IMG/VR virus record: IMGVR_UViG_3300025890_000021
Span: 1-64,000 of that record
DNA length: 64,000 nt
Reading direction: 5' to 3' (one strand)
DNA from: a virus
Taxonomy: Duplodnaviria > Caudoviricetes
Within the stretch, counting starts at the first letter, position 1. Each line of letters begins with the position of its first letter. This document shows, in pieces, positions 1 through 64,000 of the stretch. The notes under the pieces are model-generated. The model was not told the origin of the DNA. It searched no databases and saw nothing but the letters and a program-made list of their open reading frames with translations. The position numbers and the translations under genes were made by a program.

Positions 1-707
1 TATTCTTGTGCAAAAGATTCATTTGCTGTAGAATTACTTACTTCTTTTAATCTTTGTAGTACTGAATAATCCCATTTAAAATGATGAACTTGTGTGAAGT
101 TCTTTTCTGTAGGATATCGTAGTGGATGTGATTTACCCCACGATGTACTTCCATCTTCAAATTGTACAAAGTGTTGACCTGGAACTACATTATGTTTACC
201 TTTTAACATTGTAACTTTGTTTGCTTCAGCTTTACTTAGTGGATATCTAAAGAATCCTGCGTTTGGCATTTCTTTCCATATATCAGAATCTTCTGTTATT
301 TTTGGAAAACAACCATCTTCACCTATTCTATCGAGAAACCCACCTGTAACAAATTCCCATCCGTTATCCTCACATTCATCTATAATCTGATAGGTTGGTT
401 TAGAGTATAATTGTAATTCATCATCATCTGCAACTATCCACCACTCATCTGGTTTTAATGATGTAGTTTCGTTGTATAACTCTGTAACTCTTTTCCAATT
501 AAATGCTTCTTCTATAGCAATTCTATGTGGTTTAAGATTAAACTTTTCTAATATTTGTTTTCCCTCTTCTATGACAGGGTCATCCTTATGGTGTGCATAC
601 AACACTACAAAAAATTCCTTGACATTGTACTGATAATGTCTTAACATATGATGTAACATTGTTGTATTGTGTCCACAGACCGTAACTAAATTTTCTTGTG
701 GTTTCAT
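1..707 (-). CDS. Glycosyltransferase family 2-like protein (runs off the window edge; not in the ORF track)
   Basis: Manual translation MKPQENLVTVCGHNTTMLHHMLRHY...WWIVADDDELQ...VHHFKWD. It has a DxD-type motif and an HFK motif as in Glyco_tranf_2_4-like proteins. ATG overlaps the upstream TGA (ATGA). Confidence 0.6.
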   Translation of the reverse strand, partial: MKPQENLVTVCGHNTTMLHHMLRHYQYNVKEFFVVLYAHHKDDPVIEEGKQILEKFNLKPHRIAIEEAFNWKRVTELYNETTSLKPDEWWIVADDDELQLYSKPTYQIIDECEDNGWEFVTGGFLDRIGEDGCFPKITEDSDIWKEMPNAGFFRYPLSKAEANKVTMLKGKHNVVPGQHFVQFEDGSTSWGKSHPLRYPTEKNFTQVHHFKWDYSVLQRLKEVSNSTANESFAQE

Positions 708-1426
708 CGTTTCCTCACAATCGTTATACCAGTAGAACTCGGTTTCCATTTTACTATATTATGATTAAATAAATTAAATACTTCAAACTTTCTCTTATCG
801 ATAGTTTTTATAAAATCAGCAGGACCAGATAAATCATCTCCCTCATGTCCCTCTAACTCTACAAAATTATCTACATAATCTTTATCTGTATCGTGTATCG
901 TGATGATACCACCTTTGTTCATAATTAGTGAATATAATTCAAAATCTTTTTTACAACCCTCAAATGTGTGGTCTGCATCAATATGTAAGTAATCTATTTT
1001 TATATCTTGTTTTACAAAATAATCATGGAATGCTTTTTCTGTAGTTTCTTTAATAAACTTTGGTGTGAAGTGTCTTCTAAATACACTATCTTCTTTTTCC
1101 CAATCAACCTCACCATTAAATCCATTACATGCATCAACAATATAAGTAGAACCATTATCACCCCACTCCATTGTTACATCTTCATAAAATCCCTCTTGTG
1201 CTAAATCATATCTTGCCTGTGTCATGATTCGTGGTATGTATCCACCACCACTTCCTAAACATACACAATTTTTAAATTTATGAAAGTAAATCAAAGAATA
1301 AACAATCATACCATCTCCGAGATGCATATCATCTGCACCATGAGACCAACGATAAGGAACTTTCTCTTTCTCATTCGTTGTTATGTAATTCATTATATAA
1401 TCGTAGTTTAGTAACGAGTTTTTCAT
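704..1426 (-). CDS. Class I SAM-dependent methyltransferase (Methyltransf_24-like, probably glycan or small-molecule substrate)
   Basis: VCLGSGGG SAM loop; IDYLHIDADHTFEGCKKDF...GGIITIHDT. Confidence 0.75.
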   Translation of the reverse strand: MKNSLLNYDYIMNYITTNEKEKVPYRWSHGADDMHLGDGMIVYSLIYFHKFKNCVCLGSGGGYIPRIMTQARYDLAQEGFYEDVTMEWGDNGSTYIVDACNGFNGEVDWEKEDSVFRRHFTPKFIKETTEKAFHDYFVKQDIKIDYLHIDADHTFEGCKKDFELYSLIMNKGGIITIHDTDKDYVDNFVELEGHEGDDLSGPADFIKTIDKRKFEVFNLFNHNIVKWKPSSTGITIVRKR

Positions 1427-1442
1427 AAAACCTTTTTATTTA

Positions 1443-2504
1443 TTATGCAAATGGGTCTGTATTACTTCCCTTATTGTGTACTAAAAATGTACTACCAAAA
1501 TATACATCTAATGGTTCAACATCTATTTGTACTACCTCAAATCCATCCTCTTCTATAACTTGTTCTAATTGTGTAATTAAAACCTCATTTCCATTCTTAT
1601 CCATTAAATGACCACCCACCAACATATTTGGTACTAAGTTCCACATCCAAGTATTTTCTCCTACTGGCTTGTATAACATTTCATGGTCACCTGTAATTTT
1701 TTCTTCTCCGTTATTTATATTCCAATAACTTCTAACAAAATCAAAATTAATATCTTGAACACTTGCAGAGTGTTGTGTAAACGCTTCTGTTTTCTCATCG
1801 GGAAATCTACATGCTCTCCAATCTTCTTCATCCTCATCTAACTGACCTGGCATATTCATTGACATTACCCAATCACCAACTTCTAAATCTTCTACAAGTT
1901 TTTTAGTACCATCTGCCATATCAACTTTACTTCCAACTAAAAGACATGATGGGTCTGCAGGTGAACCATAACTATCAACAATAACTATCCCTTTAGTTCT
2001 GTTGGTATTGTAATTTGTTGCATGGTCATTAAATCCATCTGATTGTCCATCTTCTGCTAATTTAGCACTAACATTCATACTTATGTTATTTGTACCTGCG
2101 GGAAAGAAATCACTATCATCACCAGTACCAGTATTTGCGTTTGATATTGCTGCTGCTGCAATACTACCTGTTGCTCCATTATTAGTTACAGTCGCTCCAG
2201 CCGTAGATAATGTCCAAGTAAAATTATCTGATACTTTTGCAATTTTATCATTAAACAATGAACCATTACCTGAAAAGGTAAGAATATAATCTTCTGCAGT
2301 AGATTCCCACAGATAGGTATATCCTGTCATACTATCAACTGAACTAATAGAGAAATCGGACATTTTTATATCATTACCACCACCACCATTTTGTCCTAAT
2401 GATGAAATTGTAGTATAATTAGAAACAGACGAACTAACCGCTCGTTTTAACTTTCCTAATGATAAATCTTGTTTTATTGCTGTACTCATATCTATAAATA
2501 TCAA
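1443..2504 (-). CDS. Ser/Gly-rich putative virion protein with C-terminal Hint domain (1473-1946); true start may be the ATG at 2489
   Basis: CLLVGSKVDMADG..K.VEDLEVGD, ITGDH, IDVEPLDVYFGSTFLVHN followed by only 9 residues. Confidence 0.75.
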   Translation of the reverse strand: MIFIDMSTAIKQDLSLGKLKRAVSSSVSNYTTISSLGQNGGGGNDIKMSDFSISSVDSMTGYTYLWESTAEDYILTFSGNGSLFNDKIAKVSDNFTWTLSTAGATVTNNGATGSIAAAAISNANTGTGDDSDFFPAGTNNISMNVSAKLAEDGQSDGFNDHATNYNTNRTKGIVIVDSYGSPADPSCLLVGSKVDMADGTKKLVEDLEVGDWVMSMNMPGQLDEDEEDWRACRFPDEKTEAFTQHSASVQDINFDFVRSYWNINNGEEKITGDHEMLYKPVGENTWMWNLVPNMLVGGHLMDKNGNEVLITQLEQVIEEDGFEVVQIDVEPLDVYFGSTFLVHNKGSNTDPFA

Positions 2505-3610
2505 CTATTGTAGATTCTTAACATTTGTTCAACCCATTTCTGTTTATCACCAAAATGTTCTGTTAAATATTCTCTTAGTGGAAAAACTAAATCTCTTCTT
2601 TCTTCTAATCCCATTTTACATATTTTTTCATATTGTAATTTAAAATCTTTTATATTACTTGCTCTCAATGGATAATCATATTTTGGTAACCAATCTTCTG
2701 CAAGTATAGGTATTTTACCATAATCTACTGCTTGGAATATTGAGTATCCAAATGGTTCGTAGATATGTGCTGAATGACTTATACCCCAATCCTTACTCAT
2801 AAACTTATCATGGAAACTATAATTAAACCCATACACTTTCCATTTACTTGAATCTAAATCATTCCACTTTTTCCAAAAATTTATTTCACTTCTCGATGTA
2901 TGTACTATTGCTTTCATACCACTAAGAAAGTGTGGACATTTTCGTGTTTCCATTCTTGATGCAAAACCTATTTCATTACTATCATTTACATCAAGGTTAT
3001 GTTTAAACTCATAATAGTTTGGAATCCATTCTGTAGGTACATCTAACTTCTTATCAGTTACACCAATCCAAAATGGATGTTTGGCAATCTCACATATATC
3101 TTTTTCCCAATGTTCAACCATATGAAAGTGATATGATTTCTTTACATCTAAAATAAAAGGTGCTCGTAAACAATCCTTTACACAAACATGAACACCATTA
3201 CTATATATTCTATCTTTGTTATCAAGTATATATTTATGTGGTGCATAATATCCATGAAGTATATGTATTCTTCTTGCATTAGCAAGTAAATCTCTAAACT
3301 TTTGTTTATCTTCTCCTTGCCAATGATGTTCTAAATCATCTTTTAAAATTTCTTTATAACTCTTTTCTATTTTTTTATGTACTTGTCTACCAGTATTACC
3401 ACCTCTATCAGCACTAACACTTTTTTCAAAATTATGTGTTTGTTCTTGCGTGAGTGGTTTTTTTGGTTTGGTTCTGTGTATTAGTAATTTTGGTTTTACT
3501 TTTAGATGTGGGGCAATTTCTTCTATCCAATTATTAACCCAAACATCGGCACCACCACCAATCATACTTCCACCACCTGTAGAATAATATACATCGTACT
3601 CTTTAGACAT
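2501..3610 (-). CDS. GT-B fold glycosyltransferase (GT4-like)
   Basis: N-terminal GGGADVW loop; C-terminal YEPFGYSIFQAVDYGKIPIL matches the E-x-F-G-x-x-x-x-E(Q)-A motif; SD AAGGAG. Confidence 0.65.
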   Translation of the reverse strand: MSKEYDVYYSTGGGSMIGGGADVWVNNWIEEIAPHLKVKPKLLIHRTKPKKPLTQEQTHNFEKSVSADRGGNTGRQVHKKIEKSYKEILKDDLEHHWQGEDKQKFRDLLANARRIHILHGYYAPHKYILDNKDRIYSNGVHVCVKDCLRAPFILDVKKSYHFHMVEHWEKDICEIAKHPFWIGVTDKKLDVPTEWIPNYYEFKHNLDVNDSNEIGFASRMETRKCPHFLSGMKAIVHTSRSEINFWKKWNDLDSSKWKVYGFNYSFHDKFMSKDWGISHSAHIYEPFGYSIFQAVDYGKIPILAEDWLPKYDYPLRASNIKDFKLQYEKICKMGLEERRDLVFPLREYLTEHFGDKQKWVEQMLRIYNS

Positions 3611-3624
3611 TAAAACTCCTTGTA

Positions 3625-3632
3625 TATAAATA
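3625..3632 (-). promoter_or_regulatory. TATTTATA motif, putative phage late promoter
   Basis: Intergenic, about 15 nt upstream of the 3610 start; the motif recurs upstream of several genes in their sense orientation. Confidence 0.45.
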
Positions 3633-3663
3633 TAATACTAATTTCCAAGAATGGATTATTTTT

Positions 3664-6600
3664 TTATGGTCCACCCTTACCAGCGTTGTGAGCAATGTAA
3701 ACTTTTTCACCAGTTTTAATAAAGTAGTTATCAATATCCTCAACATTAAGTCTGACGAATATCTCCTCTTCTTGATGATAAGTTATATCTGTAATACCAA
3801 TTGCTTCCCCACCTACTGCCATTATCTCATCAGTATCCTTGTTGATGTGGAATACTCTTATCCAACGATATTTTGTTTCGTGTGGAAGTGTTCTCTTTAC
3901 AAATAGTGGGTGTTCATAAGTAGCAGTTATTACCTCATCATTTTCTAATGTTATCTGATAATGGTCATAGTAGTAATCTGCATCTTTTAATACTACATTT
4001 GATTCTGCCATAGAACCATTCATACCATCCCATCTATATCCTAAGAACTCTGCATAACTATCAGTACTTGGTTGTGTATCAGTACTTACATCATAAGATT
4101 TAACCTTATCATTAATATTTACATCTTCAATATTTTTCCAAGTATCATCTGCCATCCATATTTGTGTACCATAAGGGAAACAACTTCCACCACCACCACC
4201 TGTTCCACCACCAGCTGGTGCATCAACAGCTAAAGATAATGTAAAGATATCATCAACATATCCATGTGAAGCAGCAGTAATAGTGTAAGTATCAGTAGTT
4301 GAATTTTCAGCTGTAACTGATGCCATACTACCAATCACCAAAAACATCTTATGATTTGTTGCTGTAAATTCACCTGCATCTGTAACACTATTTGGAAATG
4401 TTTGACTACTCCATCCAGTCGTACCAGTTGTTGTAGTGCCTGATTGATTAAGTATTTTATAATAGTATGTTTCGGCTAAATCATTACTACCACCCAAACT
4501 GACAGTAGAGGTAAGGGAAATATCTCTTGTTTTATAATTACTTCCATCATTTACAAGAAGATATTGATTTATAGTATCAGCACTTGTCCACTCTGCAGAT
4601 TCACCACTATCAAGAGTTGTTCCACCAAAGTAGAAGAAATCTGCTCCATTAGCTACAGAAACATTCAATGCTCCTGCATTATTATTCCATACTAATTTAT
4701 CATTCCTTGCTACATCAAATGCAGATGATGTATGTAATAGTGTACCAGTGTAAGAACTCTTACGATATTCTACTTTAATTTGATACTGATTAGCACCATT
4801 TGGTGTTGATGAAGAATTGTAAGTATAACTACTTCCAAGTCTTGAACTATCTCTTGGAGCATCAATTTCTATTCCAGTTCTACTCCATGTTGTACCTGTG
4901 ATACTTGTTATATTTTGTTGATAATTCGTTGTCCAACTCCAATCCCCAGCTGCATATTGAGAAATTCTAACTATAACTCGAATGTAAATTGTACCATCGT
5001 TAGCGACTGTTACTCCACTTCCATTAGCTGAAGTAGTACTTGTACCTCTTATCGCATTGACTGTTGGTGCAGAATAACTTCCATTTGTTATACTTGTAAA
5101 TGCTTTTGATGTTGCAGTTGCACTAATACCCGTAGAGGTAGTACCATTAAATGCTACTGAGTATGAAGTATTTATTGTTGAAGTATCTGTCCAATTGACT
5201 GTGACTGTTTTGGTAGTGGATTTACCACTAATACTAATACTTTGTCCACTAGCATTACCAAAAGTTAGAGTAGATGGACTTGTTGCACTACTCATACCTA
5301 CTGAAGTAACAGATTGTGATGTAGAAATACTTGTTGCTGCTTTTGGTGGTACATTTGCAAAATCATAATATTCTGATATTTCACCATCTGTAGCAACTCT
5401 TATAACATCACTATTAACACTACCATTTGAACCACCAATTTGATAAATCTTCATGTATTTGTTATTACCATTTGCTGGGTCTGTTCCACCATCTGCTTGT
5501 AATACAAGTAAATCTTCACCTTGTGCAGGTGTACCCGCACTAGCAGGAAATATTATAACATCATTATTTGCTGGAACACTACTATCATTATAAGCATCTT
5601 CAGCAGAATTATGTGCACCTGTAAATGTAGTTGTGTATGTACCACCTCTTGCAACATATAATGTGAGTGTTTCTGGTACTCTGACTGTGACTGTATCTAA
5701 ATCTTCATAACCAGGGTCTGGGTCTTCTGCATTATTATTGTTATTAAATTTTGCTTGTAATGTTGCTTGATTACCTTGACCAAGAGTACCAGTTATAATT
5801 CCTAAATTAGCAGTTAAATCAGGTATCGAAACTGGTGTGATATCTGCATCTGTGATTGCAGAATCTGAGATTGTTACTTCTCCATTATCATTAATGACTG
5901 TTTGTGTATTATATGCTACAATTCTAAAAGTAAGAGTCATAGCAGTTCCATTATTACGATATCCTTGATAATTTATAGATGATATAGTTATATTAGTTAA
6001 ATTCTTTTTCGTTGGATTAGGAAATGTTGATGATGCAGTAATCTTTGGATAATGCTTAACCTTTATATTTGAAGAGCTTGTACAAGTAGTATCTGAATCA
6101 TTCCCACCCTCAAGTGTAGTGATTAATTGAACTACACCAGTACCTGATGCACTTGAATTTGAACCAGCAACAAACTGAGCATTTTGTGTACTCGTATTAT
6201 TTAAAGTTGCTCCACCTGGGTCTGTGGTTAAACTATATGCATAACTTACAATTGATGCAGCATCTGTTTCATTTGTTGGGTTACTAAATGTAAAACTTGT
6301 ACTTGTTGAATTATTTAACGAAGTTCTAACTATTTGATTGTTATTTGTAATCACATTCTTAGTATTAGCCCCGACAGGAAAAACAATATAATTTCTTGCT
6401 GTGTTAAATCCACTACTTTCATCTGAAGTACTTGGTCCACCATTATTATCTACATATGAATTATCATTTTGTGCTAATATTTTATAATAGAAATTTAATG
6501 TATTGTTTGCATCTGCAGTAATCGTATGAGTTGCAGATGTTGGTGTGGCAATATGAGAATAACTACCACCCTCTGATGTTGCTCGATAAACTTTATATTT

Positions 6601-8835
6601 TGCTGCATAAGTACTTGCACTCCAAGCTATTGCTTGGTCTCCACTATATCCACCTGCAGTAGTACTGAAGTTACCTGGGTCTGTTGGTGCTTTATCAATA
6701 ACCACGATATCATATGTGGTACCAGTTCTTGCTTCTGGTAAGTGTTCACCAGTTGAATCTTCATCTCGTACAAACACATCATATAATCCTGTCTTAGTAA
6801 CACCAACATCTGGTACATTATAATCAAATGATTGTGCAGTTGCAGTGTTTTTTGTATTGGTTAAATTTTGTCCAGCAGAATGAGATAAAGTATGTGAATT
6901 CAAATCATTTTCTTCACTCCCACCTGCAACAGATGCAAAACAAAGTACTATATCAGCCTTTGCCATATTAGTAGAAGTAAAATTAACACCGAGGTCACCT
7001 GATGCTCCTCTTCTAACTGATTGATTATCGGTGGTTAAACTCGTTAACGCTTGTTGTGATAAGACCGTAGTAGCAATAGTGACAGTAGCATCAGTAGATG
7101 TTGCTCCACCACCACTAACATTTACATCAAAATCATAATCTTGTGTATTTGCACCACCTTGAAAACTACCTTGTAAAAATGATTGACTAGTACCACCACC
7201 TGATGTTGCTGTGAAATCTCCTGGTGCACTCCAATTGTATTGAATAGTATCACCAACTGCAGTTGCAGTAAATGCTAATGAAGTTACACTAAAGCCTGTT
7301 GGTGTTAATCCAGTCGAATAACTTCCAAGTACATCTGCAGTAGTTTTACTATTATCCTCTACTAAACTTACAGTCGGTCTGACTGTTAAAGTATCAGTTT
7401 GATTATTTGTTTGTGAATCATCTGCAGTTCCTGCAAAACTAATTGTATAAACACCATTTGCAGTACCTGGTGTTATGGATAAATTATTACCATAACCACT
7501 TTGTGTAGTTCCATTAAAATTACTACTAATTGTCATACCAGCATTATAACCAGCGGCAAGAGTTGCAGAAAAAGTTTGTGCAGAACCATTTGCATTGACT
7601 GTTTTATCTCCACTCGTAGAATAAGTTAATGTAGGAAGAATATAAATAGCAGAACCAACACCAAATGCACTTGTACCCGTTGTGTATTGTGCTTTAGGAT
7701 ATACTATTTCTCTTGAAGTACTATTTGTAGGACTCGAATGTGATAATGTAAATGCTTCTGTTTCTGCATCTGCAACATACAAAGTATCTACTACTTTATC
7801 AGATTGAGCATCAAAGGTTGCATTGGCATTATTTGAACCATACCCTATTCTCATCGTGGCAGTTGCACCCTTTGCTGTTGCACCAATTGTAACACTACCA
7901 CCATGATTTACATTTTGTGGTGAACGAGATATACTTACAATTTGACGATTATATCGTACATCAATATCACCAGTTATACCCGTTAGTTGATTTCTTGTAG
8001 CTTGTGAAGTTGGATTACCTTGTAGTGTTGCAGTAACTCTCACCTTACCTGGTGTATTTGCTATTGTGAAAGTATCTTCTACATCTTCAGTAGCAGTCAT
8101 TGTTCCACCATCACCTGCAATTATGCTAGTGGTGCCCGTAGCATCAGTATTTGCTATCGTACCAGTAGATACTGTCCCACCAATTGAAACTGAGGCTACA
8201 GAATCATCTGAATCATCTACAAATAATGGCATTGATGGTGAGAGTGTTAACGCACCACCTGAAAGTTTTTTACGAAAAGTAAATGTATCACTAAAGTTAC
8301 TATCGAATGCATTACCATCATCCTCTACTTTAACTTTTATAAGAGAACCCTCGTGAGTATTATCAATACTTACTGATGATAAATTTTTATCAAACTGATT
8401 ACTTGATTCATTATCAGTACCCTCAATATTTGAGTTTGTACCACTTAAAGCATTACCATTACTATCAACAATTGTAAACTTTGCTACTGATGCTATACTT
8501 GATTCTGCCTTTATACCTAAACCATTATCATCAACAAAGGTATCTGAGTTAGTACTATCATTAATAATATCACTACCACCTCTACCCGTACCTCTAAATA
8601 AAAGTATATTTGAAAATTGACCTGGAAATGCTGCTGAATAAAAGTGAGATAGTTTATCTTCATCACCCGTTAATGTTGCTCGTGTAACTGATACACTTGC
8701 TGCACTTGCTCCAAAAGAATCTGATAAAGAATCTAAAGATACATTTGAATCTGCTGCAATTGCACTACCCGAACTTTCATTTTGTTCGTTTAGTATCTCA
8801 GATAATCTTAATTCACCACTACCTGGTAGAGCCAT
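3664..8835 (-). CDS. 1723-aa Ser/Thr-rich fibre/adhesin-like virion protein with Ig/FN3-like segments and C-terminal Hint domain (3685-4182)
   Basis: MALPGSGELRLSEI start typical of marine phage fibre proteins; FN3-like AWSAS..A.KYKVYRA; GGGGS-CFPYGTQIWMAD...TYEHPLF...LNVEDIDNYF...AHN then AGKGGP-stop. Confidence 0.75.
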   Translation of the reverse strand: MALPGSGELRLSEILNEQNESSGSAIAADSNVSLDSLSDSFGASAASVSVTRATLTGDEDKLSHFYSAAFPGQFSNILLFRGTGRGGSDIINDSTNSDTFVDDNGLGIKAESSIASVAKFTIVDSNGNALSGTNSNIEGTDNESSNQFDKNLSSVSIDNTHEGSLIKVKVEDDGNAFDSNFSDTFTFRKKLSGGALTLSPSMPLFVDDSDDSVASVSIGGTVSTGTIANTDATGTTSIIAGDGGTMTATEDVEDTFTIANTPGKVRVTATLQGNPTSQATRNQLTGITGDIDVRYNRQIVSISRSPQNVNHGGSVTIGATAKGATATMRIGYGSNNANATFDAQSDKVVDTLYVADAETEAFTLSHSSPTNSTSREIVYPKAQYTTGTSAFGVGSAIYILPTLTYSTSGDKTVNANGSAQTFSATLAAGYNAGMTISSNFNGTTQSGYGNNLSITPGTANGVYTISFAGTADDSQTNNQTDTLTVRPTVSLVEDNSKTTADVLGSYSTGLTPTGFSVTSLAFTATAVGDTIQYNWSAPGDFTATSGGGTSQSFLQGSFQGGANTQDYDFDVNVSGGGATSTDATVTIATTVLSQQALTSLTTDNQSVRRGASGDLGVNFTSTNMAKADIVLCFASVAGGSEENDLNSHTLSHSAGQNLTNTKNTATAQSFDYNVPDVGVTKTGLYDVFVRDEDSTGEHLPEARTGTTYDIVVIDKAPTDPGNFSTTAGGYSGDQAIAWSASTYAAKYKVYRATSEGGSYSHIATPTSATHTITADANNTLNFYYKILAQNDNSYVDNNGGPSTSDESSGFNTARNYIVFPVGANTKNVITNNNQIVRTSLNNSTSTSFTFSNPTNETDAASIVSYAYSLTTDPGGATLNNTSTQNAQFVAGSNSSASGTGVVQLITTLEGGNDSDTTCTSSSNIKVKHYPKITASSTFPNPTKKNLTNITISSINYQGYRNNGTAMTLTFRIVAYNTQTVINDNGEVTISDSAITDADITPVSIPDLTANLGIITGTLGQGNQATLQAKFNNNNNAEDPDPGYEDLDTVTVRVPETLTLYVARGGTYTTTFTGAHNSAEDAYNDSSVPANNDVIIFPASAGTPAQGEDLLVLQADGGTDPANGNNKYMKIYQIGGSNGSVNSDVIRVATDGEISEYYDFANVPPKAATSISTSQSVTSVGMSSATSPSTLTFGNASGQSISISGKSTTKTVTVNWTDTSTINTSYSVAFNGTTSTGISATATSKAFTSITNGSYSAPTVNAIRGTSTTSANGSGVTVANDGTIYIRVIVRISQYAAGDWSWTTNYQQNITSITGTTWSRTGIEIDAPRDSSRLGSSYTYNSSSTPNGANQYQIKVEYRKSSYTGTLLHTSSAFDVARNDKLVWNNNAGALNVSVANGADFFYFGGTTLDSGESAEWTSADTINQYLLVNDGSNYKTRDISLTSTVSLGGSNDLAETYYYKILNQSGTTTTGTTGWSSQTFPNSVTDAGEFTATNHKMFLVIGSMASVTAENSTTDTYTITAASHGYVDDIFTLSLAVDAPAGGGTGGGGGSCFPYGTQIWMADDTWKNIEDVNINDKVKSYDVSTDTQPSTDSYAEFLGYRWDGMNGSMAESNVVLKDADYYYDHYQITLENDEVITATYEHPLFVKRTLPHETKYRWIRVFHINKDTDEIMAVGGEAIGITDITYHQEEEIFVRLNVEDIDNYFIKTGEKVYIAHNAGKGGP

Positions 8836-11800
8836 CTCTCAACTCCTCTACTTCGGATTTAAGTTCCTCTATTTGAGATTGTTGTTCTTTAACTGCTTCT
8901 ACCAATAATGCTACAACCTTATTATAGTGAACTACTTTAGATGGTTTGTTTGTAACTATATTATTGTGTTCACTTACAAATGGTTCTAAACCTTTAACAC
9001 CCTCAACTTCTTGTGCGATAAATCCTATATCATGTCCTTTATTATTGTAATCTTGTTTCCAATCAAACTCCACACCCTTTAATTGTTTTACTTTGAATAA
9101 TGCATCTTGAATTGGATTAACATTCTCTTTAAATTGTATATCAGATACCGTCGCAGAGAAACCAACAATATCTGCCTTAGCATGAAAGTTACCACTTGCA
9201 TCTATATATGCATCTTCTGAAGATACACTACCAACATGGAATTGCATTCTACTTGAATCATATTCTATTGCTGCAGAATTTTCAAATCTATATCCACCAG
9301 AACCACCAGTACTTGATTTGAAATATTCATCAGTTTCAATATGACCAGTAGTTGCGATATCTGAACCAATTGTGGTTGTATCTGTTGTACTTCTACCTCG
9401 AACTTTTAACGAACCTGTTACTACTGCTTCACCAAGAATATCAATTGTTTTTTCTTCATCTGGTGTAACACGAAAATATTTGTTAGCAGCATTTTCTAAT
9501 TCACTTTCACCCAAGAAAACAGCTTGGAAACCTTTAGGTGATAACTCAACTACTTTGTTACTTGGTTGATGTTTTACCTTAGTTATATTTATTCTTGATT
9601 CTTCAATTTCAAGAGCTTTTGTACCAGCTTTTTGATGACCTCCACCTAAATTATATTGGTAATTTAAAACAAGATTATTATTTGTTGCTGAAGCATCAAT
9701 TATTCTCCATTCAAATAGATGGTCATCTTGTGTTGTTGTGGATTCTGCAGTTCTTGTAAAGGTTCTACTTGCTTGGAAATATGAATTTGGTGAAGTACCT
9801 ATCAAATCAAACTCATAATCCCAATCTGTAAAGAAATTACCAGTTAGTGTAGTGTTAGTACCTGTTACAAATGAACTATTAGTTTTATCAAATAAACCGA
9901 CTGTTAAACTATATGTTGCAGTACCACTTACATATCCACTTTGAGGTGTGGAACCTGGGTCATCAGTTCTAATTCTAAATGAAAATGTTAATGAATGTTG
10001 GTATTTAGTACCTGGACCTGTTAATTCAGGACTTGTACCACTATCAGATGTATTTACATCTATCCCATTACTACCACTTGCATCTGGTCCGATTGCTTTT
10101 ACATAAGCATCAATATCTGTTGTTGATTGACCAGAAGATACATTCTGACTTGTAACATTTAAACCACTATCATTATCTATAGATTGATTTGGTGCGTTAT
10201 ATGCAGAACCACCTGATTTTAAAACAACATTCGCAGGTGTAAATGTAGGTATAATTTCTGCAGAAAATGAACCACTATTTAATGCAATCTTTGCAGGGAA
10301 TGAATTATCATCACCTCGTCCACCATCAATAACAACTTGTGAATCACTATCACGAATTGCAGTTTCATCAAGAATCCAACCAGCATTTGATGCGGAACCG
10401 AAGAAACCTGATGTTGCGGATATATCTCCAGCAAATGAAGCATTAGATGCAGCCATATTACCTGATGTATCTACAGAGAAGTTTCCAAAGTTCATCTGTA
10501 GTCCACGATTACTACCCTCGTGTACTGCTTGTATAAATTGTGAACCACTTCTAAATGAGAACTCACCACTACCACTAATGAATGCTCCATCACTACCTGA
10601 CCATTCTCCACCAGTGGTTATAATTTCATCACCTAATTTTATAAATGTGTCTGCAGAGGATGCAGTAAACTTAGTTGAAACTAATTCTAATTTTTCTGAT
10701 TTAATATCTAAATCACCATCACTAACATCAAATCTTATAAGATTTTTAGCATCACCGAATACTAAGAAATCACCACCAGCATCCATATAGATACCAGCAC
10801 TTGTTCCGTCAACATTTGCGTTTGCACTTGCACCTAATGTGATTGTTCCATTATCATTTAATGTTGTGTTTCCACCAGTGATTGTTGAACCACCAATACT
10901 CCACCCACCAATTGAACCTGCTCCTGCAGTTATCTCTCCTGACATTGTAACTGCACCAGCTGCAGTGATTGTCATATTTGTAGTGTTACTTGTACCGATT
11001 GTGATATTACCACTTGAATCAACTCTAAGTGCAGATTTATTTGTTGCACTCTGTCCAACTATCATAGATGAACCAAAGTTTGCTAATGTTACCCCATTAT
11101 CTCTAACACTTAATCCACTACCATTTATTAATATGTTTTCTGCGGTAGTTGCACCGATTGTTGCTGTTGAACCAAAGTTTGCTAATGTTGTTCCATTATC
11201 TCTAACACTTAATCCACTACCATCTATTAAAACATTTTCAGCAGTGGTTAAACCAATTGTTGCAGTAGAACCAAAGGTTGCAAGTGTAGTACTTGCATCT
11301 GATTTAATATCAAAGGAATCAGTATCAATACTTATGTGTTGTCCAGCAGTATTTCCTATTGTTGATGTTGCTCCGAAAGATGCTTCAACACTATCTGTTC
11401 CACTATCATCTACAATTAAATCTACTGAATTACTATCTATAAAAATTCTTGATTGGTTATCTGCATCTATTCCAATTGTTGATGTGGTTCCGTAACTTGC
11501 AACTGTCACATTACCAGCAGCATTCTTTAAATCCATTCCATCACCAGTCAATACAACTTGTGTTTGCATTGATGATGAACCAGCTTGTAACGCATTTATA
11601 TCAGTATCTAATGAACCTGTCAATCCAGCGATATCACCACCAGTGACAGTAATTGCTCCGTTAAATGTTGCATCACCATTTGCATCCATTGTGATACCAT
11701 TTGCAACCGAACCAATTTGCATTGAACCAGGTTGGACTGTAATTTTGTTATTTGAATCATTACCGACTGTCAATACATCATCAACCATCGAGATTAAATC

Positions 11801-14800
11801 TACAGAACCTGATTTTAATTTTATAGAATTGGAACCAATAGAAACATGATTCAATGAAGTTTGTCCTATTGTGGTTGTTGCTCCATAATTAGCTAATGTT
11901 GTATTTCCTGCTGCATTCTTTAATGCCATTCCACCTGATGATAACACAACTTGTGTTTGCATTGATGATGAACCAGCTTGTAGTGCAGTTACATCATCTT
12001 CCCATGAACCACTAATCTGTGAACCAAAATCTGAATCAAAGTTATTAATGGTAATCGTACCCGTTACATCAAGAACACCTGTAGTTTTGTTAAATTTTAT
12101 ATGTGATGCTGCAGAGTTTCCAATTAGAATATTACCAGAACCATCTACAAAGAATCCATTACCAGATTGTGCACTTGTTGGTGGTGTTGTACCTAATGCA
12201 ATACTACCACTTCCACCTGCTGCTGAATCTATATCAAGATGGTCTGTATCGAGTTTGAATGCTTGAGTTTTTATATCAATATTATTTCCATCGAAGTGTA
12301 GATAATCTGTACTATTGGTTGCGGTTCCAACTCTAAATTTACCACCACCATCCATGAAGATACCTGTGTTAGCAGTTTCTGTAATACTTGTAGCACTTGT
12401 ACCTAATTTAATTATACCAGTTCCACTACTATCCATAATGATAGTTCCAGCATCTAAATCAAAATTAGCGGCCTTTATATCAAATCCACTTGATGTATTC
12501 TTTATATAATTACTTCCATCTTTTTGGAAATTAAAATATCCACTACCACTTATGATAATTCCATTTGATGCAAAATCTGTTGGTGGGGATGCACCCATAG
12601 AAATTCTTGAAGTTTTATTCGTACCTAATGCGGATATATCTAATGTTGTGGTATCAAGATTAAAGGTATCTGATTTTATATCTATTGCATCTGTATCGGC
12701 ATCATAGTAAATATAAGAAGTACCACTTGTTGCAGTACCAACTCTGAAGTTTCCACCACCATCCATGTAGATACCCTCACCAGCAGTTTCAGATGTTGCA
12801 CTTCCAAGTTTTAAGAAGTTACTTGTACCAGTACCACTTGTTCCACTAATATCAAATCCACCACCTGTGTTAACTCTAAACTTAGTGGTTCTTATATCTA
12901 ACTCATTACCATCATATTTAAAATATTTATTTACATCTGTAACTAAGTGTAATTCTGCAACACCATTATCACTACCAATAATAATACCAGCGTTATCCGT
13001 TCCACTATCAAATGTAACTGAACCAACTTGTAAAAATGCATCAGTACCATTTGATGATAGGTTCATTTCAGGTGATGCTTTTTCACCGAATAATATTTGT
13101 GATGTACTTCCACCAAGTAATGTTATACCTGCGTTTGTAGTAGTATCATATCCTAAACTCATTGATGGTACTTGAGAATTTATTTGGAAATCATCTGCAT
13201 CTATAAACATCGTACCTGTAGTGATATCTACATTTGATGCAGTTATCTCAATCGAATCACTTTGTATATCTAAGTTACCAGTTCCACTATCAAATTTAAT
13301 AAATTGTGATGCATCACCAATTGCAAACTCTTGTGTTGTATTGTTGTTAGCAATCCAAATACCTGCAGTGGTTGAATTAACACTATCTTTACCACTTCTA
13401 ATAATACCTTGTGTTGTACTACCTGTTAATTGTAAATTCTTTGTATCAGTTAAACCAAGTTTAATCTTACCTACATTTGTAGTACCACCATCTAATTCAA
13501 TAACACCTTGTGCCAATGACATAGATGATTGTGTAGAAGAAATTTGTACATCACCATCACCAGCATCCAATTCAAAACTTCTCGCCGCAAATGATAATGC
13601 GTTATCATCAAACTTTATGAAATCAGTTGCATCACCAACTGCAAATTCTATATCTTGGTTATTGTTTGCTAACCAGAATCCCTCTGTTGTAGATGCAGCA
13701 GATGTTTTACCACTAAATATTTCTGCGGTAGATGAAGTACCTTTTATTGTTATTTGTTTATTTGAAGTACTACCAAGAGTAATTGTAGGTGATGTTGTAG
13801 AACCATCAATTACAATTGACCTATCACCATATGATGCTGATTTGTGTTGTGATGATATTTGTAAATCACCCTCGTTTACATCAAGTTCAAATTTTGAAGA
13901 AGTTATATGTACATTACTTCCATCATATTTTATTCCACTTGTGGCATCACCGATATGAAATTCTTGTGTGGTGTTATTATTTGCTAACCAAAAACCTGAT
14001 GTTGAATCACTTACACTTGTTTTACCACTTGCAATATATCCTTGTGTATTACTACCAAGAAGTTTAATTGATTTACTTGTAGTTCCACCGACTGTAATAC
14101 TTGCATCATTTCCATCTTTCTTTAATAATAAATCACCATCTGCAAAACTCATAGATTTTTGACTTGATGATAATCTGAAATCTGTACCGACTGTTACTTC
14201 AAGTTGTTGTGGTTGTATTGTTATATTTCCACTACCATCATTTTGTAAATAATAGTTTGCTGAACCAACTTTAAACGCACCTGTCGTGTACCAATAATTG
14301 TTGTTGTTAATATGTAAACCATCATTCGTACTACTTACATCAATACCCAATCTCATCTCTTCTGCAGCGGATGTTCCAATATGTACGATACCTGTAAACG
14401 AACCTGTCTGTGCAGTTATTGCTCCTTGTAGGAATACATTCTCTGTAAATAATCCAAAACCTGGGTCGGTGTTTCCATAAAGTAATCCACTACTTAATCC
14501 ACTCAAATCTCCTAATCTTGCTTTCAATGATACATCATATAAACCACTACCCGTTCTCTCAACGATATCCATATAAGGTGTTGTTGGGTCATTTGGATTT
14601 GCATTTAATCGTATGTAACCAGTCCCAACTTTACCAGTCGAAACTATTACTTGTGAACCACTATAGAATGTTGCGGTACTTGCTATATCTCCTAATGAAC
14701 CACTCTCGCCAGTAGTACCACTTCCATATGCTCTTGTTACAAATATCTTACCACTAAAATCTGTTAAACTTGTTGGGTTGTTTACTGATGCACTATTAAC

Positions 14801-17800
14801 TAAAACATACTCTGTAGAGAAACCTGTAGTATCTACTTTCTTTATAGATAGGATTTCATTCTGTGAAAAACCACTTGCGTTATCAACTGACATTGTAGTT
14901 TCTGCTGCTGTTACAATACTACCAGATTTTATCGTTGTTGAGTTAGCAACATATAATTGTCCACCAACTGCATTTACACTTTCTTTTTCAAATACTGTCG
15001 TGGACATTGTACCACGAATTCGTGCATTCTCTACTTCTAAGAAACCACCATTTGCAGCAGTTAATCTAAATCCACTACCAGCAACATTGGTTGCGAATCC
15101 AGCAGATTCAATCGTACCATCTTGACGGATAATCATATCCCCACCAGTCAAGGCATCATTACTGATTGTCCAACCAGCTATTTCATTACCCTCTCCACCA
15201 AGTTTAACTAATGTATCTGATGAACCTGTACCACTTCCATCATAAATTTTTAATCCGTATATATCAGAAGCAGCATCACTTATCTCTCCTAATCTTACAA
15301 CCTCATCACCCTCTGCATCAAATACTTGTAACCTACTTGTTGATGAATCTATATCTAAATTTGTAGTATCAAGTTTAAAGTTTGGTGTCTTGATATCAAT
15401 ACCACCATCGAATATAAGATAGTTTGTTGAACTTGCAACGAATTCAGCTTGTGCATTACTTCCATCCATACCAATGATAATACCATTGGTTCCACTACCC
15501 TCATTACCAAAACTTGATTTACCACCCATTGCAATAAACGCATCTGTACCATCACCAACCATTCTGATAGGATTACTACCATCAGGACTTAAACTCATGG
15601 AATTTTGTGTGTTAGATAATTGTAGTGAACCAGCATCTAATTCAAGTTTAGTGGTTTTAATATCTATACCATTATCAAAAATAAAATAATCATTTGCACT
15701 TTTTACAAATTCTGCTTGTGGATTACTTCCATCCATACCAATTAAGATACCTGCAGTTCCACTTCCCTCATCAGAGAAAGTAGATTTAGTTCCCATAACA
15801 ATAAAGTTATCAGTTGCACCACCTTGTATTTTAATCTTATTACCTGAACCAACTTCTATTCGAGAATTTGTTCCATCTAATACCACCTCACCATTTAAAC
15901 TCATGGATTTTTCTGCAGATGATATTTGTAAATCACCACTATTTGCATCCATTTCAAATGTAGTGGTTTTTATATCAACACCACTACCACCATCAAAGAT
16001 GAAATAATTATCTGCAGATTTAACAAACTCTGCTTGTGGATTGGTTGCATCCATACCGATAATAATACCTGAAGTACCACTACCCTCATTTGAGAAACTA
16101 CTCTTACCACCCATCGCGATAAAGTTATCTTGTGCTCCACCTACGATTGTAAGTTGTTTATTTGAATCAGCAGTACCACCTACTAAAATCTTTGAATCTC
16201 CACCGAGTAATCTAATTGCACCCTCACCAATACTCATTGATGCTTCTGTAGAACTTATCTCAATATTGTTTGCATTTAATTCAAAGTTTCTTGTTGCAAT
16301 ATCTACATCAGTATCAAATTTAAAATGTCCTTGACTTCCAACAAAAGAAACTTTTGGTGAAGAACTAACCATACCAAGAAATAGACCTGTTTGTTCATAT
16401 GCCTTTGTAGATTGTCCTATGCTCAAGAATGGACTTGCACCATTTGCTCTCATAAAGAAATCTTCGTTTGTACCCAAAGACATAGAAGCTTCGGTAGATG
16501 ATAATTTAAATCCAGTCGATGTAATGTTTAAATCTGTTACTTGGATATCTACATCAGAACCCGTAATACTAAAGTTACCACCATCAAAAGTTATATTACC
16601 ATCACTATCACCAAACTTAAAGTTACCATCTCCATCCATGAAGATACCACTTCCAGCAATCAAAGATAATTGTTCAGCATCTGGTCCGATTGCTAACTTA
16701 GGTGTTCCACTTCCTTGTAGTATTATTCTACCATATGGATTTCCAGCATTGTGTCCCAAACTCATACTTGCTTCTGCAGTAGAGATTTGGATTGTTGATG
16801 CAGATACTTCTAATTTTTCAGAAGCAAGTGAGAAATCACCACCATCAAATTTTAAGAAGTTAGATGCATTACCAACATGAAACTCTGGGTCTGTATTGTT
16901 ATTTGCTAACCAAAATCCAGCAGTGGTTGATGTTGCAGAATTTTTACCTGTTGCGATATACCCTTGTGTTGCGTTACCAACTATTTCTATTTGTTTTGTA
17001 TTATCTTTACCAATTTTAATTTTGTTGTTAGAACCATCGAGTATAATATTACCCTCACCCAATGACATTGAAGCTTGTTGTGAACTTATCTCTATGTTGT
17101 TTGCATTTAATTCAAAGCCAGATGATAATTCTATTACAAATTGACCATCACCAAATTGTAATCTATCTCCACCACTACCACTACCAATTAAAAACTTACC
17201 ATCACCATCTACATAGAATCCATTACCACTACTATAAGATGTAGGTGGTGTTTGTCCAAGTGCAATCTTTCCATTACTTGTTGCACTATCCATAATGATA
17301 GTTCCAGCATCTAAATCAAAAGTATCTGATGCAATTGTAAATGAACCACCATCTATTCTAAAGAAGTTTGTAGCATTTCCATATACATTTAATGCACCAC
17401 CACCATCCATGTAGATACCAGCAGTGTTTGCGGTTGGTGAATCTGGTCCACCACTTCCACCTAATCTTATAACTCCATTTCCACTATCTCCACTACTATC
17501 CATAATAATAGATGTAGCATCTAAATCAAATGTTCCTGCCTTGATTGTCATAGCAGTACCATCCATCTTTAAGAAATTACTTGCATTTCCTCTTGCTAAG
17601 AAATCACCAGTTCCATCTAAGTAAATACCTTGATTAGTACCATCTACACTTGTGTTAGGTGTTGCACCTAAAGCAATCTTACCATTATTTGTAGCACTAT
17701 CTATTACTAATGTAGAAGTTGCTAAATCAAATGTTTGTGCTTTTATCTCAAATGTACCACCACTCTGTTTTATAAGATTGTTTGCATCTGATTGGAAATT

Positions 17801-20800
17801 AAACTCACCACTACCACTTAAGAATATACCATTGGCACTTAATGATGGTGAAGAACCAAGTTTTATAGTTCCACCATTATCTGTAGATAAATCAAGTGTT
17901 GAAGTATCTATATTTAAATCTTGTGTTTTTAATTTGAAACCATCACTTGTTCGGTTTCGTATAAAATTATTTGAATCTACTTGAAAATTAAATTCACCAC
18001 TACCAGTTATGAAAATACCATTACTTACTAAATCATCTGGTATTGTAGTTCCAAGTGCTATCGAACCTGAATCTGACCTAATCTCAACTTGATTGTTTGG
18101 GTCAAGTAATCTATTTGGGTCTACTACCCAACCACCGATAGATGCAGAACGAAATGCTGCAAAACCTTGTGAATCAATACTTGAAGATGCGTTAGCGACA
18201 GTAGCTGGTGAACCACCAATTGTTGCAGGTGTTAAAATAGAGTTAGCAGATACTGAACCAAGTATCGTAACCCCATCTGTAATTGTACCACCCTCTAATA
18301 AGAAACTACTACCTGTTACATCTCCATTTTGTTTAACATTAAAATTTGATGTACTGATAAACATATATTCATCACTATCAATACCACCTTGTTTTGGTGA
18401 ACCACTAATGAATATTTGTTCACTACTAAATGAATGTGAATCCGTTGTGAATCCCCCAATCAAACCAGAAGATGCTGTAATACTACCCTCGAATGTTGCA
18501 CCACTTGCTATCAAGATACCATCTTTATTAACCATAAAGTTTGGACCCATCTTGATATAGAAATTATCAGGTGATTCTTCAAGTGGTGTGAAATCTATAT
18601 AGTACTCATCTGCTTGAGTTTCAAAACCAGATGATTGTGGGTCTGAACCAGGTCCTTGGTCTGTTTTAAATATCGTAGAATTATCAGCATTAAAGGTAAT
18701 GTTACTACCACTTATTTGTCCACCAATGATTGAGAAATCACCAATGTTACCAGCAGTAGCATTAATTGTACCTGCCATAGTTACATCACCAGCAGGTGTT
18801 AAGTGAAAGTTACTTGAACTAATTTCTATGTTACCATTACTACCACTTACAAATTGTGAATCACTACCCAATAAGAATGTATCCGTTACAACTTCAAAAA
18901 TACTTGGTTGAGTTCTGAACCTCATGTACCTATCAGTAGAACCACCTGCATCAACAATCTCTAATCCAACTCCACCATTATATTCAAATCCACTTGCTTC
19001 AGATGCTGATATTCTAGCGTTAATTGAACCACTATATATCATGAATCCACCGAGATTATTATCTATAGAATGTTGGAATCCTTTGTACCCAACACTTCTT
19101 AAATATGCTGGATTCACACCAAACATCTCCATAGACTCTCCGATTAACATCGAACCAGAAAATACTGCATCTAATCCATCTGCAATAACTGGTGTTGGTC
19201 CAACAAAAGGTACTTTCTCTTTTATTGAGAATGTTTCTGCAAGGTTATTATTTACATCATAAAACTCTACTAAGAAATCATAATTATCAGGTCGTTTTGG
19301 TAGAGGATATGGTAGTGGGATTATACATTCAAAGTAATCAGGATTAAAGTTTGTTTCACTATATGGTCGTAGAACTACATCACTTATGATTGCTCTACCT
19401 TTATTTAATTTAAACCTTACCTTTACTTTCGGGTCACCTAAAGTTGAACTAACAAATGTACTAAATACACTATCTATCCGTGCTTCGTTTACATTTTGAA
19501 AATCATCTATATTGATTTTACCAAGTGTTTGATATTCATCTACACTACCATTCTCTGTAAGTCCTAATGTAGAAACTTGAACTTCACATTCGAAGTTTGT
19601 TTCATCATTACCCTCTTTATCTTCTGCTAATTCTTTATAAAAATATGTATTAAATTGTATTGTGTATGGTACATTCGTTTCTAAATCAAAACTACCAGAT
19701 GTAGTAAATGTTAGATTAGAACCATCTGCATAATTAGAACCACTAATTTGTATACCATCTATTATTTGATTATCATCTCGTGTTATAATAGTATTTGAAC
19801 CACTTACCCAATGGTCTTGAAACACTTCCTTTTTATGAAAGTATCCAATGTTTACAAAACCAGTATCACTAAATGGGTCAACTAATAATTGTGGTGATTC
19901 AATTGGGCCTTCCCACATTGGTTCAAAATCACCAAGTGTACCCTCTGATTTTGCATATACTTTTGCTTTGAATACATCACCACTAAATGTTCTTAAGTTT
20001 GCTGTAGTAACTTTTGCAAAAGACCTAAAGTGTGTTTCAGATAAACTTGCGGTAGGTTGTGGTGTGTATGACATAGTAACTTCCATGTTACTTGTATCAG
20101 TACCACCTGGAAATATTGAGACGGGGAATTTTTCACCTGATAATTTATCAGTAATTAAGAAATCATCCTCTGGTACCATTGTAGTATTATTATTAACTTT
20201 CTTAATACTTGTTACATAGGATGTTGGTATATCAAATTTTTCAGTAGGATATTTTACATTATCTACTTTTGGATTTTTAATTGTTATGGATGAACCAACA
20301 AATGCACTTGATATTGAACCTGCATCATTTTCAGAACCACCCTCTACATCATTTACCTCTATAGTAAACCTATCTATTTCTGGTGATGCTCTTCTTACTA
20401 ACCTACCTCTTGAACGAAAACTCTGATTTTGAAAGGGATTTATTTTTGCTTTTTTACTATTCTTAAATTTTTCTATTTGTTGTCCAATTAAATCTATATC
20501 TTTTGCAGATATTGCTGGATAACCCTCATCGACAGGAACGATATCAGCAGGTGGTGGTGGTAAATTTGGTGCAGGATTAACTCCAACACTACCACTCAAT
20601 ATTATTGGTTCAATATCTCCTGATGGTATAATAAATGGTTTTACAATTTCACTAACCGAGACCGTAGGTTGTCTATAAAAGAATATCGGTTGTTCATTTG
20701 GTATGACAGGATTTATAAAAATTGGTCTTGAGTATCTTACATTATAAACATCTTGAAACTCACTCGGAACATCTTGATTGTTGAACTGATTTACTTGTTC

Positions 20801-21247
20801 TACAAATTCTTCAGGTACATTTCCAGCACCAAATGCTCCAAAAGATGCCGGGTCAAATATATTACCTGTTACTTCATCTTGATTTGTTTCTTGCCCACCA
20901 AAACTTTTGTAATTAGTTTTCAATTCACCAACGAGATACATCACACCATCTCCAGGCACAACATCATCGTATATCTCTATGGATACTCTTCTTGCTTGTC
21001 CCTCAAGGTAATTAGGTACAGGTTCTGTATAGATAGTGTTTCCACCAGCATCCAATATTTCTATTTTAAGTTCAACATTGTTTTTTAAAAATGGTGAACC
21101 TGCTATTAGAAATGATGATTTACCTTGTGGTAATGCGGTAGGGAAATCAAATACTTGGAAAAATCTTGACGATAAGCCAGATTCTTCTTCTAATATATCT
21201 ATATCCTTTAACCCTTGAAACTTATTTATTCTTTTTAATATTGCCAT
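8819..21247 (-). CDS. 4142-aa tail fibre/spike protein with internal repeats and C-terminal peptidase S74 intramolecular chaperone (8819-9145)
   Basis: SDIQFKENV...LKGVEFDW...IGFIAQEV...YNKVVALLVEAVKE plus coiled-coil end; Gly/Ser/Thr-rich beta repeats. Confidence 0.85.
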   Translation of the reverse strand: MAILKRINKFQGLKDIDILEEESGLSSRFFQVFDFPTALPQGKSSFLIAGSPFLKNNVELKIEILDAGGNTIYTEPVPNYLEGQARRVSIEIYDDVVPGDGVMYLVGELKTNYKSFGGQETNQDEVTGNIFDPASFGAFGAGNVPEEFVEQVNQFNNQDVPSEFQDVYNVRYSRPIFINPVIPNEQPIFFYRQPTVSVSEIVKPFIIPSGDIEPIILSGSVGVNPAPNLPPPPADIVPVDEGYPAISAKDIDLIGQQIEKFKNSKKAKINPFQNQSFRSRGRLVRRASPEIDRFTIEVNDVEGGSENDAGSISSAFVGSSITIKNPKVDNVKYPTEKFDIPTSYVTSIKKVNNNTTMVPEDDFLITDKLSGEKFPVSIFPGGTDTSNMEVTMSYTPQPTASLSETHFRSFAKVTTANLRTFSGDVFKAKVYAKSEGTLGDFEPMWEGPIESPQLLVDPFSDTGFVNIGYFHKKEVFQDHWVSGSNTIITRDDNQIIDGIQISGSNYADGSNLTFTTSGSFDLETNVPYTIQFNTYFYKELAEDKEGNDETNFECEVQVSTLGLTENGSVDEYQTLGKINIDDFQNVNEARIDSVFSTFVSSTLGDPKVKVRFKLNKGRAIISDVVLRPYSETNFNPDYFECIIPLPYPLPKRPDNYDFLVEFYDVNNNLAETFSIKEKVPFVGPTPVIADGLDAVFSGSMLIGESMEMFGVNPAYLRSVGYKGFQHSIDNNLGGFMIYSGSINARISASEASGFEYNGGVGLEIVDAGGSTDRYMRFRTQPSIFEVVTDTFLLGSDSQFVSGSNGNIEISSSNFHLTPAGDVTMAGTINATAGNIGDFSIIGGQISGSNITFNADNSTIFKTDQGPGSDPQSSGFETQADEYYIDFTPLEESPDNFYIKMGPNFMVNKDGILIASGATFEGSITASSGLIGGFTTDSHSFSSEQIFISGSPKQGGIDSDEYMFISTSNFNVKQNGDVTGSSFLLEGGTITDGVTILGSVSANSILTPATIGGSPATVANASSSIDSQGFAAFRSASIGGWVVDPNRLLDPNNQVEIRSDSGSIALGTTIPDDLVSNGIFITGSGEFNFQVDSNNFIRNRTSDGFKLKTQDLNIDTSTLDLSTDNGGTIKLGSSPSLSANGIFLSGSGEFNFQSDANNLIKQSGGTFEIKAQTFDLATSTLVIDSATNNGKIALGATPNTSVDGTNQGIYLDGTGDFLARGNASNFLKMDGTAMTIKAGTFDLDATSIIMDSSGDSGNGVIRLGGSGGPDSPTANTAGIYMDGGGALNVYGNATNFFRIDGGSFTIASDTFDLDAGTIIMDSATSNGKIALGQTPPTSYSSGNGFYVDGDGKFLIGSGSGGDRLQFGDGQFVIELSSGFELNANNIEISSQQASMSLGEGNIILDGSNNKIKIGKDNTKQIEIVGNATQGYIATGKNSATSTTAGFWLANNNTDPEFHVGNASNFLKFDGGDFSLASEKLEVSASTIQISTAEASMSLGHNAGNPYGRIILQGSGTPKLAIGPDAEQLSLIAGSGIFMDGDGNFKFGDSDGNITFDGGNFSITGSDVDIQVTDLNITSTGFKLSSTEASMSLGTNEDFFMRANGASPFLSIGQSTKAYEQTGLFLGMVSSSPKVSFVGSQGHFKFDTDVDIATRNFELNANNIEISSTEASMSIGEGAIRLLGGDSKILVGGTADSNKQLTIVGGAQDNFIAMGGKSSFSNEGSGTSGIIIGMDATNPQAEFVKSADNYFIFDGGSGVDIKTTTFEMDANSGDLQISSAEKSMSLNGEVVLDGTNSRIEVGSGNKIKIQGGATDNFIVMGTKSTFSDEGSGTAGILIGMDGSNPQAEFVKSANDYFIFDNGIDIKTTKLELDAGSLQLSNTQNSMSLSPDGSNPIRMVGDGTDAFIAMGGKSSFGNEGSGTNGIIIGMDGSNAQAEFVASSTNYLIFDGGIDIKTPNFKLDTTNLDIDSSTSRLQVFDAEGDEVVRLGEISDAASDIYGLKIYDGSGTGSSDTLVKLGGEGNEIAGWTISNDALTGGDMIIRQDGTIESAGFATNVAGSGFRLTAANGGFLEVENARIRGTMSTTVFEKESVNAVGGQLYVANSTTIKSGSIVTAAETTMSVDNASGFSQNEILSIKKVDTTGFSTEYVLVNSASVNNPTSLTDFSGKIFVTRAYGSGTTGESGSLGDIASTATFYSGSQVIVSTGKVGTGYIRLNANPNDPTTPYMDIVERTGSGLYDVSLKARLGDLSGLSSGLLYGNTDPGFGLFTENVFLQGAITAQTGSFTGIVHIGTSAAEEMRLGIDVSSTNDGLHINNNNYWYTTGAFKVGSANYYLQNDGSGNITIQPQQLEVTVGTDFRLSSSQKSMSFADGDLLLKKDGNDASITVGGTTSKSIKLLGSNTQGYIASGKTSVSDSTSGFWLANNNTTQEFHIGDATSGIKYDGSNVHITSSKFELDVNEGDLQISSQHKSASYGDRSIVIDGSTTSPTITLGSTSNKQITIKGTSSTAEIFSGKTSAASTTEGFWLANNNQDIEFAVGDATDFIKFDDNALSFAARSFELDAGDGDVQISSTQSSMSLAQGVIELDGGTTNVGKIKLGLTDTKNLQLTGSTTQGIIRSGKDSVNSTTAGIWIANNNTTQEFAIGDASQFIKFDSGTGNLDIQSDSIEITASNVDITTGTMFIDADDFQINSQVPSMSLGYDTTTNAGITLLGGSTSQILFGEKASPEMNLSSNGTDAFLQVGSVTFDSGTDNAGIIIGSDNGVAELHLVTDVNKYFKYDGNELDIRTTKFRVNTGGGFDISGTSGTGTSNFLKLGSATSETAGEGIYMDGGGNFRVGTATSGTSYIYYDADTDAIDIKSDTFNLDTTTLDISALGTNKTSRISMGASPPTDFASNGIIISGSGYFNFQKDGSNYIKNTSSGFDIKAANFDLDAGTIIMDSSGTGIIKLGTSATSITETANTGIFMDGGGKFRVGTATNSTDYLHFDGNNIDIKTQAFKLDTDHLDIDSAAGGSGSIALGTTPPTSAQSGNGFFVDGSGNILIGNSAASHIKFNKTTGVLDVTGTITINNFDSDFGSQISGSWEDDVTALQAGSSSMQTQVVLSSGGMALKNAAGNTTLANYGATTTIGQTSLNHVSIGSNSIKLKSGSVDLISMVDDVLTVGNDSNNKITVQPGSMQIGSVANGITMDANGDATFNGAITVTGGDIAGLTGSLDTDINALQAGSSSMQTQVVLTGDGMDLKNAAGNVTVASYGTTSTIGIDADNQSRIFIDSNSVDLIVDDSGTDSVEASFGATSTIGNTAGQHISIDTDSFDIKSDASTTLATFGSTATIGLTTAENVLIDGSGLSVRDNGTTLANFGSTATIGATTAENILINGSGLSVRDNGVTLANFGSSMIVGQSATNKSALRVDSSGNITIGTSNTTNMTITAAGAVTMSGEITAGAGSIGGWSIGGSTITGGNTTLNDNGTITLGASANANVDGTSAGIYMDAGGDFLVFGDAKNLIRFDVSDGDLDIKSEKLELVSTKFTASSADTFIKLGDEIITTGGEWSGSDGAFISGSGEFSFRSGSQFIQAVHEGSNRGLQMNFGNFSVDTSGNMAASNASFAGDISATSGFFGSASNAGWILDETAIRDSDSQVVIDGGRGDDNSFPAKIALNSGSFSAEIIPTFTPANVVLKSGGSAYNAPNQSIDNDSGLNVTSQNVSSGQSTTDIDAYVKAIGPDASGSNGIDVNTSDSGTSPELTGPGTKYQHSLTFSFRIRTDDPGSTPQSGYVSGTATYSLTVGLFDKTNSSFVTGTNTTLTGNFFTDWDYEFDLIGTSPNSYFQASRTFTRTAESTTTQDDHLFEWRIIDASATNNNLVLNYQYNLGGGHQKAGTKALEIEESRINITKVKHQPSNKVVELSPKGFQAVFLGESELENAANKYFRVTPDEEKTIDILGEAVVTGSLKVRGRSTTDTTTIGSDIATTGHIETDEYFKSSTGGSGGYRFENSAAIEYDSSRMQFHVGSVSSEDAYIDASGNFHAKADIVGFSATVSDIQFKENVNPIQDALFKVKQLKGVEFDWKQDYNNKGHDIGFIAQEVEGVKGLEPFVSEHNNIVTNKPSKVVHYNKVVALLVEAVKEQQSQIEELKSEVEELRDGSTR
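11071..11223. repeat. Near-identical 99-nt (33-aa) tandem unit in the giant tail gene
   Basis: aaccaaagtttgctaatgtt..ccattatctctaacacttaatccactaccat starts at 11071 and 11170. Confidence 0.8.
11553..11982. repeat. Exact 37-nt direct repeat (11553-11589 and 11946-11982), in frame and 131 codons apart
   Basis: acaacttgtgtttgcattgatgatgaaccagcttgta, encoding LQAGSSSMQTQVV twice. Confidence 0.85.
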
Positions 21248-21278
21248 ATAGTGAAATTACTCCATAAAAGGATTCTAA

Positions 21279-21286
21279 TATAAATA
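21279..21286 (-). promoter_or_regulatory. TATTTATA motif upstream of the giant tail gene
   Basis: About 30 nt upstream of ATG 21247; divergent region, so orientation is ambiguous here. Confidence 0.4.
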
Positions 21287-21309
21287 TCAAAATTTGAAAT
21301 TTATCTATT

Positions 21310-21317
21310 TATTTATA
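21310..21317 (+). promoter_or_regulatory. TATTTATA motif upstream of the + strand RHH gene
   Basis: About 30 nt upstream of ATG 21348. Confidence 0.4.
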
Positions 21318-21347
21318 TGTATAGAGTGTGTATAAAGTGAGTAGAAT

Positions 21348-21518
21348 ATGAAAAAAAGATATAACTTTACCTTAGATGAGGATATCATGGCTTGGATAAA
21401 GGTTCATTGTAAAGATAACCGAACTAATTGTTCGGCATTTATAAATCAGTTATTGTTGAGAGTGAAACAGAGTAACACTAAAAGTAAAATGTCATCAATC
21501 TCTACTAAACTTAACTGA
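21348..21518 (+). CDS. 56-aa ribbon-helix-helix (CopG/Arc-like) DNA-binding protein (not in the ORF track)
   Basis: MKKRYNFTLDEDIMAWIKVHCKDNRTNCSAFINQLLLR: alternating beta ribbon, helix, turn, S-x-x-I-x-x-L-L helix. Confidence 0.65.
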   Translation: MKKRYNFTLDEDIMAWIKVHCKDNRTNCSAFINQLLLRVKQSNTKSKMSSISTKLN

Positions 21519-24500
21519 TGAACTTCCCCCTACCTTTTTAATCTCTAATAAGGTATCAACAAAATCCCTCATTGTTTCAATGTGTGAAACAACTAATGAG
21601 AATTGGAACTCTGATTTCAGATATTGGAATAGTTGTGCAACTGAGTTCAGATTATCTGAATCCATTGTACCCCATCCCTCATCAATAGCAAGGAAGTTAG
21701 TTCTTGGTAGGTTACTTACATTCATTAAACCAACTCTTATTGCAAGAGAACTAATGAATCGTTCCATACCACTTGATAATTCTAAGGGCCATACTCTATC
21801 ATCATCATAAACAATATGTGTATCGATTTGTTTACCATCCATATTAAACACAATGCTAAAATCAACAATCTGTGCTAATATATCATTTACTGCTCCCTCA
21901 ACAGTCGGAAGTGATTTACTAATGAGGTCATATGGTACACCATCTCGTTTGATGGCCTCTAATAAGAACTGATATGCTTGATGTGAATCTTCAAGTTCTT
22001 CTACCTTATCAATGTTATCATTAATTTGGTTTTCTCTTGTTTTTAGAACTTGTATCTCACCATGTAATTTTGTTAGTTTTTGAGAAACGATATCTATCTG
22101 ATAATCTAATTCATCTTGACTTGTTGATAGTTTATCAATCTCTATTTCTACTTGTGAATTGAACAATACATTTTGTTCTTGTGATTTTGCTCTTTCCATA
22201 TCACTTGTAATAAGATTAAATTGTGTAGTGATATTCTTTTGTTTTTCTTTTGTGATGTTTATATTAGATATGATGTTATCTTGATATCTTTGTTTTTCAT
22301 TTAAGTTATCTTGTAATTCATCTAAATCTTTTTTGAATGCACGAACCTTGAACATTGTTTGGATTTCATCTTCCATTTTTTGTTTCTTCTGAACATACTC
22401 TTGTGCAAGTGTTTTATCCTTATCAAGATTTTCTTTTGTCTGAATAGCATCTAATGTGAATGGGTTACTCATACAATGTTCACAATCTTCATCCCAAGTT
22501 AAATTACCAAGTTTTTCAATCTTATCTAATTTACTACGAACTTCTATCTTTAACTTATCTAATTCAATTTGAAATAAATCTCGTTCTTCTTCGAGTTTTT
22601 CTAACTTGTAATAATTCTCTTCAACACCATCTTGTTTATAGATAACTATTTTGTTCTCTATCTCTTGAACTGCTCTTTCATAATCAAATTGTTCTGTTTC
22701 ATATTCTGAAAGTTTTTCCTTGACATTGTCTGATAATTGTGTTAATTTAGAGTGTTGTTCTTGGAGGTCTTCTATACCTTTCAAACTATTATCGACTGGT
22801 TTTAGTCTCTTAGTTTGTTTATGTATAGTACTTTGTACATCCTTGATTTGTTGTTTCAATCCATCTTCATCACTTTTGAAATCTTTTTCTTTACCCTCAA
22901 GTAAAATCAGGTCATCAGTTATACTTGCTAATTGTTTATCATAATCAGCTTTTTTGAAATCATTCAATAGTGTATTTACTTCTCTGATATCATCTGATGC
23001 TTGTTGGTATAATGTATCAAATACTTTCAATCCCATAAACTGAGATAATAACTCTTTTCGTTCTTTCTGTGTTTTATCAATAAAGACTGTATTATTGTTT
23101 TGTGAACTCATACTTGTTAAAACAAAATCATCAAAGTTACCAATAACCTTTTTGATATTATTTTGTGTAGTTCTTCTCTGGTCTCCATTTAAACTAACTT
23201 TATCACCTGTATCATCAATACACCAAAAATCAATATCTACTTTTACATGTCCACTACGAAGATTCTTTTTACCTTTCTTCTCAATGAAATAATCTACTCC
23301 ATCTATTTCAAAGTTTACTTTACAATGTAGATTTGTTTTGGCCTTGTTGATAATGTTATCTGCACGATATGTACGAGAACTCACATCAAATAAATTAAAA
23401 CATAAAGCATCTAATAAAGCAGATTTACCACTTGCATTAGGAGCAAACAATCCAATCATACCATTTAATCTTGTAAAATCTACTACATTGTCTTCACCAT
23501 AACTAAATAGATTACTGAACTCAAATCGTTTTAACTTCCAATGTACATTTCTTTGGATATCAGCTTCTGGTATAACATTATTTAAATCTTTTAGGATATC
23601 TTTAATTTTAATCATGGTTTCTTCTTGAACAACATAATTATCATTTAAATAATTTGATACTAAATTGTATTGATAATCAACATTATATACATCACCAATG
23701 TTTATCTTATTATCACGAATTTTATCTGTACTTAATCCATCTACTTTTGTAATAACACTTTCTTGAATCTTTGCTTTCTTCTGTAATTCTGCCATCAACT
23801 TTTTCAATTGTGATGGTTTTGTATTACTTACTCGTACACGAACTCTTGGTTTTGCTGGGAAATCTGGTAGTTCAGGTAACTTACCATTATCAATGTTAAT
23901 TGTATAATAACCATATTCATTTGGAATCTCAATGTACTCTGATTTAAGAGTTTCCATATCCCATAACAAATAACCTTTACCAATATCTTCACCATGATTC
24001 TGTTGAACTAATGAACCACAATATGCAATCTTCTCATCTTTATCAAGGAATTGTCTTTTATGGATATCACCAAGTAATCCTAAATCATACCCATCAAACA
24101 TACTCATCTTCACTTTAGATGGTAACTTGAATCCTAAATCAGTTTCACTTCTATCGACTGTTCCATGAAACAATACAATTTTCTTTCTATCACCCTCGAT
24201 ATCTTTTGCTTTAATATAATCTTCTTCTTCATCCCAAACATCCCACACTACTAAATCAGTATCACCACAAGTGTATACACCTGTTCTCTTTAGGTAATGT
24301 AAGTTTGGATGATTTAGGTTTTCTACGATTGGTGTTAAACAATCCATTCTATTTAGATTATTTAAATTACAATCATGATTACCTGCGATAATAACTAATG
24401 GACAAATGTCTGCTAAGTTTTTAAATAAACGAGATAACTGGTCGATAAGTTCTGGTGACATTTCTGTTTTAGAATGTGCAATATCACCACCGATATACGA

Positions 24501-24656
24501 TATGGCATTCTTAGGATTCTTCTTTACTTCTTTGTAAAGTCCCTCGAATACTTGTTCGTATTCTCTGTGTCGTTTAAGGTTTCGGATTTGAATATCACTA
24601 ATGTGATGGATGTGTTTTAGTTTCCTGAATGGAACCTTAATTTTGTCTTGAATCAA
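21495..24656 (-). CDS. Fused Mre11/SbcD (gp47-like) nuclease and Rad50/SbcC (gp46-like) ATPase
   Basis: Metallophosphoesterase motifs SDIQ, GGDIAH, AGNHD, LFHG, LGDIH; Walker A NASGKS; zinc hook CEHC; signature LSSGME; Walker B IDEGWGTMD; VVSH. Confidence 0.92.
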   Translation of the reverse strand: MIQDKIKVPFRKLKHIHHISDIQIRNLKRHREYEQVFEGLYKEVKKNPKNAISYIGGDIAHSKTEMSPELIDQLSRLFKNLADICPLVIIAGNHDCNLNNLNRMDCLTPIVENLNHPNLHYLKRTGVYTCGDTDLVVWDVWDEEEDYIKAKDIEGDRKKIVLFHGTVDRSETDLGFKLPSKVKMSMFDGYDLGLLGDIHKRQFLDKDEKIAYCGSLVQQNHGEDIGKGYLLWDMETLKSEYIEIPNEYGYYTINIDNGKLPELPDFPAKPRVRVRVSNTKPSQLKKLMAELQKKAKIQESVITKVDGLSTDKIRDNKINIGDVYNVDYQYNLVSNYLNDNYVVQEETMIKIKDILKDLNNVIPEADIQRNVHWKLKRFEFSNLFSYGEDNVVDFTRLNGMIGLFAPNASGKSALLDALCFNLFDVSSRTYRADNIINKAKTNLHCKVNFEIDGVDYFIEKKGKKNLRSGHVKVDIDFWCIDDTGDKVSLNGDQRRTTQNNIKKVIGNFDDFVLTSMSSQNNNTVFIDKTQKERKELLSQFMGLKVFDTLYQQASDDIREVNTLLNDFKKADYDKQLASITDDLILLEGKEKDFKSDEDGLKQQIKDVQSTIHKQTKRLKPVDNSLKGIEDLQEQHSKLTQLSDNVKEKLSEYETEQFDYERAVQEIENKIVIYKQDGVEENYYKLEKLEEERDLFQIELDKLKIEVRSKLDKIEKLGNLTWDEDCEHCMSNPFTLDAIQTKENLDKDKTLAQEYVQKKQKMEDEIQTMFKVRAFKKDLDELQDNLNEKQRYQDNIISNINITKEKQKNITTQFNLITSDMERAKSQEQNVLFNSQVEIEIDKLSTSQDELDYQIDIVSQKLTKLHGEIQVLKTRENQINDNIDKVEELEDSHQAYQFLLEAIKRDGVPYDLISKSLPTVEGAVNDILAQIVDFSIVFNMDGKQIDTHIVYDDDRVWPLELSSGMERFISSLAIRVGLMNVSNLPRTNFLAIDEGWGTMDSDNLNSVAQLFQYLKSEFQFSLVVSHIETMRDFVDTLLEIKKVGGSSSVKFSRD

Positions 24657-24859
24657 GTAAACTCCTTGAGTATTTTTTTCACTTTTGCTAATTGTTTTTT
24701 ATTCACAATAATATCCCATGCAAATGTTTCGCCGTCTCTATAATAATAAGTATCATTTTTTAAACTCAAAAAAGACTTTATTTTTGTGTAGACTTCTTCA
24801 TTACGAATATGCACCTTATGATATCCCTCTCCAATTTCCCATATATCAAATGTTACCAT
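24653..24859 (-). CDS. Hypothetical protein (68 aa)
   Basis: Translationally coupled to both neighbours. Confidence 0.55.
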   Translation of the reverse strand: MVTFDIWEIGEGYHKVHIRNEEVYTKIKSFLSLKNDTYYYRDGETFAWDIIVNKKQLAKVKKILKEFT

Positions 24860-25769
24860 AGATTTTCATCCTCATTAATTCCTTAAAATCAACATTAACT
24901 GATGTTGACAATTGATTCACCATGTTGTGATAACCAAGTTCACTTGGGTCGGAACCTTTGAGTTTTACGAAACTAACTTTAATTCCGTTTCTCAAAAACT
25001 CTCCTATCATTTTCACCGATGAAGCAAATGCATCATCATCTAATGAAATAATTATATGAGAGACTTGCTTTTCGACTATTTTACGAGCTAAGTTAGGTAA
25101 TATAGTTTTACCGAACAAAGGTATACTATTGTTTTTTATGGCCATAGCATCGAACACCCCCTCACAAAGAATTATCGGTTCATCCCAATTTACATATAGG
25201 TCAAATCCGATGATATCTTTTTGAACGGGTGGATTCTTATACTTCATGCCACCTTTATAAAAATCTCTACCTACAAAGTAATTCAACTTACCATCTGAAT
25301 CATAACTTGGTATAATGATTCTATTCTGATATTGTCCATTCAAACAATAGTGTAGATTATATCTGATGATATCACTCATCTCTAATCCTCTTTCCATGAC
25401 GAACTTTAGAGCGTGTAACTTCTGAAGTGAATCACCACCATTCCATAATGGTTTAGCTTCCTTTGGAAGATTTAGTATGACAGGTTTATCATCTTTTTTA
25501 TTTGATGAGTAGTAAGTAGTACCAACTGCATCACTCATCTCTTTAAAGAGTTCTCGTGGTGCACCAACTTGTTTTAGTAATTGGAAGTGATTATGTCCAC
25601 CTTGATTACTTACCCAACAATGCCATTTACCTGTTTGAATGTTTACTTGTAGTTTAGGTTTGTGATGTGATACAAAAGGACTCCAATACATATACTCATT
25701 GGTTTTCTTAAGAGATTGTCCTTTTGATTTTAATGCTTTATCTAATATGTTTATAACTAATTGATTCAT
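24846..25769 (-). CDS. dnaG: DnaG-type DNA primase
   Basis: N-terminal Zn-binding-like SPF..HHKPKL..N..TGKWHCW; TOPRIM ILCEGVFDAMAI and ISLDDDA. Confidence 0.85.
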   Translation of the reverse strand: MNQLVINILDKALKSKGQSLKKTNEYMYWSPFVSHHKPKLQVNIQTGKWHCWVSNQGGHNHFQLLKQVGAPRELFKEMSDAVGTTYYSSNKKDDKPVILNLPKEAKPLWNGGDSLQKLHALKFVMERGLEMSDIIRYNLHYCLNGQYQNRIIIPSYDSDGKLNYFVGRDFYKGGMKYKNPPVQKDIIGFDLYVNWDEPIILCEGVFDAMAIKNNSIPLFGKTILPNLARKIVEKQVSHIIISLDDDAFASSVKMIGEFLRNGIKVSFVKLKGSDPSELGYHNMVNQLSTSVNVDFKELMRMKIYGNI

Positions 25770-25990
25770 TTTGCATAATCCTCATTATTATAATTCTTGT
25801 GTTGATTTTCTCTACACCACTTCTTTCGTAACCTTTTTAATTTTTTCATTCCATACTCGGTCATTTCGTGGTTCTCATCAAATGCTTTATCATCACCTAT
25901 CAAACCTTTCAATATCATAATGCTATCAATACTTGTTAGATATGTATCATCTATTTCTGTACCATCTTCTAATTTGGTTATTACACTCAT
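25766..25990 (-). CDS. Hypothetical protein (74 aa)
   Basis: Coupled overlaps with neighbours. Confidence 0.5.
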   Translation of the reverse strand: MSVITKLEDGTEIDDTYLTSIDSIMILKGLIGDDKAFDENHEMTEYGMKKLKRLRKKWCRENQHKNYNNEDYAK

Positions 25991-26322
25991 TTAATAAGTT
26001 CTACAAATTCCTTAAATTCTATTACTGCGTAGGTCTTCGACCTGTTTCTTTTAAACACCACAACGGGTGTTCCTTTATGTGAGTATTCCTCTGCTTGTTC
26101 TAAGGCACTCCATATGTTTAGTTTTTCGTGGTTCTTACATTCGAATGAATATGGTATAAGTTTACGGGCTGCAGGTGATAACTGAATATCCTCTCCACTC
26201 TCTCCCATAGTAGTGGATTTAATATCATCTGGTTCTAATTGTTCTGTGAATGTTTCGAGAAGAATATCTCTTACTGAATTCTGTAATCTCTTTCCTTTGT
26301 TCTTTGCTGAACGAGTTTTCAT
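25987..26322 (-). CDS. PD-(D/E)xK nuclease, Holliday junction resolvase-like
   Basis: KNKGKRLQ...GEDI.LS...SFECKN.EKLNIW. Confidence 0.7.
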   Translation of the reverse strand: MKTRSAKNKGKRLQNSVRDILLETFTEQLEPDDIKSTTMGESGEDIQLSPAARKLIPYSFECKNHEKLNIWSALEQAEEYSHKGTPVVVFKRNRSKTYAVIEFKEFVELIK

Positions 26323-26330
26323 ATTGAAAC

Positions 26331-26416
26331 CTAAATTAAGTTAGTTAAAGCTTTATTATTATTAAGTTATTAATTATTATTATTAAGCTTTTAGTTATTA
26401 ATAAATATATTATAAA
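26331..26416. repeat. About 90% AT intergenic tract with direct repeats (candidate origin or regulatory element)
   Basis: 9 G+C in 86 nt; ttattattattaag at 26353 and 26374; ttagtta at 26341 and 26391. Confidence 0.5.
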
Positions 26417-26552
26417 TCCCTCAGAATGTAATTTTTAATTTTTAATTGGCAGTCTTTTCTCAGAGAAAAATAAGGTTGGATTTTTCTTTGAAACCTTTAA
26501 TAATGAATTCATAACTATAGTTAATAATATATATGGCACTCGGCTGCTAAAA

Positions 26553-26945
26553 TTAGAATTTATTTTTCCATTTTTTAGAATATTCTTGTTTTGCCCAATT
26601 CTCAGCTTTTCTTTCCCATTTATTTGCCCAATATCTATCTTTTCCATCTAAATCAGCTATGTTAGAAGCCTGTGAATATTTTTTCATAAACTTTCTTCTA
26701 CCCATTTTGTATATTTGTTTAGCATGATGAATCTCATGTAAGATAGTAATGATAAATTCAGAAACCTTTGGATAGTATTTGTTTAGATAGATGGTATCAG
26801 TATCCCAATTATAACCACCCTCATCTTTACCATAAGTACCAAACTTTACTTTAGATTTTAAATTATAGTATTTAACTAACTCAGAAGCTACAAATAGTAA
26901 ATCAGTTCTTTCTTGTAATAGATAAATTTCTTTCAGAGTTGTCAT
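26553..26945 (-). CDS. Zincin-like metallopeptidase-motif protein
   Basis: ILHEIHH (HExxH) followed by N.WE..AE. Confidence 0.6.
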   Translation of the reverse strand: MTTLKEIYLLQERTDLLFVASELVKYYNLKSKVKFGTYGKDEGGYNWDTDTIYLNKYYPKVSEFIITILHEIHHAKQIYKMGRRKFMKKYSQASNIADLDGKDRYWANKWERKAENWAKQEYSKKWKNKF

Positions 26946-27574
26946 TTCTTCATACTCTGAGCAAGGAACTTAGCAACTTTCTTTCCATATACTTTATCAG
27001 ATGGATAGTGTGCCTTTGCAACAATTCTACTATGTGCAATATCTTCCCCCAATTGTTTATACTCATCTCCATGTGTTGGGTCTATACTAGCTAAGTACTC
27101 ACCAATCAAATATCCTTGTATTGCATGTCCACTTGGATAACTTGGTGTTTTCATACTATCTAATTCAGTACCATTTAAATCAATGTTATAAAACTCTGCA
27201 ACTTGAAACGGTCTTGGACGATTATAATGATATTTCAACGCCATAATAAACTTACCACTTTCTTTTATAATTCTTCCGAGTATTTCGTTTGATACACTAA
27301 GTTCGTGTTTCTCAATTAATGGTATAAATACTTCTTTAACATCATCACCAAATTTAACAAACTCCTCATTAGGTTTTATTTTTGCTAATTGTTTAATCTC
27401 TTTTAATGTAAGGTTAGAATCATTCTCAGGTGGTAACTTTTTTGGTACTACCAAGTTTTCATCAAAGAGAGAAGTTCTCATTTCCATTCTCTTCTTATGT
27501 TTCGGTTTAACTTCTTCATCGGTCTTGTAATATCCCATTGTACGAAGTTCTAATAGTTCTTTTAATTTAATCAT
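26942..27574 (-). CDS. PAP2-superfamily phosphatase / vanadium haloperoxidase-like protein
   Basis: K...NRPRP, PSYPSGHA, SRIVAKAHYPSD. Confidence 0.85.
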   Translation of the reverse strand: MIKLKELLELRTMGYYKTDEEVKPKHKKRMEMRTSLFDENLVVPKKLPPENDSNLTLKEIKQLAKIKPNEEFVKFGDDVKEVFIPLIEKHELSVSNEILGRIIKESGKFIMALKYHYNRPRPFQVAEFYNIDLNGTELDSMKTPSYPSGHAIQGYLIGEYLASIDPTHGDEYKQLGEDIAHSRIVAKAHYPSDKVYGKKVAKFLAQSMKK

Positions 27575-27815
27575 TATCTGTTTCTCTTATTTTGTAGTTC
27601 TTTTTTGTAGTTCCATCAGTATGTTTAAAATTTTTATAACTGATAACTTCTACTTTAGAATGTTTTATACATTTCTTAGAGATTTCCCTTTTTTCTTTTA
27701 AAAAGAAAATTTCCTTATAATCCTCATCACTATAATGGTGTAGTTTTAATTTACCATCTATTACATGCCCACCAGTAATAATAAGTGCTATACTGAATAA
27801 TAATTCTAATATCAT
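27567..27815 (-). CDS. Small protein with N-terminal hydrophobic segment
   Basis: MILELLFSIALIITGG; coupled to neighbours. Confidence 0.5.
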   Translation of the reverse strand: MILELLFSIALIITGGHVIDGKLKLHHYSDEDYKEIFFLKEKREISKKCIKHSKVEVISYKNFKHTDGTTKKNYKIRETDND

Positions 27816-27962
27816 TTATCTACCCCAACGATTTTGTTGTTGTGAATCAGGATTTTTTGCTTTCCACTTCTTATGTTGGTTAGCAGTACGACCTTCTTTT
27901 TTCCACTTTTCGTTTAGTTTTTGTTTTTTTTGTTTTCTTATTTTTGCTGCACTATTTGGCAT
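27816..27962 (-). CDS. 48-aa basic protein (not in the ORF track)
   Basis: MPNSAAKIRKQKKQKLNEKWKKEGRTANQHKKWKAK...; fills the gap exactly between two genes. Confidence 0.6.
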   Translation of the reverse strand: MPNSAAKIRKQKKQKLNEKWKKEGRTANQHKKWKAKNPDSQQQNRWGR

Positions 27963-27963
27963 C

Positions 27964-28713
27964 TTATCTCCAATCCCATATTTTTAACATATTATACGAT
28001 ACACCAAATCCAATTACTGGTTCTGTTAATCCTGTCTTAGAATCATATATTATCCCAGCAAAAGGACCAACACTTATCTGATTTCTCGGTGGTTTTAATT
28101 TTAGGGGACTTCCTTGTCTACCACTAATTCTCACACCATTAAATAAAGTGTCTGGTACAACTGCATAATATTCACCTTTTATTTCACCTTGCTCTATGTA
28201 AGGTAAACCCATTTGTAAACTTCCATCTAATCCGAGTTCAGTTTCACTATCGGTCAATATTCCATCCTTTATTAAATATCCAGTCCTACCGAAAATTCTT
28301 AAATAATTTCCTTGTACACCGAACTCTTTTTCGAATGGTATTACCCCACTGGCATCACCTACTTTAACCTCTTGGGTCTGTGTAGGTAACTCATTAATAA
28401 GTATCTTGATACTATCAATTTCCGTTTCTAATATCTCTAACTTCTTCTTTAACGAATAGTTCTCAATACCACGAGTTTTATCATGTGTATGTAAATCAAG
28501 TAATAAATTTTCATTCTGTTTTGTTAATGTATTGACTGTATCATTTAACTCAACAATTAACTTATCCTGTCTAGCAGAATCTTCTCTCAAGAAATCCATT
28601 TCTTCTTGAGCGTAATAATAACGAATACCCACAATACATAGAATGAAGAGAATGTTTAGGAATCCACCTAATACCCACTCTCTTCTTTTTTGTGGCCAAT
28701 CTTTTAATAGCAT
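27964..28713 (-). CDS. Membrane-anchored coiled-coil protein with C-terminal amphipathic beta-hairpin (spanin-like or oligomeric barrel subunit)
   Basis: TM helix at residues 13-33, coiled coil, C-terminal ISVGPFAGIIY...VIGFGVSYN. Confidence 0.45.
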   Translation of the reverse strand: MLLKDWPQKRREWVLGGFLNILFILCIVGIRYYYAQEEMDFLREDSARQDKLIVELNDTVNTLTKQNENLLLDLHTHDKTRGIENYSLKKKLEILETEIDSIKILINELPTQTQEVKVGDASGVIPFEKEFGVQGNYLRIFGRTGYLIKDGILTDSETELGLDGSLQMGLPYIEQGEIKGEYYAVVPDTLFNGVRISGRQGSPLKLKPPRNQISVGPFAGIIYDSKTGLTEPVIGFGVSYNMLKIWDWR

Positions 28714-28721
28714 ATTAACTC

Positions 28722-29240
28722 CTATTCAACACTATTTACAGCATCATTGATGGCTTTTCTAATTGCACCACCCAACTCAGTATTTCCAAAGTCTGCTTCT
28801 TCCTCGATTTGTAATCCAGTAGCAGTTACATTAGTTTCTATCTCACCAGTCCCACGAAATATTTTTTGTGTTCCCTCAAGATTATTGACTAAATTAACAT
28901 GAAGATTAACTTGTGTTTTTTGATTTCTTCTGTTAAATAATCCAATAATACTAAATGCTTCATTTGGTTTACCAATATAAAGTACTTCTACATTAGCAGT
29001 AAAATCTGCATTATCATCTTCAACTAAACGATACCTTGTATTTTGAAATGATTCCTCAACTAATTGTTTAATACCCATAGTAACTCTACTATCAGCAACA
29101 CCAATTGATTCATCGGTTTTTACGAATTGTGATACTTTCAATGTAGGCCAATCGAGGTCTTCACCAACAACAACTGGCTTTGGTAAATCTTGTGAAAAAC
29201 CAAATCCCATCATTAACAATATCATAATCAGTTTTTTCAT
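28722..29240 (-). CDS. Secreted CsgG/TolB-N-like protein; start reassigned to 29240
   Basis: SD AAGGAG before MKKLIMILLMMGFGFS (signal peptide); GIKQLVEE..Q...YRLVE pattern. Confidence 0.45.
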   Translation of the reverse strand: MKKLIMILLMMGFGFSQDLPKPVVVGEDLDWPTLKVSQFVKTDESIGVADSRVTMGIKQLVEESFQNTRYRLVEDDNADFTANVEVLYIGKPNEAFSIIGLFNRRNQKTQVNLHVNLVNNLEGTQKIFRGTGEIETNVTATGLQIEEEADFGNTELGGAIRKAINDAVNSVE

Positions 29241-29250
29241 TTTCTTCTCC

Positions 29251-30237
29251 TTAAAAGTAAGTCCCAAATAGTATACTGAAAGATTTTCCTCTTTCACCAT
29301 AGTCATTCACGACCGTGTTAAATCCAAAACTCACACCTACATTAAAGGTGAATGCCTGTCCTAATTTCCAGTCTGCGGAAATAGTTGGAAAGAACATAAT
29401 TGGACTTCTCAGTAATAAATATTGAGAATCTCGATTTAATCCACCATAATATCTAAGTAATGTGTAAGATGTATAGTTTGCAAATGTAAACTTAATCATC
29501 TTTAAATCAATTGGAATCACCATACCATGTAATACTGAAAGGTTTCCAAATGTATTATCACTTACACTTCCAAAACTTGTGGTTAGTACAATAACTTCTG
29601 ATTGTGGTTTAATCAGAGATTTTGCATAAGAGGTAGATACTAACCAATCCCACCCCTCAAATGTTTCAAATGCTACACCCGTACCACTTATCACTTGATT
29701 CTGCTTCTTCGAAATAAAGTTAATACCTTGTCCGTAAGTACCACTAAATCGTGTGAAGTCATCGGTGAATGAGAAATTACCATCGTACCTACTCTTACCA
29801 TCAAATGATGTTCTTGTGTACACACTATTAAATGTGGTAACCCAACTACTATCCACACTTGGTGAACTTTTTATAGCATAATTTACTTGTGATGGTTGGT
29901 TACTTATATCACCTTTACTAAATTGTTCTGTAGCATTTTGTGCAAGTGCACTCGCCAAAATCTCTTCAGCAACTCTTACTGCACAAGGAAATAAATCTTC
30001 GAAATCATTGTATACATTCTCTGCCCATAATTCAAGTTCTCCTGCAAGAACTTCTTCTAATGTAAAAAATCTTGATTTATTATAGTAGGAAACATAGAAT
30101 CCATTTCCATCTTGTTGTACCCTATAGTTATTTCTTACAATCGTCTGATTACAAGGGTCAACATAATTATAAAAAAAACCTTGTGCAGAGAGTAAACTAC
30201 AGAATAATCCTATAACTATTAATACTCTCTGCCACAT
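29251..30237 (-). CDS. Putative outer-membrane beta-barrel protein
   Basis: Signal peptide; alternating aromatic/hydrophobic strands; ends SFSILFGTYF (BAM-type terminal Phe). Confidence 0.55.
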   Translation of the reverse strand: MWQRVLIVIGLFCSLLSAQGFFYNYVDPCNQTIVRNNYRVQQDGNGFYVSYYNKSRFFTLEEVLAGELELWAENVYNDFEDLFPCAVRVAEEILASALAQNATEQFSKGDISNQPSQVNYAIKSSPSVDSSWVTTFNSVYTRTSFDGKSRYDGNFSFTDDFTRFSGTYGQGINFISKKQNQVISGTGVAFETFEGWDWLVSTSYAKSLIKPQSEVIVLTTSFGSVSDNTFGNLSVLHGMVIPIDLKMIKFTFANYTSYTLLRYYGGLNRDSQYLLLRSPIMFFPTISADWKLGQAFTFNVGVSFGFNTVVNDYGERGKSFSILFGTYF

Positions 30238-30242
30238 TCATT

Positions 30243-30884
30243 CTACCAACCTCTACGGTCTATTGCTTTAATTACATTTACAACCGCAGTTTCCATTGCC
30301 TTATTTGAGGCGGAACTTAAAGAACTCTGATTCCATTCCATATTTGGATTTTTTAGGAATCCTTGACCTATTGTGGAAGCTCTTCCTTGACCACTACCAA
30401 CCACATACTGAGTATTTTCATTATTGATTACTTTAACTTGAATACCAACAATAGTTTCGTTTATTGTTTGAACTTTCCCACTCTTGATATCTTCTTGTAA
30501 GTTAACAGCAAAATCATAAATAGTTACATACGCAGTGTACTTGGTTTTCTCTATTTTTGCTTCGTTGGCTTTTAAATCGTTGATGATAGATAATTGTACA
30601 TCTCTATCTCCCTCAACAAGATTAAATCTTCCAATGTAAGAAATAACATTTGCAAGTTCTTGGTTTAACCCAAATGCAACTCGTTTATTTCCAAGTTCTG
30701 GATATTGTTCTTCAAGTTCTTTATTAAATTTAACATCCAAAATCTTTAGATTATCAACTTTAGTTATTTCAATTTCATCTAATGATTTCTGTTTCTCATA
30801 CTCACCAACATATTGTTCCGTTGATACTGATGCTGCACATCCGTATAAACCTATTAAAAACAATATTGAGAATATCTTATTCAT
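30243..30884 (-). CDS. CsgG/HfaB-like lipoprotein
   Basis: Lipobox LYGC; GLNQEL..I...GRFNLVE; VTIYDF; VGIQVKVIN...GSGQG. Confidence 0.6.
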   Translation of the reverse strand: MNKIFSILFLIGLYGCAASVSTEQYVGEYEKQKSLDEIEITKVDNLKILDVKFNKELEEQYPELGNKRVAFGLNQELANVISYIGRFNLVEGDRDVQLSIINDLKANEAKIEKTKYTAYVTIYDFAVNLQEDIKSGKVQTINETIVGIQVKVINNENTQYVVGSGQGRASTIGQGFLKNPNMEWNQSSLSSASNKAMETAVVNVIKAIDRRGW

Positions 30885-30897
30885 TTTTATCTCCTAT

Positions 30898-31278
30898 TTA
30901 TCTGAAATCCGATAACGGGTCTTTCAGTAGTTTTTCCAATCGTTCAATCTCACCATTTAATTTATCAATCTCATTCTGTAGTTTAATTATATCTCCATCA
31001 TATGATTTTACTTTTGGCGTTTTTAATCCATCTACTTTTTCTCGTAGATATTTTAATTCTTCATCAATATTTTCAAAGTTATTGGTTACAATTTCTATAT
31101 CACTTGCTTCTGCAAATCCTTGTACTACTTCTTCCAATGAATCAATGCGGCCAGTAAAACTATACCACCCAGCAATTGCGGTAGAAAGAAAAGTAACAAT
31201 AGCAATAATATTGTTAATTGATACTCCGAACTTTTTTCCTTTGACTTCTTCAATAGCTTGTTCTATATCCTTTGCCAT
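30898..31278 (-). CDS. Single-TM coiled-coil protein
   Basis: TM IIAIVTFLSTAIAGWY followed by heptad repeats; SD AAGGAG. Confidence 0.6.
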   Translation of the reverse strand: MAKDIEQAIEEVKGKKFGVSINNIIAIVTFLSTAIAGWYSFTGRIDSLEEVVQGFAEASDIEIVTNNFENIDEELKYLREKVDGLKTPKVKSYDGDIIKLQNEIDKLNGEIERLEKLLKDPLSDFR

Positions 31279-31293
31279 TTTATTTCTCCTTAA

Positions 31294-31353
31294 TTAACAT
31301 TCACAGCAAGAGCAATTACAACTCTCACATTTACATTCTTTACAATCACACAT
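31294..31353 (-). CDS. 19-aa metallothionein-like micropeptide MCDCKECKCESCNCSCCEC (not in the ORF track)
   Basis: 9 Cys in 19 aa; GGAG 7 nt upstream of ATG; starts 1 nt after the PorV-like stop and ends just before the next SD. Confidence 0.6.
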   Translation of the reverse strand: MCDCKECKCESCNCSCCEC

Positions 31354-31354
31354 A

Positions 31355-32221
31355 CTATATCTCCACATTAATAGTTAGTAACATTGAATCTTTCAATGGA
31401 TGTGTATCATCACCTGATATAAATCCTAATCCAACATTGTATTTATCATACTCGAATCCCATACCTATTGATGGATAATTCAACTGATGGTCTACATCAC
31501 TATAATATCCTGCTCTGAACCAAAACATATCTTTTAAGTTATATGATAAACCTTGTCCCATAGTATAGTATCCACTATAAATATTCCATTGATTATAAAT
31601 ATCCCAATTATTAATAGGTATTTTTACACCTACATTCAAACTTGTTGGAATCTCAATTTCATATCCATTCATCTTAGTCATTATACCGACATTAGCAATC
31701 ATAATATCCATATCTAATTTTTTCCAAAAATCATCCATGTGAATACCAACATCGAATAACATACCATCAGTTTTTTCTGTATATAAATCGTGAAAGACTA
31801 CTTTACCCTCTACACCTATTGATACACTATCCAACTTATTACCCTTATAATATAAAGGTGTACCCCAACTCACTCCGAGTTTGGTGGTTGTTGGTGCAAA
31901 CGAACCATTGACTGTTCCATATAAATCAGTCGATTTCTGTTCTCCGTAATCAAAGTGTAAAAGGTTAAAGCCAAAACTCTTCCATCTTACATCAATATAG
32001 TTATATCCCATATCATCTACGATATTCTTTAACCATTGTACATTTGTAAAACTTACATTGGTTGTAGTATCAAGATTGAAATGGTTTTTTGCGGGATTTC
32101 TAAATGCAAGTGATTGGTTCCCCAATGTTGTTTCTTCTGCAGATGGTGATATCGTTAATACACGATTAACCTGTCCAAATAGAGAAGTTACAAACAACAA
32201 ACCTAATATTACTTTTTTCAT
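31355..32221 (-). CDS. porV: PorV/PorQ-family outer-membrane beta-barrel
   Basis: Signal peptide, then LTISPSAE...LGN...FRNPA...VSFTNVQWLKNIVDDM.Y, matching the PorV N-terminal I.P.AR...G...NPA...WL..l..D pattern. Confidence 0.7.
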   Translation of the reverse strand: MKKVILGLLFVTSLFGQVNRVLTISPSAEETTLGNQSLAFRNPAKNHFNLDTTTNVSFTNVQWLKNIVDDMGYNYIDVRWKSFGFNLLHFDYGEQKSTDLYGTVNGSFAPTTTKLGVSWGTPLYYKGNKLDSVSIGVEGKVVFHDLYTEKTDGMLFDVGIHMDDFWKKLDMDIMIANVGIMTKMNGYEIEIPTSLNVGVKIPINNWDIYNQWNIYSGYYTMGQGLSYNLKDMFWFRAGYYSDVDHQLNYPSIGMGFEYDKYNVGLGFISGDDTHPLKDSMLLTINVEI

Positions 32222-32232
32222 TATCTATCCTC

Positions 32233-34884
32233 TTATTTAACGACCGTAAATTTATTGGCCTTAATTTTATTTCCACTCTGTAAAACAAATATATAAACAC
32301 CTGGTTCTAAAGTTTGGTGTTCTTGATAAACACTAACTTCAGGTAACCAAACACTTGGTTCATTTGAAAAATCAAATGTGTGTATACCTGGTTCTACACT
32401 CTCATCTAACAATGTTCCAACATATTGTCCATTAGAGTTTAGTATGTAAAGTTTTACATCTGACAACTCTTCAACATAAAATTGGAATCTTGTATTTTCT
32501 CTAAATGGATTTGGATAGTTATAAGTTAGCTCATTCTCTTCTGGTTCTCCACCACCGAATGCCCAATATTTATTCCATACCATCACTTTACCACTCTGTC
32601 TACTCACTAATAAATCTTGACCACTTGGATTACCAGCAGCATATTTATCAACGAAGTTTACAGGTGCTTCTGTCCACTCTGCATCAGGAAAATCTGCTCT
32701 GAATAATAATGTTAGAGCATTTATCTGACTATCTATCCAATAAGTTTGTGGTGCGTTACCTGGTGAATAATCCATACCACCAAATGATACTTTCTGTTTA
32801 CCTTGTATTGGTTCGTGTACATTCACATAAGTGAACCACGGCCCTGGTAAGTTTCCAGTCTTCATATCAACAAACTCTAATTCATTAGAATTAAATTCTA
32901 CTTCAAACTCAAATCCAGCAACATTTACTTGTTCTGGTGTTAGAGTGAATGGTACTTCAATAATATCACCACTACGAACTCTGACTGTGGAATCTGCAGG
33001 TAATGTCATAAACACATCAGGTGTATTAAATGCAATTTTGTTTGCCCAAGTACTTGGTGGGTTACCATTACCCCAACGATAATATGTATCGCCATTTATA
33101 TCAATGTATCCATCAGTACTTCCTACATCTTCAATATCGAAATCATCACCATCTGATGTTGAACCTGCTTCTTTTACTTTAGTACCACTTGCGTTTACAT
33201 CTCCTGTAAAGAAGTATGCTAAACTATCAATTGTGTAATCTGGATTAACATCATTTCCATATGTAGATGAACCACCAGCAAAACCAATATCTAAGGTATC
33301 TAAACCAGTCTGAATATCATCCATCAATGGATTGATAACTTCAATCTGTCCAAATTGTAATGTAGTATCTTGGTCAAAATCATCATCTTTGAATATAGTA
33401 AACTCATATCTTTGATTACCCCAATCTTCATAGTATCCATAAGGAAATGGTTCACCACCCTCTTTTAGTGTATCGATAGTTGCCCAACTCTGTAGTGTAT
33501 CACCATTTAAGTGAACATATGTATCAATGATACCACTTGTGTATGCCCATAAGAAATATGCATCATTTAATTGGAATACATCATCTCCATCCACATCACC
33601 AATAAAGTATTCAACTGCGTTTAGTGTATCTACACCTGTAACAGATTTAAACTTATTACTTTGGAAATTAAATGCTGCAATAGCATCGTTGATGTTTGTA
33701 ATTCCATATCTATCCAATGTTAATGGTGTATGTGATTCAATATCATCACTAGCATCTGGTGGATAAAATGACATACGATATTTTTGGTTTCGTGGTAACT
33801 GAATATTATAATATCCTCTATCATCTGTGTATGTAGAATCAAAATAACTTACTCCTAAGAAACCCTCACCTGGTAGCGTTTGTGCTGCAGTAGTTCCTTT
33901 ATCATCAAACCAAAATGTAGATGTATCATCACCAATGACATCATCGGTTGTTGTTTCATCAGTTAAGTTTGCTTCATTATCAATATCTTCAATGTTGTAC
34001 CAACTATTGTATTCATCTGGATTACTTTGGTCTAATTCAAATCTAATCTTCCAATAAGGATAAGTGTTATCATTAGTTATTGCATTATCTTGTGCATACC
34101 TAAAGTATCCCTCAACATCAACAAGTTTTGGATGTAGAGAAATATCTCCTCTTGCACCACCTTGGTCTGTTTCTTCCGTACCATAATTACCATCAATGTA
34201 AACATCGTAATCTAATAAGTAATCATCACTTATATAAGTGTAGTATCCCTCACCACCCTCATATAATGTTGGTACTCTAAAAGAACGCGGACTGAAATCA
34301 TCCACAACATCTTCTATTTTAAAATTTAATTTTACTAATTGTTTTTGAACACCCTCTCCACCACCAAAAGTAAATTCATCACCATTGTGTGATACCATTG
34401 TAATTCTTAACCAATCGTATCTTGCATTAGCTTCTGATTTTTCACTATCAGCAGTTTGTAAAGAATCGATATATCCAACATCGGAATAGTGAACAACTTC
34501 ATATGAATAATCAGCTCCTGCGGTAGAATCACCCTCAGTTGCTTGAGTTAACCATGAACCTTTTAATACTTCAGTATCTTCATCATCCCAATCAATTATA
34601 TCGTTATCAAAAATAATATCTAATCTTAGTGCAGTAACATCAGCACCATCATCATCAAGTGTAACTTCCATAGTCATTACACTATCTCTCCAAGCATCAA
34701 AATTATTATTATACAAAGCAGGATTATCTTTATCATCTGCTAAGTAAGTTTGTAATTGATGCGTAACACTTTCTCTCCACCAATACTCTGGTGTATCATA
34801 AGTGCCAGTTTGCATAATCCTAATGACGGGTTCTTGTGGGAAGACAAAACCCAACCACATTAGGCCTATTATCAACCATCTCAT
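32233..34884 (-). CDS. Acidic secreted protein with cohesin-like domains, a dockerin-like repeat and a T9SS C-terminal sorting domain
   Basis: Signal peptide; cohesin-like VTALRLDIIFD and VAGFEFEVEFNSNELEF; dockerin-like GDVDGDDVFQLNDA..L..Y..G; CTD YNYPNPF...VKLYILNSNGQYV...LEPGVYIFVL...KFTVVK. Confidence 0.8.
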   Translation of the reverse strand: MRWLIIGLMWLGFVFPQEPVIRIMQTGTYDTPEYWWRESVTHQLQTYLADDKDNPALYNNNFDAWRDSVMTMEVTLDDDGADVTALRLDIIFDNDIIDWDDEDTEVLKGSWLTQATEGDSTAGADYSYEVVHYSDVGYIDSLQTADSEKSEANARYDWLRITMVSHNGDEFTFGGGEGVQKQLVKLNFKIEDVVDDFSPRSFRVPTLYEGGEGYYTYISDDYLLDYDVYIDGNYGTEETDQGGARGDISLHPKLVDVEGYFRYAQDNAITNDNTYPYWKIRFELDQSNPDEYNSWYNIEDIDNEANLTDETTTDDVIGDDTSTFWFDDKGTTAAQTLPGEGFLGVSYFDSTYTDDRGYYNIQLPRNQKYRMSFYPPDASDDIESHTPLTLDRYGITNINDAIAAFNFQSNKFKSVTGVDTLNAVEYFIGDVDGDDVFQLNDAYFLWAYTSGIIDTYVHLNGDTLQSWATIDTLKEGGEPFPYGYYEDWGNQRYEFTIFKDDDFDQDTTLQFGQIEVINPLMDDIQTGLDTLDIGFAGGSSTYGNDVNPDYTIDSLAYFFTGDVNASGTKVKEAGSTSDGDDFDIEDVGSTDGYIDINGDTYYRWGNGNPPSTWANKIAFNTPDVFMTLPADSTVRVRSGDIIEVPFTLTPEQVNVAGFEFEVEFNSNELEFVDMKTGNLPGPWFTYVNVHEPIQGKQKVSFGGMDYSPGNAPQTYWIDSQINALTLLFRADFPDAEWTEAPVNFVDKYAAGNPSGQDLLVSRQSGKVMVWNKYWAFGGGEPEENELTYNYPNPFRENTRFQFYVEELSDVKLYILNSNGQYVGTLLDESVEPGIHTFDFSNEPSVWLPEVSVYQEHQTLEPGVYIFVLQSGNKIKANKFTVVK

Positions 34885-34962
34885 CGTAGTTCCTTTTCAG
34901 TTATTTTAATCTATGTCAACTCCCACTCGATTGGTGGGTTTGGTGTAGCCTTAATTCACAAT

Positions 34963-34970
34963 AATAAATA
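34963..34970 (-). promoter_or_regulatory. TATTTATT motif upstream of the envelope cassette
   Basis: Intergenic, about 80 nt upstream of 34884. Confidence 0.45.
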
Positions 34971-34995
34971 TAATATATAAAAAAATAATGATGTG

Positions 34996-36003
34996 TTATA
35001 CATCAAATCTTACAACAATCGAAGTATTGATATCGTTACCTAATTTGATAGGTTTTGCCAATTTACCAATAACTAATAATTCATTGTTATCATTGTATAA
35101 ACCGACTGTCGTTACATATGGTTTGAAATCTGAATGTGATACAAACCCTTGATATCCACTTGCTTGTGTGTAAGATGTTTTGTAGCTTCCTGTCCCTGCA
35201 CCTGTTGGTTGGTCTGAAGGTGCGAAGAACTTGTGTATGTCCGTTGAACCCTCTGCTACATTTATACTGCCACTTAAATTTTCAGTTGCAGATTTATTTG
35301 TGATTAAGTTAAATTCACCTGGTTCGATTGTAACCAAGTATTCGTATTCGTAAATTGTTTGTGTTGCTTGAAAGTTCAAATCAAATGTAGTATCACCTGC
35401 ATTTAGTAATGAACCTGTATCTGTAAGTACAACTAATCCATGTGAGTAAAAAGCATTACCCACTTGTGAACCACTTCCGTTTGCTATGATTCCTTGTGTT
35501 CTATCAAATGAACTTGATTTATAAGCTGCGTAACTTGCTGAATGAGCAAAATCATAAATGTTACCATCACCATCATCTCTTAATTGATAAGTCTTTCCAC
35601 CATTCGTTACATCTAAATTAATACTACCTGGTTTTAATTCTTCACCAAATAGTTCTTGTGGTATAGTAAATATTTTTGCATTACCATGTAGTTCTCTTTT
35701 TTCTACTTGGTAATTATTTCCACCGAATGTTCTGTATGGTTCAAGATTTTCATAGTACAAATGTTTTATACTAAACCAATTTGGTCTATCATAATATGTA
35801 CCATATTCAAACTTGGAAGAACTACCATGAAACCGACCGAATGATTGTGAGGCAGCACTTCCAGTATTGAAATTAAATAGTGAACCACTCTCAGCGTTTA
35901 GGCGTAAGAATCCACTTCCACTATCGTTTTGATTTAAGAACCATTTCTTATGAACTTTGAATGGTCTTATTGACTTATCTGATGGGTCAATGTTTTTTAA
36001 CAT
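34996..36003 (-). CDS. Putative baseplate/tail structural protein
   Basis: C-terminal YVTTVGLYNDNNELLVIGKLAKPIK; paralogue of the next gene; resembles tail-collar protein motifs. Confidence 0.55.
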   Translation of the reverse strand: MLKNIDPSDKSIRPFKVHKKWFLNQNDSGSGFLRLNAESGSLFNFNTGSAASQSFGRFHGSSSKFEYGTYYDRPNWFSIKHLYYENLEPYRTFGGNNYQVEKRELHGNAKIFTIPQELFGEELKPGSINLDVTNGGKTYQLRDDGDGNIYDFAHSASYAAYKSSSFDRTQGIIANGSGSQVGNAFYSHGLVVLTDTGSLLNAGDTTFDLNFQATQTIYEYEYLVTIEPGEFNLITNKSATENLSGSINVAEGSTDIHKFFAPSDQPTGAGTGSYKTSYTQASGYQGFVSHSDFKPYVTTVGLYNDNNELLVIGKLAKPIKLGNDINTSIVVRFDV

Positions 36004-36015
36004 TTATAAATTCCC

Positions 36016-37023
36016 TTAGAAGTCAAGTTTAACTTTTATTATAGCTTCCCTTGAATATGATTTCAAAATAGGTTTACTTAACTTAGCAACTGCTAACAAC
36101 TCATTCTCATCATTGTATAAACCTACTTGTGTAATAAACACTTTAGGGTCTTTGAAGAATGTTGAGTTTGTTAGAGCACCATCTGAGCCTGTAAAGAATG
36201 TTGGGTTTGCACTAAAGTTATAATCTTTGTTTAGTACCCTACAGAAGAAGTTAGTAGAACTAATCTCCTCTTCTCTACGAACTTGGAAATAGTTAGCTGC
36301 TACAATTTTGTTATAAAACTTTCTTGGATTGTTAGCAAACGCATCGGCATTTCTACCAGTACCAAATGCTACAGTCTCATCTAAGTAGGTTGGATTAAAT
36401 AATAAGATTCCTAAATCAGGATAAAAGGAACCAATCGCACCACCTGCTTGACTTGCTGCTGCTGTGTTAACAACTCCAACACCAGTTTCTAATGAACCAC
36501 TAACAATGTTAAATACTCTACCACCCTCATTGACTGTTGGATTATTTGTTGCTCCACTATCATCAATGAATTTATGGCTACCTAATCTGAGTTCCCAATT
36601 ACCTGGGTCAATCTTTTCTCTCATTCTTGCTCTGTTAAATGCTACGAAGTAAAATTCTTCTGATGCACTTGGAGCACTTGTGAAAGTAAATTTCTCAGTA
36701 GATGGTGGAAGTAATACATTTGCAAATTGTCTATAATTTGCTGCACTTTCTCTACCACCCGTTGTTAACTTTGTTGTGTTTCCTGCCGAACCACTTCCAC
36801 CAAAATGAGCATATCCAATATCAAATTGTATTTCTGCTGTTGATGGACTTGATGCAGGGTCTTGATGAAAGATATCCAAATAAGAACCTGTTGCGGTTTG
36901 TGTAGAACTTGTAAAGAACGAAGTTAATGTTCCTGTCCCACCACTAAAAATACCACTTGATACTTTTACCTTTTGGTTTTCAACTACATCGTTTTGTCTA
37001 TCGAATCTTGTAAATACTGACAT
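36016..37023 (-). CDS. Putative baseplate/tail structural protein
   Basis: C-terminal FITQVGLYNDENELLAVAKLSKPILK; same length (335 aa) as its paralogue. Confidence 0.55.
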   Translation of the reverse strand: MSVFTRFDRQNDVVENQKVKVSSGIFSGGTGTLTSFFTSSTQTATGSYLDIFHQDPASSPSTAEIQFDIGYAHFGGSGSAGNTTKLTTGGRESAANYRQFANVLLPPSTEKFTFTSAPSASEEFYFVAFNRARMREKIDPGNWELRLGSHKFIDDSGATNNPTVNEGGRVFNIVSGSLETGVGVVNTAAASQAGGAIGSFYPDLGILLFNPTYLDETVAFGTGRNADAFANNPRKFYNKIVAANYFQVRREEEISSTNFFCRVLNKDYNFSANPTFFTGSDGALTNSTFFKDPKVFITQVGLYNDENELLAVAKLSKPILKSYSREAIIKVKLDF

Positions 37024-37033
37024 CTCTCACTCC

Positions 37034-37792
37034 TTATAATGTACTTGGGTCTGCTTTGATTGTTACCGCGATGTTAAATGTAGCACCTGTGGATAAACCA
37101 GTGACCGTTAAGTTGGTTGAAATATCTGATGTTACAGAACGAGAAACAAGGTTAACTGATTTACCTTGTAAGGTAATAGAACGCTTTCTTTCCTCTTCAT
37201 CCAAGAATACTGGAGTAGTTGCTCCAACATTTGTTTGTAAGTCTGCAATTTCTTCTTTTTGTATAAATTCTAACTCATCTAAGATTTTAGCAGCTGCAAA
37301 TCCTTGTCCACCTTTTAAGAAAGGAAGTTGTCTGAATCTCTTCTTCTTCTTTTTCTTCTGTACTATGACTGGTGTTAAGTTTGCAATTGTTGCATCATGT
37401 AATGTGAAAGAATATCCTGCTTCACTATCACTTCCATTTCGTGTGTTAGGTGTAATTGTTTGTTGTACACCTGGTCCGTTGAATTGTAAGTTTGGTGATG
37501 GAACTTCCAAGATTGGAAGTTTCGCAGTGTTCTTTGGTAATGATACCAATTTGAATCTCATTATTTGATTCTCGTCTACAAAACTCTCTAACAATGGCAT
37601 GTTCTCGATTACAGCTCCATAATAGTTCGAACCATTAGGGTGGGATGTATCCCATAATCTGTAATCTACTTCATCATCTGCCAATGCGAATTTTGTAATT
37701 TTAAACTCGTCTTGCCCTCTTGCCAGTAATTCTCGACCTTTCTTGGTAAGAACAGCATCGACGGTTATGCTTGTGTTATTTAAAAATCCCAT
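37034..37792 (-). CDS. Putative baseplate/tail-collar structural protein
   Basis: N-terminal DAVLTKKGRELLA...FKITKFALADD, a tail-collar-like pattern; internal K7 tract. Confidence 0.55.
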   Translation of the reverse strand: MGFLNNTSITVDAVLTKKGRELLARGQDEFKITKFALADDEVDYRLWDTSHPNGSNYYGAVIENMPLLESFVDENQIMRFKLVSLPKNTAKLPILEVPSPNLQFNGPGVQQTITPNTRNGSDSEAGYSFTLHDATIANLTPVIVQKKKKKKRFRQLPFLKGGQGFAAAKILDELEFIQKEEIADLQTNVGATTPVFLDEEERKRSITLQGKSVNLVSRSVTSDISTNLTVTGLSTGATFNIAVTIKADPSTL

Positions 37793-37840
37793 TATTTTTA
37801 CTCCTGATTGTATTTTGAACTGAGATGGATAGTGTTCCTA

Positions 37841-37848
37841 TATAAATA
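37841..37848 (-). promoter_or_regulatory. TATTTATA motif upstream of structural genes
   Basis: Intergenic, about 50 nt upstream of 37792. Confidence 0.45.
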
Positions 37849-37864
37849 TAACATCACTTACTTT

Positions 37865-40800
37865 TTAATCAACTTTTAACTTGGAATCGCCTGGTTCTTG
37901 AGTTACAAGTTTTGTAGGTGAAGTTATTGTTATTTCAACAGGTTCCTTACCATCAATAGTATTATTTTTCGTTAATAATTCTTGTTTGTAAAATAATCTA
38001 AATAGTTTAGATTCATATGCTACACTTTGAAATTCTGCTGGTGCAAATGATGAACTATATGATTCACCTCTTGATGCACTTGCCTCACTTGAATAAAAGA
38101 ATTCTTTTATTTCATTGTGTTCTGATATTCGTGATGCACTAACAAAAGGATTGAACGCCTCTTCAAATGTAGGTTCTATATCTCCCTCTGTTATACTTGC
38201 CGTTGCATATAAATTCCCATAATCACTTCTTGGGTCTATTTGATTAATTTTATTTAATGTAGGTATTCCTAATGTTCCAAGTGAACCACTTTCGAGATTG
38301 TGTAAATTTACATCTCCATTATATGTTGTGTACTCACCATGAAAACGATATGGTATAGGTTCTGCGGAACTACTTAATCTACTTGTTAATTGTATACCAT
38401 TATCAAAATGTCCTGCGTTCTCATAATATACATTATCAAACTCAGGTATCTTACCTACTACTTCTTTACTTCTTTCTAAAAGATTAGGTTCTATTAATAA
38501 ACCTAATGTTGTATTTGCTCTTGCTGGAGCTAATTTTAATAATTGGTCAAATATACTTCTATCAAAGAAGTTTATAATTCTCATGTAATCCCAAAAGTTA
38601 TTACTACGAGAATACTTTTTCCAATAATCTCTTTGTACTTTATCTAACCCACGATATCCTATTCTGTATTGGTCTCTTGGGTCTCCGATTTCATTATCAA
38701 GATTTATATCTGCTAATGAATACATAATATCTTCGTTCACCACATCAACTGGTGAAAAGAACACACCAAGTTTATTACTATCTATTGGTGCAAAACTTTG
38801 TGCAGAAACTTCTTGTCTAATATTAGAAGAAAGATTACCAAGTAGTTTCGTGTTCTCTGTTCTAATCTTTGTTGCGTTTCTTCTTGCTGGTCCAATATTT
38901 GGAACTTTCATTTGTTCTTTATCGGATATACTTCTAAATAAATTCTCACTATATCCAACCGCACTCGCACTTGCAAAGTAATTAGTTTGATATGATTTAT
39001 CATCTAACTGATAGTTTGTTCCACTACCTAAATTACTATTCTCACCCAATGGTAATCTGAATATTAAGTTATCATACATGGAAGATGTTGTGTTACCATT
39101 GTATGCTTTTGGTGCCATTACATGATTCTCAAATACACTTTGTGATAAAGGTTCACTCCATAATCTGAACTCCATCAAAGAACCACTAAGTCTTGTCTTG
39201 TGGAATTTATCATTATGTCCACCAACCCACAAGTTAGCACTTTGAGTAAATGCACCATTAATATCATTTGATGTTGTAGATAAACTTGATGAGTTAGAGT
39301 ATACAATTACTTCTCTTGATGCATCATATTGTCTTGCAGTTAACTCATATGTTACTTCTTGTGAAACATCATCCGATGTTAAATCTGCACCACTTGATGA
39401 TTTTCTTGTTAACATCACACTAAACATATCATCATTGTATACAGGTAGTAAAGAAGAAGTTACAAATGTATTTCCACTACTTCCACTAATACTAAACTGA
39501 ACTCTACCAAGATTATCAGTTGCTCCGTTATCAAGTAATTCTATTGCCCAATTATTTTCTGATTCAACAATAACTTGATTTTGTGATTTAGGACTTCTAA
39601 ATCTAAATTCAATTGTTTGTGGTTTTATATTACTAACACTATCGTTTGTCCATGGCGTTAGTAAATACTGACTTGACCTAAAATCTAATGCGTATGTAAA
39701 CTTCCTTTTTATTTCATAACTTACTCTATCATTTAAATCTGGTCCACCATATTCTCTAACTCTTAGTAATGAACTTGGTATACCATAACAATTCATCAAT
39801 CCTTTCATAGCACGGACAGTACCTTTGTTCTTCATAAAGAAAGGTAAGTTAGATAAAATTCTTTTCCATATTTCTTCTGTTAATGCTTCACTTGGTGTTT
39901 CATTTAATGCTGCACCACTTGAATCTTTTCCTAACAAGTATGTTGGTAGAATAACTAAATCATTTCCACTATTAACTTCAAAACCCATATTCTTTGCAAT
40001 TTCTTTTACAATATCCTTTGAGATACCCTCTGATACTTTAGGTACTCTTTCATTTACATCTGTGAAGTGTCTTAAGTAACTCCATATCTCATCAAATTGT
40101 TCACCCACCATATCCATAAAATCTAAGAACACTTCGTTTTGTGTATCTTGATTTACATGAGCAGGTAATTGATTTGTTAACCTATCCATGTTTGCTCTAT
40201 CATATTCTCTTGAGTAACCAATCCAAGTATTCCACCATGCGGTAACTTGAGAACTTGATGTATGATAAAGTGTGTGTGGTTCAGTAGAACTTTCTTTTGG
40301 CCAACTAGCATCATAGAACTCACCAAGTGAACTTGATGCATAACTTGATGAGACTGTATATAAAAAGTTTTCATATGGACCAAATGAGTTTATCACTTGT
40401 CTTTTCTTCAAATCAAAATCTGCTTGTGTTTCACCAGAACCTGTAACATTTGATATTGATAATGAAGATGAAGTATACTTCTCTACTAATTCTACTTTCT
40501 TTCTAAAATTTCTTAATCTTGTTTCTGCCGAACTAAAGTTAACAAAGTTACCAAATCCATAATCGGTTGTTTCACCATCTGCAGATAATTTTTCAGTTCG
40601 TTTTTGGTAATCAATATTTAATTGTACATCAAGTAAACTACTTGAGTGAACTGAGTTTATAATCTCTTCATTGGTTGAACTATCACTACTTAATAGGTCA
40701 TCATATTTTTTATAATTTGTACCTCTAAAGTTTATTGGATTTGAAGTAGAGTTTAAGTTAGGAACTCTAAGAAATAAATACTCATCATCTTCTTCAACAA

Positions 40801-42754
40801 ATGGTATTAGTTTTATTTTATCTTCATATGGTTCCATTTTCTCTTCAACAAAATAAGCCAAATCACCCACTTCTAATTCTTCAGGTAATGGTTTATAAAA
40901 TTTAAAGTAACGAGCAGTTTTATCAGAAAACGCATCCAATGGTACAACACCTGGGTCTGTTTGTAATACATCTTTTGGACTATCTAAAACACTAATTGCT
41001 AAGTGATATCCATGTTCAGTAACCATGTAGTTATTTAATCTTGAAACTTTGTTCTTTCTGTAGTTAACATAAAATTCATCAAAGAAGTTACCACTTACAT
41101 CATCACCACTATGTTCTGATTCTGTAGCACCCATTTCATATGATTTATCTACACGAACTCTATTGTTATCAAGTATCTCTACAATAGTAGCAACAAAATC
41201 AATTGGTGTATTTTCAAAAATTACTTCTGGTTCTTGTGCAGTATCTTCTTCATCTAATTCAGGTACAATATCTGTGATACCATCTTGTATTTGAACCCTT
41301 ACTATCTCATCAACTATTTCTCTTGTTACAGCTGGAACTTGTTCATTTATTACCCATTCATTTGTTGGTGCGATTGTACTTGGTGTTGAAGTTGCTGCTC
41401 CACCACCAGTTCCACTATCACCACCACCACCTTGTCCATCTTCAAAATCTTCTGCTAATCTTAACATATTGATACGATGGTTTCTCTGATGTAAGAAGTG
41501 TTCCATACTTCTCCATTTACCAAGTGTAGCACTAACTACATTATCAGCATATATAGTGTGGTGTTTATCTAATATTAAATTCCAAACATCTAATGGTGAT
41601 GATTTAAATTCTGTACCAACTTCATTTGCCATATACCACTTACCACGATGTTTAATCGGGTGATGGTCTGTTGTGATTAGTTTACCAATCCTAACTAACT
41701 TATCACCATAAGGTCTGTTATCTTTTACTACCTTTAATACTTTTGCAAAACCTTGTTCAGTTTTCACTTTCATACCAGGTCTCATCATCTTGATTGGTAA
41801 GGTACGATTGTTACTTAATTTTATTTGTGTATCACCTACAAAACAAACACTACCATAATCATCAAACCTATCTAAATCTTGATAACTATCATCTGGTGCA
41901 GGTACTTCTGCTATCTGTTCTATGACTGGTGTAGGTTTACCTTGTGTTGCACCTTTGATTGCTTTTCGTGCAACCTTTCTAACTATTTCTGAATCTAATC
42001 TTCTCTTAGGGCCTACATCATCCTCAACTATTTTTTCTACAATTTTTTCTCTTGTGATTGTGTAAGTGTACATACCAGGTATAACAATTTCTCCACCAAC
42101 CATGTTATCAGTAAATCCTCTTTCGTTTCTACCTGTAACGAATTGTAATACATATGGGTCTGTTTTATCAAACTTTATTTTACCAGCATTTGCTCTATTC
42201 TTTTTTGGTGTGTACACCATATCTTTGTTGATAGATGTAAAATCTTTTTGGTAAGGAACATTATTTATATTTTGTAAATCAACTTTTATCTCTCTTTTAT
42301 TAGGTGAGATTTGTTTGATTCTGTATTGTAATTTTTTAGGTAATAACTCTGTAGATTTACCCTCTGAAAGTTTTTGTTTACCAGATGTGAAATAACGAGT
42401 ACGACCATTGACAGTTTTTACTTGTGCTTTACCAATATGAATAAAACTATCTTCGTTAATTAAAACATCTTCTTGTTTTCCAGCCAATCTTCTTAAGAAA
42501 AGATATTTTACTTTATACTCACCAATTTCTAATCCCATTGAACGAAGATGTGTACCTACATCTAAATCAACTAAGTTTGGTGTTGGAAACTTTACTTCAC
42601 CTGCAGGAAATATATCATCATCGACATATTTGTCTTCCATATCATAAACATACAAATGTAAGTAATCAGAATTATCTCTACCAAATCCACTATATACGGG
42701 TCTTGGTGATTCTAATTCTTCTCTATCTTTATCCGTTAAACCATACTCTAACAT
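37865..42754 (-). CDS. 1629-aa baseplate-associated protein with an internal Hint (Vint-like) domain (about 41510-41845) and a LamG/ConA-like domain
   Basis: CFVGDTQIKL...ITTDHHPI...VWNLILDKHHTIYADNVVSATLG; later TIEFRF...LWVGG...GSLMEFRLW (LamG-like); baseplate context. Confidence 0.65.
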   Translation of the reverse strand: MLEYGLTDKDREELESPRPVYSGFGRDNSDYLHLYVYDMEDKYVDDDIFPAGEVKFPTPNLVDLDVGTHLRSMGLEIGEYKVKYLFLRRLAGKQEDVLINEDSFIHIGKAQVKTVNGRTRYFTSGKQKLSEGKSTELLPKKLQYRIKQISPNKREIKVDLQNINNVPYQKDFTSINKDMVYTPKKNRANAGKIKFDKTDPYVLQFVTGRNERGFTDNMVGGEIVIPGMYTYTITREKIVEKIVEDDVGPKRRLDSEIVRKVARKAIKGATQGKPTPVIEQIAEVPAPDDSYQDLDRFDDYGSVCFVGDTQIKLSNNRTLPIKMMRPGMKVKTEQGFAKVLKVVKDNRPYGDKLVRIGKLITTDHHPIKHRGKWYMANEVGTEFKSSPLDVWNLILDKHHTIYADNVVSATLGKWRSMEHFLHQRNHRINMLRLAEDFEDGQGGGGDSGTGGGAATSTPSTIAPTNEWVINEQVPAVTREIVDEIVRVQIQDGITDIVPELDEEDTAQEPEVIFENTPIDFVATIVEILDNNRVRVDKSYEMGATESEHSGDDVSGNFFDEFYVNYRKNKVSRLNNYMVTEHGYHLAISVLDSPKDVLQTDPGVVPLDAFSDKTARYFKFYKPLPEELEVGDLAYFVEEKMEPYEDKIKLIPFVEEDDEYLFLRVPNLNSTSNPINFRGTNYKKYDDLLSSDSSTNEEIINSVHSSSLLDVQLNIDYQKRTEKLSADGETTDYGFGNFVNFSSAETRLRNFRKKVELVEKYTSSSLSISNVTGSGETQADFDLKKRQVINSFGPYENFLYTVSSSYASSSLGEFYDASWPKESSTEPHTLYHTSSSQVTAWWNTWIGYSREYDRANMDRLTNQLPAHVNQDTQNEVFLDFMDMVGEQFDEIWSYLRHFTDVNERVPKVSEGISKDIVKEIAKNMGFEVNSGNDLVILPTYLLGKDSSGAALNETPSEALTEEIWKRILSNLPFFMKNKGTVRAMKGLMNCYGIPSSLLRVREYGGPDLNDRVSYEIKRKFTYALDFRSSQYLLTPWTNDSVSNIKPQTIEFRFRSPKSQNQVIVESENNWAIELLDNGATDNLGRVQFSISGSSGNTFVTSSLLPVYNDDMFSVMLTRKSSSGADLTSDDVSQEVTYELTARQYDASREVIVYSNSSSLSTTSNDINGAFTQSANLWVGGHNDKFHKTRLSGSLMEFRLWSEPLSQSVFENHVMAPKAYNGNTTSSMYDNLIFRLPLGENSNLGSGTNYQLDDKSYQTNYFASASAVGYSENLFRSISDKEQMKVPNIGPARRNATKIRTENTKLLGNLSSNIRQEVSAQSFAPIDSNKLGVFFSPVDVVNEDIMYSLADINLDNEIGDPRDQYRIGYRGLDKVQRDYWKKYSRSNNFWDYMRIINFFDRSIFDQLLKLAPARANTTLGLLIEPNLLERSKEVVGKIPEFDNVYYENAGHFDNGIQLTSRLSSSAEPIPYRFHGEYTTYNGDVNLHNLESGSLGTLGIPTLNKINQIDPRSDYGNLYATASITEGDIEPTFEEAFNPFVSASRISEHNEIKEFFYSSEASASRGESYSSSFAPAEFQSVAYESKLFRLFYKQELLTKNNTIDGKEPVEITITSPTKLVTQEPGDSKLKVD

Positions 42755-43533
42755 TTACCGAACTCCACTCCGATTTCATCGTAATCCACCATGTATACTC
42801 CAAATATACTATCAACTGCCTGTGGATTAGTTTTCATAACTTCTTGTGCCATAACACCTTTATATTTTTGTGTACCCCATATGTATCTGAATTCATATGT
42901 GTTGAATCCATTCTCTATACCAAGTGGTACGATATCTCTTTTTAATCTTTCATCACTAAATATTTTCTTTAATTTTTTTGCTGCTCTTTTTAATCTTCCA
43001 CCCTTTTTCTTTTTCTTTTTCTTTTTCTTTTTAACTTCTTTCTTTTCTTGGTCTGTGGATGTTGTGTTATTCATCTCAGCAATTTTTTTATTCAAACCAT
43101 TGATGGCATCAGTTAAACTATTATTTAGTACTTGATTTCGTTCTATCTCTCCATCCAATTCTGCTTGTAGTGCATCTATATCTACACCATTTTCTTCTTC
43201 TTCATTTTCTCTTGGGAAGATTTCTAAAAATTGTATATCATCACCAAAGAACTTAATAACTCTATCTGTTGTACCAGAGTTTTGTCTTACTTGTAATCTT
43301 ACTAATTGATAATCCTCTTCAATGGATTGTCCTTGTTTATCTGGCGATTCGTAAGATAGTAGAAAACCATTTTCATCTCTTATAGGATTAGTGGCATCAA
43401 CGATAGAACCACTTATCTCCATTCGTTTTTTTGCTTCTTCGGCAGCCTTTAATTGTTTTGCTTTATCTGCTTCTATTACTTTAGCATAGTATGGGCTTTT
43501 CTTTTTTGCCGTTTGATTAAAAATGTAAGGCAT
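42748..43533 (-). CDS. Structural protein with coiled coil, poly-Lys tract and C-terminal peptidase S74-like domain
   Basis: FSDERLKRDI...YEFRY...YKGVMAQEV...VDYD. Confidence 0.7.
   Translation of the reverse strand: MPYIFNQTAKKKSPYYAKVIEADKAKQLKAAEEAKKRMEISGSIVDATNPIRDENGFLLSYESPDKQGQSIEEDYQLVRLQVRQNSGTTDRVIKFFGDDIQFLEIFPRENEEEENGVDIDALQAELDGEIERNQVLNNSLTDAINGLNKKIAEMNNTTSTDQEKKEVKKKKKKKKKKGGRLKRAAKKLKKIFSDERLKRDIVPLGIENGFNTYEFRYIWGTQKYKGVMAQEVMKTNPQAVDSIFGVYMVDYDEIGVEFGKC
43003..43032 (-). repeat. Perfect (AAAAAG)5 hexamer repeat encoding K10
   Basis: + strand reads (CTTTTT) five times. Confidence 0.9.
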
Positions 43534-43534
43534 T

Positions 43535-44713
43535 TTATCTCACCACTTTAAATATGAAGTCATCATCGTATATCATTGAAGTTTGGTCTGCTCCACTACC
43601 ACTAACTACTTTGATTTCAAATCTATAAAATCTTTCTGGTTGAAATCCATCCATCCATAAGTTAAAGAAGTTACCTGTAGAATCACAACTCACAATTGAA
43701 CCTGTACCGAATGGTATTATTGTATCTTCGGTTTCGGCATCTCTTACAGAATAATAAGTACCCTGTCCTAAACTTCTACTACCACTTGGTAAAAACTTAA
43801 CAGTCAATGCTGCTGGTGTAGTATCGAATCCACGAGTAGGATATAGTTCACGACCAGTGAATCTGAATTTTACTTTTGATTTTTCCTTGTACTCAGGTTT
43901 TAAATTATTGAAATAAATTTTTAATCTATCTAAATCAGTAGAACTCAATGCTGTTAAACTACCAGTAGCGAAACTTGAATCATCCCATTCTACTTCTAAC
44001 TTAGGTGGATAGATTGTATGTGTTTCTCTTGAAAAATATTTTAATTGACCTTGTGGTGTAGAGTTACCCTCTGCAGAACCTGTAGCAGTTGTTGGGTCAA
44101 AGATACTATACATACTCTGTGATGTTACAAGGTTTTGTCTCTTAACAATAAATCCATTGTTTGGATATGTTGAACCACTATAAATATGGTTCTTAACCAA
44201 ATCACTAATATCCATTCTAATATCACGAGTTTCATAAACTAAATCTTGTGATGAACTTACCTCGTATGTAGCTGCTAAACTTGATGTAAACCAAGTTCCA
44301 CCTTGTGTTGTACTACCACTAACCCATTCAGTTTTTGTTGTATCATTATCACGATACTTCCAACTAGCACCATCACTTAGTGCTGGGTCTCTATCTTTAG
44401 TGCCTGTACCACCTGCCCAACTTCCACTTACCATGTAAGTAAATAAAGATTGTTCTACTGCTAATTCTTCTGAACTAGCATCATATAAATTTAAATAATA
44501 TTTTGCATCACTTGGAATTGTTCCACTTTGTACTGATGATGAAATATATGAATAATCAAATTTAATTAAAATCCTTGAAGCATTAATTGTAGTACCTGAA
44601 GAGTTTACATGCTTTTCCACTTCTAATATTTGGTCTAAACCTGTATTGATTGAAGATGTAACATTACCCTCATAAATTGTTGTGTCTGTTGTTGGATATT
44701 CAAAATAATACAC
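43535..44713 (-). CDS. Putative virion structural protein (DNRLRE-like N-terminus)
   Basis: DTTIYE...NTGLDQILEV...SRILIKFD...YLNLY; baseplate context. Confidence 0.45.
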   Translation of the reverse strand: MYYFEYPTTDTTIYEGNVTSSINTGLDQILEVEKHVNSSGTTINASRILIKFDYSYISSSVQSGTIPSDAKYYLNLYDASSEELAVEQSLFTYMVSGSWAGGTGTKDRDPALSDGASWKYRDNDTTKTEWVSGSTTQGGTWFTSSLAATYEVSSSQDLVYETRDIRMDISDLVKNHIYSGSTYPNNGFIVKRQNLVTSQSMYSIFDPTTATGSAEGNSTPQGQLKYFSRETHTIYPPKLEVEWDDSSFATGSLTALSSTDLDRLKIYFNNLKPEYKEKSKVKFRFTGRELYPTRGFDTTPAALTVKFLPSGSRSLGQGTYYSVRDAETEDTIIPFGTGSIVSCDSTGNFFNLWMDGFQPERFYRFEIKVVSGSGADQTSMIYDDDFIFKVVR

Positions 44714-46683
44714 TATACATCTCCTATTACTCTACCCTCAATATCTGTATTAGGGAATTTTAGTTCAAATATGCTTGGGTCTAATGATGAATATATGATA
44801 CCATCTTTTGTTGCTGATTGAACATCGTAAATGTGTCCACTATACCCATCTTCAGTTCTATACTTATTATCCACAACTACTATTTGTTTGTTTGGATTAT
44901 CGTCTTCGGGTGGTACAACACTTGCCACACCATCTACTAAAGAAATCTTGTAGGCAATATCACTCAACACTATTGGTTGACTAATCTGCCAGTTATCTGT
45001 ATTGAAATGTTTTTTAACAGCATCAATACATCTTAATAATACTTCGTTCTTGTTAAATCCTCTTTGTGTTATGATACTAAATCTAACACCGATATTAACA
45101 ATATACCCATCTTTAATATTAATTGCATCTGTTACCATTCTGTATTGTGATAAGTAAACTCTAAGGTTTTGTTTCACAACATCATTTAGTGCAACTAATT
45201 TTTTCTTACCATCATAACCCAACACATACATATTTAATGCAAGTGGATTAGGTATCACACTTGTGTTTGGTTGTTTAACAATTCTACCTTGTTTCATAAT
45301 GGTTTGAGTATTGACTTCTAATTGTTCATCTTGAACTAAAAATACTTTTGCAACTGCACCATATTTTTGTGGTAGTGAATAAACTCGGATAACATAATCT
45401 TCTTTTGTTACTGCACGATTCTGTGAAGCAAAATGTGCTGAAGCATTTTGTCTAACCTCTTCAGGTGATTCACCCGAACTACCACCAGTTGCTGGTTCGT
45501 TGTTTATTATTGATAAACTATCTTTCGTTTCTTTTACTTTTGTAGAATCTAATCCATCCTCTTCAAGTGATGTACTTAGTGTATCAAGATTTTTGATATC
45601 ACCACTAACAACATTATCCACTTGAGAACCACCATAAGTATAAGTTACAGTCAATGTAATATTACTTGGTGCTTGTCCAAACGCTTTTGTTTTTAAGAAA
45701 TTACTTGGGTCAAATGATTCATCAAGTTTAGATAAACCTGTACCAAGTGAACTACCAACATTATCTGGATTAGGTATAATCTCTTCATCTGCATTTGTAG
45801 ATGTTCCTGCACCAAATCTTAATTCTGTTTTTCCATCACTTCTAATATATCGAGTAAAACGATTTGCAGATTTTACTAACTTTAATAAGAAAGGTGCTGC
45901 TTGTGAATTAGCAGATACATCAGGTGAGTTAATAGAATTGTTTTCGATATCTTGGAAGACAGTATCTTGTGCTAAGAAAGGAACTTCATACCATGTGTTT
46001 CCATCATCATCCGTTACTGAAGTAATCTCAATAACATTCTCTTTACTTAAAATAATTTTATCAAATTTTATAGCATCACTAAAAACAAAATCCTCAGAAG
46101 TTTTAAATCCACTTTCTAATGTTGCTTTTTTTGTAAGAGTATAATGTGTTGGTGTATCACCATCGTTTTTAGAAACCACATCTTTTCTTGTATCAAATGA
46201 AGATGAGTATTTAAAATTAACATCATCCATCAATCTAAAACTTCTACCACTCTTACTTGAGAATATACTATCTGCATTTACTTTCAATGCATAATTTAAA
46301 TCTGGTTCGTAAGTATCACCAACATTAATTGCTGGAACTTGTAAACTTAAATCACATATTGCAGTTGCAGGTGTACTTAAGTTTGGTTTATATCCAAATG
46401 ATTGTGCAATCTTAAAAATGTTTTTCTTTTCTTCAGCAGAATGTAATAGTGTTTCACGATATTGATTATCAACATAGTAACTCAACATATCACCAACATA
46501 AGATGCCATTTCAATAAACATCATACCAGGTGATGATTCGTTAAAATCATTGTATGCGGTTGGATAGTATGATTTCGCAAACTCAATAAGGTTCTGTCTT
46601 ATTGAACTGAAATCTCTTCCAATATACTTTACTTTCTTCTTTTCTTTTTTAATATTGGTTCCGTATTCTACATCCAAAGCCAT
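44713..46683 (-). CDS. gp6: Baseplate wedge subunit, T4 gp6-like
   Basis: DFSSIRQNLIEFAK...DFNESSPG...E..L..A.E..N...A...GYKP; FASQNRAVTKEDY. Confidence 0.88.
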   Translation of the reverse strand: MALDVEYGTNIKKEKKKVKYIGRDFSSIRQNLIEFAKSYYPTAYNDFNESSPGMMFIEMASYVGDMLSYYVDNQYRETLLHSAEEKKNIFKIAQSFGYKPNLSTPATAICDLSLQVPAINVGDTYEPDLNYALKVNADSIFSSKSGRSFRLMDDVNFKYSSSFDTRKDVVSKNDGDTPTHYTLTKKATLESGFKTSEDFVFSDAIKFDKIILSKENVIEITSVTDDDGNTWYEVPFLAQDTVFQDIENNSINSPDVSANSQAAPFLLKLVKSANRFTRYIRSDGKTELRFGAGTSTNADEEIIPNPDNVGSSLGTGLSKLDESFDPSNFLKTKAFGQAPSNITLTVTYTYGGSQVDNVVSGDIKNLDTLSTSLEEDGLDSTKVKETKDSLSIINNEPATGGSSGESPEEVRQNASAHFASQNRAVTKEDYVIRVYSLPQKYGAVAKVFLVQDEQLEVNTQTIMKQGRIVKQPNTSVIPNPLALNMYVLGYDGKKKLVALNDVVKQNLRVYLSQYRMVTDAINIKDGYIVNIGVRFSIITQRGFNKNEVLLRCIDAVKKHFNTDNWQISQPIVLSDIAYKISLVDGVASVVPPEDDNPNKQIVVVDNKYRTEDGYSGHIYDVQSATKDGIIYSSLDPSIFELKFPNTDIEGRVIGDV

Positions 46684-46693
46684 TTACTTTCTC

Positions 46694-47143
46694 CTAACCT
46701 GTGGTATTGAAATTAAAGGATATCTGTTCAGGTGCATCCTCATCATCCACATTCACTAAAAATTCTAAGTTTACTAACACTTGATTACTATCTGGTGTTA
46801 AGATAATATCTATAGTGTTGATTGATACATAAGGTAACCATTGTGCCAACGCCTCTTCAATTGCTGCTTCTATTCTATCTTCCAAACCATCTTCTTGTGG
46901 TTCAAAAATTAGTGAAGTTAATTCACAACCAAATGTTGGTTGGTTAACTCTTTCACCTGGAATAGTTAGTAATAAATTTTTTATGTTTGTGGAAACTTGT
47001 TCTCTTATTGTAGAACTTCTTGGAAAGAATCCAGCGTTACCACTTTTATATGTGAGTGGAAAAGTTAATCCAAAGAACGCATCGCTATCTTCATTGATAA
47101 CTCGTACTGGTGGATTTGTTAATGTTGATACTTTTTCACTCAT
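46694..47143 (-). CDS. gp25: Baseplate wedge subunit, gp25/GPW family
   Basis: IKNLLLTIPGERVNQPTFGCEL..LIFEP...LAQWLPYV. Confidence 0.9.
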   Translation of the reverse strand: MSEKVSTLTNPPVRVINEDSDAFFGLTFPLTYKSGNAGFFPRSSTIREQVSTNIKNLLLTIPGERVNQPTFGCELTSLIFEPQEDGLEDRIEAAIEEALAQWLPYVSINTIDIILTPDSNQVLVNLEFLVNVDDEDAPEQISFNFNTTG

Positions 47144-47149
47144 GGTTTA

Positions 47150-47632
47150 TTACTTCTTTTTAAATTTATCGTGTTTCATTAAATCACTATAATCTCTTGT
47201 TAAAGCATTTAATACACTTTCAGGTACATCACCCACATTTAAATTCTTTTCTTTTAAGGTTTGTGCAGCTATCATGTTTCTTTGTTGTTCTTTATCACCA
47301 CCTGCTGATAATGCATCTCCGTATCCTAATAGTTCTGATGCTCTACTCGAATCAAAACTTCCACCACCCATCGTTGGATATTCATCCATTTCTGAATCAC
47401 CTTTACTCAATGCAACAGTCTCGTTTAAAACATCGTTTAATGCATCATTACCAGATACAAAATCTCTTTTTTGTCGAACAACTTTTTTGACTGGTTTTTG
47501 TTTTGGTGCTAGAGATTTGAGTGTAGAACTTTTTGCTTTCTTATACTCAGTAATAAATATCTCTTTAGCTTGTTTTTTGACCTCTATTCTTACTACTTCT
47601 CGAATTAATTTTACGAGTGCTTTTTTAGTCAT
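47150..47632 (-). CDS. Hypothetical protein (160 aa)
   Basis: SD GGAGG; structural operon context. Confidence 0.6.
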   Translation of the reverse strand: MTKKALVKLIREVVRIEVKKQAKEIFITEYKKAKSSTLKSLAPKQKPVKKVVRQKRDFVSGNDALNDVLNETVALSKGDSEMDEYPTMGGGSFDSSRASELLGYGDALSAGGDKEQQRNMIAAQTLKEKNLNVGDVPESVLNALTRDYSDLMKHDKFKKK

Positions 47633-47641
47633 AATGACCTC

Positions 47642-48094
47642 CTATACTATATTATATCCTACCGATACCAAAGGTGGGACTGCTGTGATTGTAAAAACAA
47701 TCTGTTGATGATAAATATTAAACGCTGTTATAAACTGGTCAATTGTATCATCAATCGTTTCATTCATCTTACCTTGTGCATCAATGTATGATGATGTTAT
47801 TCCTGGATTAGTTACCAATGCTCCTGCAGCAGTAGCACCACCCAACCAATAAAGTTTTAGACCTGTATCTAATGATGTTGATAATGGTACTGCTCCGTAT
47901 GCACTAAAACATAATTTTAACATTGATTGTAACCCTGCTACATTTCCTGCTGCTAATGGTGCGGGTGGTGCAGTTCCTACTCCACTCACTCCAGTCTTTA
48001 CACATTTATCATATGATTCAGCAATTACTTTTGCCATATCATCATTATTACTTAAACCTTGTTTGTACTCAGCTCTAAATATATCCCAACTCAT
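47642..48094 (-). CDS. Hypothetical protein (150 aa), possibly spike-associated
   Basis: Coupled to the gp5-like gene. Confidence 0.55.
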   Translation of the reverse strand: MSWDIFRAEYKQGLSNNDDMAKVIAESYDKCVKTGVSGVGTAPPAPLAAGNVAGLQSMLKLCFSAYGAVPLSTSLDTGLKLYWLGGATAAGALVTNPGITSSYIDAQGKMNETIDDTIDQFITAFNIYHQQIVFTITAVPPLVSVGYNIV

Positions 48095-49224
48095 TATTTC
48101 GTTTTATTTTGTGGACTCTTAATAGTACTTAATGTAGATTTTATTGATGCTAATAAACCTGCACCAGGTCCAACCACTACTGGTCCTGTCGGTGCTAACA
48201 AACCTGTTTCTATTAATGTTAGTATATCATTTAACTTTGATTCTAATGTATCACCTAACACTATTGGTTCTACTGCATCTATACCACCTATCTTTGTTAT
48301 GGGTGTTTCGATAACAACTTCACCTACTGCACTTATACCTACATTCTTATTACTTGAGAACAAAATATCTCCACCATTTTTTGTGTTTAAGATTATTTTA
48401 TCTGAGTTTAATAAAATTTGTTTACCCTCATATGGTGCTGTAATTAATTTACTTTCTGCACCAAGTGTTGGTTTTAATTCTTGATTAGTTACCATATAAA
48501 TACTTGAAGCATCGGTATCAATCTTTTCTTCTATTGGGACTTTTGAATCACCCTCTATTGTATGTCCAACACTAATAATCACATTGGGTGAATTTTCATT
48601 TTCATTTTTTATATCACTACCGATTCTGATAGAGTTACCAAATCTACCCTCAATAGTTACATCACCCTCATTAGGTAATAGTTTTCTAGCATCATCTATC
48701 TTTTTAAAATAGTGTCCTGTCTCTATACCTGTATCATCAGAGTTAGGTAAATCATCTATATCTTTTGTTGATTTTAATGTATCCTTTTTCTTACCAACAC
48801 TAATACCATGTTGTGTATTAAAATTAGGATTACCAAATAAATTTAATTGTGTTGTAAAAAATAATTGACCAAGATATCTTACACCAATAACAATCTCACC
48901 AACTACAGGTGTTATTTGAAAGTTTGGATTTAATGGTTTGTAATCAGAAAGTGAATCTATATTTTTTCCTAATTCTGAATTTACAAATCTACCCTTTACT
49001 CCACCAAGAAAACTATAATCTGGTCCACCATCTTTCTTTTGTGGAAAATATTTTTTAGTATCATCAAGATGTACTGCTACCACTTCCAATGGTTCTAACT
49101 CGTAAAATTCGTTTGGTGAATCTTCTACTTCTTTTAATAATCGTAGAATAGATTCTGTATTTTGTATACGAGATGATATTGGACCAGTTTTATTTCCTGA
49201 TTTTTTTCCAATTATGTATGACAT
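48094..49224 (-). CDS. Baseplate hub/central spike, gp5-like
   Basis: OB-fold-like ITPVVGEIVI; EGRFGNSIRIGS; C-terminal short beta-strand repeats and LGDTL motif. Confidence 0.6.
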   Translation of the reverse strand: MSYIIGKKSGNKTGPISSRIQNTESILRLLKEVEDSPNEFYELEPLEVVAVHLDDTKKYFPQKKDGGPDYSFLGGVKGRFVNSELGKNIDSLSDYKPLNPNFQITPVVGEIVIGVRYLGQLFFTTQLNLFGNPNFNTQHGISVGKKKDTLKSTKDIDDLPNSDDTGIETGHYFKKIDDARKLLPNEGDVTIEGRFGNSIRIGSDIKNENENSPNVIISVGHTIEGDSKVPIEEKIDTDASSIYMVTNQELKPTLGAESKLITAPYEGKQILLNSDKIILNTKNGGDILFSSNKNVGISAVGEVVIETPITKIGGIDAVEPIVLGDTLESKLNDILTLIETGLLAPTGPVVVGPGAGLLASIKSTLSTIKSPQNKTK

Positions 49225-49225
49225 A

Positions 49226-49603
49226 TTAGTTTACTTTTGCTGTAATATTATCGCTATGGTCTTGTAACTCATTGACTGTATTTTCAATGTTTTGCATTAA
49301 TTGTTCTTTTTCTTTCTCAGATAAACCAAACTCACTATCACTATCACTACTTGCACTTGCTTGTGCTAATCGTTGTACGATGGTTGCTAGTTTAACTAAT
49401 TGCTCATCATTCTTTACATTGATTTCTAAGTACTCTTTCAACATAGGAATGATTTGTACGGCCGTATCGCCATCCTTGATAAACTGAACTACTTCTTTCA
49501 TTAGAACTTCTAATTGTTCTTTGTTTCGTTTAGAGTTATCATAGATGTCTTTGAACACATCTGACAGGGTTTTACCCTCAAATATTTCGAAATCGATTGC
49601 CAT
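49226..49603 (-). CDS. Hypothetical helical protein (125 aa)
   Basis: Intact ORF with an upstream TATTTATT motif (49628-49635). Confidence 0.6.
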   Translation of the reverse strand: MAIDFEIFEGKTLSDVFKDIYDNSKRNKEQLEVLMKEVVQFIKDGDTAVQIIPMLKEYLEINVKNDEQLVKLATIVQRLAQASASSDSDSEFGLSEKEKEQLMQNIENTVNELQDHSDNITAKVN

Positions 49604-49654
49604 AATTTTGCCTGTTTTTTACCTAATAATAAATAGAAGATTTCTAAAAAAGTG

Positions 49655-49698
49655 TTGTATATATTTATATATCGGAAAATTTTCTAAAATATATACAA
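49655..49698. promoter_or_regulatory. 12-bp inverted repeat in the divergent intergenic region
   Basis: ttgtatatattt (49655-49666) and aaatatatacaa (49687-49698); overlaps a + strand TATTTATA at 49662. Confidence 0.4.
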
Positions 49699-49759
49699 TA
49701 GTTATTATATGTCGGTGAAAAATCTGACATAATTGATTAACTAACGGGAGAGTAACCAT

Positions 49760-49981
49760 ATGCAGGAAATCATAACACTCGTAAAAGGATACATAGACGA
49801 CTTAGCTCAGATGATGTTATCCTTGGTCGCTATTGGTGCAATTTCTGAAGTAATATTTGGAAGTGGTATCTTCGGCGTTAATGTTATTGGTAACCTAACA
49901 CAAATAATCAACACATTCGGCGAATCAGGTTTCGCTGGACTCGTCGCATTGTTGGTGTTGGTGGGTTTATTCCGTAAGTAG
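49760..49981 (+). CDS. 73-aa membrane protein with two TM segments (holin-like topology)
   Basis: Two hydrophobic Gly-rich helices and basic C-terminus; SD GGGAG; followed by a terminator. Confidence 0.7.
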   Translation: MQEIITLVKGYIDDLAQMMLSLVAIGAISEVIFGSGIFGVNVIGNLTQIINTFGESGFAGLVALLVLVGLFRK

Positions 49982-50000
49982 TACTATATCGGATACCTAA

Positions 50001-50032
50001 AATATGGGAGTCTTTTCCGAGGCTCCCATATT
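50001..50032. terminator. Probable bidirectional intrinsic terminator between convergent genes
   Basis: 13-bp stem aatatgggagtct / aggctcccatatt with a 6-nt loop. Confidence 0.7.
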
Positions 50033-50915
50033 ACTTTAAGATTTCCAAAGTTTTCTCAGCATTAAATCTTCCAGCTTTCGGCCAACCATTTATTGCACCA
50101 TCACTTTCACCTGGTGTTTTAATCCAAAGATATGCATCACAATATTCTGAATCTGTATCCGTAGTAGGTTTATTTCCTATCTTCATTTCTTGTGGATTAA
50201 ATGTTTCCCAAACTTCATTACCATTTCGTGATGTATCAATAACATAACTACAACCAAAGTGTTTAGCAATCTTATCACCATATCGTATACACTTATCTGT
50301 AGTTACGAAGTTACTTGTGTTGATACTAAACCCTTGAACCTTATTAGAATGAAACATACCCAAGTAAGTAATTGCATCAGTTCTCTTTAACCATTTAGGA
50401 TGTCCTATATCAAGATAAACTACTGCATTAGTTTTGGATAGTTTTTGTATTGTGGATTTTATGAGACGAGTTCGTTTTTGTCTTTGATAATAACTCATAC
50501 CCTTTCTCATATGTGGAAGTGCATCAGGTTCGATTATTACAATAGGTGAGTAATCACCAATACCCTCTACCACTTCATTAATAAAATCATGATATTGAGT
50601 TTGTGTTAATCCACCTTTTGAATGTCCACCTACATCCCTATCTGGTATAGAATATAAAACAATAACAGGTTGATAGGGATGTGCTCGTTTACACAATCTG
50701 TGTACTCTACTTGACAACCTCTTCAGTCGTTTGATAGGATTATCAACTAACCAAAAAGAATTAGGTTGTGAAGTTATCTGTTTTAACTGCGGATACTTTT
50801 CAGTATTATCTTTTCGGTAATCCCAGTCTTGGTGGTATAATTTTAACTGAACCACGAACCAGTGAACTTTGTCTCCACAGAACCTGATTGTAGGTAGTTC
50901 TTCTGTAGTTCCCAA
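50031..50915 (-). CDS. Glycoside hydrolase family 6 (cellulase-like); start may be the GTG at 50855
   Basis: LYSIPDRD.GGHS.GG, IIEPDAL, VYLDIGHPKWL, FSINTSNF, YVIDTSRNG, DAYLWIKTPGESDG. Confidence 0.88.
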   Translation of the reverse strand: MGTTEELPTIRFCGDKVHWFVVQLKLYHQDWDYRKDNTEKYPQLKQITSQPNSFWLVDNPIKRLKRLSSRVHRLCKRAHPYQPVIVLYSIPDRDVGGHSKGGLTQTQYHDFINEVVEGIGDYSPIVIIEPDALPHMRKGMSYYQRQKRTRLIKSTIQKLSKTNAVVYLDIGHPKWLKRTDAITYLGMFHSNKVQGFSINTSNFVTTDKCIRYGDKIAKHFGCSYVIDTSRNGNEVWETFNPQEMKIGNKPTTDTDSEYCDAYLWIKTPGESDGAINGWPKAGRFNAEKTLEILK

Positions 50916-51565
50916 TGATGTTTCTTCATCACATTGACAACACGAGTAATGTGTTGTGTGTTGGAACCAGTCATCTCACGAATTAAAATGTATAATGCCT
51001 TCTTGTTAAAGTTCTCAATATTTTCTCTCATATCAATCAATTCAACAACTGCGTTAGCAACATCCAAGTCTTTCTTTCGTTTAAAGACTGTAGTAAGATT
51101 GTTTCTCCAATAATCAGCAAGAAGAACAATGTATTCTGATTTCATTGACTTGGTGTCAATCCCTCTCATCTCTCCGACAGGGTCTCTCTTATAATCAGTA
51201 ACCTCTTCACCATCATGCTGCTTCATTCTCTTGTAGTTATTATTGTTATGTAGAATGAGATAATTCTTGGCAACAATCGAGAAATATGAGAAGGCCTTAC
51301 CCTTACCCTCGGCGAACTTATGAATGTTCATATACAAGAAACTAACCACCTCATGTTTAACATCGTCCGATGGAACATCAAAGTAGTAAAATTTAAAAGT
51401 GTGAATAATATTCTCAGCCAATTTTTCAAAAGGTGTACGAATATGTTCGTTATAGATTCTCTCCCTCATATGAGGTCGTTCTTCTTTATTATGACGAATG
51501 ATAGCATTCTCGGTATCTTGATTGAAATAATATCTTGGTGAACCTTTTTTTGCTTTTCTTGGCAT
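50843..51565 (-). CDS. Phage sigma-factor-like protein (gp55-like late sigma candidate)
   Basis: Region-2-like DDVKHEVVSFLYMNIHKF..GKGKAFSYFSIVAKN. Confidence 0.6.
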   Translation of the reverse strand: MPRKAKKGSPRYYFNQDTENAIIRHNKEERPHMRERIYNEHIRTPFEKLAENIIHTFKFYYFDVPSDDVKHEVVSFLYMNIHKFAEGKGKAFSYFSIVAKNYLILHNNNNYKRMKQHDGEEVTDYKRDPVGEMRGIDTKSMKSEYIVLLADYWRNNLTTVFKRKKDLDVANAVVELIDMRENIENFNKKALYILIREMTGSNTQHITRVVNVMKKHHWELQKNYLQSGSVETKFTGSWFS

Positions 51566-51816
51566 TATATCTCCTGCTCTGTTATTGTTGTTAATTCATT
51601 TACGGCATCTTGGATACCCTCAAAGACTACTCCTATCTCATCATCCGATTCGAACTTACCCTCTGAATCTAATTCATCAAGTATTCTTTTAGTTTGTATT
51701 ATTCTAGCGGAATAATTTTCAACCCAAGTTTCTAACCTCTCAACTTTTCTCATTTGATTGTAGGTAGTGAAACCTAATGTTACTGAAACTATTCCTAATA
51801 TTATTTCTACTATCAT
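51565..51816 (-). CDS. Small membrane-anchored protein
   Basis: N-terminal TM helix followed by a coiled coil. Confidence 0.55.
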   Translation of the reverse strand: MIVEIILGIVSVTLGFTTYNQMRKVERLETWVENYSARIIQTKRILDELDSEGKFESDDEIGVVFEGIQDAVNELTTITEQEI

Positions 51817-52589
51817 TTCTTATCTCCAAACAACTCATCAAATAAATCCTTTGGTGAATCACCTGTGAGTTTAGTTTCTACTTCAGTTTTAACAGCAGCT
51901 TTAATATTGTTAACTGATTTGGCAACTTTCTTTTTACCAACCTGTCCTGCTTGTTCCCATTGGTCACCCTCGATATATGTTGCCATCATATCTGCTTGGT
52001 GTAGTATACGAGCAATATGACCTCTCAAACCAGTCTCTGGTAAGAATGTCATTAAATACTTTTTGTTTGCTTCTTCATACATTCCATCTGTTAATTTCAA
52101 ACCCATGTATTCGTTTTCTGTCATAGGGATTTGAAAGTGTTGTAAAATAAATATTGCTCTATCTGTGACGGTCATGTAAGTTAATTCAGGATTATGATTG
52201 TAAATCTTTCCTTGATTCTTTCTGTGCCATTCCGATTCATTGATTACATAGTAATCATGTTCCATATCTCCAACCTTACCTAAATCATGGTGTAGGGCTG
52301 CAAAGATTAATTCTTCATTTGTGAAATTAATATCTGCTCCATTCTGTAACCATAAATCTCTTACTTGTTGAGACATCTCTACAATGTGAATGACATGTTC
52401 TACATAACCACCAACACAAGCATTGTGATAATGTTCTTTAGCACTTGCTGGTGCTAATACCATTCTATCTTCAAAATGGTCATACATTGTATTTAACTTC
52501 TCTAACCTTTCACCTGTAAATGTATCATTAATGATACTGCGTAGTTTTAAGTAGTTATCTTGTATCTGTTGTTCTGTTAGTTGCTTCAT
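51813..52589 (-). CDS. HD-domain phosphohydrolase
   Basis: HYH...GGYVEH, ALHHDLGK, ILHQADMMA. Confidence 0.85.
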   Translation of the reverse strand: MKQLTEQQIQDNYLKLRSIINDTFTGERLEKLNTMYDHFEDRMVLAPASAKEHYHNACVGGYVEHVIHIVEMSQQVRDLWLQNGADINFTNEELIFAALHHDLGKVGDMEHDYYVINESEWHRKNQGKIYNHNPELTYMTVTDRAIFILQHFQIPMTENEYMGLKLTDGMYEEANKKYLMTFLPETGLRGHIARILHQADMMATYIEGDQWEQAGQVGKKKVAKSVNNIKAAVKTEVETKLTGDSPKDLFDELFGDKK

Positions 52590-52621
52590 AATGTTTTTAT
52601 ATCTCCAATTTTCTTACCCAT

Positions 52622-52660
52622 AATATAAGGCCAAATGACCATACGAGTCAAGTGTTTTTT
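52622..52660 (-). promoter_or_regulatory. Sigma70-type promoter (TTGACT-N18-TATATT) with A-rich UP element
   Basis: Flanks (AAAAAAACAC-TTGAC...GCCTTATATTA) are nearly identical to the promoter at 63489-63527. Confidence 0.7.
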
Positions 52661-53515
52661 TTATTTTTTTTCATTTATTGATTTTAAATACGAACCACCT
52701 ATATTCCAAAAGAGTGTCTTACCCTTTAGTGTTTCAATATTCTGTTCTAACCAATACCATTGTTTCTTGTCCCAAAACTCATTACAATCAAATGGTACTT
52801 CGTAATCATCCATCATATCATCAAACGCGTAAGGTGATTTCTCAAGTATAACATTTTTTAAATCACCTGCATGATTCTCATTTAAAATCTTTTTTGTTGA
52901 TGAGAAAGCACTCATCGTTATAGAGTAAACTTTTCTTGATTCAGAATCTAACTTCCACCAATCATCTCCATACTCTAAAAATTCTTTTATCAATCCACTT
53001 GCAGTAACTCCACTACCGATACTAACTACAAGGTTATCATATTCCCTACCTTTTAAAACTTCTCTCATTCTTGCCCCCATATAACTAATGTATGCGGGAT
53101 GATTGAATGCATATGGTAATTGTTGCCAACCATTCTCTTTTGCTTGTGTGTTCAATTTGTTCTGCATGAATGCCATCATGTTTGGTCTCATAGGATGTAA
53201 CTTACCACCATTACCCTCAACTCTTTCCAATAATATTTTTGGAAACCTTTCTGTATTAGGATACGCAGAAATAAATTCTATACCATACTCTTTACATAAT
53301 TGTGATAGTGTCCAACCTGTCCAACTCCCATAAACTGATAAGTGTGTTAACGGCTTTGATTTATCAATACTATCACTTTCTAATATTCTTCTGATACCCT
53401 CTATCTTTGACCATCGTGGAAATGTTACACCATCTCCAACTAAATCATCTCTCTTGACATCGACATCAATACCCTTAAGTGAATATGTTTCAATTGGTGT
53501 TTGTATTAAGTCCAT
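52661..53515 (-). CDS. PLP-dependent fold-type II enzyme (ACC deaminase / D-cysteine desulfhydrase-like)
   Basis: VKRDDL...SKIEG (candidate PLP Lys), VSIGSGVTASGL phosphate loop, LFWNIGG. Confidence 0.75.
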   Translation of the reverse strand: MDLIQTPIETYSLKGIDVDVKRDDLVGDGVTFPRWSKIEGIRRILESDSIDKSKPLTHLSVYGSWTGWTLSQLCKEYGIEFISAYPNTERFPKILLERVEGNGGKLHPMRPNMMAFMQNKLNTQAKENGWQQLPYAFNHPAYISYMGARMREVLKGREYDNLVVSIGSGVTASGLIKEFLEYGDDWWKLDSESRKVYSITMSAFSSTKKILNENHAGDLKNVILEKSPYAFDDMMDDYEVPFDCNEFWDKKQWYWLEQNIETLKGKTLFWNIGGSYLKSINEKK

Positions 53516-55011
53516 TTCCCAAATCCATTTTCAGTGCCAGATAAAGTATCTCTCATACCTTTATGTTTGAAACCAAATATTCTTTCAAAGTTATCACCGA
53601 TACAATGAAATAGTTTTTTTCTATTTCTAAAATTTAATTCTGTATCATTTAGAATTACATCTTCGATATACTCTTTGAAGTTTGTTCCTTTCTGAAATGC
53701 TCTTTTCTCTTGGTCACATACCTCGTCTGGTAAGTGTCCACGAAATGCTTCAGCAAGTGGTTTCTTCCATTGGTTTCCACTATTATCTAATACTGGTTGT
53801 GTAAGGTTAGTAGTGTAATCTAAAAAATCTAAATCGAAGAATGGACATCTTAATTCTATTGTTCCATAATTCATAAAGATATTATTTCCACGAAGTAAAT
53901 TACCATAGTATTGTTTCTCAAACAATTTCTTTCGTACATCACTCCAATCTGGTTTCTTACTGAACATTCTGAATGTACCATATGAACCATACGATTCATC
54001 AGAACCCTCACCACTAAACGCAACCTTAACACCATCCTCTGCCATTCTCTCGGCAACATAACTTTGTAGAATACCAACTTCCATTTGGACTGTTGATGGA
54101 TATTCTATAACCTTTATTGTTTCTAAAAATTTTCTTTTTAATTCTTCTGGGTCTCTTGGTATCTCAACCTCAACCAATGGTACATTGATATGCTCTGCAA
54201 CCATTCTTGCAAACATTAAATCTCTTGAATCCTCATCGAACTTGACTGTATAAGATACGATATCAGGTACTTTCTTACTTAACAAATAAGTAATAACACT
54301 TGAATCGATACCACCACTTAAACAAGTTCCAACCTTAACATCACTTAATAATCTTTTCTCTACTGCAGTATCTAACAACTCATAAGTTTTTTTATTAACC
54401 TCATCTTGGTCAAACTCTTTTTCTTCAAATGGTGTCCAAGTAAAATAGTAATCTTTATCAATATGTACTGAACCAGTTATAGTGTTTATTCTCACTACTG
54501 AATTTTTTGGAACAAACTTACATTCTGCTTGTGGTAATATTTTTAATATTGATTTCATTTCAGATGCAATTAAAATATTTGTATCATTGTTATAAATGTA
54601 TAATGGAATCTTACCAACCCAATCTCTTGATATAACTAACTCATTAGTTAATGAGTCATGTAATACAAAACTAAACATACCCTCTAATCTTTTTAGTTCA
54701 TTCTCTTTGTATAGATATAAAATTATTTCTGAATCACTATTACTAAAAAATGTATAACCTCGTTCTTCATATTCTTTTCTTAATTGTGGATAGTTCCATA
54801 TCTCACCATTAACTACAAGTGCATAATCATTCCAAATAAATGGCTGATTTCCTGCTTCACTTACATCATTTATACTTAATCTATTATGGCCCAGGTGTAC
54901 ATTACCACACTCAAAAATCTCTCGATTATCCCTACCTCTGTGTTCAATTTGAAGTAACATATCGTGTACAACTTCATCACTATGATTGACCGTACTAACT
55001 ATTCCACACAC
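53506..55011 (-). CDS. asnB: Glutamine-hydrolysing asparagine synthetase-family amidotransferase
   Basis: MCGI Ntn nucleophile, HRGRD, GHNRLSI, NGEIWN, LSGGIDSS, SGEGSDE. Confidence 0.9.
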   Translation of the reverse strand: MCGIVSTVNHSDEVVHDMLLQIEHRGRDNREIFECGNVHLGHNRLSINDVSEAGNQPFIWNDYALVVNGEIWNYPQLRKEYEERGYTFFSNSDSEIILYLYKENELKRLEGMFSFVLHDSLTNELVISRDWVGKIPLYIYNNDTNILIASEMKSILKILPQAECKFVPKNSVVRINTITGSVHIDKDYYFTWTPFEEKEFDQDEVNKKTYELLDTAVEKRLLSDVKVGTCLSGGIDSSVITYLLSKKVPDIVSYTVKFDEDSRDLMFARMVAEHINVPLVEVEIPRDPEELKRKFLETIKVIEYPSTVQMEVGILQSYVAERMAEDGVKVAFSGEGSDESYGSYGTFRMFSKKPDWSDVRKKLFEKQYYGNLLRGNNIFMNYGTIELRCPFFDLDFLDYTTNLTQPVLDNSGNQWKKPLAEAFRGHLPDEVCDQEKRAFQKGTNFKEYIEDVILNDTELNFRNRKKLFHCIGDNFERIFGFKHKGMRDTLSGTENGFGKWT

Positions 55012-55681
55012 GAAGTATCTCCTTTACATTTTTCTTTTCATTATTCATATCACCAAGATGAACTGAACCACCAATTGTTGTAACTCGTTTTAATTTTAAA
55101 TCTGCTTGTTCACATAAGAACTTACCCATCTCACATAACGCAACCCAATCAGCATAACCACTCTTACTAATTCTCATACTTCTAAAAAAAGCTGTAAGAT
55201 ATAATCCCTCTTTACGCGGTTTCAAATCAACCGATAACAAACATGGCATTCCTGCCATAGTCTTTCTACCATCGGATTTGGGGTCATATATGCTCATCGC
55301 TATGGTTTTACTATTCTTATGCTCTTTCAATCTTTTGATAGTTTGTTCCACTTGATTAAAACTATTATCCCAATTAATCATTCTGCCCCAATATGTTTTA
55401 TTCCATTTTACTGAAGTATCATTTTGTTGGTATTGTAACTCATCCATAAAAGGATGTGTTGTTGGTGGTACAAATGTAACCGATGATGCATAATCAATTC
55501 TATCATTACCAAATACATCTCTGAAGATACCATCAAACTTTGGGTCTGTATCAAAGTTATCTTCTATCTCTACACTCATATTAATAGATTCATTCATCAC
55601 ATCTTTATTACCATTCTCTAAAAGATACTCGTGTGATTTTATCCAAGCATCTGTTGGTGAGTTTGAATTAATTACTATCAT
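54995..55681 (-). CDS. Atypical thymidylate synthase / dCMP hydroxymethylase-superfamily enzyme
   Basis: YWGRM...NQVE, catalytic PC, L...FRS, GYAD, SVH. Confidence 0.7.
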   Translation of the reverse strand: MIVINSNSPTDAWIKSHEYLLENGNKDVMNESINMSVEIEDNFDTDPKFDGIFRDVFGNDRIDYASSVTFVPPTTHPFMDELQYQQNDTSVKWNKTYWGRMINWDNSFNQVEQTIKRLKEHKNSKTIAMSIYDPKSDGRKTMAGMPCLLSVDLKPRKEGLYLTAFFRSMRISKSGYADWVALCEMGKFLCEQADLKLKRVTTIGGSVHLGDMNNEKKNVKEILRVWNS

Positions 55682-57297
55682 GATTTGTAGTATACAAATA
55701 TAGGTTCAAATTTATAAACATTATTCTCATGTTGTACTGAGTTTAATATTCCTGTCTTACTTGGGTCTAACCCAATCATTCTTGTCATTAACATTTTTAG
55801 TTTACCTTTATATTCACAACCCAACTCTTCAAGTATCTTTCTACTATCACCCTCTAAATCATAATAAGTGTTAGCACCAATCTTAATAGAAGCGATATTC
55901 CAAAGTAGGTATCTATCATTTTTTAGATATTCATATGCTGTTGTGAGTGTTGGTCTAAGAAAGTTATCAACCCAGTCTTCATATTGACTATACGCTTTGA
56001 AAGATTGATTCTCATCTTGTGAGTATTGCTCTCTGTTAAAGTATGGTGGTGATGTGAAAACTAAATCTAACTTGCCCTTATACGCTTGAAAGTTAGAATT
56101 GTTCCCAATTAATTCACTACCCTCTCTATAAACATCATATGTATTACTTTGTTTTTCTACATCAAAGAACTGAGTAAATGTTTCAGAAAAATTATCTACA
56201 CAATTACTATTATAGAAATCAGCAACTGCTTCGTATCTACCGAAGTTATCTGGATTAGGGTCTGTACCAATATAATGTATCTTCTTACGAGAACTCATTG
56301 CTCCTAAGATTCTACCACCCCACCCACTACTTGGGTCATAGATATGAAACCTTTGGTCTTGATTATCTATATGGTCTGTAAATTTTTCGTACAATAGTTT
56401 TGCTGTAAGTGGTGGGAAGTTAACTGCTGGTTGTCCACATGCTAATCTAAACACTTGTAATATCTTTGGAAAGATACCAATAGTTTTATCATAGTGTCTG
56501 ATTAGATATAAGAACTCAGTTACTTTACCACTCTTACTTGTTTCACTTGAAACTATATCTGGTATGTTACTTAATTGTGTATCATTCAAGTAACCACTAT
56601 CTTTACAATCTTGTACTTCTTCTGCAGTTAAGTAAACATTTCCATGTCCTTTAAACTCTTCATTCATAGTACCATAATTACCGACTGTACTTTTCTTTAC
56701 TCTTGCAAGTACAAATCTTGTATCTGAATACTTACCAATAGAAACTTTACCATCATGTACATTCTTAATAAATTCTTTACCACTCTCACCATTCCAAAAA
56801 GGATTCTCATCTTTCTTGGTTACGATACTTCTACTCCAACTATACATAGAATCTTTCTTTACTGCTCTACGCATAATGTGAACAAACTTATCTTCTAACT
56901 CTGGGTCACCAAAGTGGTCATAGATAGATAAACCATTATCGGCTGATGCACCAATACTGATTTTTGTTTTTAACATTGTTGGGAAGAATTGATTTACACC
57001 AGATGCATCTTTATTGAAGTTCTTAATTATACCAAGTGATTCTTTATCACCAGTATTATCTTCGATTAAATAATCACATGGATTACCTTTTAACTTTTTA
57101 AATTTGGTAATCAACCCATCTTCATTTTTACCAATGACAGGTGGTGTACCATAAACATCCCATTGTTCAGTAACTTCTTTACGAAGTAATCGTGCCCATT
57201 CTGTGAATTCATCTGCACTCATTTGCAGAAGTTTGTGATATGTCGTATTTGATTTAAACTCAGAGAAACGACTTCTCTCATAAAACCATTTTTTCAA
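55678..57297 (-). CDS. Amino-group (m4C/m6A) DNA methyltransferase with a long N-terminal region
   Basis: Motif I YDPSSGWGGR, YIGTDPN, motif IV FTSPPYF. Confidence 0.8.
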   Translation of the reverse strand: MKKWFYERSRFSEFKSNTTYHKLLQMSADEFTEWARLLRKEVTEQWDVYGTPPVIGKNEDGLITKFKKLKGNPCDYLIEDNTGDKESLGIIKNFNKDASGVNQFFPTMLKTKISIGASADNGLSIYDHFGDPELEDKFVHIMRRAVKKDSMYSWSRSIVTKKDENPFWNGESGKEFIKNVHDGKVSIGKYSDTRFVLARVKKSTVGNYGTMNEEFKGHGNVYLTAEEVQDCKDSGYLNDTQLSNIPDIVSSETSKSGKVTEFLYLIRHYDKTIGIFPKILQVFRLACGQPAVNFPPLTAKLLYEKFTDHIDNQDQRFHIYDPSSGWGGRILGAMSSRKKIHYIGTDPNPDNFGRYEAVADFYNSNCVDNFSETFTQFFDVEKQSNTYDVYREGSELIGNNSNFQAYKGKLDLVFTSPPYFNREQYSQDENQSFKAYSQYEDWVDNFLRPTLTTAYEYLKNDRYLLWNIASIKIGANTYYDLEGDSRKILEELGCEYKGKLKMLMTRMIGLDPSKTGILNSVQHENNVYKFEPIFVYYKS

Positions 57298-57319
57298 TGT
57301 AACTCCGTTATTGTTTAAT

Positions 57320-57327
57320 AATAAATA
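57320..57327 (-). promoter_or_regulatory. TATTTATT motif upstream of the modification operon
   Basis: About 23 nt upstream of 57297. Confidence 0.45.
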
Positions 57328-57332
57328 TAATC

Positions 57333-57884
57333 TTAATTCGCGTTATTCAATACTAAATTTGTTTTCATGATAGTTGCACTCTCAACCTTGTAAGGCTTGG
57401 TGCCAGGCGATTCGAGAATATCAATACGATTAACGAATCGCTTGTTCATAGTATCTTTGACTTGATACACCCCATCCTTTTGACCAGTTCCCTTAAGAAC
57501 AATGAAATCACCATAATCCAAGAAACCACCATGTCGTTTCAAAAGATTTCTACTAACCGCTATGAATCGGTACTCACTAGCTTTGTGTACCCTTATACGC
57601 GTTCCATCCGCGAGAATGTTCGGTGTAGAATCAGTTTGAGACGAAACAGGATGATACATTGTTACTGTCACTTCCATTCCCTCAAGTTTGAATTCCTCAA
57701 CTATAGATATTAATCTTTCGTTTTCGGCTTTCATTGTTCGAACTGAGTCCTTGTGGAACTCCTTGTAATTGTCAAAGATGACTGTCCAAACATATGTGTT
57801 AAACACTAATATGGTTGAAACTATCAAAAATGTTTTTAAATTTTTCATAATGTTTTCATCATGAAGGTCTTCATACACACTCAT
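57333..57884 (-). CDS. 3D (Asp-Asp-Asp) domain protein with N-terminal TM helix, putative lytic transglycosylase
   Basis: VTVTMY...QTD.TP...A.G...IAVSR...V.DTM...IDIL. Confidence 0.75.
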   Translation of the reverse strand: MSVYEDLHDENIMKNLKTFLIVSTILVFNTYVWTVIFDNYKEFHKDSVRTMKAENERLISIVEEFKLEGMEVTVTMYHPVSSQTDSTPNILADGTRIRVHKASEYRFIAVSRNLLKRHGGFLDYGDFIVLKGTGQKDGVYQVKDTMNKRFVNRIDILESPGTKPYKVESATIMKTNLVLNNAN

Positions 57885-57936
57885 ATATAAATATCTCCTT
57901 TCGCGAGATTAATTCAGTTTATTTTTAACTTTTTTG

Positions 57937-58282
57937 TGGAGCTGGGGGGAGTCGAACCCCCGTCCAGTCTACCTATCATATTAAGTCGTTTACAACTTTA
58001 GATGGTTCCGAATGTGTCACCAACAACCCTTGTCAAGTTATATACAGGTCTTGAAAACTGGTAGTTTCTTTAATCACTAACTTCCCTCTAACTAAAGTGA
58101 GTTCTTTTCAGATTTATGAACCCGTTACCCAATATCTGAGTCTTGGAACGAGCCTTACACATTAAGCGTAAGCGTAATTAGCAGTATTGCCAATTAATCA
58201 AAGTGAACCTTTTGTAGCGAGTCTTGCTCAAACTCCGTTGCACTTAAATACGAAACAGCACCTGTCGATACCAAGCAGCCCC
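57937..58282 (-). ncRNA. ssrA: tmRNA (346 nt); tag reading frame 58191-58162 = (A)GNTANYAYA*; 3' CCA not encoded
   Basis: 5' GGGGCTG pairs with 3' CAGCTCC-A including the G3-U pair; 5' TCGACAGG; T-arm GGGGG-TTCGACT-CCCCC; TAATT before the resume codon. Confidence 0.93.
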
Positions 58283-58287
58283 ATATT

Positions 58288-58440
58288 TTAATCGATTTCA
58301 TCTGAATCCCAATCATCAATTATATCCTCTTCACCGAGAGTAATATAAGTATCAAGGACATCGATTAAATCCTCAACAAGATTCCAATCCTCTTCATTGT
58401 ATGCTCGTTCTAATTTTCTTTTAATTTCTGCCAAGCTCAT
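58288..58440 (-). CDS. 50-aa acidic protein (not in the ORF track)
   Basis: MSLAEIKRKLERAYNEEDWNLVEDLIDVLD...; SD AGGAG. Confidence 0.55.
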   Translation of the reverse strand: MSLAEIKRKLERAYNEEDWNLVEDLIDVLDTYITLGEEDIIDDWDSDEID

Positions 58441-59011
58441 ATTCTACTCCTATTTTAAATTTGTAGTACTTCCTACCTTTGATATCATTGTAATCAAAGA
58501 TATTAGTAAGTATCAACTTATCAGATAATTTCCAATTTAATTGAGCATAATCTTCCATATCAAATCTACTCTCACCTGTTAGTCCATCATGAAAATAATA
58601 ACCATCCCATTTTGCTTCTAATGATAATTTACCATTGATTTCTTTTTTCTTTTGTATACCCATCGATAAACCATTTTCAAATTTATCATCTGAATATAAA
58701 CCAGTATAACCAATTGAGTACTCACCATTACGATATCGAATATCTGCTTTACCATATTGTAAATCACGAGATGTTTTATTAACATATTGTGGTTTAAAAT
58801 AAAAGTTCTTAGGTTCCCATTCAAACCATACTTCATCATCAATATAAGATTGTCCTAACTCTCGTTCCCAATCTCTTTTGAAGTATATGTTTTCACTCCT
58901 AAATCCAAGAGCAATTTCATAATCATCTTTGGTGATTGAATCATCGTTAGGTGTTCTCGCACTAAACGAAGTGAATAAAACTAATCCACTTAATAAACTC
59001 TGTAATATCAT
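58421..59011 (-). CDS. Putative small outer-membrane beta-barrel protein
   Basis: Hydrophobic N-terminus; aromatic alternating strands; C-terminal YKFKIGVEYEL. Confidence 0.45.
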   Translation of the reverse strand: MILQSLLSGLVLFTSFSARTPNDDSITKDDYEIALGFRSENIYFKRDWERELGQSYIDDEVWFEWEPKNFYFKPQYVNKTSRDLQYGKADIRYRNGEYSIGYTGLYSDDKFENGLSMGIQKKKEINGKLSLEAKWDGYYFHDGLTGESRFDMEDYAQLNWKLSDKLILTNIFDYNDIKGRKYYKFKIGVEYELGRN

Positions 59012-59148
59012 CTCATTATCCTATCTAATTCAACCCATGCTTCCATCCCTTGAGAAAATTGATACATCATATATAATAAGATACATCCTGCTCCAAGTTT
59101 AAGACTTGTAATTATGATATCAAATATCATCTCTACCTTTGAGTTCAT
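59008..59148 (-). CDS. 46-aa membrane peptide (not in the ORF track)
   Basis: MNSKVEMIFDIIITSLKLGAGCILLYMMYQF...; ATGA overlaps at both ends. Confidence 0.5.
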   Translation of the reverse strand: MNSKVEMIFDIIITSLKLGAGCILLYMMYQFSQGMEAWVELDRIMR

Positions 59149-59276
59149 TTACTCTTTCTCCTTGTGTATCTTCTTCTGGTCTTTGTACCAGTTCTTCTTA
59201 CAACTTTTCTTTTCTTCTTGGGTTTCTTACCAACAAGAATCTCAGTTAGAAGTTCACATGCTTCTATAAATGTCAT
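59145..59276 (-). CDS. 43-aa Arg/Lys-rich peptide (not in the ORF track)
   Basis: MTFIEACELLTEILVGKKPKKKRKVVRRTGTKTRRRYTRRKSK; TAATG coupling. Confidence 0.55.
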   Translation of the reverse strand: MTFIEACELLTEILVGKKPKKKRKVVRRTGTKTRRRYTRRKSK

Positions 59277-59479
59277 TATATGACCTCTACGATTTTAGAT
59301 TCTTTAACTACTTTAACTTCAAATGAGTATGGTGAATCTTTTAACATCTCATTTACTTTTGCTTCAGCAACACTTACTGAATCACACTCAACTAAAAATG
59401 CTCTACGAGTTCTTTTTTCTCTCGTACCATTCTTTGTTGGTATCTCTTCTACGAATACTACTTGTGCTTCATAATACAT
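59276..59479 (-). CDS. DUF4494-like protein
   Basis: YEAQV...NG..K.T...LVE.DS...AE......FEV..VKESKIVEV. Confidence 0.65.
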   Translation of the reverse strand: MYYEAQVVFVEEIPTKNGTREKRTRRAFLVECDSVSVAEAKVNEMLKDSPYSFEVKVVKESKIVEVI

Positions 59480-60419
59480 TATGTATCTCCTTATATTTGT
59501 TAACGGCCAATTCTTTCATCTTTGCTTCGACCATAATATCAACCTCTTGACCATAGGTATCAATATAATCCAACACATAATCTGAATGTGCTTGTGGTCT
59601 AATTTTTGAATCTTCTTGTTCAATACTTCTTGATTCTGAATAGTGAACTGCTGGTTTAATATCACCCCATGTGGAACCTGCTAGTTCTAACGCTTCTTGT
59701 TCCGATAATCCACCATCACAAAATCTGTGGTGATGATAATCAAACACAATAGGTATACCAATTCGTTTGTATACTCCATCGTATAAATCTTGTACTGAGT
59801 ACATGGATGCCTTATCATCATTTTCGATTGTCAATCTTGTTTGTACACTCTCTGGTAACTTGTAAAAGTTCTTACAGAATCTATCCATTGCTGATTCTTT
59901 ATCTCCATATGCACCACCAAGATGAATGTTAATCTTGTTGTAAGGTGTTCTTGATAATCCCATCATATCCATAACATCACCATGTATTGTTAAGTCTTTT
60001 ACACAATTATCAACAACATGATTATGTGGTGATACTAATACATTGAATGGACCTGGATGTGTGGTCAACCTAACACCATGTGTTGTTGCCATTGTTCCAG
60101 CAGAATGTAACCATTGTTTAATCTCATCAATATCTTTTAGGTCATCCCATTCATACTCAGTTTTCCACGGCGTGATATCACTACTCATACGATAGAAATC
60201 ATAACCATTTAATACATTCCATTGTACTATCTGATTTAAATCTTTTACATTTTGTAGGATAAGTTCTGAAGCATAATCAACACCTTTATCATCAAAGGTT
60301 CTACGAATCATACTACGATTTGTTGTGATAGGTTTTGTACCTCTTGGTTTGTTACCATACTTAGTAGGATAGCTCAATGCCATATTGATACATGCATAAC
60401 CAATTTTGTTATTTACCAT
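59469..60419 (-). CDS. uvsE: UV DNA damage endonuclease (UVDE)
   Basis: GYACIN, RMSSD, HPGPF, IHLGG, LTIENDD, FDYHHH, HYSES, HSDY, MVEAKMKE. Confidence 0.93.
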   Translation of the reverse strand: MVNNKIGYACINMALSYPTKYGNKPRGTKPITTNRSMIRRTFDDKGVDYASELILQNVKDLNQIVQWNVLNGYDFYRMSSDITPWKTEYEWDDLKDIDEIKQWLHSAGTMATTHGVRLTTHPGPFNVLVSPHNHVVDNCVKDLTIHGDVMDMMGLSRTPYNKINIHLGGAYGDKESAMDRFCKNFYKLPESVQTRLTIENDDKASMYSVQDLYDGVYKRIGIPIVFDYHHHRFCDGGLSEQEALELAGSTWGDIKPAVHYSESRSIEQEDSKIRPQAHSDYVLDYIDTYGQEVDIMVEAKMKELAVNKYKEIHNVL

Positions 60420-60527
60420 TCTTCATTTCTCCCAAAGTCATTTTTTTCAATTCTCATTTTTAAGTGTTTCTTGTATTGATACATAAAATATATATGTTTC
60501 AAATTTCCCAAATACCAAAGTATTTTT

Positions 60528-60983
60528 CTAATAGCGTTCATTAGCAGGTGTATCATATTCAATTAATCCAGTCATTTCTGATGATGAACGAATTTTTTTA
60601 CCTAAGTTCTGAACGAACTCTATACCTAATTCACTACATACTTTTACCTCTGGTGAATTACTAGCATCTCTATCTCCACCATTACAAAAGATTAGTTTAT
60701 TCATAGGTTTAAATCTATGTACCATCCTAATAGTTTCACATACTGATTTAGTTTCATCACAAGCTAAGATTACTTCATCAACCATATCTAAATGATACAC
60801 GATTTCTAATCTATCATATTCTGCCATAAACTCATCACCCTTTTTCAACATACATTGTTCGTGATTGTTAACAATTACAATTAACTCATCTGCCATCTCT
60901 TTAGCTAATTTGAAATACTCAATATGACCTACATGAAGTGGGTCAAAGTATCCACTAACTATTGCTGTCTTTTTTCTCGACAT
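60528..60983 (-). CDS. Cytidylyltransferase-like nucleotidyltransferase (TagD/RfaE/RibL family); start reassigned to 60983
   Basis: SGYFDPLHVGH (HxGH), ELIVIVNN, FCNGGD. Confidence 0.85.
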   Translation of the reverse strand: MSRKKTAIVSGYFDPLHVGHIEYFKLAKEMADELIVIVNNHEQCMLKKGDEFMAEYDRLEIVYHLDMVDEVILACDETKSVCETIRMVHRFKPMNKLIFCNGGDRDASNSPEVKVCSELGIEFVQNLGKKIRSSSEMTGLIEYDTPANERY

Positions 60984-61113
60984 CTGTCTTACTCTCCTTG
61001 TGTTTCTTTCTAAATATTTTATCCCAATTATCAGAATACTTTTTGTAATCTGATGTTCTTGGTGCACTACCTTTTGTAGTACCTGAATCATATATTGATT
61101 TCTTCTTACTCAT
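60955..61113 (-). CDS. 52-aa basic protein (not in the ORF track)
   Basis: MSKKKSIYDSGTTKGSAPRTSDYKKYSDNWDKIFRKK...; overlaps the def stop codon. Confidence 0.5.
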   Translation of the reverse strand: MSKKKSIYDSGTTKGSAPRTSDYKKYSDNWDKIFRKKHKESKTDVEKKDSNS

Positions 61114-61699
61114 TATTGTTCATCTTCCAATCGTCATATAGTTCCCATCTATCTTCTGATAAAAACTTCTGAGCTTTCTTCCATTTCATCTCTGTAACAA
61201 CATGCCCGTTCTCAATTAATTTAACAATCTCGTTACGGCCAATCTTTTTTGTATCTCGTCTGTAACTTCCAATCTCAATCTTTCTGTCAAATATAGTAGT
61301 ACCATTTAAATGGTCAATCTCATGTTGTACACATATCGATTCAAGACCATCAAACCTCATAGTACCTTTTACATTATCTGATTTGACTTCTACGATTTCA
61401 TATCGTTTAGTGTTTACGCCTTTTTTTGGATAACTTAAACAACCCTCATAATAACTTATCTCATTTTCTTTTGAGATGATTTTTGGGTTAATGAGAACCA
61501 AAGGTTCAGTAACATTGACAACGGCAACTTGTGCATCAATTCCCACTTGATTAGCTGCCAACCCAATACCGTCCCCTCTTTTGTTAAGTATTTGAAATAG
61601 TTCTGTTGCAATAGAGTTTCCCTCTTCAACTGATACCTCTCTAAGTTTCTGATTAATTAAAGGATTTTCATCCTTAAGACAATTTATAACCTTACGCAA
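61106..61699 (-). CDS. def: Peptide deformylase
   Basis: GIGLAANQVG, EGCLS, QHEIDHLNG. Confidence 0.95.
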   Translation of the reverse strand: MRKVINCLKDENPLINQKLREVSVEEGNSIATELFQILNKRGDGIGLAANQVGIDAQVAVVNVTEPLVLINPKIISKENEISYYEGCLSYPKKGVNTKRYEIVEVKSDNVKGTMRFDGLESICVQHEIDHLNGTTIFDRKIEIGSYRRDTKKIGRNEIVKLIENGHVVTEMKWKKAQKFLSEDRWELYDDWKMNNNE

Positions 61700-61701
61700 T
61701 A

Positions 61702-61902
61702 TTACCTCTCAATTAAATAACCTTTTAAATAATCACGAGTCATCTTCTTCTCAACTTTCATTCGCATCTTATAATCCTCGAATGATTCACCCTCTTGTCT
61801 CGTAGGCCCTTGTAGAATTCCACTAATCTGAACTCGTGGGTCTTCGTTCTTCTTCCTCTGTTCCTTAGTTTGGACAGGATGTATAAATTCACTACCTTGC
61901 AT
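61702..61902 (-). CDS. Hypothetical protein (66 aa)
   Basis: SD AAGGAG; charged helical C-terminus. Confidence 0.6.
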   Translation of the reverse strand: MQGSEFIHPVQTKEQRKKNEDPRVQISGILQGPTRQEGESFEDYKMRMKVEKKMTRDYLKGYLIER

Positions 61903-62026
61903 TCTTTAACTCCTTTACTTTGTTCTCGTATAACTTAGCATCTGAATCATTCAGTGCTTTAAACTTAGTACCATCTTTCAATGTGTACCACTTGTAACCA
62001 TCCCATTGGGATTTCTTCTTTGCCAT
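61892..62026 (-). CDS. 44-aa hypothetical protein (not in the ORF track)
   Basis: MAKKKSQWDGYKWYTLKDGTKFKA...; SD AGGAG. Confidence 0.55.
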   Translation of the reverse strand: MAKKKSQWDGYKWYTLKDGTKFKALNDSDAKLYENKVKELKNAR

Positions 62027-62034
62027 ATAAACTC

Positions 62035-62478
62035 CTATATCTTATGGTTTAGAAAATCTTGTTGTTTCTTAGCAGCCTTTTTAAGAGCTTGTTTCTCTTT
62101 GTACTTGGCTACAAGTATCTGGTCTTTAGTACGCCTCTTGACCTTCTTCTTAGGTGGTTTCACCTTAGTAGGTTTAAGTGTACCCTTTAACTTAGGCATC
62201 TCTTTACCTTTGTGAAATACATTACCATCCTTATCTACAAACTCAGCCATCCAATGCCAACCAGCGGGACGACCTGTAGGTTTGTATGCTGGTTTAGTGT
62301 TCTTCTCAAATTCCTCTGGATACATTTTATGTAACCTACCCATCAAGGCCCTATCACCAATTACTTCTTTCACATCAGTACTTACATTCTTGACTGGTTG
62401 ACCTGTGATTTTACAATCCATATATGCCACCCCATCAATAAAGTAACCACCATTATCTTCAAATGTTTTCTTACTCAT
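62035..62478 (-). CDS. Hypothetical basic protein (147 aa)
   Basis: GRPAGWHWM.EFVDKDGNVFHKG; SD AAGGAG. Confidence 0.65.
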   Translation of the reverse strand: MSKKTFEDNGGYFIDGVAYMDCKITGQPVKNVSTDVKEVIGDRALMGRLHKMYPEEFEKNTKPAYKPTGRPAGWHWMAEFVDKDGNVFHKGKEMPKLKGTLKPTKVKPPKKKVKRRTKDQILVAKYKEKQALKKAAKKQQDFLNHKI

Positions 62479-62492
62479 GTAACTCTCCTTTT

Positions 62493-62723
62493 CTAAGCTT
62501 CACCGATTGAACCTGAAGCGATTCCCTCAGTCATTAAAAATTTAATAAAATCATCATCCACACTTTTGGGTGCCAATTTAGCCATTGTCTTTTCCATCTG
62601 TAAATCTATCTCAATTAATTCATTAATTAAATCATAACACAAATCTGCAGCCGTACCTGCACCTGCTTTTGCTGATTCTGCTTCAATTGCTTCTATTCGT
62701 TCTACCAACTTTCTAATGTTCAT
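62493..62723 (-). CDS. Hypothetical protein (76 aa)
   Basis: SD GGAG; starts 19 nt after the tRNA. Confidence 0.55.
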   Translation of the reverse strand: MNIRKLVERIEAIEAESAKAGAGTAADLCYDLINELIEIDLQMEKTMAKLAPKSVDDDFIKFLMTEGIASGSIGEA

Positions 62724-62741
62724 TTAACTCTCCAAATTTTG

Positions 62742-62815
62742 AGTGCAGGACTGGATTCGAACCAGCGAATAATGGATTTGCAATCCACCCCATTAACCAA
62801 CTCTGGCACCTGCAC
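62742..62815 (-). tRNA. tRNA-Cys(GCA); CCA not encoded
   Basis: Acceptor GTGCAGG/CCTGCAC, discriminator U, anticodon arm GTGGA-TTGCAAA-TCCAT, T-arm GCTGG-TTCGAAT-CCAGT. Confidence 0.92.
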
Positions 62816-63062
62816 GGCCCTCTGCCTGTGCCACTCGTTGTTGTAACTTCTTATTCTGTGTCTCAATAATATGTTTACAATACTTTCGTTTAAACTTTCT
62901 ACGATATGTGAATGCTGGACAATCACAACTCCATTCGATTCGTGATGGGTCGAAACGGATATCGTACTTTTTACCTTTGATGGTGTAATGTTCCCAGCCG
63001 TAATCATCTACAACTACACCATCGAACACTTCTATAATATAATCTATTATATTCTGTTCCAT
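62793..63062 (-). CDS. SWIM zinc-finger protein; the last 23 nt lie inside tRNA-Cys
   Basis: WSCDCPAF.YR......CKHI (CxC...CxH). Confidence 0.8.
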   Translation of the reverse strand: MEQNIIDYIIEVFDGVVVDDYGWEHYTIKGKKYDIRFDPSRIEWSCDCPAFTYRRKFKRKYCKHIIETQNKKLQQRVAQAEGRAGARVG

Positions 63063-63163
63063 ACTTTTAAATATTACCTAAGTATAATAATAATCCAAAA
63101 ACAAAGAATATCCAAAGTAGTGTTACGCCTTCGAGTATTCTGTAACCAATAAGTTTCCAACCC

Positions 63164-63463
63164 CTATATTCCATATGCAAACTCCATCTTACCAATTAAA
63201 TAATCTTCTTCTGATGGAACTGAAGTACCACACATCCTATTGGTCATGTCGTTTTCCAAATCTTCCATCAAAGAACTTTGACCTTCTTTACTCATCCAAT
63301 TAAACCTATGGAAATGAGTACCCTCAGAATCAACTCGCCACATCTCAACTATCTTAATCCCATCAGAGATTGAAGAATAACAATACTCAACAATGAGTTT
63401 GTTTCCCTCGAAGTTTGTGGATGAATCCAACTTACCAAATGTCTTTTCAAAAGTGTATGTCAT
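63164..63463 (-). CDS. Hypothetical protein (99 aa)
   Basis: SD AAGGAG, directly downstream of a sigma70 promoter. Confidence 0.6.
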   Translation of the reverse strand: MTYTFEKTFGKLDSSTNFEGNKLIVEYCYSSISDGIKIVEMWRVDSEGTHFHRFNWMSKEGQSSLMEDLENDMTNRMCGTSVPSEEDYLIGKMEFAYGI

Positions 63464-63488
63464 ATTTTCTCCTTAATTAATACCCCTT

Positions 63489-63527
63489 AATATAAGGCTA
63501 TTTGCCTATACATGTCAAGTGTTTTTT
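63489..63527 (-). promoter_or_regulatory. Sigma70-type promoter (TTGACA-N18-TATATT) with A-rich UP element
   Basis: Consensus -35; twin of the 52622-52660 promoter. Confidence 0.75.
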
Positions 63528-64000
63528 TCATTTTTTTAAAACTTTTTTTCTAATCTTAGTAGGTAATGCCTGTAAGTTAGTGATATCATTAACGATACGA
63601 GTTTTAGTCATCATAGTAATTTTATCATCTTTATACAATTCTTTAAGATAATCTAATGCAGGAAAGTAACCATTATCCATATAATAATTAATACAACCCC
63701 ATACAACTAACCGATATGGTTTGGATTTATTCTTAAGTGGTTTACCCTTTGGGCTTGGCAATTTCTTGGGCTGGAACTTACCAACTTGATAATCTTTTAA
63801 CCACCTATCCCAAGAGTTATCAGCATAAATACCTTTGGCAGTACGATTACCACCAACACTTCTTCTATCCATTTTCTTAAGATTGTTGGATGCAGTTTTA
63901 GATACAGGTTGTACAAATGCACCAGTCTTATGTGGATAAACTACATGGGCCGAATACTTCTCAGTATCCGAACACTCTATACATTCCTTATAGCCCAGAT
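63528..64000 (-). CDS. 5'-truncated ORF with CxxC (TraR/DksA C4 zinc-finger-like half site)
   Basis: The frame stays open upstream of the tracked Met: LGYKECIECSDTEKY...KKMDRRS. Confidence 0.55.
   Translation of the reverse strand, partial: LGYKECIECSDTEKYSAHVVYPHKTGAFVQPVSKTASNNLKKMDRRSVGGNRTAKGIYADNSWDRWLKDYQVGKFQPKKLPSPKGKPLKNKSKPYRLVVWGCINYYMDNGYFPALDYLKELYKDDKITMMTKTRIVNDITNLQALPTKIRKKVLKK

Follow-up and report, generated by a model that had tools for sequence, protein, structure and literature searches.

A conserved phage operon for envelope proteins with a T9SS cargo, a PorV/PorQ-family barrel and CsgG-like proteins

What use might a phage have for a run of genes whose products nearly all carry export signals or membrane anchors? 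The window analysed here, a stretch of 64,000 nt, comes from a large, uncultured marine phage with Flavobacteria-type hosts. From 34884 to 27964 on the minus strand, inside the phage genome, it encodes a packed run of envelope proteins with gaps of no more than 15 nt. With the exception of a micropeptide, all proteins of this block carry a lipobox, a TM segment or a signal peptide. The features are listed below, together with the spacer that precedes the block and the genes that follow it.

34885..34995, minus strand: AT-rich spacer of 111 nt with a hairpin at 34922-34938, from the last tail-module gene to the cargo gene
32233..34884, minus strand: 883-aa acidic exported cargo (TIGR04183, Cohesin PF00963, Sec-type N-terminus)
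31355..32221, minus strand: 288-aa PorV/PorQ-family outer-membrane barrel with signal peptide (NF033709)
31294..31353, minus strand: 19-aa peptide with nine Cys and without a signal peptide (read from the sequence)
30898..31278, minus strand: 126-aa protein with a TM segment (residues 17-42), then a coiled coil (sequence, ortholog comparison)
30243..30884, minus strand: 213-aa lipoprotein with lipobox LYGC and a CsgG-like fold (profile search, AF2, VIA-align)
29251..30237, minus strand: 328-aa exported protein, putative outer-membrane barrel (signal peptide, aromatic C-terminus)
28722..29240, minus strand: 172-aa second CsgG/LpoB-like protein (hhalign, ortholog starts)
27964..28713, minus strand: 249-aa protein: TM segment near the N-terminus (residues 11-35), then a coiled coil, then a beta-rich C-domain that is conserved
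26553..27962, minus strand: 48-aa very basic, 82-aa N-terminal-TM, 210-aa PAP2 and 130-aa HExxH proteins

The eight elements of the block that an earlier note on this DNA had claimed all lie on the minus strand where it placed them, and the tight co-directional packing that it described runs through the whole interval. Its placement of the block between tail and replication genes also holds: tail and baseplate genes, including a phrog_6 wedge gene at 44713-46683, lie upstream, and downstream come genes for primase, SbcCD and PDDEXK. Since the spacer before the cargo gene is the sole sizeable gap, transcription of the unit probably starts there. The expected synteny in relatives was found, with an identical order of genes in every related contig that was examined (from IMG/VR, Tara/ENA, JGI and one GTDB MAG, as independent marine assemblies), down to 44% barrel identity. 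Of the three results that the earlier note had named as refuting its reading, none was observed. The linkage to a virus is likewise borne out, since independently assembled contigs from many samples show phage genes on both sides of the block. Rather than being a variable island, the block belongs to the core of the lineage.

The host is probably a member of the Bacteroidota, most likely of the Flavobacteriales. The T9SS parts described below point to this phylum, as does a Gln that directly follows each of the four predicted SPI cleavage sites and is invariant in orthologs, which matches the Q-rule of Bacteroidetes signal peptides (PMC5837995). The contig of one relative was binned with a Flavobacteriales MAG that holds its own PorV. 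Two relatives occur in MAGs labelled Pelagibacteraceae and Flavobacteriales, and the MAG contigs of the relatives are short, phage-like pieces. In a search of 200 other Flavobacteriales genomes, the 328-aa family was absent and the CsgG-like profile had matches in three, of which the one inspected is a generic CsgG operon.

A CTD cargo and a PorV/PorQ-family barrel

The first protein of the block contains 156 D+E residues and zero Cys. Its N-terminus reads as Sec-like: a brief charged stretch is followed by a hydrophobic one and then by an invariant Gln at position 17. A cohesin-type domain lies at about residues 626-780 (PF00963, 25.4 bits versus a cut-off of 24.1), followed by a T9SS type A CTD at residues 790-881 of 883. 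The CTD, claimed in the earlier note, was recovered by TIGR04183 at 26.7 bits (cut-off 23) and in 5/5 cargo orthologs; Pfam PF18962 scored under its own cut-off in this region (17.3 versus 27). In comparison with the most distant ortholog, the CTD is the best-kept part of the cargo (77%, versus 43-60% elsewhere). No catalytic or sugar-binding domain was recognised in the cargo. Given the type A CTD, its secretion probably needs the host T9SS machine. The protein need not be the fibre, because the phage encodes a fibre of 4142 aa, with an S74 chaperone, elsewhere.

The gene for the barrel begins 11 nt past the cargo gene. Its product matches the PorV/PorQ family model NF033709 at 99.4 bits (cut-off 90; model positions 6-325 of 326), as do 15/15 orthologs, so the suggestion of a PorV-like barrel stands at the level of the family. 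The scores fall below both equivalog cut-offs, with 52 of 250 bits for PorV (NF033710) and 45.6 of 220 bits for PorQ (NF033711). The barrel profile also matches chain 6h3i_F, a solved PorV of F. johnsoniae (E 1.4e-6). A tree that includes 27 family members from Flavobacteriales places the phage barrels in a separate clade (100/100) on a long stem, sister to canonical PorV at 86/82. At 288 aa, compared with about 400 aa for PorV, the phage barrel may lack the functional loops of PorV. Barrel and cargo are the fastest-evolving parts of the block, at a pace similar to that of the adjoining tail proteins.

Pairs of a PorV/PorQ-family barrel and a CTD protein are also known from bacteria, as PorV-PorU and PorQ-PorZ in the T9SS attachment complex of Porphyromonas gingivalis; SprA-PorV of F. 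johnsoniae (6h3i) is another closely related system. PorV anchors PorU and PorQ anchors PorZ, and in such pairs the barrel retains the CTD protein at the cell surface or shuttles it (PMC5562754). The present, putative pair differs from PorV-PorU and PorQ-PorZ in that it is phage-encoded. Its barrel is ~100 aa shorter, under both equivalog cut-offs and in a deep clade of its own, and the partner is a cohesin-domain protein rather than a sortase or A-LPS carrier.

Phage-borne T9SS cargo has been described for 'Cryophage' (Bellas et al. 2020, PMC7468147), which likewise infects Bacteroidota and codes for type A sorting-domain proteins reliant on the host T9SS. Those cargos (glycoside hydrolases, PA14) are variable island genes without a dedicated barrel or CsgG-like partners, whereas the cargo described here belongs to a fixed multi-gene operon.

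CsgG-like proteins, a putative second barrel and coiled-coil proteins

Neither of the two proteins that the earlier note had called CsgG-like matches Pfam CsgG (PF03783) directly at E values up to 1. The assignment is nevertheless upheld, by transitive profile matches and fold for the first protein and via hhalign for the second. A profile search from the 213-aa lipoprotein found 126 relatives. In an alignment of this query with three close orthologs and the full-length relatives found by profile, 18/34 sequences match PF03783 (best 1.9e-17) and five match LpoB. The AF2 model of the lipoprotein (pLDDT 76.5) retrieved with VIA-align eight top entries that are all CsgG (Z 12.2-13.3), with CsgG chains superimposing at an rmsd of 2.7-3.9 A over 155-178 aligned residues, and the ESM Atlas agrees with a CsgG-like protein. 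The fold also matches PelC and LptE (Z 9-10) and TraT (Z 7.2), but CsgG is clearly better (Z 13.3), and no sequence relation to PelC-PelB, LptE-LptD or TraT was found.

The 172-aa protein has a signal of the signal-peptidase-I type and contains no Cys, and so is not a lipoprotein. An hhalign comparison with the family of the 213-aa lipoprotein gave 95.9% and E 6.5e-9. This second CsgG-like protein is therefore homologous to the first. We take 29240 and not 29306 as its real start, since that is where orthologs begin.

Between the two CsgG-like genes lies the gene for the 328-aa protein. Two Cys of its N-domain (C29, C85) are invariant; a beta-rich region follows, and the protein ends in an aromatic OMP-type signal with an invariant terminal Phe. 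Comparison with Pfam, NCBIfam, PHROG and PDB sequences gave no match, and no relation to the PorV-like barrel was found; the ESM Atlas gave a weak OMP lead. From these features of its sequence we predict an outer-membrane beta-barrel. A lipoprotein gene directly before a barrel gene, here a putative one, is also seen in PelC-PelB and LptE-LptD, although the putative partner barrel here is much smaller than PelB or LptD.

The 126-aa protein is the most conserved of the block, with 95% identity where the cargo has 54%, and the lipoprotein is second with 92%. Database matches of the 126-aa protein are weak and of the coiled-coil type only. One ortholog of the 249-aa protein has a faint match to DUF6808. 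A Cys-rich ORF is equally placed in seven sequences (the window and six related loci); it encodes 16-20 aa from the inner start codon with 7-9 Cys, and its sequence has diverged.

Clusters with CsgG and CsgF ('curli', type VIII secretion) have been reported in pelagimyophages and the methylophage Melnitz (PMC7029224, PMC9004378). These too are small operons of a CsgG-type outer-membrane protein and hypothetical proteins; in the large marine myophages that carry them, the structural module lies on one side and the replication module on the other. They contain recognisable proteobacterial-type CsgG together with CsgF, in phages of SAR11 and OM43. In the present block, by contrast, there is no direct Pfam CsgG match, T9SS partners are present, and no curli partner family (CsgE/F, CsgA/B) was matched among the block proteins in Pfam and NCBIfam. 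A tblastn comparison with the pelagimyophages and Melnitz showed no similarity. Reports thus exist of T9SS cargo in phages and, separately, of CsgG clusters in phages; in the literature we found no description of both combined with a phage PorV-family barrel.

A related cassette in a cultured Flavobacterium phage

The cultured Flavobacterium phage vB_FspM_immuto (MW353176) carries a related cassette; the annotation of its genes, immuto35A_13 to _19, goes no further than lectin, cohesin or hypothetical. The corresponding genes keep the order of the window: those for a protein with cohesin and type A CTD (45.4 bits), a TM protein and a CsgG-like protein are followed by those for a homolog, in the N-domain, of the 328-aa protein and for a second CsgG-like protein. 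The immuto cohesin protein has 243 aa and comes after separate lectin and dockerin-like-ended proteins. The immuto CsgG-like protein is without the lipobox Cys and the TM protein without the coiled coil. No homolog of the 249-aa protein was seen in immuto, and no PorV-like gene is present there, which indicates that the cassette can do without the barrel.

The two phages also differ in where the genes are placed. Their structural modules are colinear as far as the gene that immediately precedes the block, and two 335-aa paralogs are common to both; these are followed by the block in the window and by tail fiber/tail spike genes in immuto. The immuto cassette adjoins nucleotide-metabolism genes, whereas the present block follows tail genes.

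Possible roles of the block

The earlier note had proposed that a secretion or anchoring module of the phage's own spares it from sole reliance on the host T9SS, with receptor masking, superinfection exclusion, adhesion or uptake as candidate purposes. Independence from the host machinery is not supported, as Pfam and NCBIfam scans identified no translocon (SprA/Sov), motor (GldLM/PorLM), ring (GldKN) or sortase (PorU) among the proteins of the block. The cassette therefore probably depends on the host T9SS and does not replace it.

We lean, with slightly better than even confidence, towards the interpretation that this conserved operon of envelope-bound products remodels the infected Bacteroidota cell through a CTD-barrel pair and an outer-membrane and periplasmic complex. 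The cohesin-bearing 883-aa protein would be exported by Sec and would then pass the outer membrane via the host T9SS, using its type A CTD. By analogy with PorV holding PorU and PorQ holding PorZ, the phage barrel could bind the CTD and escort the cargo or hold it on the cell surface. The CsgG-like lipoprotein, the putative barrel, the second CsgG-like protein and the two inner-membrane-anchored coiled-coil proteins might compose the complex. We infer the binding of barrel and CTD, the formation of the complex and its purpose; for the latter we prefer an altered surface of the infected cell, for adhesion or aggregation through cohesin/lectin-type modules or for receptor masking against superinfection. 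TraT, a surface-exclusion lipoprotein, is a case of a mobile element using such a fold for exclusion. Several observations weigh against this reading: the barrel is shorter than PorV and below both equivalog cut-offs, immuto manages without it, and no domain for catalysis or sugar binding was recognised in the cargo. Further, exclusion and moron genes are less typically core to a lineage, and a TM-coiled-coil gene followed directly by a lipoprotein gene resembles a spanin pair.

This last arrangement could instead indicate a module for lysis or egress, in which a spanin-like TM-coiled-coil protein and lipoprotein(s), or a CsgG-type pore, time or aid disruption of the outer membrane as infection ends and the T9SS pair is a passenger. 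We consider this unlikely, although it is the best placed of the alternatives. The gene for the type-II-like TM coiled-coil protein of 126 aa is separated by 13 nt from the lipoprotein gene, the classic i-/o-spanin layout; these two products are the most conserved of the block, and the block is core to the lineage, like lysis genes. A role in the timing of lysis has been proposed for CsgG/CsgF of the Melnitz phage (PMC9004378). There is also sub-threshold similarity (20.4 bits, GA 24.9) to DUF2730, the Mu gp25 releasin family (PMC9239132), but this is one of about 30 weak coiled-coil-type matches. The 213-aa lipoprotein has a globular CsgG fold, unlike short o-spanins, and the immuto counterparts lack the lipobox Cys and the coiled coil. 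Neither an endolysin nor a holin was recognised in the scanned genes adjoining the block or among the annotated products adjoining the immuto cassette, and the cargo, the barrel and the cohesin/lectin modules would be left unexplained.

Flavobacterium resistance to many phages maps to gliding/T9SS genes, and the short barrel, with or without the cargo, might act as a decoy that occupies or jams the host SprA/Sov translocon so that T9SS-secreted host adhesins used as phage receptors no longer arrive at the surface. Superinfection would then be excluded and progeny protected from debris. The sister position of the barrel to canonical PorV, its reduced length and the tail-protein-like pace of barrel and cargo agree with this. 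We regard it as rather improbable, given that an interaction with SprA is hypothetical here, that immuto is without the barrel, and that a conserved, well-formed CTD on a large conserved cargo favours productive secretion over jamming.

It is very doubtful that the block is a tail-fibre module of the virion, with the 'CTD' as a beta-sandwich fibre tip. It does sit exactly at the position of the annotated immuto tail fiber/tail spike genes, which it would substitute, and the cargo changes at a rate like that of tail proteins. However, proteins with signal peptides or a lipobox, a PorV-family barrel and CsgG folds belong to an envelope and not to a virion, immuto keeps its fibres and has the homologous cassette at another place, and the S74-chaperone fibre of the present phage is encoded elsewhere. 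Host DNA misassembled onto a phage contig, or a bacterial island, has a negligible probability despite the two MAG-binned relatives: repeated independent synteny with identical phage junctions excludes misassembly, composition is uniform over the whole window, the MAG contigs are short and phage-like, and the 328-aa family and CsgG-like profile were found in 0/200 and 3/200 other Flavobacteriales genomes.

The limits of 27964-34884 drawn in the earlier note agree with the packing of the block, but not at the downstream end, since the packed unit reaches 26553 with further gaps of 1, 0, -8 and -4 nt. The 210-aa protein of this continuation matches PAP2 (PF01569) at 39.8 bits and is class A acid phosphatase-like (E 3e-11 against PDB acid phosphatases). 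The genes of the continuation also trail the block in relatives.

Setting, extent and conservation of the operon

All eight elements named in the earlier note were found in the window, in a minus-strand run of envelope-protein genes at 34884-27964:

32233-34884 (-), cargo, 883 aa
31355-32221 (-), PorV-like barrel, 288 aa
31294-31353 (-), Cys-rich micropeptide
30898-31278 (-), coiled-coil protein, 126 aa
30243-30884 (-), CsgG-like lipoprotein, 213 aa
29251-30237 (-), putative second barrel, 328 aa
28722-29240 (-), second CsgG-like protein, 172 aa
27964-28713 (-), coiled-coil protein, 249 aa

The minus strand carries all sizeable ORFs of the window, and GC content is even at about 0.33. Upstream of the block are genes for an S74-chaperone protein and two baseplate-region proteins; on the downstream side, the genes encode a primase and two nucleases, one PDDEXK and one SbcCD-like. 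The other phage features with defined positions are:

44713-46683, baseplate wedge (phrog_6), upstream of the block
37865-42754 (-), 1629-aa baseplate-region protein with a Vint-type Hint domain, upstream of the block
8819-21247 (-), 4142-aa giant fibre with a C-terminal Peptidase_S74 intramolecular chaperone

On the wedge protein, three deposited phages come closest: Microcystis phage Mel-JY01 (46%), an uncultured phage of 484 kb, and Flavobacterium phage vB_FspM_immuto (hereafter immuto; 38%). The structural module is colinear with that of immuto up to two 335-aa paralogs, which end just before the block.

No gap within 34884-26553 exceeds 15 nt, and the unit is therefore taken to include four further genes to 26553; the sole real spacer is the 111 nt located 5' of the cargo gene. 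These additional genes, which also follow the block in relatives, encode a 48-aa basic protein, an 82-aa transmembrane (TM) protein, a PAP2 enzyme (26942-27574, minus strand) and a 130-aa HExxH protein. The PAP2 enzyme resembles periplasmic acid phosphatases of class A most closely (PDB matches, E 3e-11). It has no visible signal peptide, shares the transcription unit of the envelope block and is kept in relatives. Going by a paper title, the PAP2 lipid A phosphatase LpxE is reportedly tied to T9SS function in P. gingivalis. A sigma-70-type promoter scan, which is uninformative for a Bacteroidota phage, gave fewer hits than the shuffled expectation.

The gene order and the flanking phage genes recur in several collections: four contigs of IMG/VR, assemblies from Tara and elsewhere in ENA, contigs from JGI, and one contig of 9 kb in a Flavobacteriales metagenome-assembled genome (MAG). 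The shared order holds down to 44% barrel identity. This recurrence over separate assemblies, with phage genes on both sides, bears out the viral linkage and synteny of the block, two checks set in the earlier note, and excludes a misassembly. Conservation is uneven along the operon. Relative to L004, a related locus, identity is 95% for the TM-coiled-coil protein and 92% for the lipoprotein, 66-68% for the 328-aa, 172-aa and 249-aa proteins, 62% for the PorV-like barrel and 54% for the cargo. The phage lineage gives hundreds of protein clusters in marine metagenomes.

Some related loci carry an extra small gene of 114-131 aa, absent from the window, between the coiled-coil and lipoprotein genes (L004, 9330-9674; L005, 11373-11729; L008, 2896-3252; L023, 8960-9355). 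Two of these genes were translated; their products show no relation to one another, and each is highly basic and has one hydrophobic end. The position looks like a variable slot in a conserved operon.

Cargo, PorV-family barrel and micropeptide

The cargo combines a cohesin domain with a T9SS CTD of type A that scores over the NCBI cut-off. The same holds for the CTD in all five cargo orthologs collected, and it is the best-conserved region of the protein. The earlier assignment of a T9SS CTD to this gene stands.

The PorV-like barrel gene starts 11 nt after the cargo gene. Its product passes the cut-off of the PorV/PorQ family (99.4 versus 90) and falls far below both the PorV and the PorQ equivalog cut-offs, a pattern of family-level pass and equivalog-level shortfall that is repeated in 15 orthologs. 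A profile of these orthologs matches the solved PorV of F. johnsoniae, which together with the family score upholds the proposed PorV family membership. We built a tree of the phage proteins and 27 cellular family members drawn from 12 Flavobacteriales genomes; the latter were labelled by PorQ equivalog search and score. The phage barrels form one long-stemmed clade whose sister group, at moderate support (86/82), is canonical PorV; PorQ and a third cellular subfamily branch separately. This third subfamily of the PorV/PorQ family has proteins of about 350-380 aa and a clade support of 100/99, and occurs in 7 of 13 Flavobacteriales genomes searched (L036, L044, L047, L050, L051, L053 and L054).

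The micropeptide (19 aa, 9 Cys) is without an export signal. In the window and six related loci, the slot between the PorV-like and coiled-coil genes holds a Cys-rich ORF of 16-20 aa with 7-9 Cys, lengths being measured from the inner start codon; the slot is kept across these seven sequences, yet the peptide sequence has diverged. In the sub-lineage of related loci L023-L025, a 36-aa ORF is called at 7499-7609, between the cargo and PorV-like genes.

CsgG-like proteins and the cassette of phage immuto

For five of the seven larger block proteins, Pfam, NCBIfam, PHROGs and PADLOC returned coiled-coil noise at most. The 213-aa lipoprotein has a lipobox and is 77-91% identical over 18 aligned homologs, and a direct Pfam search with it gave no match. 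A profile search against 1.84 billion representatives recovered 126 relatives. Of 34 sequences aligned together, comprising the query, three close orthologs and full-length matches of the profile search, 18 matched Pfam CsgG and 5 LpoB. AF2 gave no usable model from a shallow set of close homologs (pLDDT 44.7), and the model from the deeper alignment reached a pLDDT of 76.5. The best structural match of the latter is CsgG (Z 12.2-13.3 over the top eight entries), versus Z 9-10.7 for LptE, PelC and DUF330 and 7.2 for TraT. The 172-aa protein, which starts at 29240, carries an SPI-type signal and lacks Cys; hhalign finds it homologous to the lipoprotein (95.9%). The family matches in aligned relatives, the fold match of the lipoprotein and this homology agree with the earlier proposal of two CsgG-like proteins.

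In the 328-aa protein, a signal peptide precedes an N-domain that holds two invariant Cys, and the aromatic C-terminus is likewise invariant; from these sequence features we infer a putative outer-membrane barrel. It had no family match, PDB sequence searches were without a match, and hhalign found it unrelated to the PorV-like barrel. The 126-aa and 249-aa coiled-coil proteins each have one hydrophobic segment near the N-terminus, and a PDB sequence search with the latter gave coiled-coil noise only. The 328-aa family was not found in 200 other Flavobacteriales genomes searched, and the CsgG-like profile matched three of the 200, where the one match inspected lies in an ordinary CsgG/DUF-lipoprotein operon; the cassette is therefore no recent copy of a host operon. 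Most of the distant CsgG-like relatives are on contigs of 2-3 kb, whose context was uninformative.

A tblastn search of 50,697 phage records with the lipoprotein gave a single match, immuto gene 17 (E 8e-23), which sits in a run of exported proteins. This run includes a C-type lectin protein followed by a protein with a terminal dockerin-like motif; a cohesin protein of 243 aa, which has a strong CTD of type A (45.4 bits) and can be aligned with the cargo's cohesin region; a TM protein followed by the CsgG-like protein; a protein of 474 aa that matches the 328-aa protein in its N-domain; and a protein of 151 aa homologous to the second CsgG-like protein (96.4%). The counterpart of the 328-aa protein was found solely via synteny, and its alignment is limited to the N-domain. 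Unlike the window, the immuto cassette is without a PorV-like gene, and it adjoins nucleotide-metabolism genes; tblastn of INPHARED phages with the PorV-like barrel or the 328-aa protein gave no match. Common to both cassettes, and therefore the core of the module, are a cohesin protein with CTD, a TM protein, the two CsgG-like proteins and the 328-aa family. This core is old and movable within phage genomes, and the PorV-like barrel is an addition in the marine lineage. In cyanophage Mel-JY01, closer by the wedge protein, tblastn detected none of the lipoprotein, PorV-like barrel and 328-aa genes, an absence consistent with a module tied to T9SS-bearing hosts.

Proposed working and host

Two points are secure: the operon directs a set of its products to the infected cell's envelope, and one of these products bears a signal that is read solely by the T9SS. 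Pfam and NCBIfam scans of the block proteins found no translocon, motor, ring or sortase family, and the host T9SS is therefore probably needed. Of the phage envelope module proposed earlier, the envelope parts hold, and a secretion module of the phage's own, in place of reliance on the host T9SS alone, is not supported.

In P. gingivalis, PorV and PorQ hold the CTD proteins PorU and PorZ at the surface (PMC5562754). By analogy, the phage barrel most likely binds the conserved CTD of the cargo encoded by the adjacent gene and would escort or retain it. The cohesin domain could turn the cargo into a surface scaffold or adhesin; in immuto, separate lectin and dockerin-like-ended proteins are found beside the cohesin protein. 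The combination of CsgG-like lipoprotein, putative barrel and second CsgG-like protein recalls the lipoprotein-plus-barrel machines CsgG, PelC-PelB and LptE-LptD, and the two inner-membrane coiled-coil proteins could link an outer-membrane complex across the periplasm. On balance, we lean towards T9SS-dependent display together with an outer-membrane complex that would remodel the surface of the infected cell, the favoured purpose being adhesion or aggregation, or receptor masking.

The block is unlikely to be a lysis or egress module. The TM-coiled-coil and lipoprotein genes resemble a spanin pair and are highly conserved, and there is a sub-threshold similarity to DUF2730 (PMC9239132). Against a lysis role count the lipoprotein's size and fold, the form of the pair in immuto, and the lack of recognisable lysis enzymes among the adjoining genes. 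We consider it improbable that the short PorV-like barrel is a decoy that jams the T9SS: its length is compatible with this role, whereas the well-kept CTD on a large, conserved cargo is not. Similarly doubtful is a single phage-made envelope machine, in which a CsgG-type ring and outer-membrane barrel, tied to the inner membrane by the coiled-coil proteins, would cooperate with the phage PorV-type barrel to set a cohesin scaffold on the infected cell, rewiring or partly bypassing the host T9SS. If true, such a virus-encoded apparatus for secretion and display at the outer membrane would be the first of its kind, carried by a very abundant lineage of marine phages. A part of the virion (tail fibre) is effectively excluded.

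Single phage proteins added to the host envelope include Lom, Bor, Llp, Cor and TraT-like proteins. Phage-encoded T9SS cargo has been reported once, as variable island genes (PMC7468147), and CsgG/CsgF clusters of unknown function are described in pelagimyophages and phage Melnitz (PMC7029224, PMC9004378). The cassette extends these three kinds. The functions of the earlier examples are simple or unknown, and here a whole envelope-protein operon is fixed in a phage lineage, including a member of the T9SS machinery (the PorV-family barrel). Our literature search, limited and no proof of absence, found no paper on a phage PorV-family gene or on the combined cassette. If the barrel-CTD pairing is real, cargo-specific PorV-like anchors would be movable as a cassette, which would bear on the sorting and retention of T9SS substrates. 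Function is directly testable in a cultured pair with a related cassette, immuto and Flavobacterium sp. LMO8, and would inform the behaviour of infected Flavobacteria on marine particles.

The predicted host is in the Bacteroidota, probably Flavobacteriales, given the T9SS parts, the kinship to a Flavobacterium phage, a MAG with PorV, and the Gln residues that follow the signal peptides. The MAG (Flavobacteriales NAT55) includes the contig of the related locus L008 and encodes a canonical PorV (495 bits). Another relative (P0040 / P0267) is labelled 'MAG: Pelagibacteraceae bacterium' at NCBI, which makes binning weak host evidence: contigs of one phage lineage fall into MAGs of two classes, and one label or more is necessarily an artefact of binning. 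The four SPI-type signal peptides of the block (cargo, PorV-like barrel, 328-aa and 172-aa proteins) all have an invariant Gln after the predicted cleavage site, as in the Bacteroidetes 'Q-rule' (PMC5837995). This residue may serve as a host-phylum marker for uncultured phages. The proteins of the immuto cassette also have Gln at the same position after the signal peptide.

Follow-up and report, generated by a model that had tools for sequence, protein, structure and literature searches.

A compact phage gene cassette best read as an undescribed cytosine C5 hypermodification pathway

Four tightly packed minus-strand enzyme genes of a large uncultured phage are best read as an undescribed cytosine C5 hypermodification pathway, and this cassette probably builds a cytosine bearing an amide or amine, by which the viral DNA would be hidden from nucleases of the host. 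The genes lie in a stretch of 64,000 nucleotides (IMGVR_UViG_3300025890_000021:1-64000), hereafter the window, and encode a SAM transferase, a thymidylate synthase (TS)-fold enzyme, an AsnB-type amidotransferase and a PLP enzyme (Table 1). We consider it reasonably likely that they represent one version of a modular phage pathway in which cytosine is replaced or decorated so as to bear, at C5, a side chain that ends in a carboxamide, a primary amine or both. That reading is based on folds, catalytic residues, homologies, synteny and the absence of known initiating enzymes. The cassette unites relatives of three separately discovered DNA-decorating enzymes while every known entry enzyme is missing, which suggests a new route for adding side chains to cytosine as well as a branch of the TS superfamily not yet assigned. 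Hypermodification protects phage DNA against restriction enzymes and CRISPR nucleases and has given enzymes for epigenetic sequencing and DNA labelling. The cassette is common in environmental viromes and small, so that three or four genes suffice for direct study and the uncultured phage is not needed.

Table 1. Genes of the cassette and features at its downstream end, in window coordinates
Feature	Position	Strand	Basis
MT539, SPPY SAM transferase, 539 aa	55678..57297	(-)	ORF + domain call
TS228, compact thymidylate-synthase-fold enzyme, 228 aa	54995..55681	(-)	ORF + domain call
Asn501, AsnB-type glutamine-hydrolysing ATP-dependent amidotransferase, 501 aa	53506..55011	(-)	ORF + domain call
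PLP284, fold-type II PLP enzyme, 284 aa	52661..53515	(-)	ORF + phrog_7093
Sigma-70-like promoter match TTGACT-18-TATATT	52622..52651	(-)	Consensus match only
HD258, HD-domain phosphohydrolase	51813..52589	(-)	phrog_28876 at 1.2e-12

The overlaps of 4, 17 and 10 nt given in the preliminary description agree exactly with the ORF coordinates, and all four of its domain calls were confirmed (N6_N4_Mtase, Thymidylat_synt, Asn_synthase with GATase_7, and a PLP enzyme for which PALP is weak but phrog_7093 matches). MT539 starts with TTG, with GGAG 6 nt upstream, and an ortholog (L011) begins at the same residue with ATG; the GTG start of Asn501 gives an obligatory N-terminal Met-Cys. The proposed boundaries fared less well. 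The upstream TATTTATT site is present at 57320-57327 (minus strand), but with 15 copies in the window versus 14.3 expected the motif shows no enrichment, and its occurrence upstream of MT539 is not statistically meaningful. The downstream promoter is a good sigma-70-like match that falls in the 71-nt gap between PLP284 and the HD gene and likely marks the 3′ boundary of the four-gene unit, although such matches are no commoner than in shuffled sequence (37 found versus 43 expected). Beyond it, HD258 is a possible accessory nucleotide hydrolase; its syntenic link with the cassette is confined to the window's own clade and one further locus (L040), and a search by sequence for PDB relatives found none.

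Synteny of the TS-AsnB-PLP trio extends over 68 IMG/VR phage loci, with overlapping reading frames and identities of 35-65% (lowest 35-45%), and its order is kept across two deeply diverged phage clades. A TS homolog occurs in all 55 loci with room upstream (directly adjacent in 52), the PLP gene directly adjoins in 60 of the 63 with room downstream, and an MT539-type gene is found in each of the 28 loci longer than 15 kb. The arrangement is far beyond chance, and co-occurrence in relatives, a check proposed in the preliminary description, holds for the trio. The trio is always accompanied by one to three SPPY-transferase paralogs that differ in their N-terminal domains. Its neighbors in relatives are DNA polymerase, ribonucleotide reductase and helicase genes; in jumbo relatives it is flanked by ribonucleotide reductase/thioredoxin on one side and DNA polymerase B on the other. 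A single radical SAM family (38-40% identity) recurs as a fifth member, inserted between AsnB and PLP in L015, replacing PLP in L060 and L067, and naturally fused to the TS domain in P0127 and L079. In L079, moreover, the AsnB has no glutaminase domain and there is a weak match to ATP-grasp. PLP is dispensable in some variants, and such modularity is typical of hypermodification clusters. A search with MT539 returned more than 2,000 relatives, Tara Oceans records among them, but the TS228 family proper comprises only about 13 clusters at 50% identity.

TS228 scores 30.3 bits against Pfam Thymidylat_synt (PF00303; cut-off 24.3), which places it in the TS/dCMP hydroxymethylase superfamily. Its AF2 model (pLDDT 92.9) matches TS-fold structures with Z scores of 17-20 (VIA), led by AfhB (9iqu; Z 20.4, rmsd 2.7, 198 aligned), then MilA (Z 19.6) and canonical TS (about 17.5). 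In the family alignment Pro146-Cys147, Arg167-Ser168 and Asp178 are invariant, Cys147 being the catalytic cysteine. Asp178 aligns with ThyA Asn177, both in the family alignment and by profile against PDB; because that position is the dUMP/dCMP switch (PMC13326640; PMC8670742), an Asp there points to cytosine, and TS228 is predicted to activate C5 of (d)CMP. The TS fold proposed earlier is supported, but the enzyme is nearer to AfhB and MilA than to T4-type hydroxymethylases, and a base described as a pyrimidine is now specifically cytosine. The folate-contacting ThyA Asp169 is Arg170 in TS228 and Arg throughout the window and jumbo clades, and Ala in L060, L067, P0122, P0126 and P0127, a substitution that marks none of the branches characterised so far. 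Of the paired phosphate-binding arginines, one is also lost (Lys-Thr in the window clade), as is the Tyr that contacts the sugar 3′-OH, and for these reasons the form of the substrate is uncertain.

Two assignments for TS228 were tested. It is not a bona fide ThyA, given the Asn177-to-Asp178 and Asp169-to-Arg170 changes and a TIGR03283 score of 75.6 bits against a cut-off of 174.55; and it is unlikely to be a 5-hydroxy-dCMP synthase of the AfhB/RB69 gp48 type, whose diagnostic Asp169-to-Asn is missing although the fold is similar. A tblastn search of 50,697 phage records gave no match to TS228. Three complete relatives of 221-289 kb (G001-G003) also encode a canonical ThyA (>300 bits), and in these the housekeeping role is therefore not that of TS228; in G004 and G005 no other TS or ThyX gene was found.

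Asn501 matches Pfam Asn_synthase (1.9e-43) and GATase_7 (1.3e-33), passes the NCBIfam asparagine synthase model TIGR01536 (293.2 bits; cut-off 267.1), and has the Met-Cys-Gly-Ile start with its N-terminal Cys nucleophile, the PP-loop SGGIDSS and the SGEGSDE motif. Its acceptor site is another matter. Thr322, Thr323 and Arg325 of E. coli AsnB are reportedly implicated in beta-aspartyl-AMP formation, and the corresponding residues of Asn501 are Val, Gln and Glu, unlike the aspartate site of AsnB; gp124 of Streptomyces phage TurkishDelight has the same Glu at the Arg325 position. Asn501 is also nearer to gp124 (226 bits) than to E. coli AsnB (162 bits), that is, to a cassette-resident, CmoY-like phage homolog rather than a cellular one. 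The gp124 gene is flanked by a C5-methylase-like gene and by the gene of a small CmoA-like methyltransferase, and AsnB homologs in such cassettes act on 5-carboxymethylcytosine in DNA (PMC12783734).

PLP284 matches phrog_7093 at 9e-25, and PALP reaches only 16.5 bits against a cut-off of 35. Matches occur in 66 phage records, led by M6/YuA-like Pseudomonas phages, and BLASTP aligns it with M6 gp52 over its full length (residues 1-273; E 6e-29, 29% identity). The predicted Schiff-base lysine is Lys37, the counterpart of gp52 Lys36, which does not vary in 12 sequences; a C-terminal PF-CN-W-WL motif specific to the family is likewise invariant. By sequence, PLP284 belongs to the M6 gp52/ViI gp226 family, whose members decarboxylate DNA-linked amino acids; the substrate of gp52 is C-alpha-glycinylthymidine in DNA (PMC8989533). 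The beta-elimination/replacement chemistry suggested earlier needs correcting, since among characterised proteins the nearest to PLP284 is a decarboxylase and not a beta-eliminase.

MT539 is a marginal N6_N4_Mtase match (Pfam PF01555, 27.9 bits; cut-off 26.7), but motif I (DPSSGWGG) and motif IV (SPPY) in its C-terminal class I Rossmann-fold domain (about aa 290-539) are those of amino-directed (N6/N4) SAM methyltransferases, and neither Asp321-x-Ser-x-Gly-Trp-Gly nor Ser416-Pro-Pro-Tyr-Phe varies among 24 orthologs and paralogs. The N-terminal 290 aa showed no recognised fold. The AF2 model (pLDDT 81) best matches exocyclic-amine tRNA m2G methyltransferases (aTrm11/TrmN/Trm14, Z 15-16, VIA), and the best viral matches are annotated as N4-cytosine DNA methyltransferases. 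Identity between orthologs is 67-92% in most loci; paralogs of 410 aa have only the methyltransferase domain in common with them. Its membership in the cassette, as first proposed, stands in part: an MT539-type gene is always nearby, but the bond to the trio is looser, the ortholog lying 4-8 kb off in the divergent clade. Because it is not contiguous with the trio there, MT539 may be an ordinary DNA methyltransferase.

The enzymes that initiate every published pathway are absent from the complete relatives. In a search validated by a positive control on phage M6, neither PF18748 nor PF18724 (5-hmU DNA kinase and amino acid:DNA transferase) was found in G001-G005, nor was any match to TIGR00740 or PF00145, the CmoY-type partners CmoA and C5-methyltransferase-fold CmoX. 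In the four genomes that are at least 95% complete there was no kinase, transferase, CmoA or C5 methyltransferase. A source of the carboxylate or amino acid was likewise not found, and with the known initiating enzymes absent the full pathway cannot be written out. We found no paper describing the four-gene set, which upholds the original view that the combination differs from described pathways; since its parts are homologous to parts of those pathways, only the combination is new. The dedicated pathway first envisaged, giving a pyrimidine an amino-acid-derived or carboxamide substituent, is favored by the gp52 and CmoY-like homologies and by conserved synteny, with the base narrowed to cytosine.

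In the pathway we propose, TS228 would bind dCMP via Asp178, Cys147 would add to C6, and the activated C5 would receive a handle, with a cofactor that is probably not ordinary methylene-tetrahydrofolate, given Arg or Ala in place of the folate-contacting Asp169. Host or phage kinases and the phage polymerase would then put the modified nucleotide into DNA, where a carboxyl-bearing, amino-acid-like side chain would be completed on the handle; a SAM alkyl group (methyl or 3-amino-3-carboxypropyl) moved by the SPPY transferase is the favored, though doubtful, candidate for the donor. Asn501 would adenylate the side-chain carboxylate and convert it to an amide with ammonia from glutamine, PLP284 would bind a free alpha-amine and decarboxylate or otherwise trim the amino-acid part, and MT539 would N-methylate N4 or a side-chain nitrogen. 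If the side chain had one carboxylate only, amidotransferase and decarboxylase would compete for it. A bolder version, put forward tentatively, is that TS228, as a cytidylate C5 enzyme with Arg or Ala for the folate Asp, installs a carboxyl-bearing or otherwise new handle without folate, which the coupled AsnB traps as an amide; abundant aquatic phages would thus carry a type of cytosine derivative new to DNA, without the known initiating enzymes.

An unlikely variant of cytosine hypermodification would follow the logic of tRNA cmo5U, microcin C and diphthamide: TS228 as an AfhB-like flavin 5-hydroxylase would make 5-hydroxy-dCMP, the SPPY transferase would alkylate the base in DNA with a carboxyl-bearing SAM-type group (3-amino-3-carboxypropyl, or carboxymethyl from host carboxy-SAM), and Asn501 would amidate it or PLP284 decarboxylate it (aminocarboxypropyl to aminopropyl). 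MccD and MccE provide a precedent, aminocarboxypropyl transfer followed by PLP decarboxylation, as does Dph6, which uses ATP to amidate an aminocarboxypropyl group. No structure matches TS228 better than AfhB, which is just as compact at about 230 aa, Asp169 is lost, and SPPY paralogs with varied N-terminal domains always lie beside the trio. However, TS228 has Arg or Ala where all tested 5-hydroxy-dCMP synthases have Asn, the SPPY motifs suggest an exocyclic nitrogen rather than oxygen, with plain N-methyltransferases as best matches, and no CmoA occurs in the phage genomes searched; methyl and larger alkyl transfer are not distinguished by any result. Less probable still is that the cassette modifies RNA or makes a free modified cytidine nucleotide or nucleoside, serving as an inhibitor, signal or decoy against host defence, as in the MilA-initiated mildiomycin and blasticidin-type pathways. 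MilA ranks close to the top of the structural matches, the sugar and phosphate contacts of TS228 are altered, and PLP, radical SAM, ATP-grasp and methyltransferase enzymes occur together in peptidyl-nucleoside clusters too, but the cassette adjoins replication and ribonucleotide reductase genes in relatives, for two members the nearest relatives of known function work on DNA, and no hydrolase, glycosyltransferase or export function is conserved beside it in the relatives' neighborhoods. That the four are chance neighbors, ordinary auxiliary metabolic genes for a precursor-supply thymidylate/deoxycytidylate methylase, an asparagine synthetase, a serine/threonine dehydratase-like enzyme and an unrelated anti-restriction DNA methyltransferase, is very improbable: Asn501 passes the AsnB cut-off and keeps every glutaminase and PP-loop residue, two relatives have no second TS or ThyX gene and the cassette lies among nucleotide-metabolism genes, yet the fixed order at such divergence with overlapping frames, the Asp against a dUMP substrate, the coexisting ThyA, the altered acceptor site of Asn501, the gp52 rather than dehydratase kinship of PLP284, and radical SAM, ATP-grasp and TS::radical-SAM variants that make no sense for housekeeping metabolism all speak against it.

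The cytosine pathway we prefer shares elements with four groups of known systems. Thymidine hypermodification in Pseudomonas phage M6 and Salmonella phage ViI uses a dUMP hydroxymethylase, a 5-hmU DNA kinase, an amino acid:DNA transferase, a radical SAM isomerase and the PLP decarboxylase gp52/gp226 (PMC8989533). As there, a TS-fold enzyme would start a modular, combinatorial route, PLP284 is a full-length gp52 homolog with the Lys and C-terminal motif conserved, and some cassette variants have a radical SAM partner. Unlike M6 and ViI, the cassette would act on cytosine rather than uracil, its complete relatives lack the kinase and transferase, it adds an AsnB amidotransferase, and its radical SAM protein is of the B12-type/PhpK-BchE-like class, unrelated to M6 gp53. 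With CmoA/CmoX/CmoY of Synechococcus phage S-B43 (PMC12783734) and TurkishDelight gp123-gp125 it shares an AsnB-family enzyme predicted to amidate a carboxylate on C5-modified cytosine; the altered acceptor-site residues of Asn501 recur in gp124, putatively identical to A0A7T0Q3R0 of PMC12783734, whose glutaminase-bearing CmoY-like cluster is itself uncharacterised. In place of CmoA, the C5-methyltransferase-fold CmoX and a ParB partner, the cassette has a TS-fold enzyme and an SPPY transferase.

The third and fourth groups comprise TS-fold enzymes. The flavin-dependent 5-hydroxy-dCMP synthases HY126 AfhB (PDB 9iqu/9iqc), RB69 gp48 and DLP3 gp80 have Asp169-to-Asn as their diagnostic residue (PMC13326640). 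AfhB-type enzymes resemble TS228 in their compact fold, catalytic Cys and Asp at the Asn177 position, whereas the TS228 family lacks both Asp169-to-Asn and Leu143-to-Glu (Gly or Ser instead), sequence identity is only about 20%, and the cassette has no linked glycosyltransferases. T4 gp42 dCMP hydroxymethylase and MilA CMP hydroxymethylase keep Asp169 and are larger than TS228, but they are likewise cytidylate-specific TS-fold enzymes, and in both cases, as we propose for TS228, the C5 handle is installed before polymerisation.

The cassette formed by MT539 (an SPPY SAM transferase), TS228 (a TS-fold protein), Asn501 (an AsnB-type amidotransferase) and PLP284 (a PLP enzyme) is best read as a cytosine C5 hypermodification pathway, an interpretation that we consider likely. 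In such a pathway, TS228 would make a handle on dCMP, Asn501 would turn a side-chain carboxylate into an amide, PLP284, as a gp52-type enzyme, would trim an alpha-amino acid, and the SPPY transferase would methylate a nitrogen, with the order of these steps and the membership of MT539 in the pathway both being tentative.

The window is AT-rich (~33% GC) and carries nearly all of its genes on the minus strand, and the phage is myovirus-like, encoding a baseplate wedge protein and an SbcC-like nuclease. The cassette ORFs bear out the overlaps of 4, 17 and 10 nt reported in the preliminary description, and the unit they form is bounded by gaps of 35 nt before and 71 nt after. MT539, near-identical copies of which occur on contigs as long as 205 kb, starts with TTG, with GGAG six bases 5′ of it, and its orthologs start with ATG at the same residue. 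Asn501 starts with GTG, giving the N-terminal Met-Cys required of an Ntn glutaminase. As for the flanking signals previously proposed, TATTTATT is present upstream of the unit but is not enriched in the window (15 found versus 14.3 expected from shuffled sequence), and it was rejected as a promoter motif. The proposed downstream promoter corresponds to a good sigma-70-like match, TTGACT-18-TATATT, within the 71-nt gap.

Cassette genes, upstream neighbors and other features of the window
Feature	Coordinates	Strand	Remarks
MT539	55678-57297	-	ORF
TS228	54995-55681	-	ORF
Asn501	53506-55011	-	ORF
PLP284	52661-53515	-	ORF
UvdE UV-damage endonuclease	59469-60419	-	4e-60; upstream of cassette
Cytidylyltransferase-like protein	60528-61091	-	1e-12; upstream of cassette
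Peptide deformylase	61106-61699	-	1e-30; upstream of cassette
Glycoside hydrolase family 6 (GH6; cellulase-type) domain protein	50031-50915	-	Pfam E 1.5e-45
Giant ORF, 4142 aa	8819-21247	-	
Giant ORF, 1723 aa	3664-8835	-	
Giant ORF, 1629 aa	37865-42754	-	no PHROG match

Scanning IMG/VR with Asn501 yielded 68 loci in three groups: a close clade (AsnB identity 86-98%), an intermediate pair (L056 and L057) and a divergent clade whose contigs span 170-289 kb (AsnB ~65%, TS ~45% and PLP 45-68% identity). The expectation that the cassette genes co-occur in relatives was upheld across these loci, as a TS228 homolog is found in 55/55 loci with room upstream (52 of them have it directly adjacent), 60/63 loci with room downstream have PLP as the immediate neighbor, and 28/28 loci above 15 kb contain an MT539-type gene. 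In the divergent clade, the replication module houses the TS-AsnB-PLP trio, in the order DnaB, ribonucleotide reductase small and large subunits, thioredoxin, a 410-aa SPPY-transferase paralog, TS, AsnB, PLP, DNA polymerase B, a 243-aa unknown protein and then the MT539 ortholog. A separate phage clade has the cassette in compact four-gene form together with the HD gene.

Positions of TS228 were placed by profile alignment to solved TS structures, using E. coli ThyA numbering. Invariant across 13 family members are Pro146-Cys147, Arg167-Ser168, the Ser-Lys-x-Gly-Tyr-Ala-Asp178 segment and His208. Asp178 aligns with ThyA Asn177, and since Asn177-to-Asp shifts specificity from dUMP to dCMP (PMC13326640; PMC8670742), TS228 reads as cytidylate-specific. 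The ThyA Leu143 position, where Leu is correlated with methyl and not hydroxymethyl products (PMC13326640; PMC8670742), holds a small residue, and the ThyA Arg126-Arg127 pair is Lys-Thr. ThyA Asp169 aligns with Arg170 of TS228 and with Ala in other family members, and Asp169-to-Asn is diagnostic of flavin-dependent 5-hydroxy-dCMP synthases (PMC13326640); judged by these residues, the TS228 signature of Arg or Ala at this position reads as fitting no characterized TS branch. The family is compact: among 1.84 billion cluster representatives, a profile search gave only ~13 full-length TS228 clusters at E <1e-60, with the next at ~1e-26. The TS228 protein had no match in 50,697 phage records, and a search for longer proteins containing it found none.

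The confident AlphaFold model of TS228 (pLDDT 92.9) is structurally closest to AfhB, the dCMP hydroxylase of phage HY126 (9iqu, Z 20.4 with 198 residues aligned at rmsd 2.7; 9iqc, Z 20.0; both AfhB by PDB title, and 9iqu also by the Asn at its Asp169 position), followed by the CMP hydroxymethylase MilA (Z 19.6) and canonical synthases (~Z 17.5). A pathway built on hydroxylase and SAM-alkylation logic is a rather improbable alternative, with AfhB heading these matches and the position at which the 9iqu alignment shows Asn, that of Asp169, occupied by Arg in TS228.

Asn501 has all glutaminase and PP-loop hallmarks and scores above the TIGR01536 cut-off. Its best match among isolated phages is gp124 of the Streptomyces phage TurkishDelight (226 bits, 31% identity, full length), exceeding its 162 bits against E. 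coli AsnB. Alignment to the latter places Val, Gln and Glu at Thr322, Thr323 and Arg325, and the Glu at the Arg325 position is common to Asn501 and gp124. Boehlein et al. are said to have found in 1997 that all three residues are required for beta-aspartyl-AMP formation. Because these residues are replaced, Asn501 is probably an AsnB-family enzyme other than an asparagine synthetase. On its two sides gp124 has a C5-cytosine-methylase-fold gene and a gene for a small class I methyltransferase; ParB-like genes lie upstream. The gp124 cassette is of the same type as that of CmoY, an AsnB homolog shown by Yang et al. to ligate glycine to 5-carboxymethylcytosine in DNA (PMC12783734). The same authors predicted an amide product for a glutaminase-bearing cluster (PMC12783734).

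PLP284 grazes the general PALP model (16.5 bits) and matches phrog_7093 at 9e-25, and among the 66 phage records that it matches, the M6/YuA group comes first. Its alignment with M6 gp52 runs from end to end (E 6e-29) and puts Lys37 on gp52 Lys36, the proposed Schiff-base residue; a glycine-rich phosphate loop is invariant in the two proteins, as is a C-terminal Pro-Phe-x-Cys-Asn...Trp-x-Trp-Leu motif. Purified gp52 and ViI gp226 are yellow, PLP-dependent enzymes that decarboxylate amino acids already on thymine in DNA (PMC8989533).

The entry enzymes of described pathways were sought in four relatives that are 95-100% complete and one partial genome close to the window. Amino acid:DNA transferase (PF18724, in a search validated on phage M6), 5-hmU DNA kinase (PF18748), CmoA (TIGR00740) and C5 methyltransferases (PF00145) were absent from all five, and therefore no published route of side-chain attachment can operate. 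At the nucleotide level, the region matched none of 50,697 phage records. A full-text literature search found no paper uniting a TS homolog, an AsnB amidotransferase and a gp52-type PLP enzyme, in keeping with the earlier suggestion that this combination is not among the described pathways.

The MT539 model (pLDDT 81) contains a class I methyltransferase domain, which is all that the 410-aa paralogs have in common with it, and conservation of MT539 orthologs is unusually high, with ~73% identity from one clade to another. Exocyclic-amine tRNA methyltransferases are the nearest solved relatives of MT539 (Z 15-16) and annotated N4-cytosine DNA methyltransferases its nearest viral ones. The N-terminal 290 aa of this model gave no informative Foldseek match in PDB, VIA wide, BFVD or the protein atlas. 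That the pathway yields a free nucleotide or RNA product is quite unlikely. In three complete jumbo relatives, a canonical ThyA (>300 bits) is present as well, so TS228 is not the housekeeping enzyme there, and a set of unrelated housekeeping genes is the least probable account of the cassette. In L071, the one of the three in which that motif was covered, Asp169 and Asn177 of the canonical ThyA are intact; none of the three encodes ThyX.

Several genes near the cassette were also considered. HD258, an HD-domain phosphohydrolase gene past the downstream gap, has no PDB relative by sequence and no similarity to the HD hydrolase next to the M6 TS homolog, and was rejected as its counterpart. The window lacks an equivalent of the MazG-like gene seen near the cassette in two relatives (G001 and G005); L007, a close relative, carries a MazG-like gene at the place of the window’s cytidylyltransferase-like gene. 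The GH6 protein, of a family unusual for phage, has 59-98% identity within the close clade, and the annotated TTG start of its gene is overlapped by 73 nt by a gene (50843-51565, minus strand) for a 240-aa protein without a family match that is 81-100% conserved in that clade. In the complete 289-kb relative L061, the gene directly upstream of TS encodes a 390-aa protein (6066-7238) that has a P-loop and weakly matches GNAT acetyltransferases; the architecture of this protein recalls cytidine N4-acetyltransferases, but its scores fall short of Pfam cut-offs, and the gene is not a conserved one.

The putative cytosine hypermodification cassette itself varies. One radical SAM family (B12-type-like, closest to the PhpK and BchE models) is found repeatedly, arranged in three ways: as a 473-aa gene between AsnB and PLP with overlapping frames in a close relative (L015:2447-3868), in the place of PLP in L060 and L067, and as a C-terminal fusion to the TS domain in P0127 of L079. 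The L015 protein is 40% identical to those of L060 and L067 and 38% to the radical SAM half of the fusion; an M6-type enzyme was rejected, as the family lacks similarity to M6 gp53. L079 also encodes an AsnB homolog without the glutaminase domain, with an intervening gene that has a weak ATP-grasp match. About 3 kb upstream of the L060 cassette, the region 604-2496 holds a weak group 1 glycosyltransferase-like match and a dTDP-4-dehydrorhamnose 3,5-epimerase, which may hint at added glycosylation. A single 710-aa TS-AsnB ORF (L049:7347-9476) arose from a ~90-nt deletion that takes out the tail of TS together with the first 14 residues of AsnB; because these include the essential N-terminal glutaminase Cys, the ORF is probably a defective or misassembled copy, and it was given no weight as Rosetta-stone evidence. 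In being combinatorial, these cassette variants resemble the thymidine hypermodification clusters of Lee et al.
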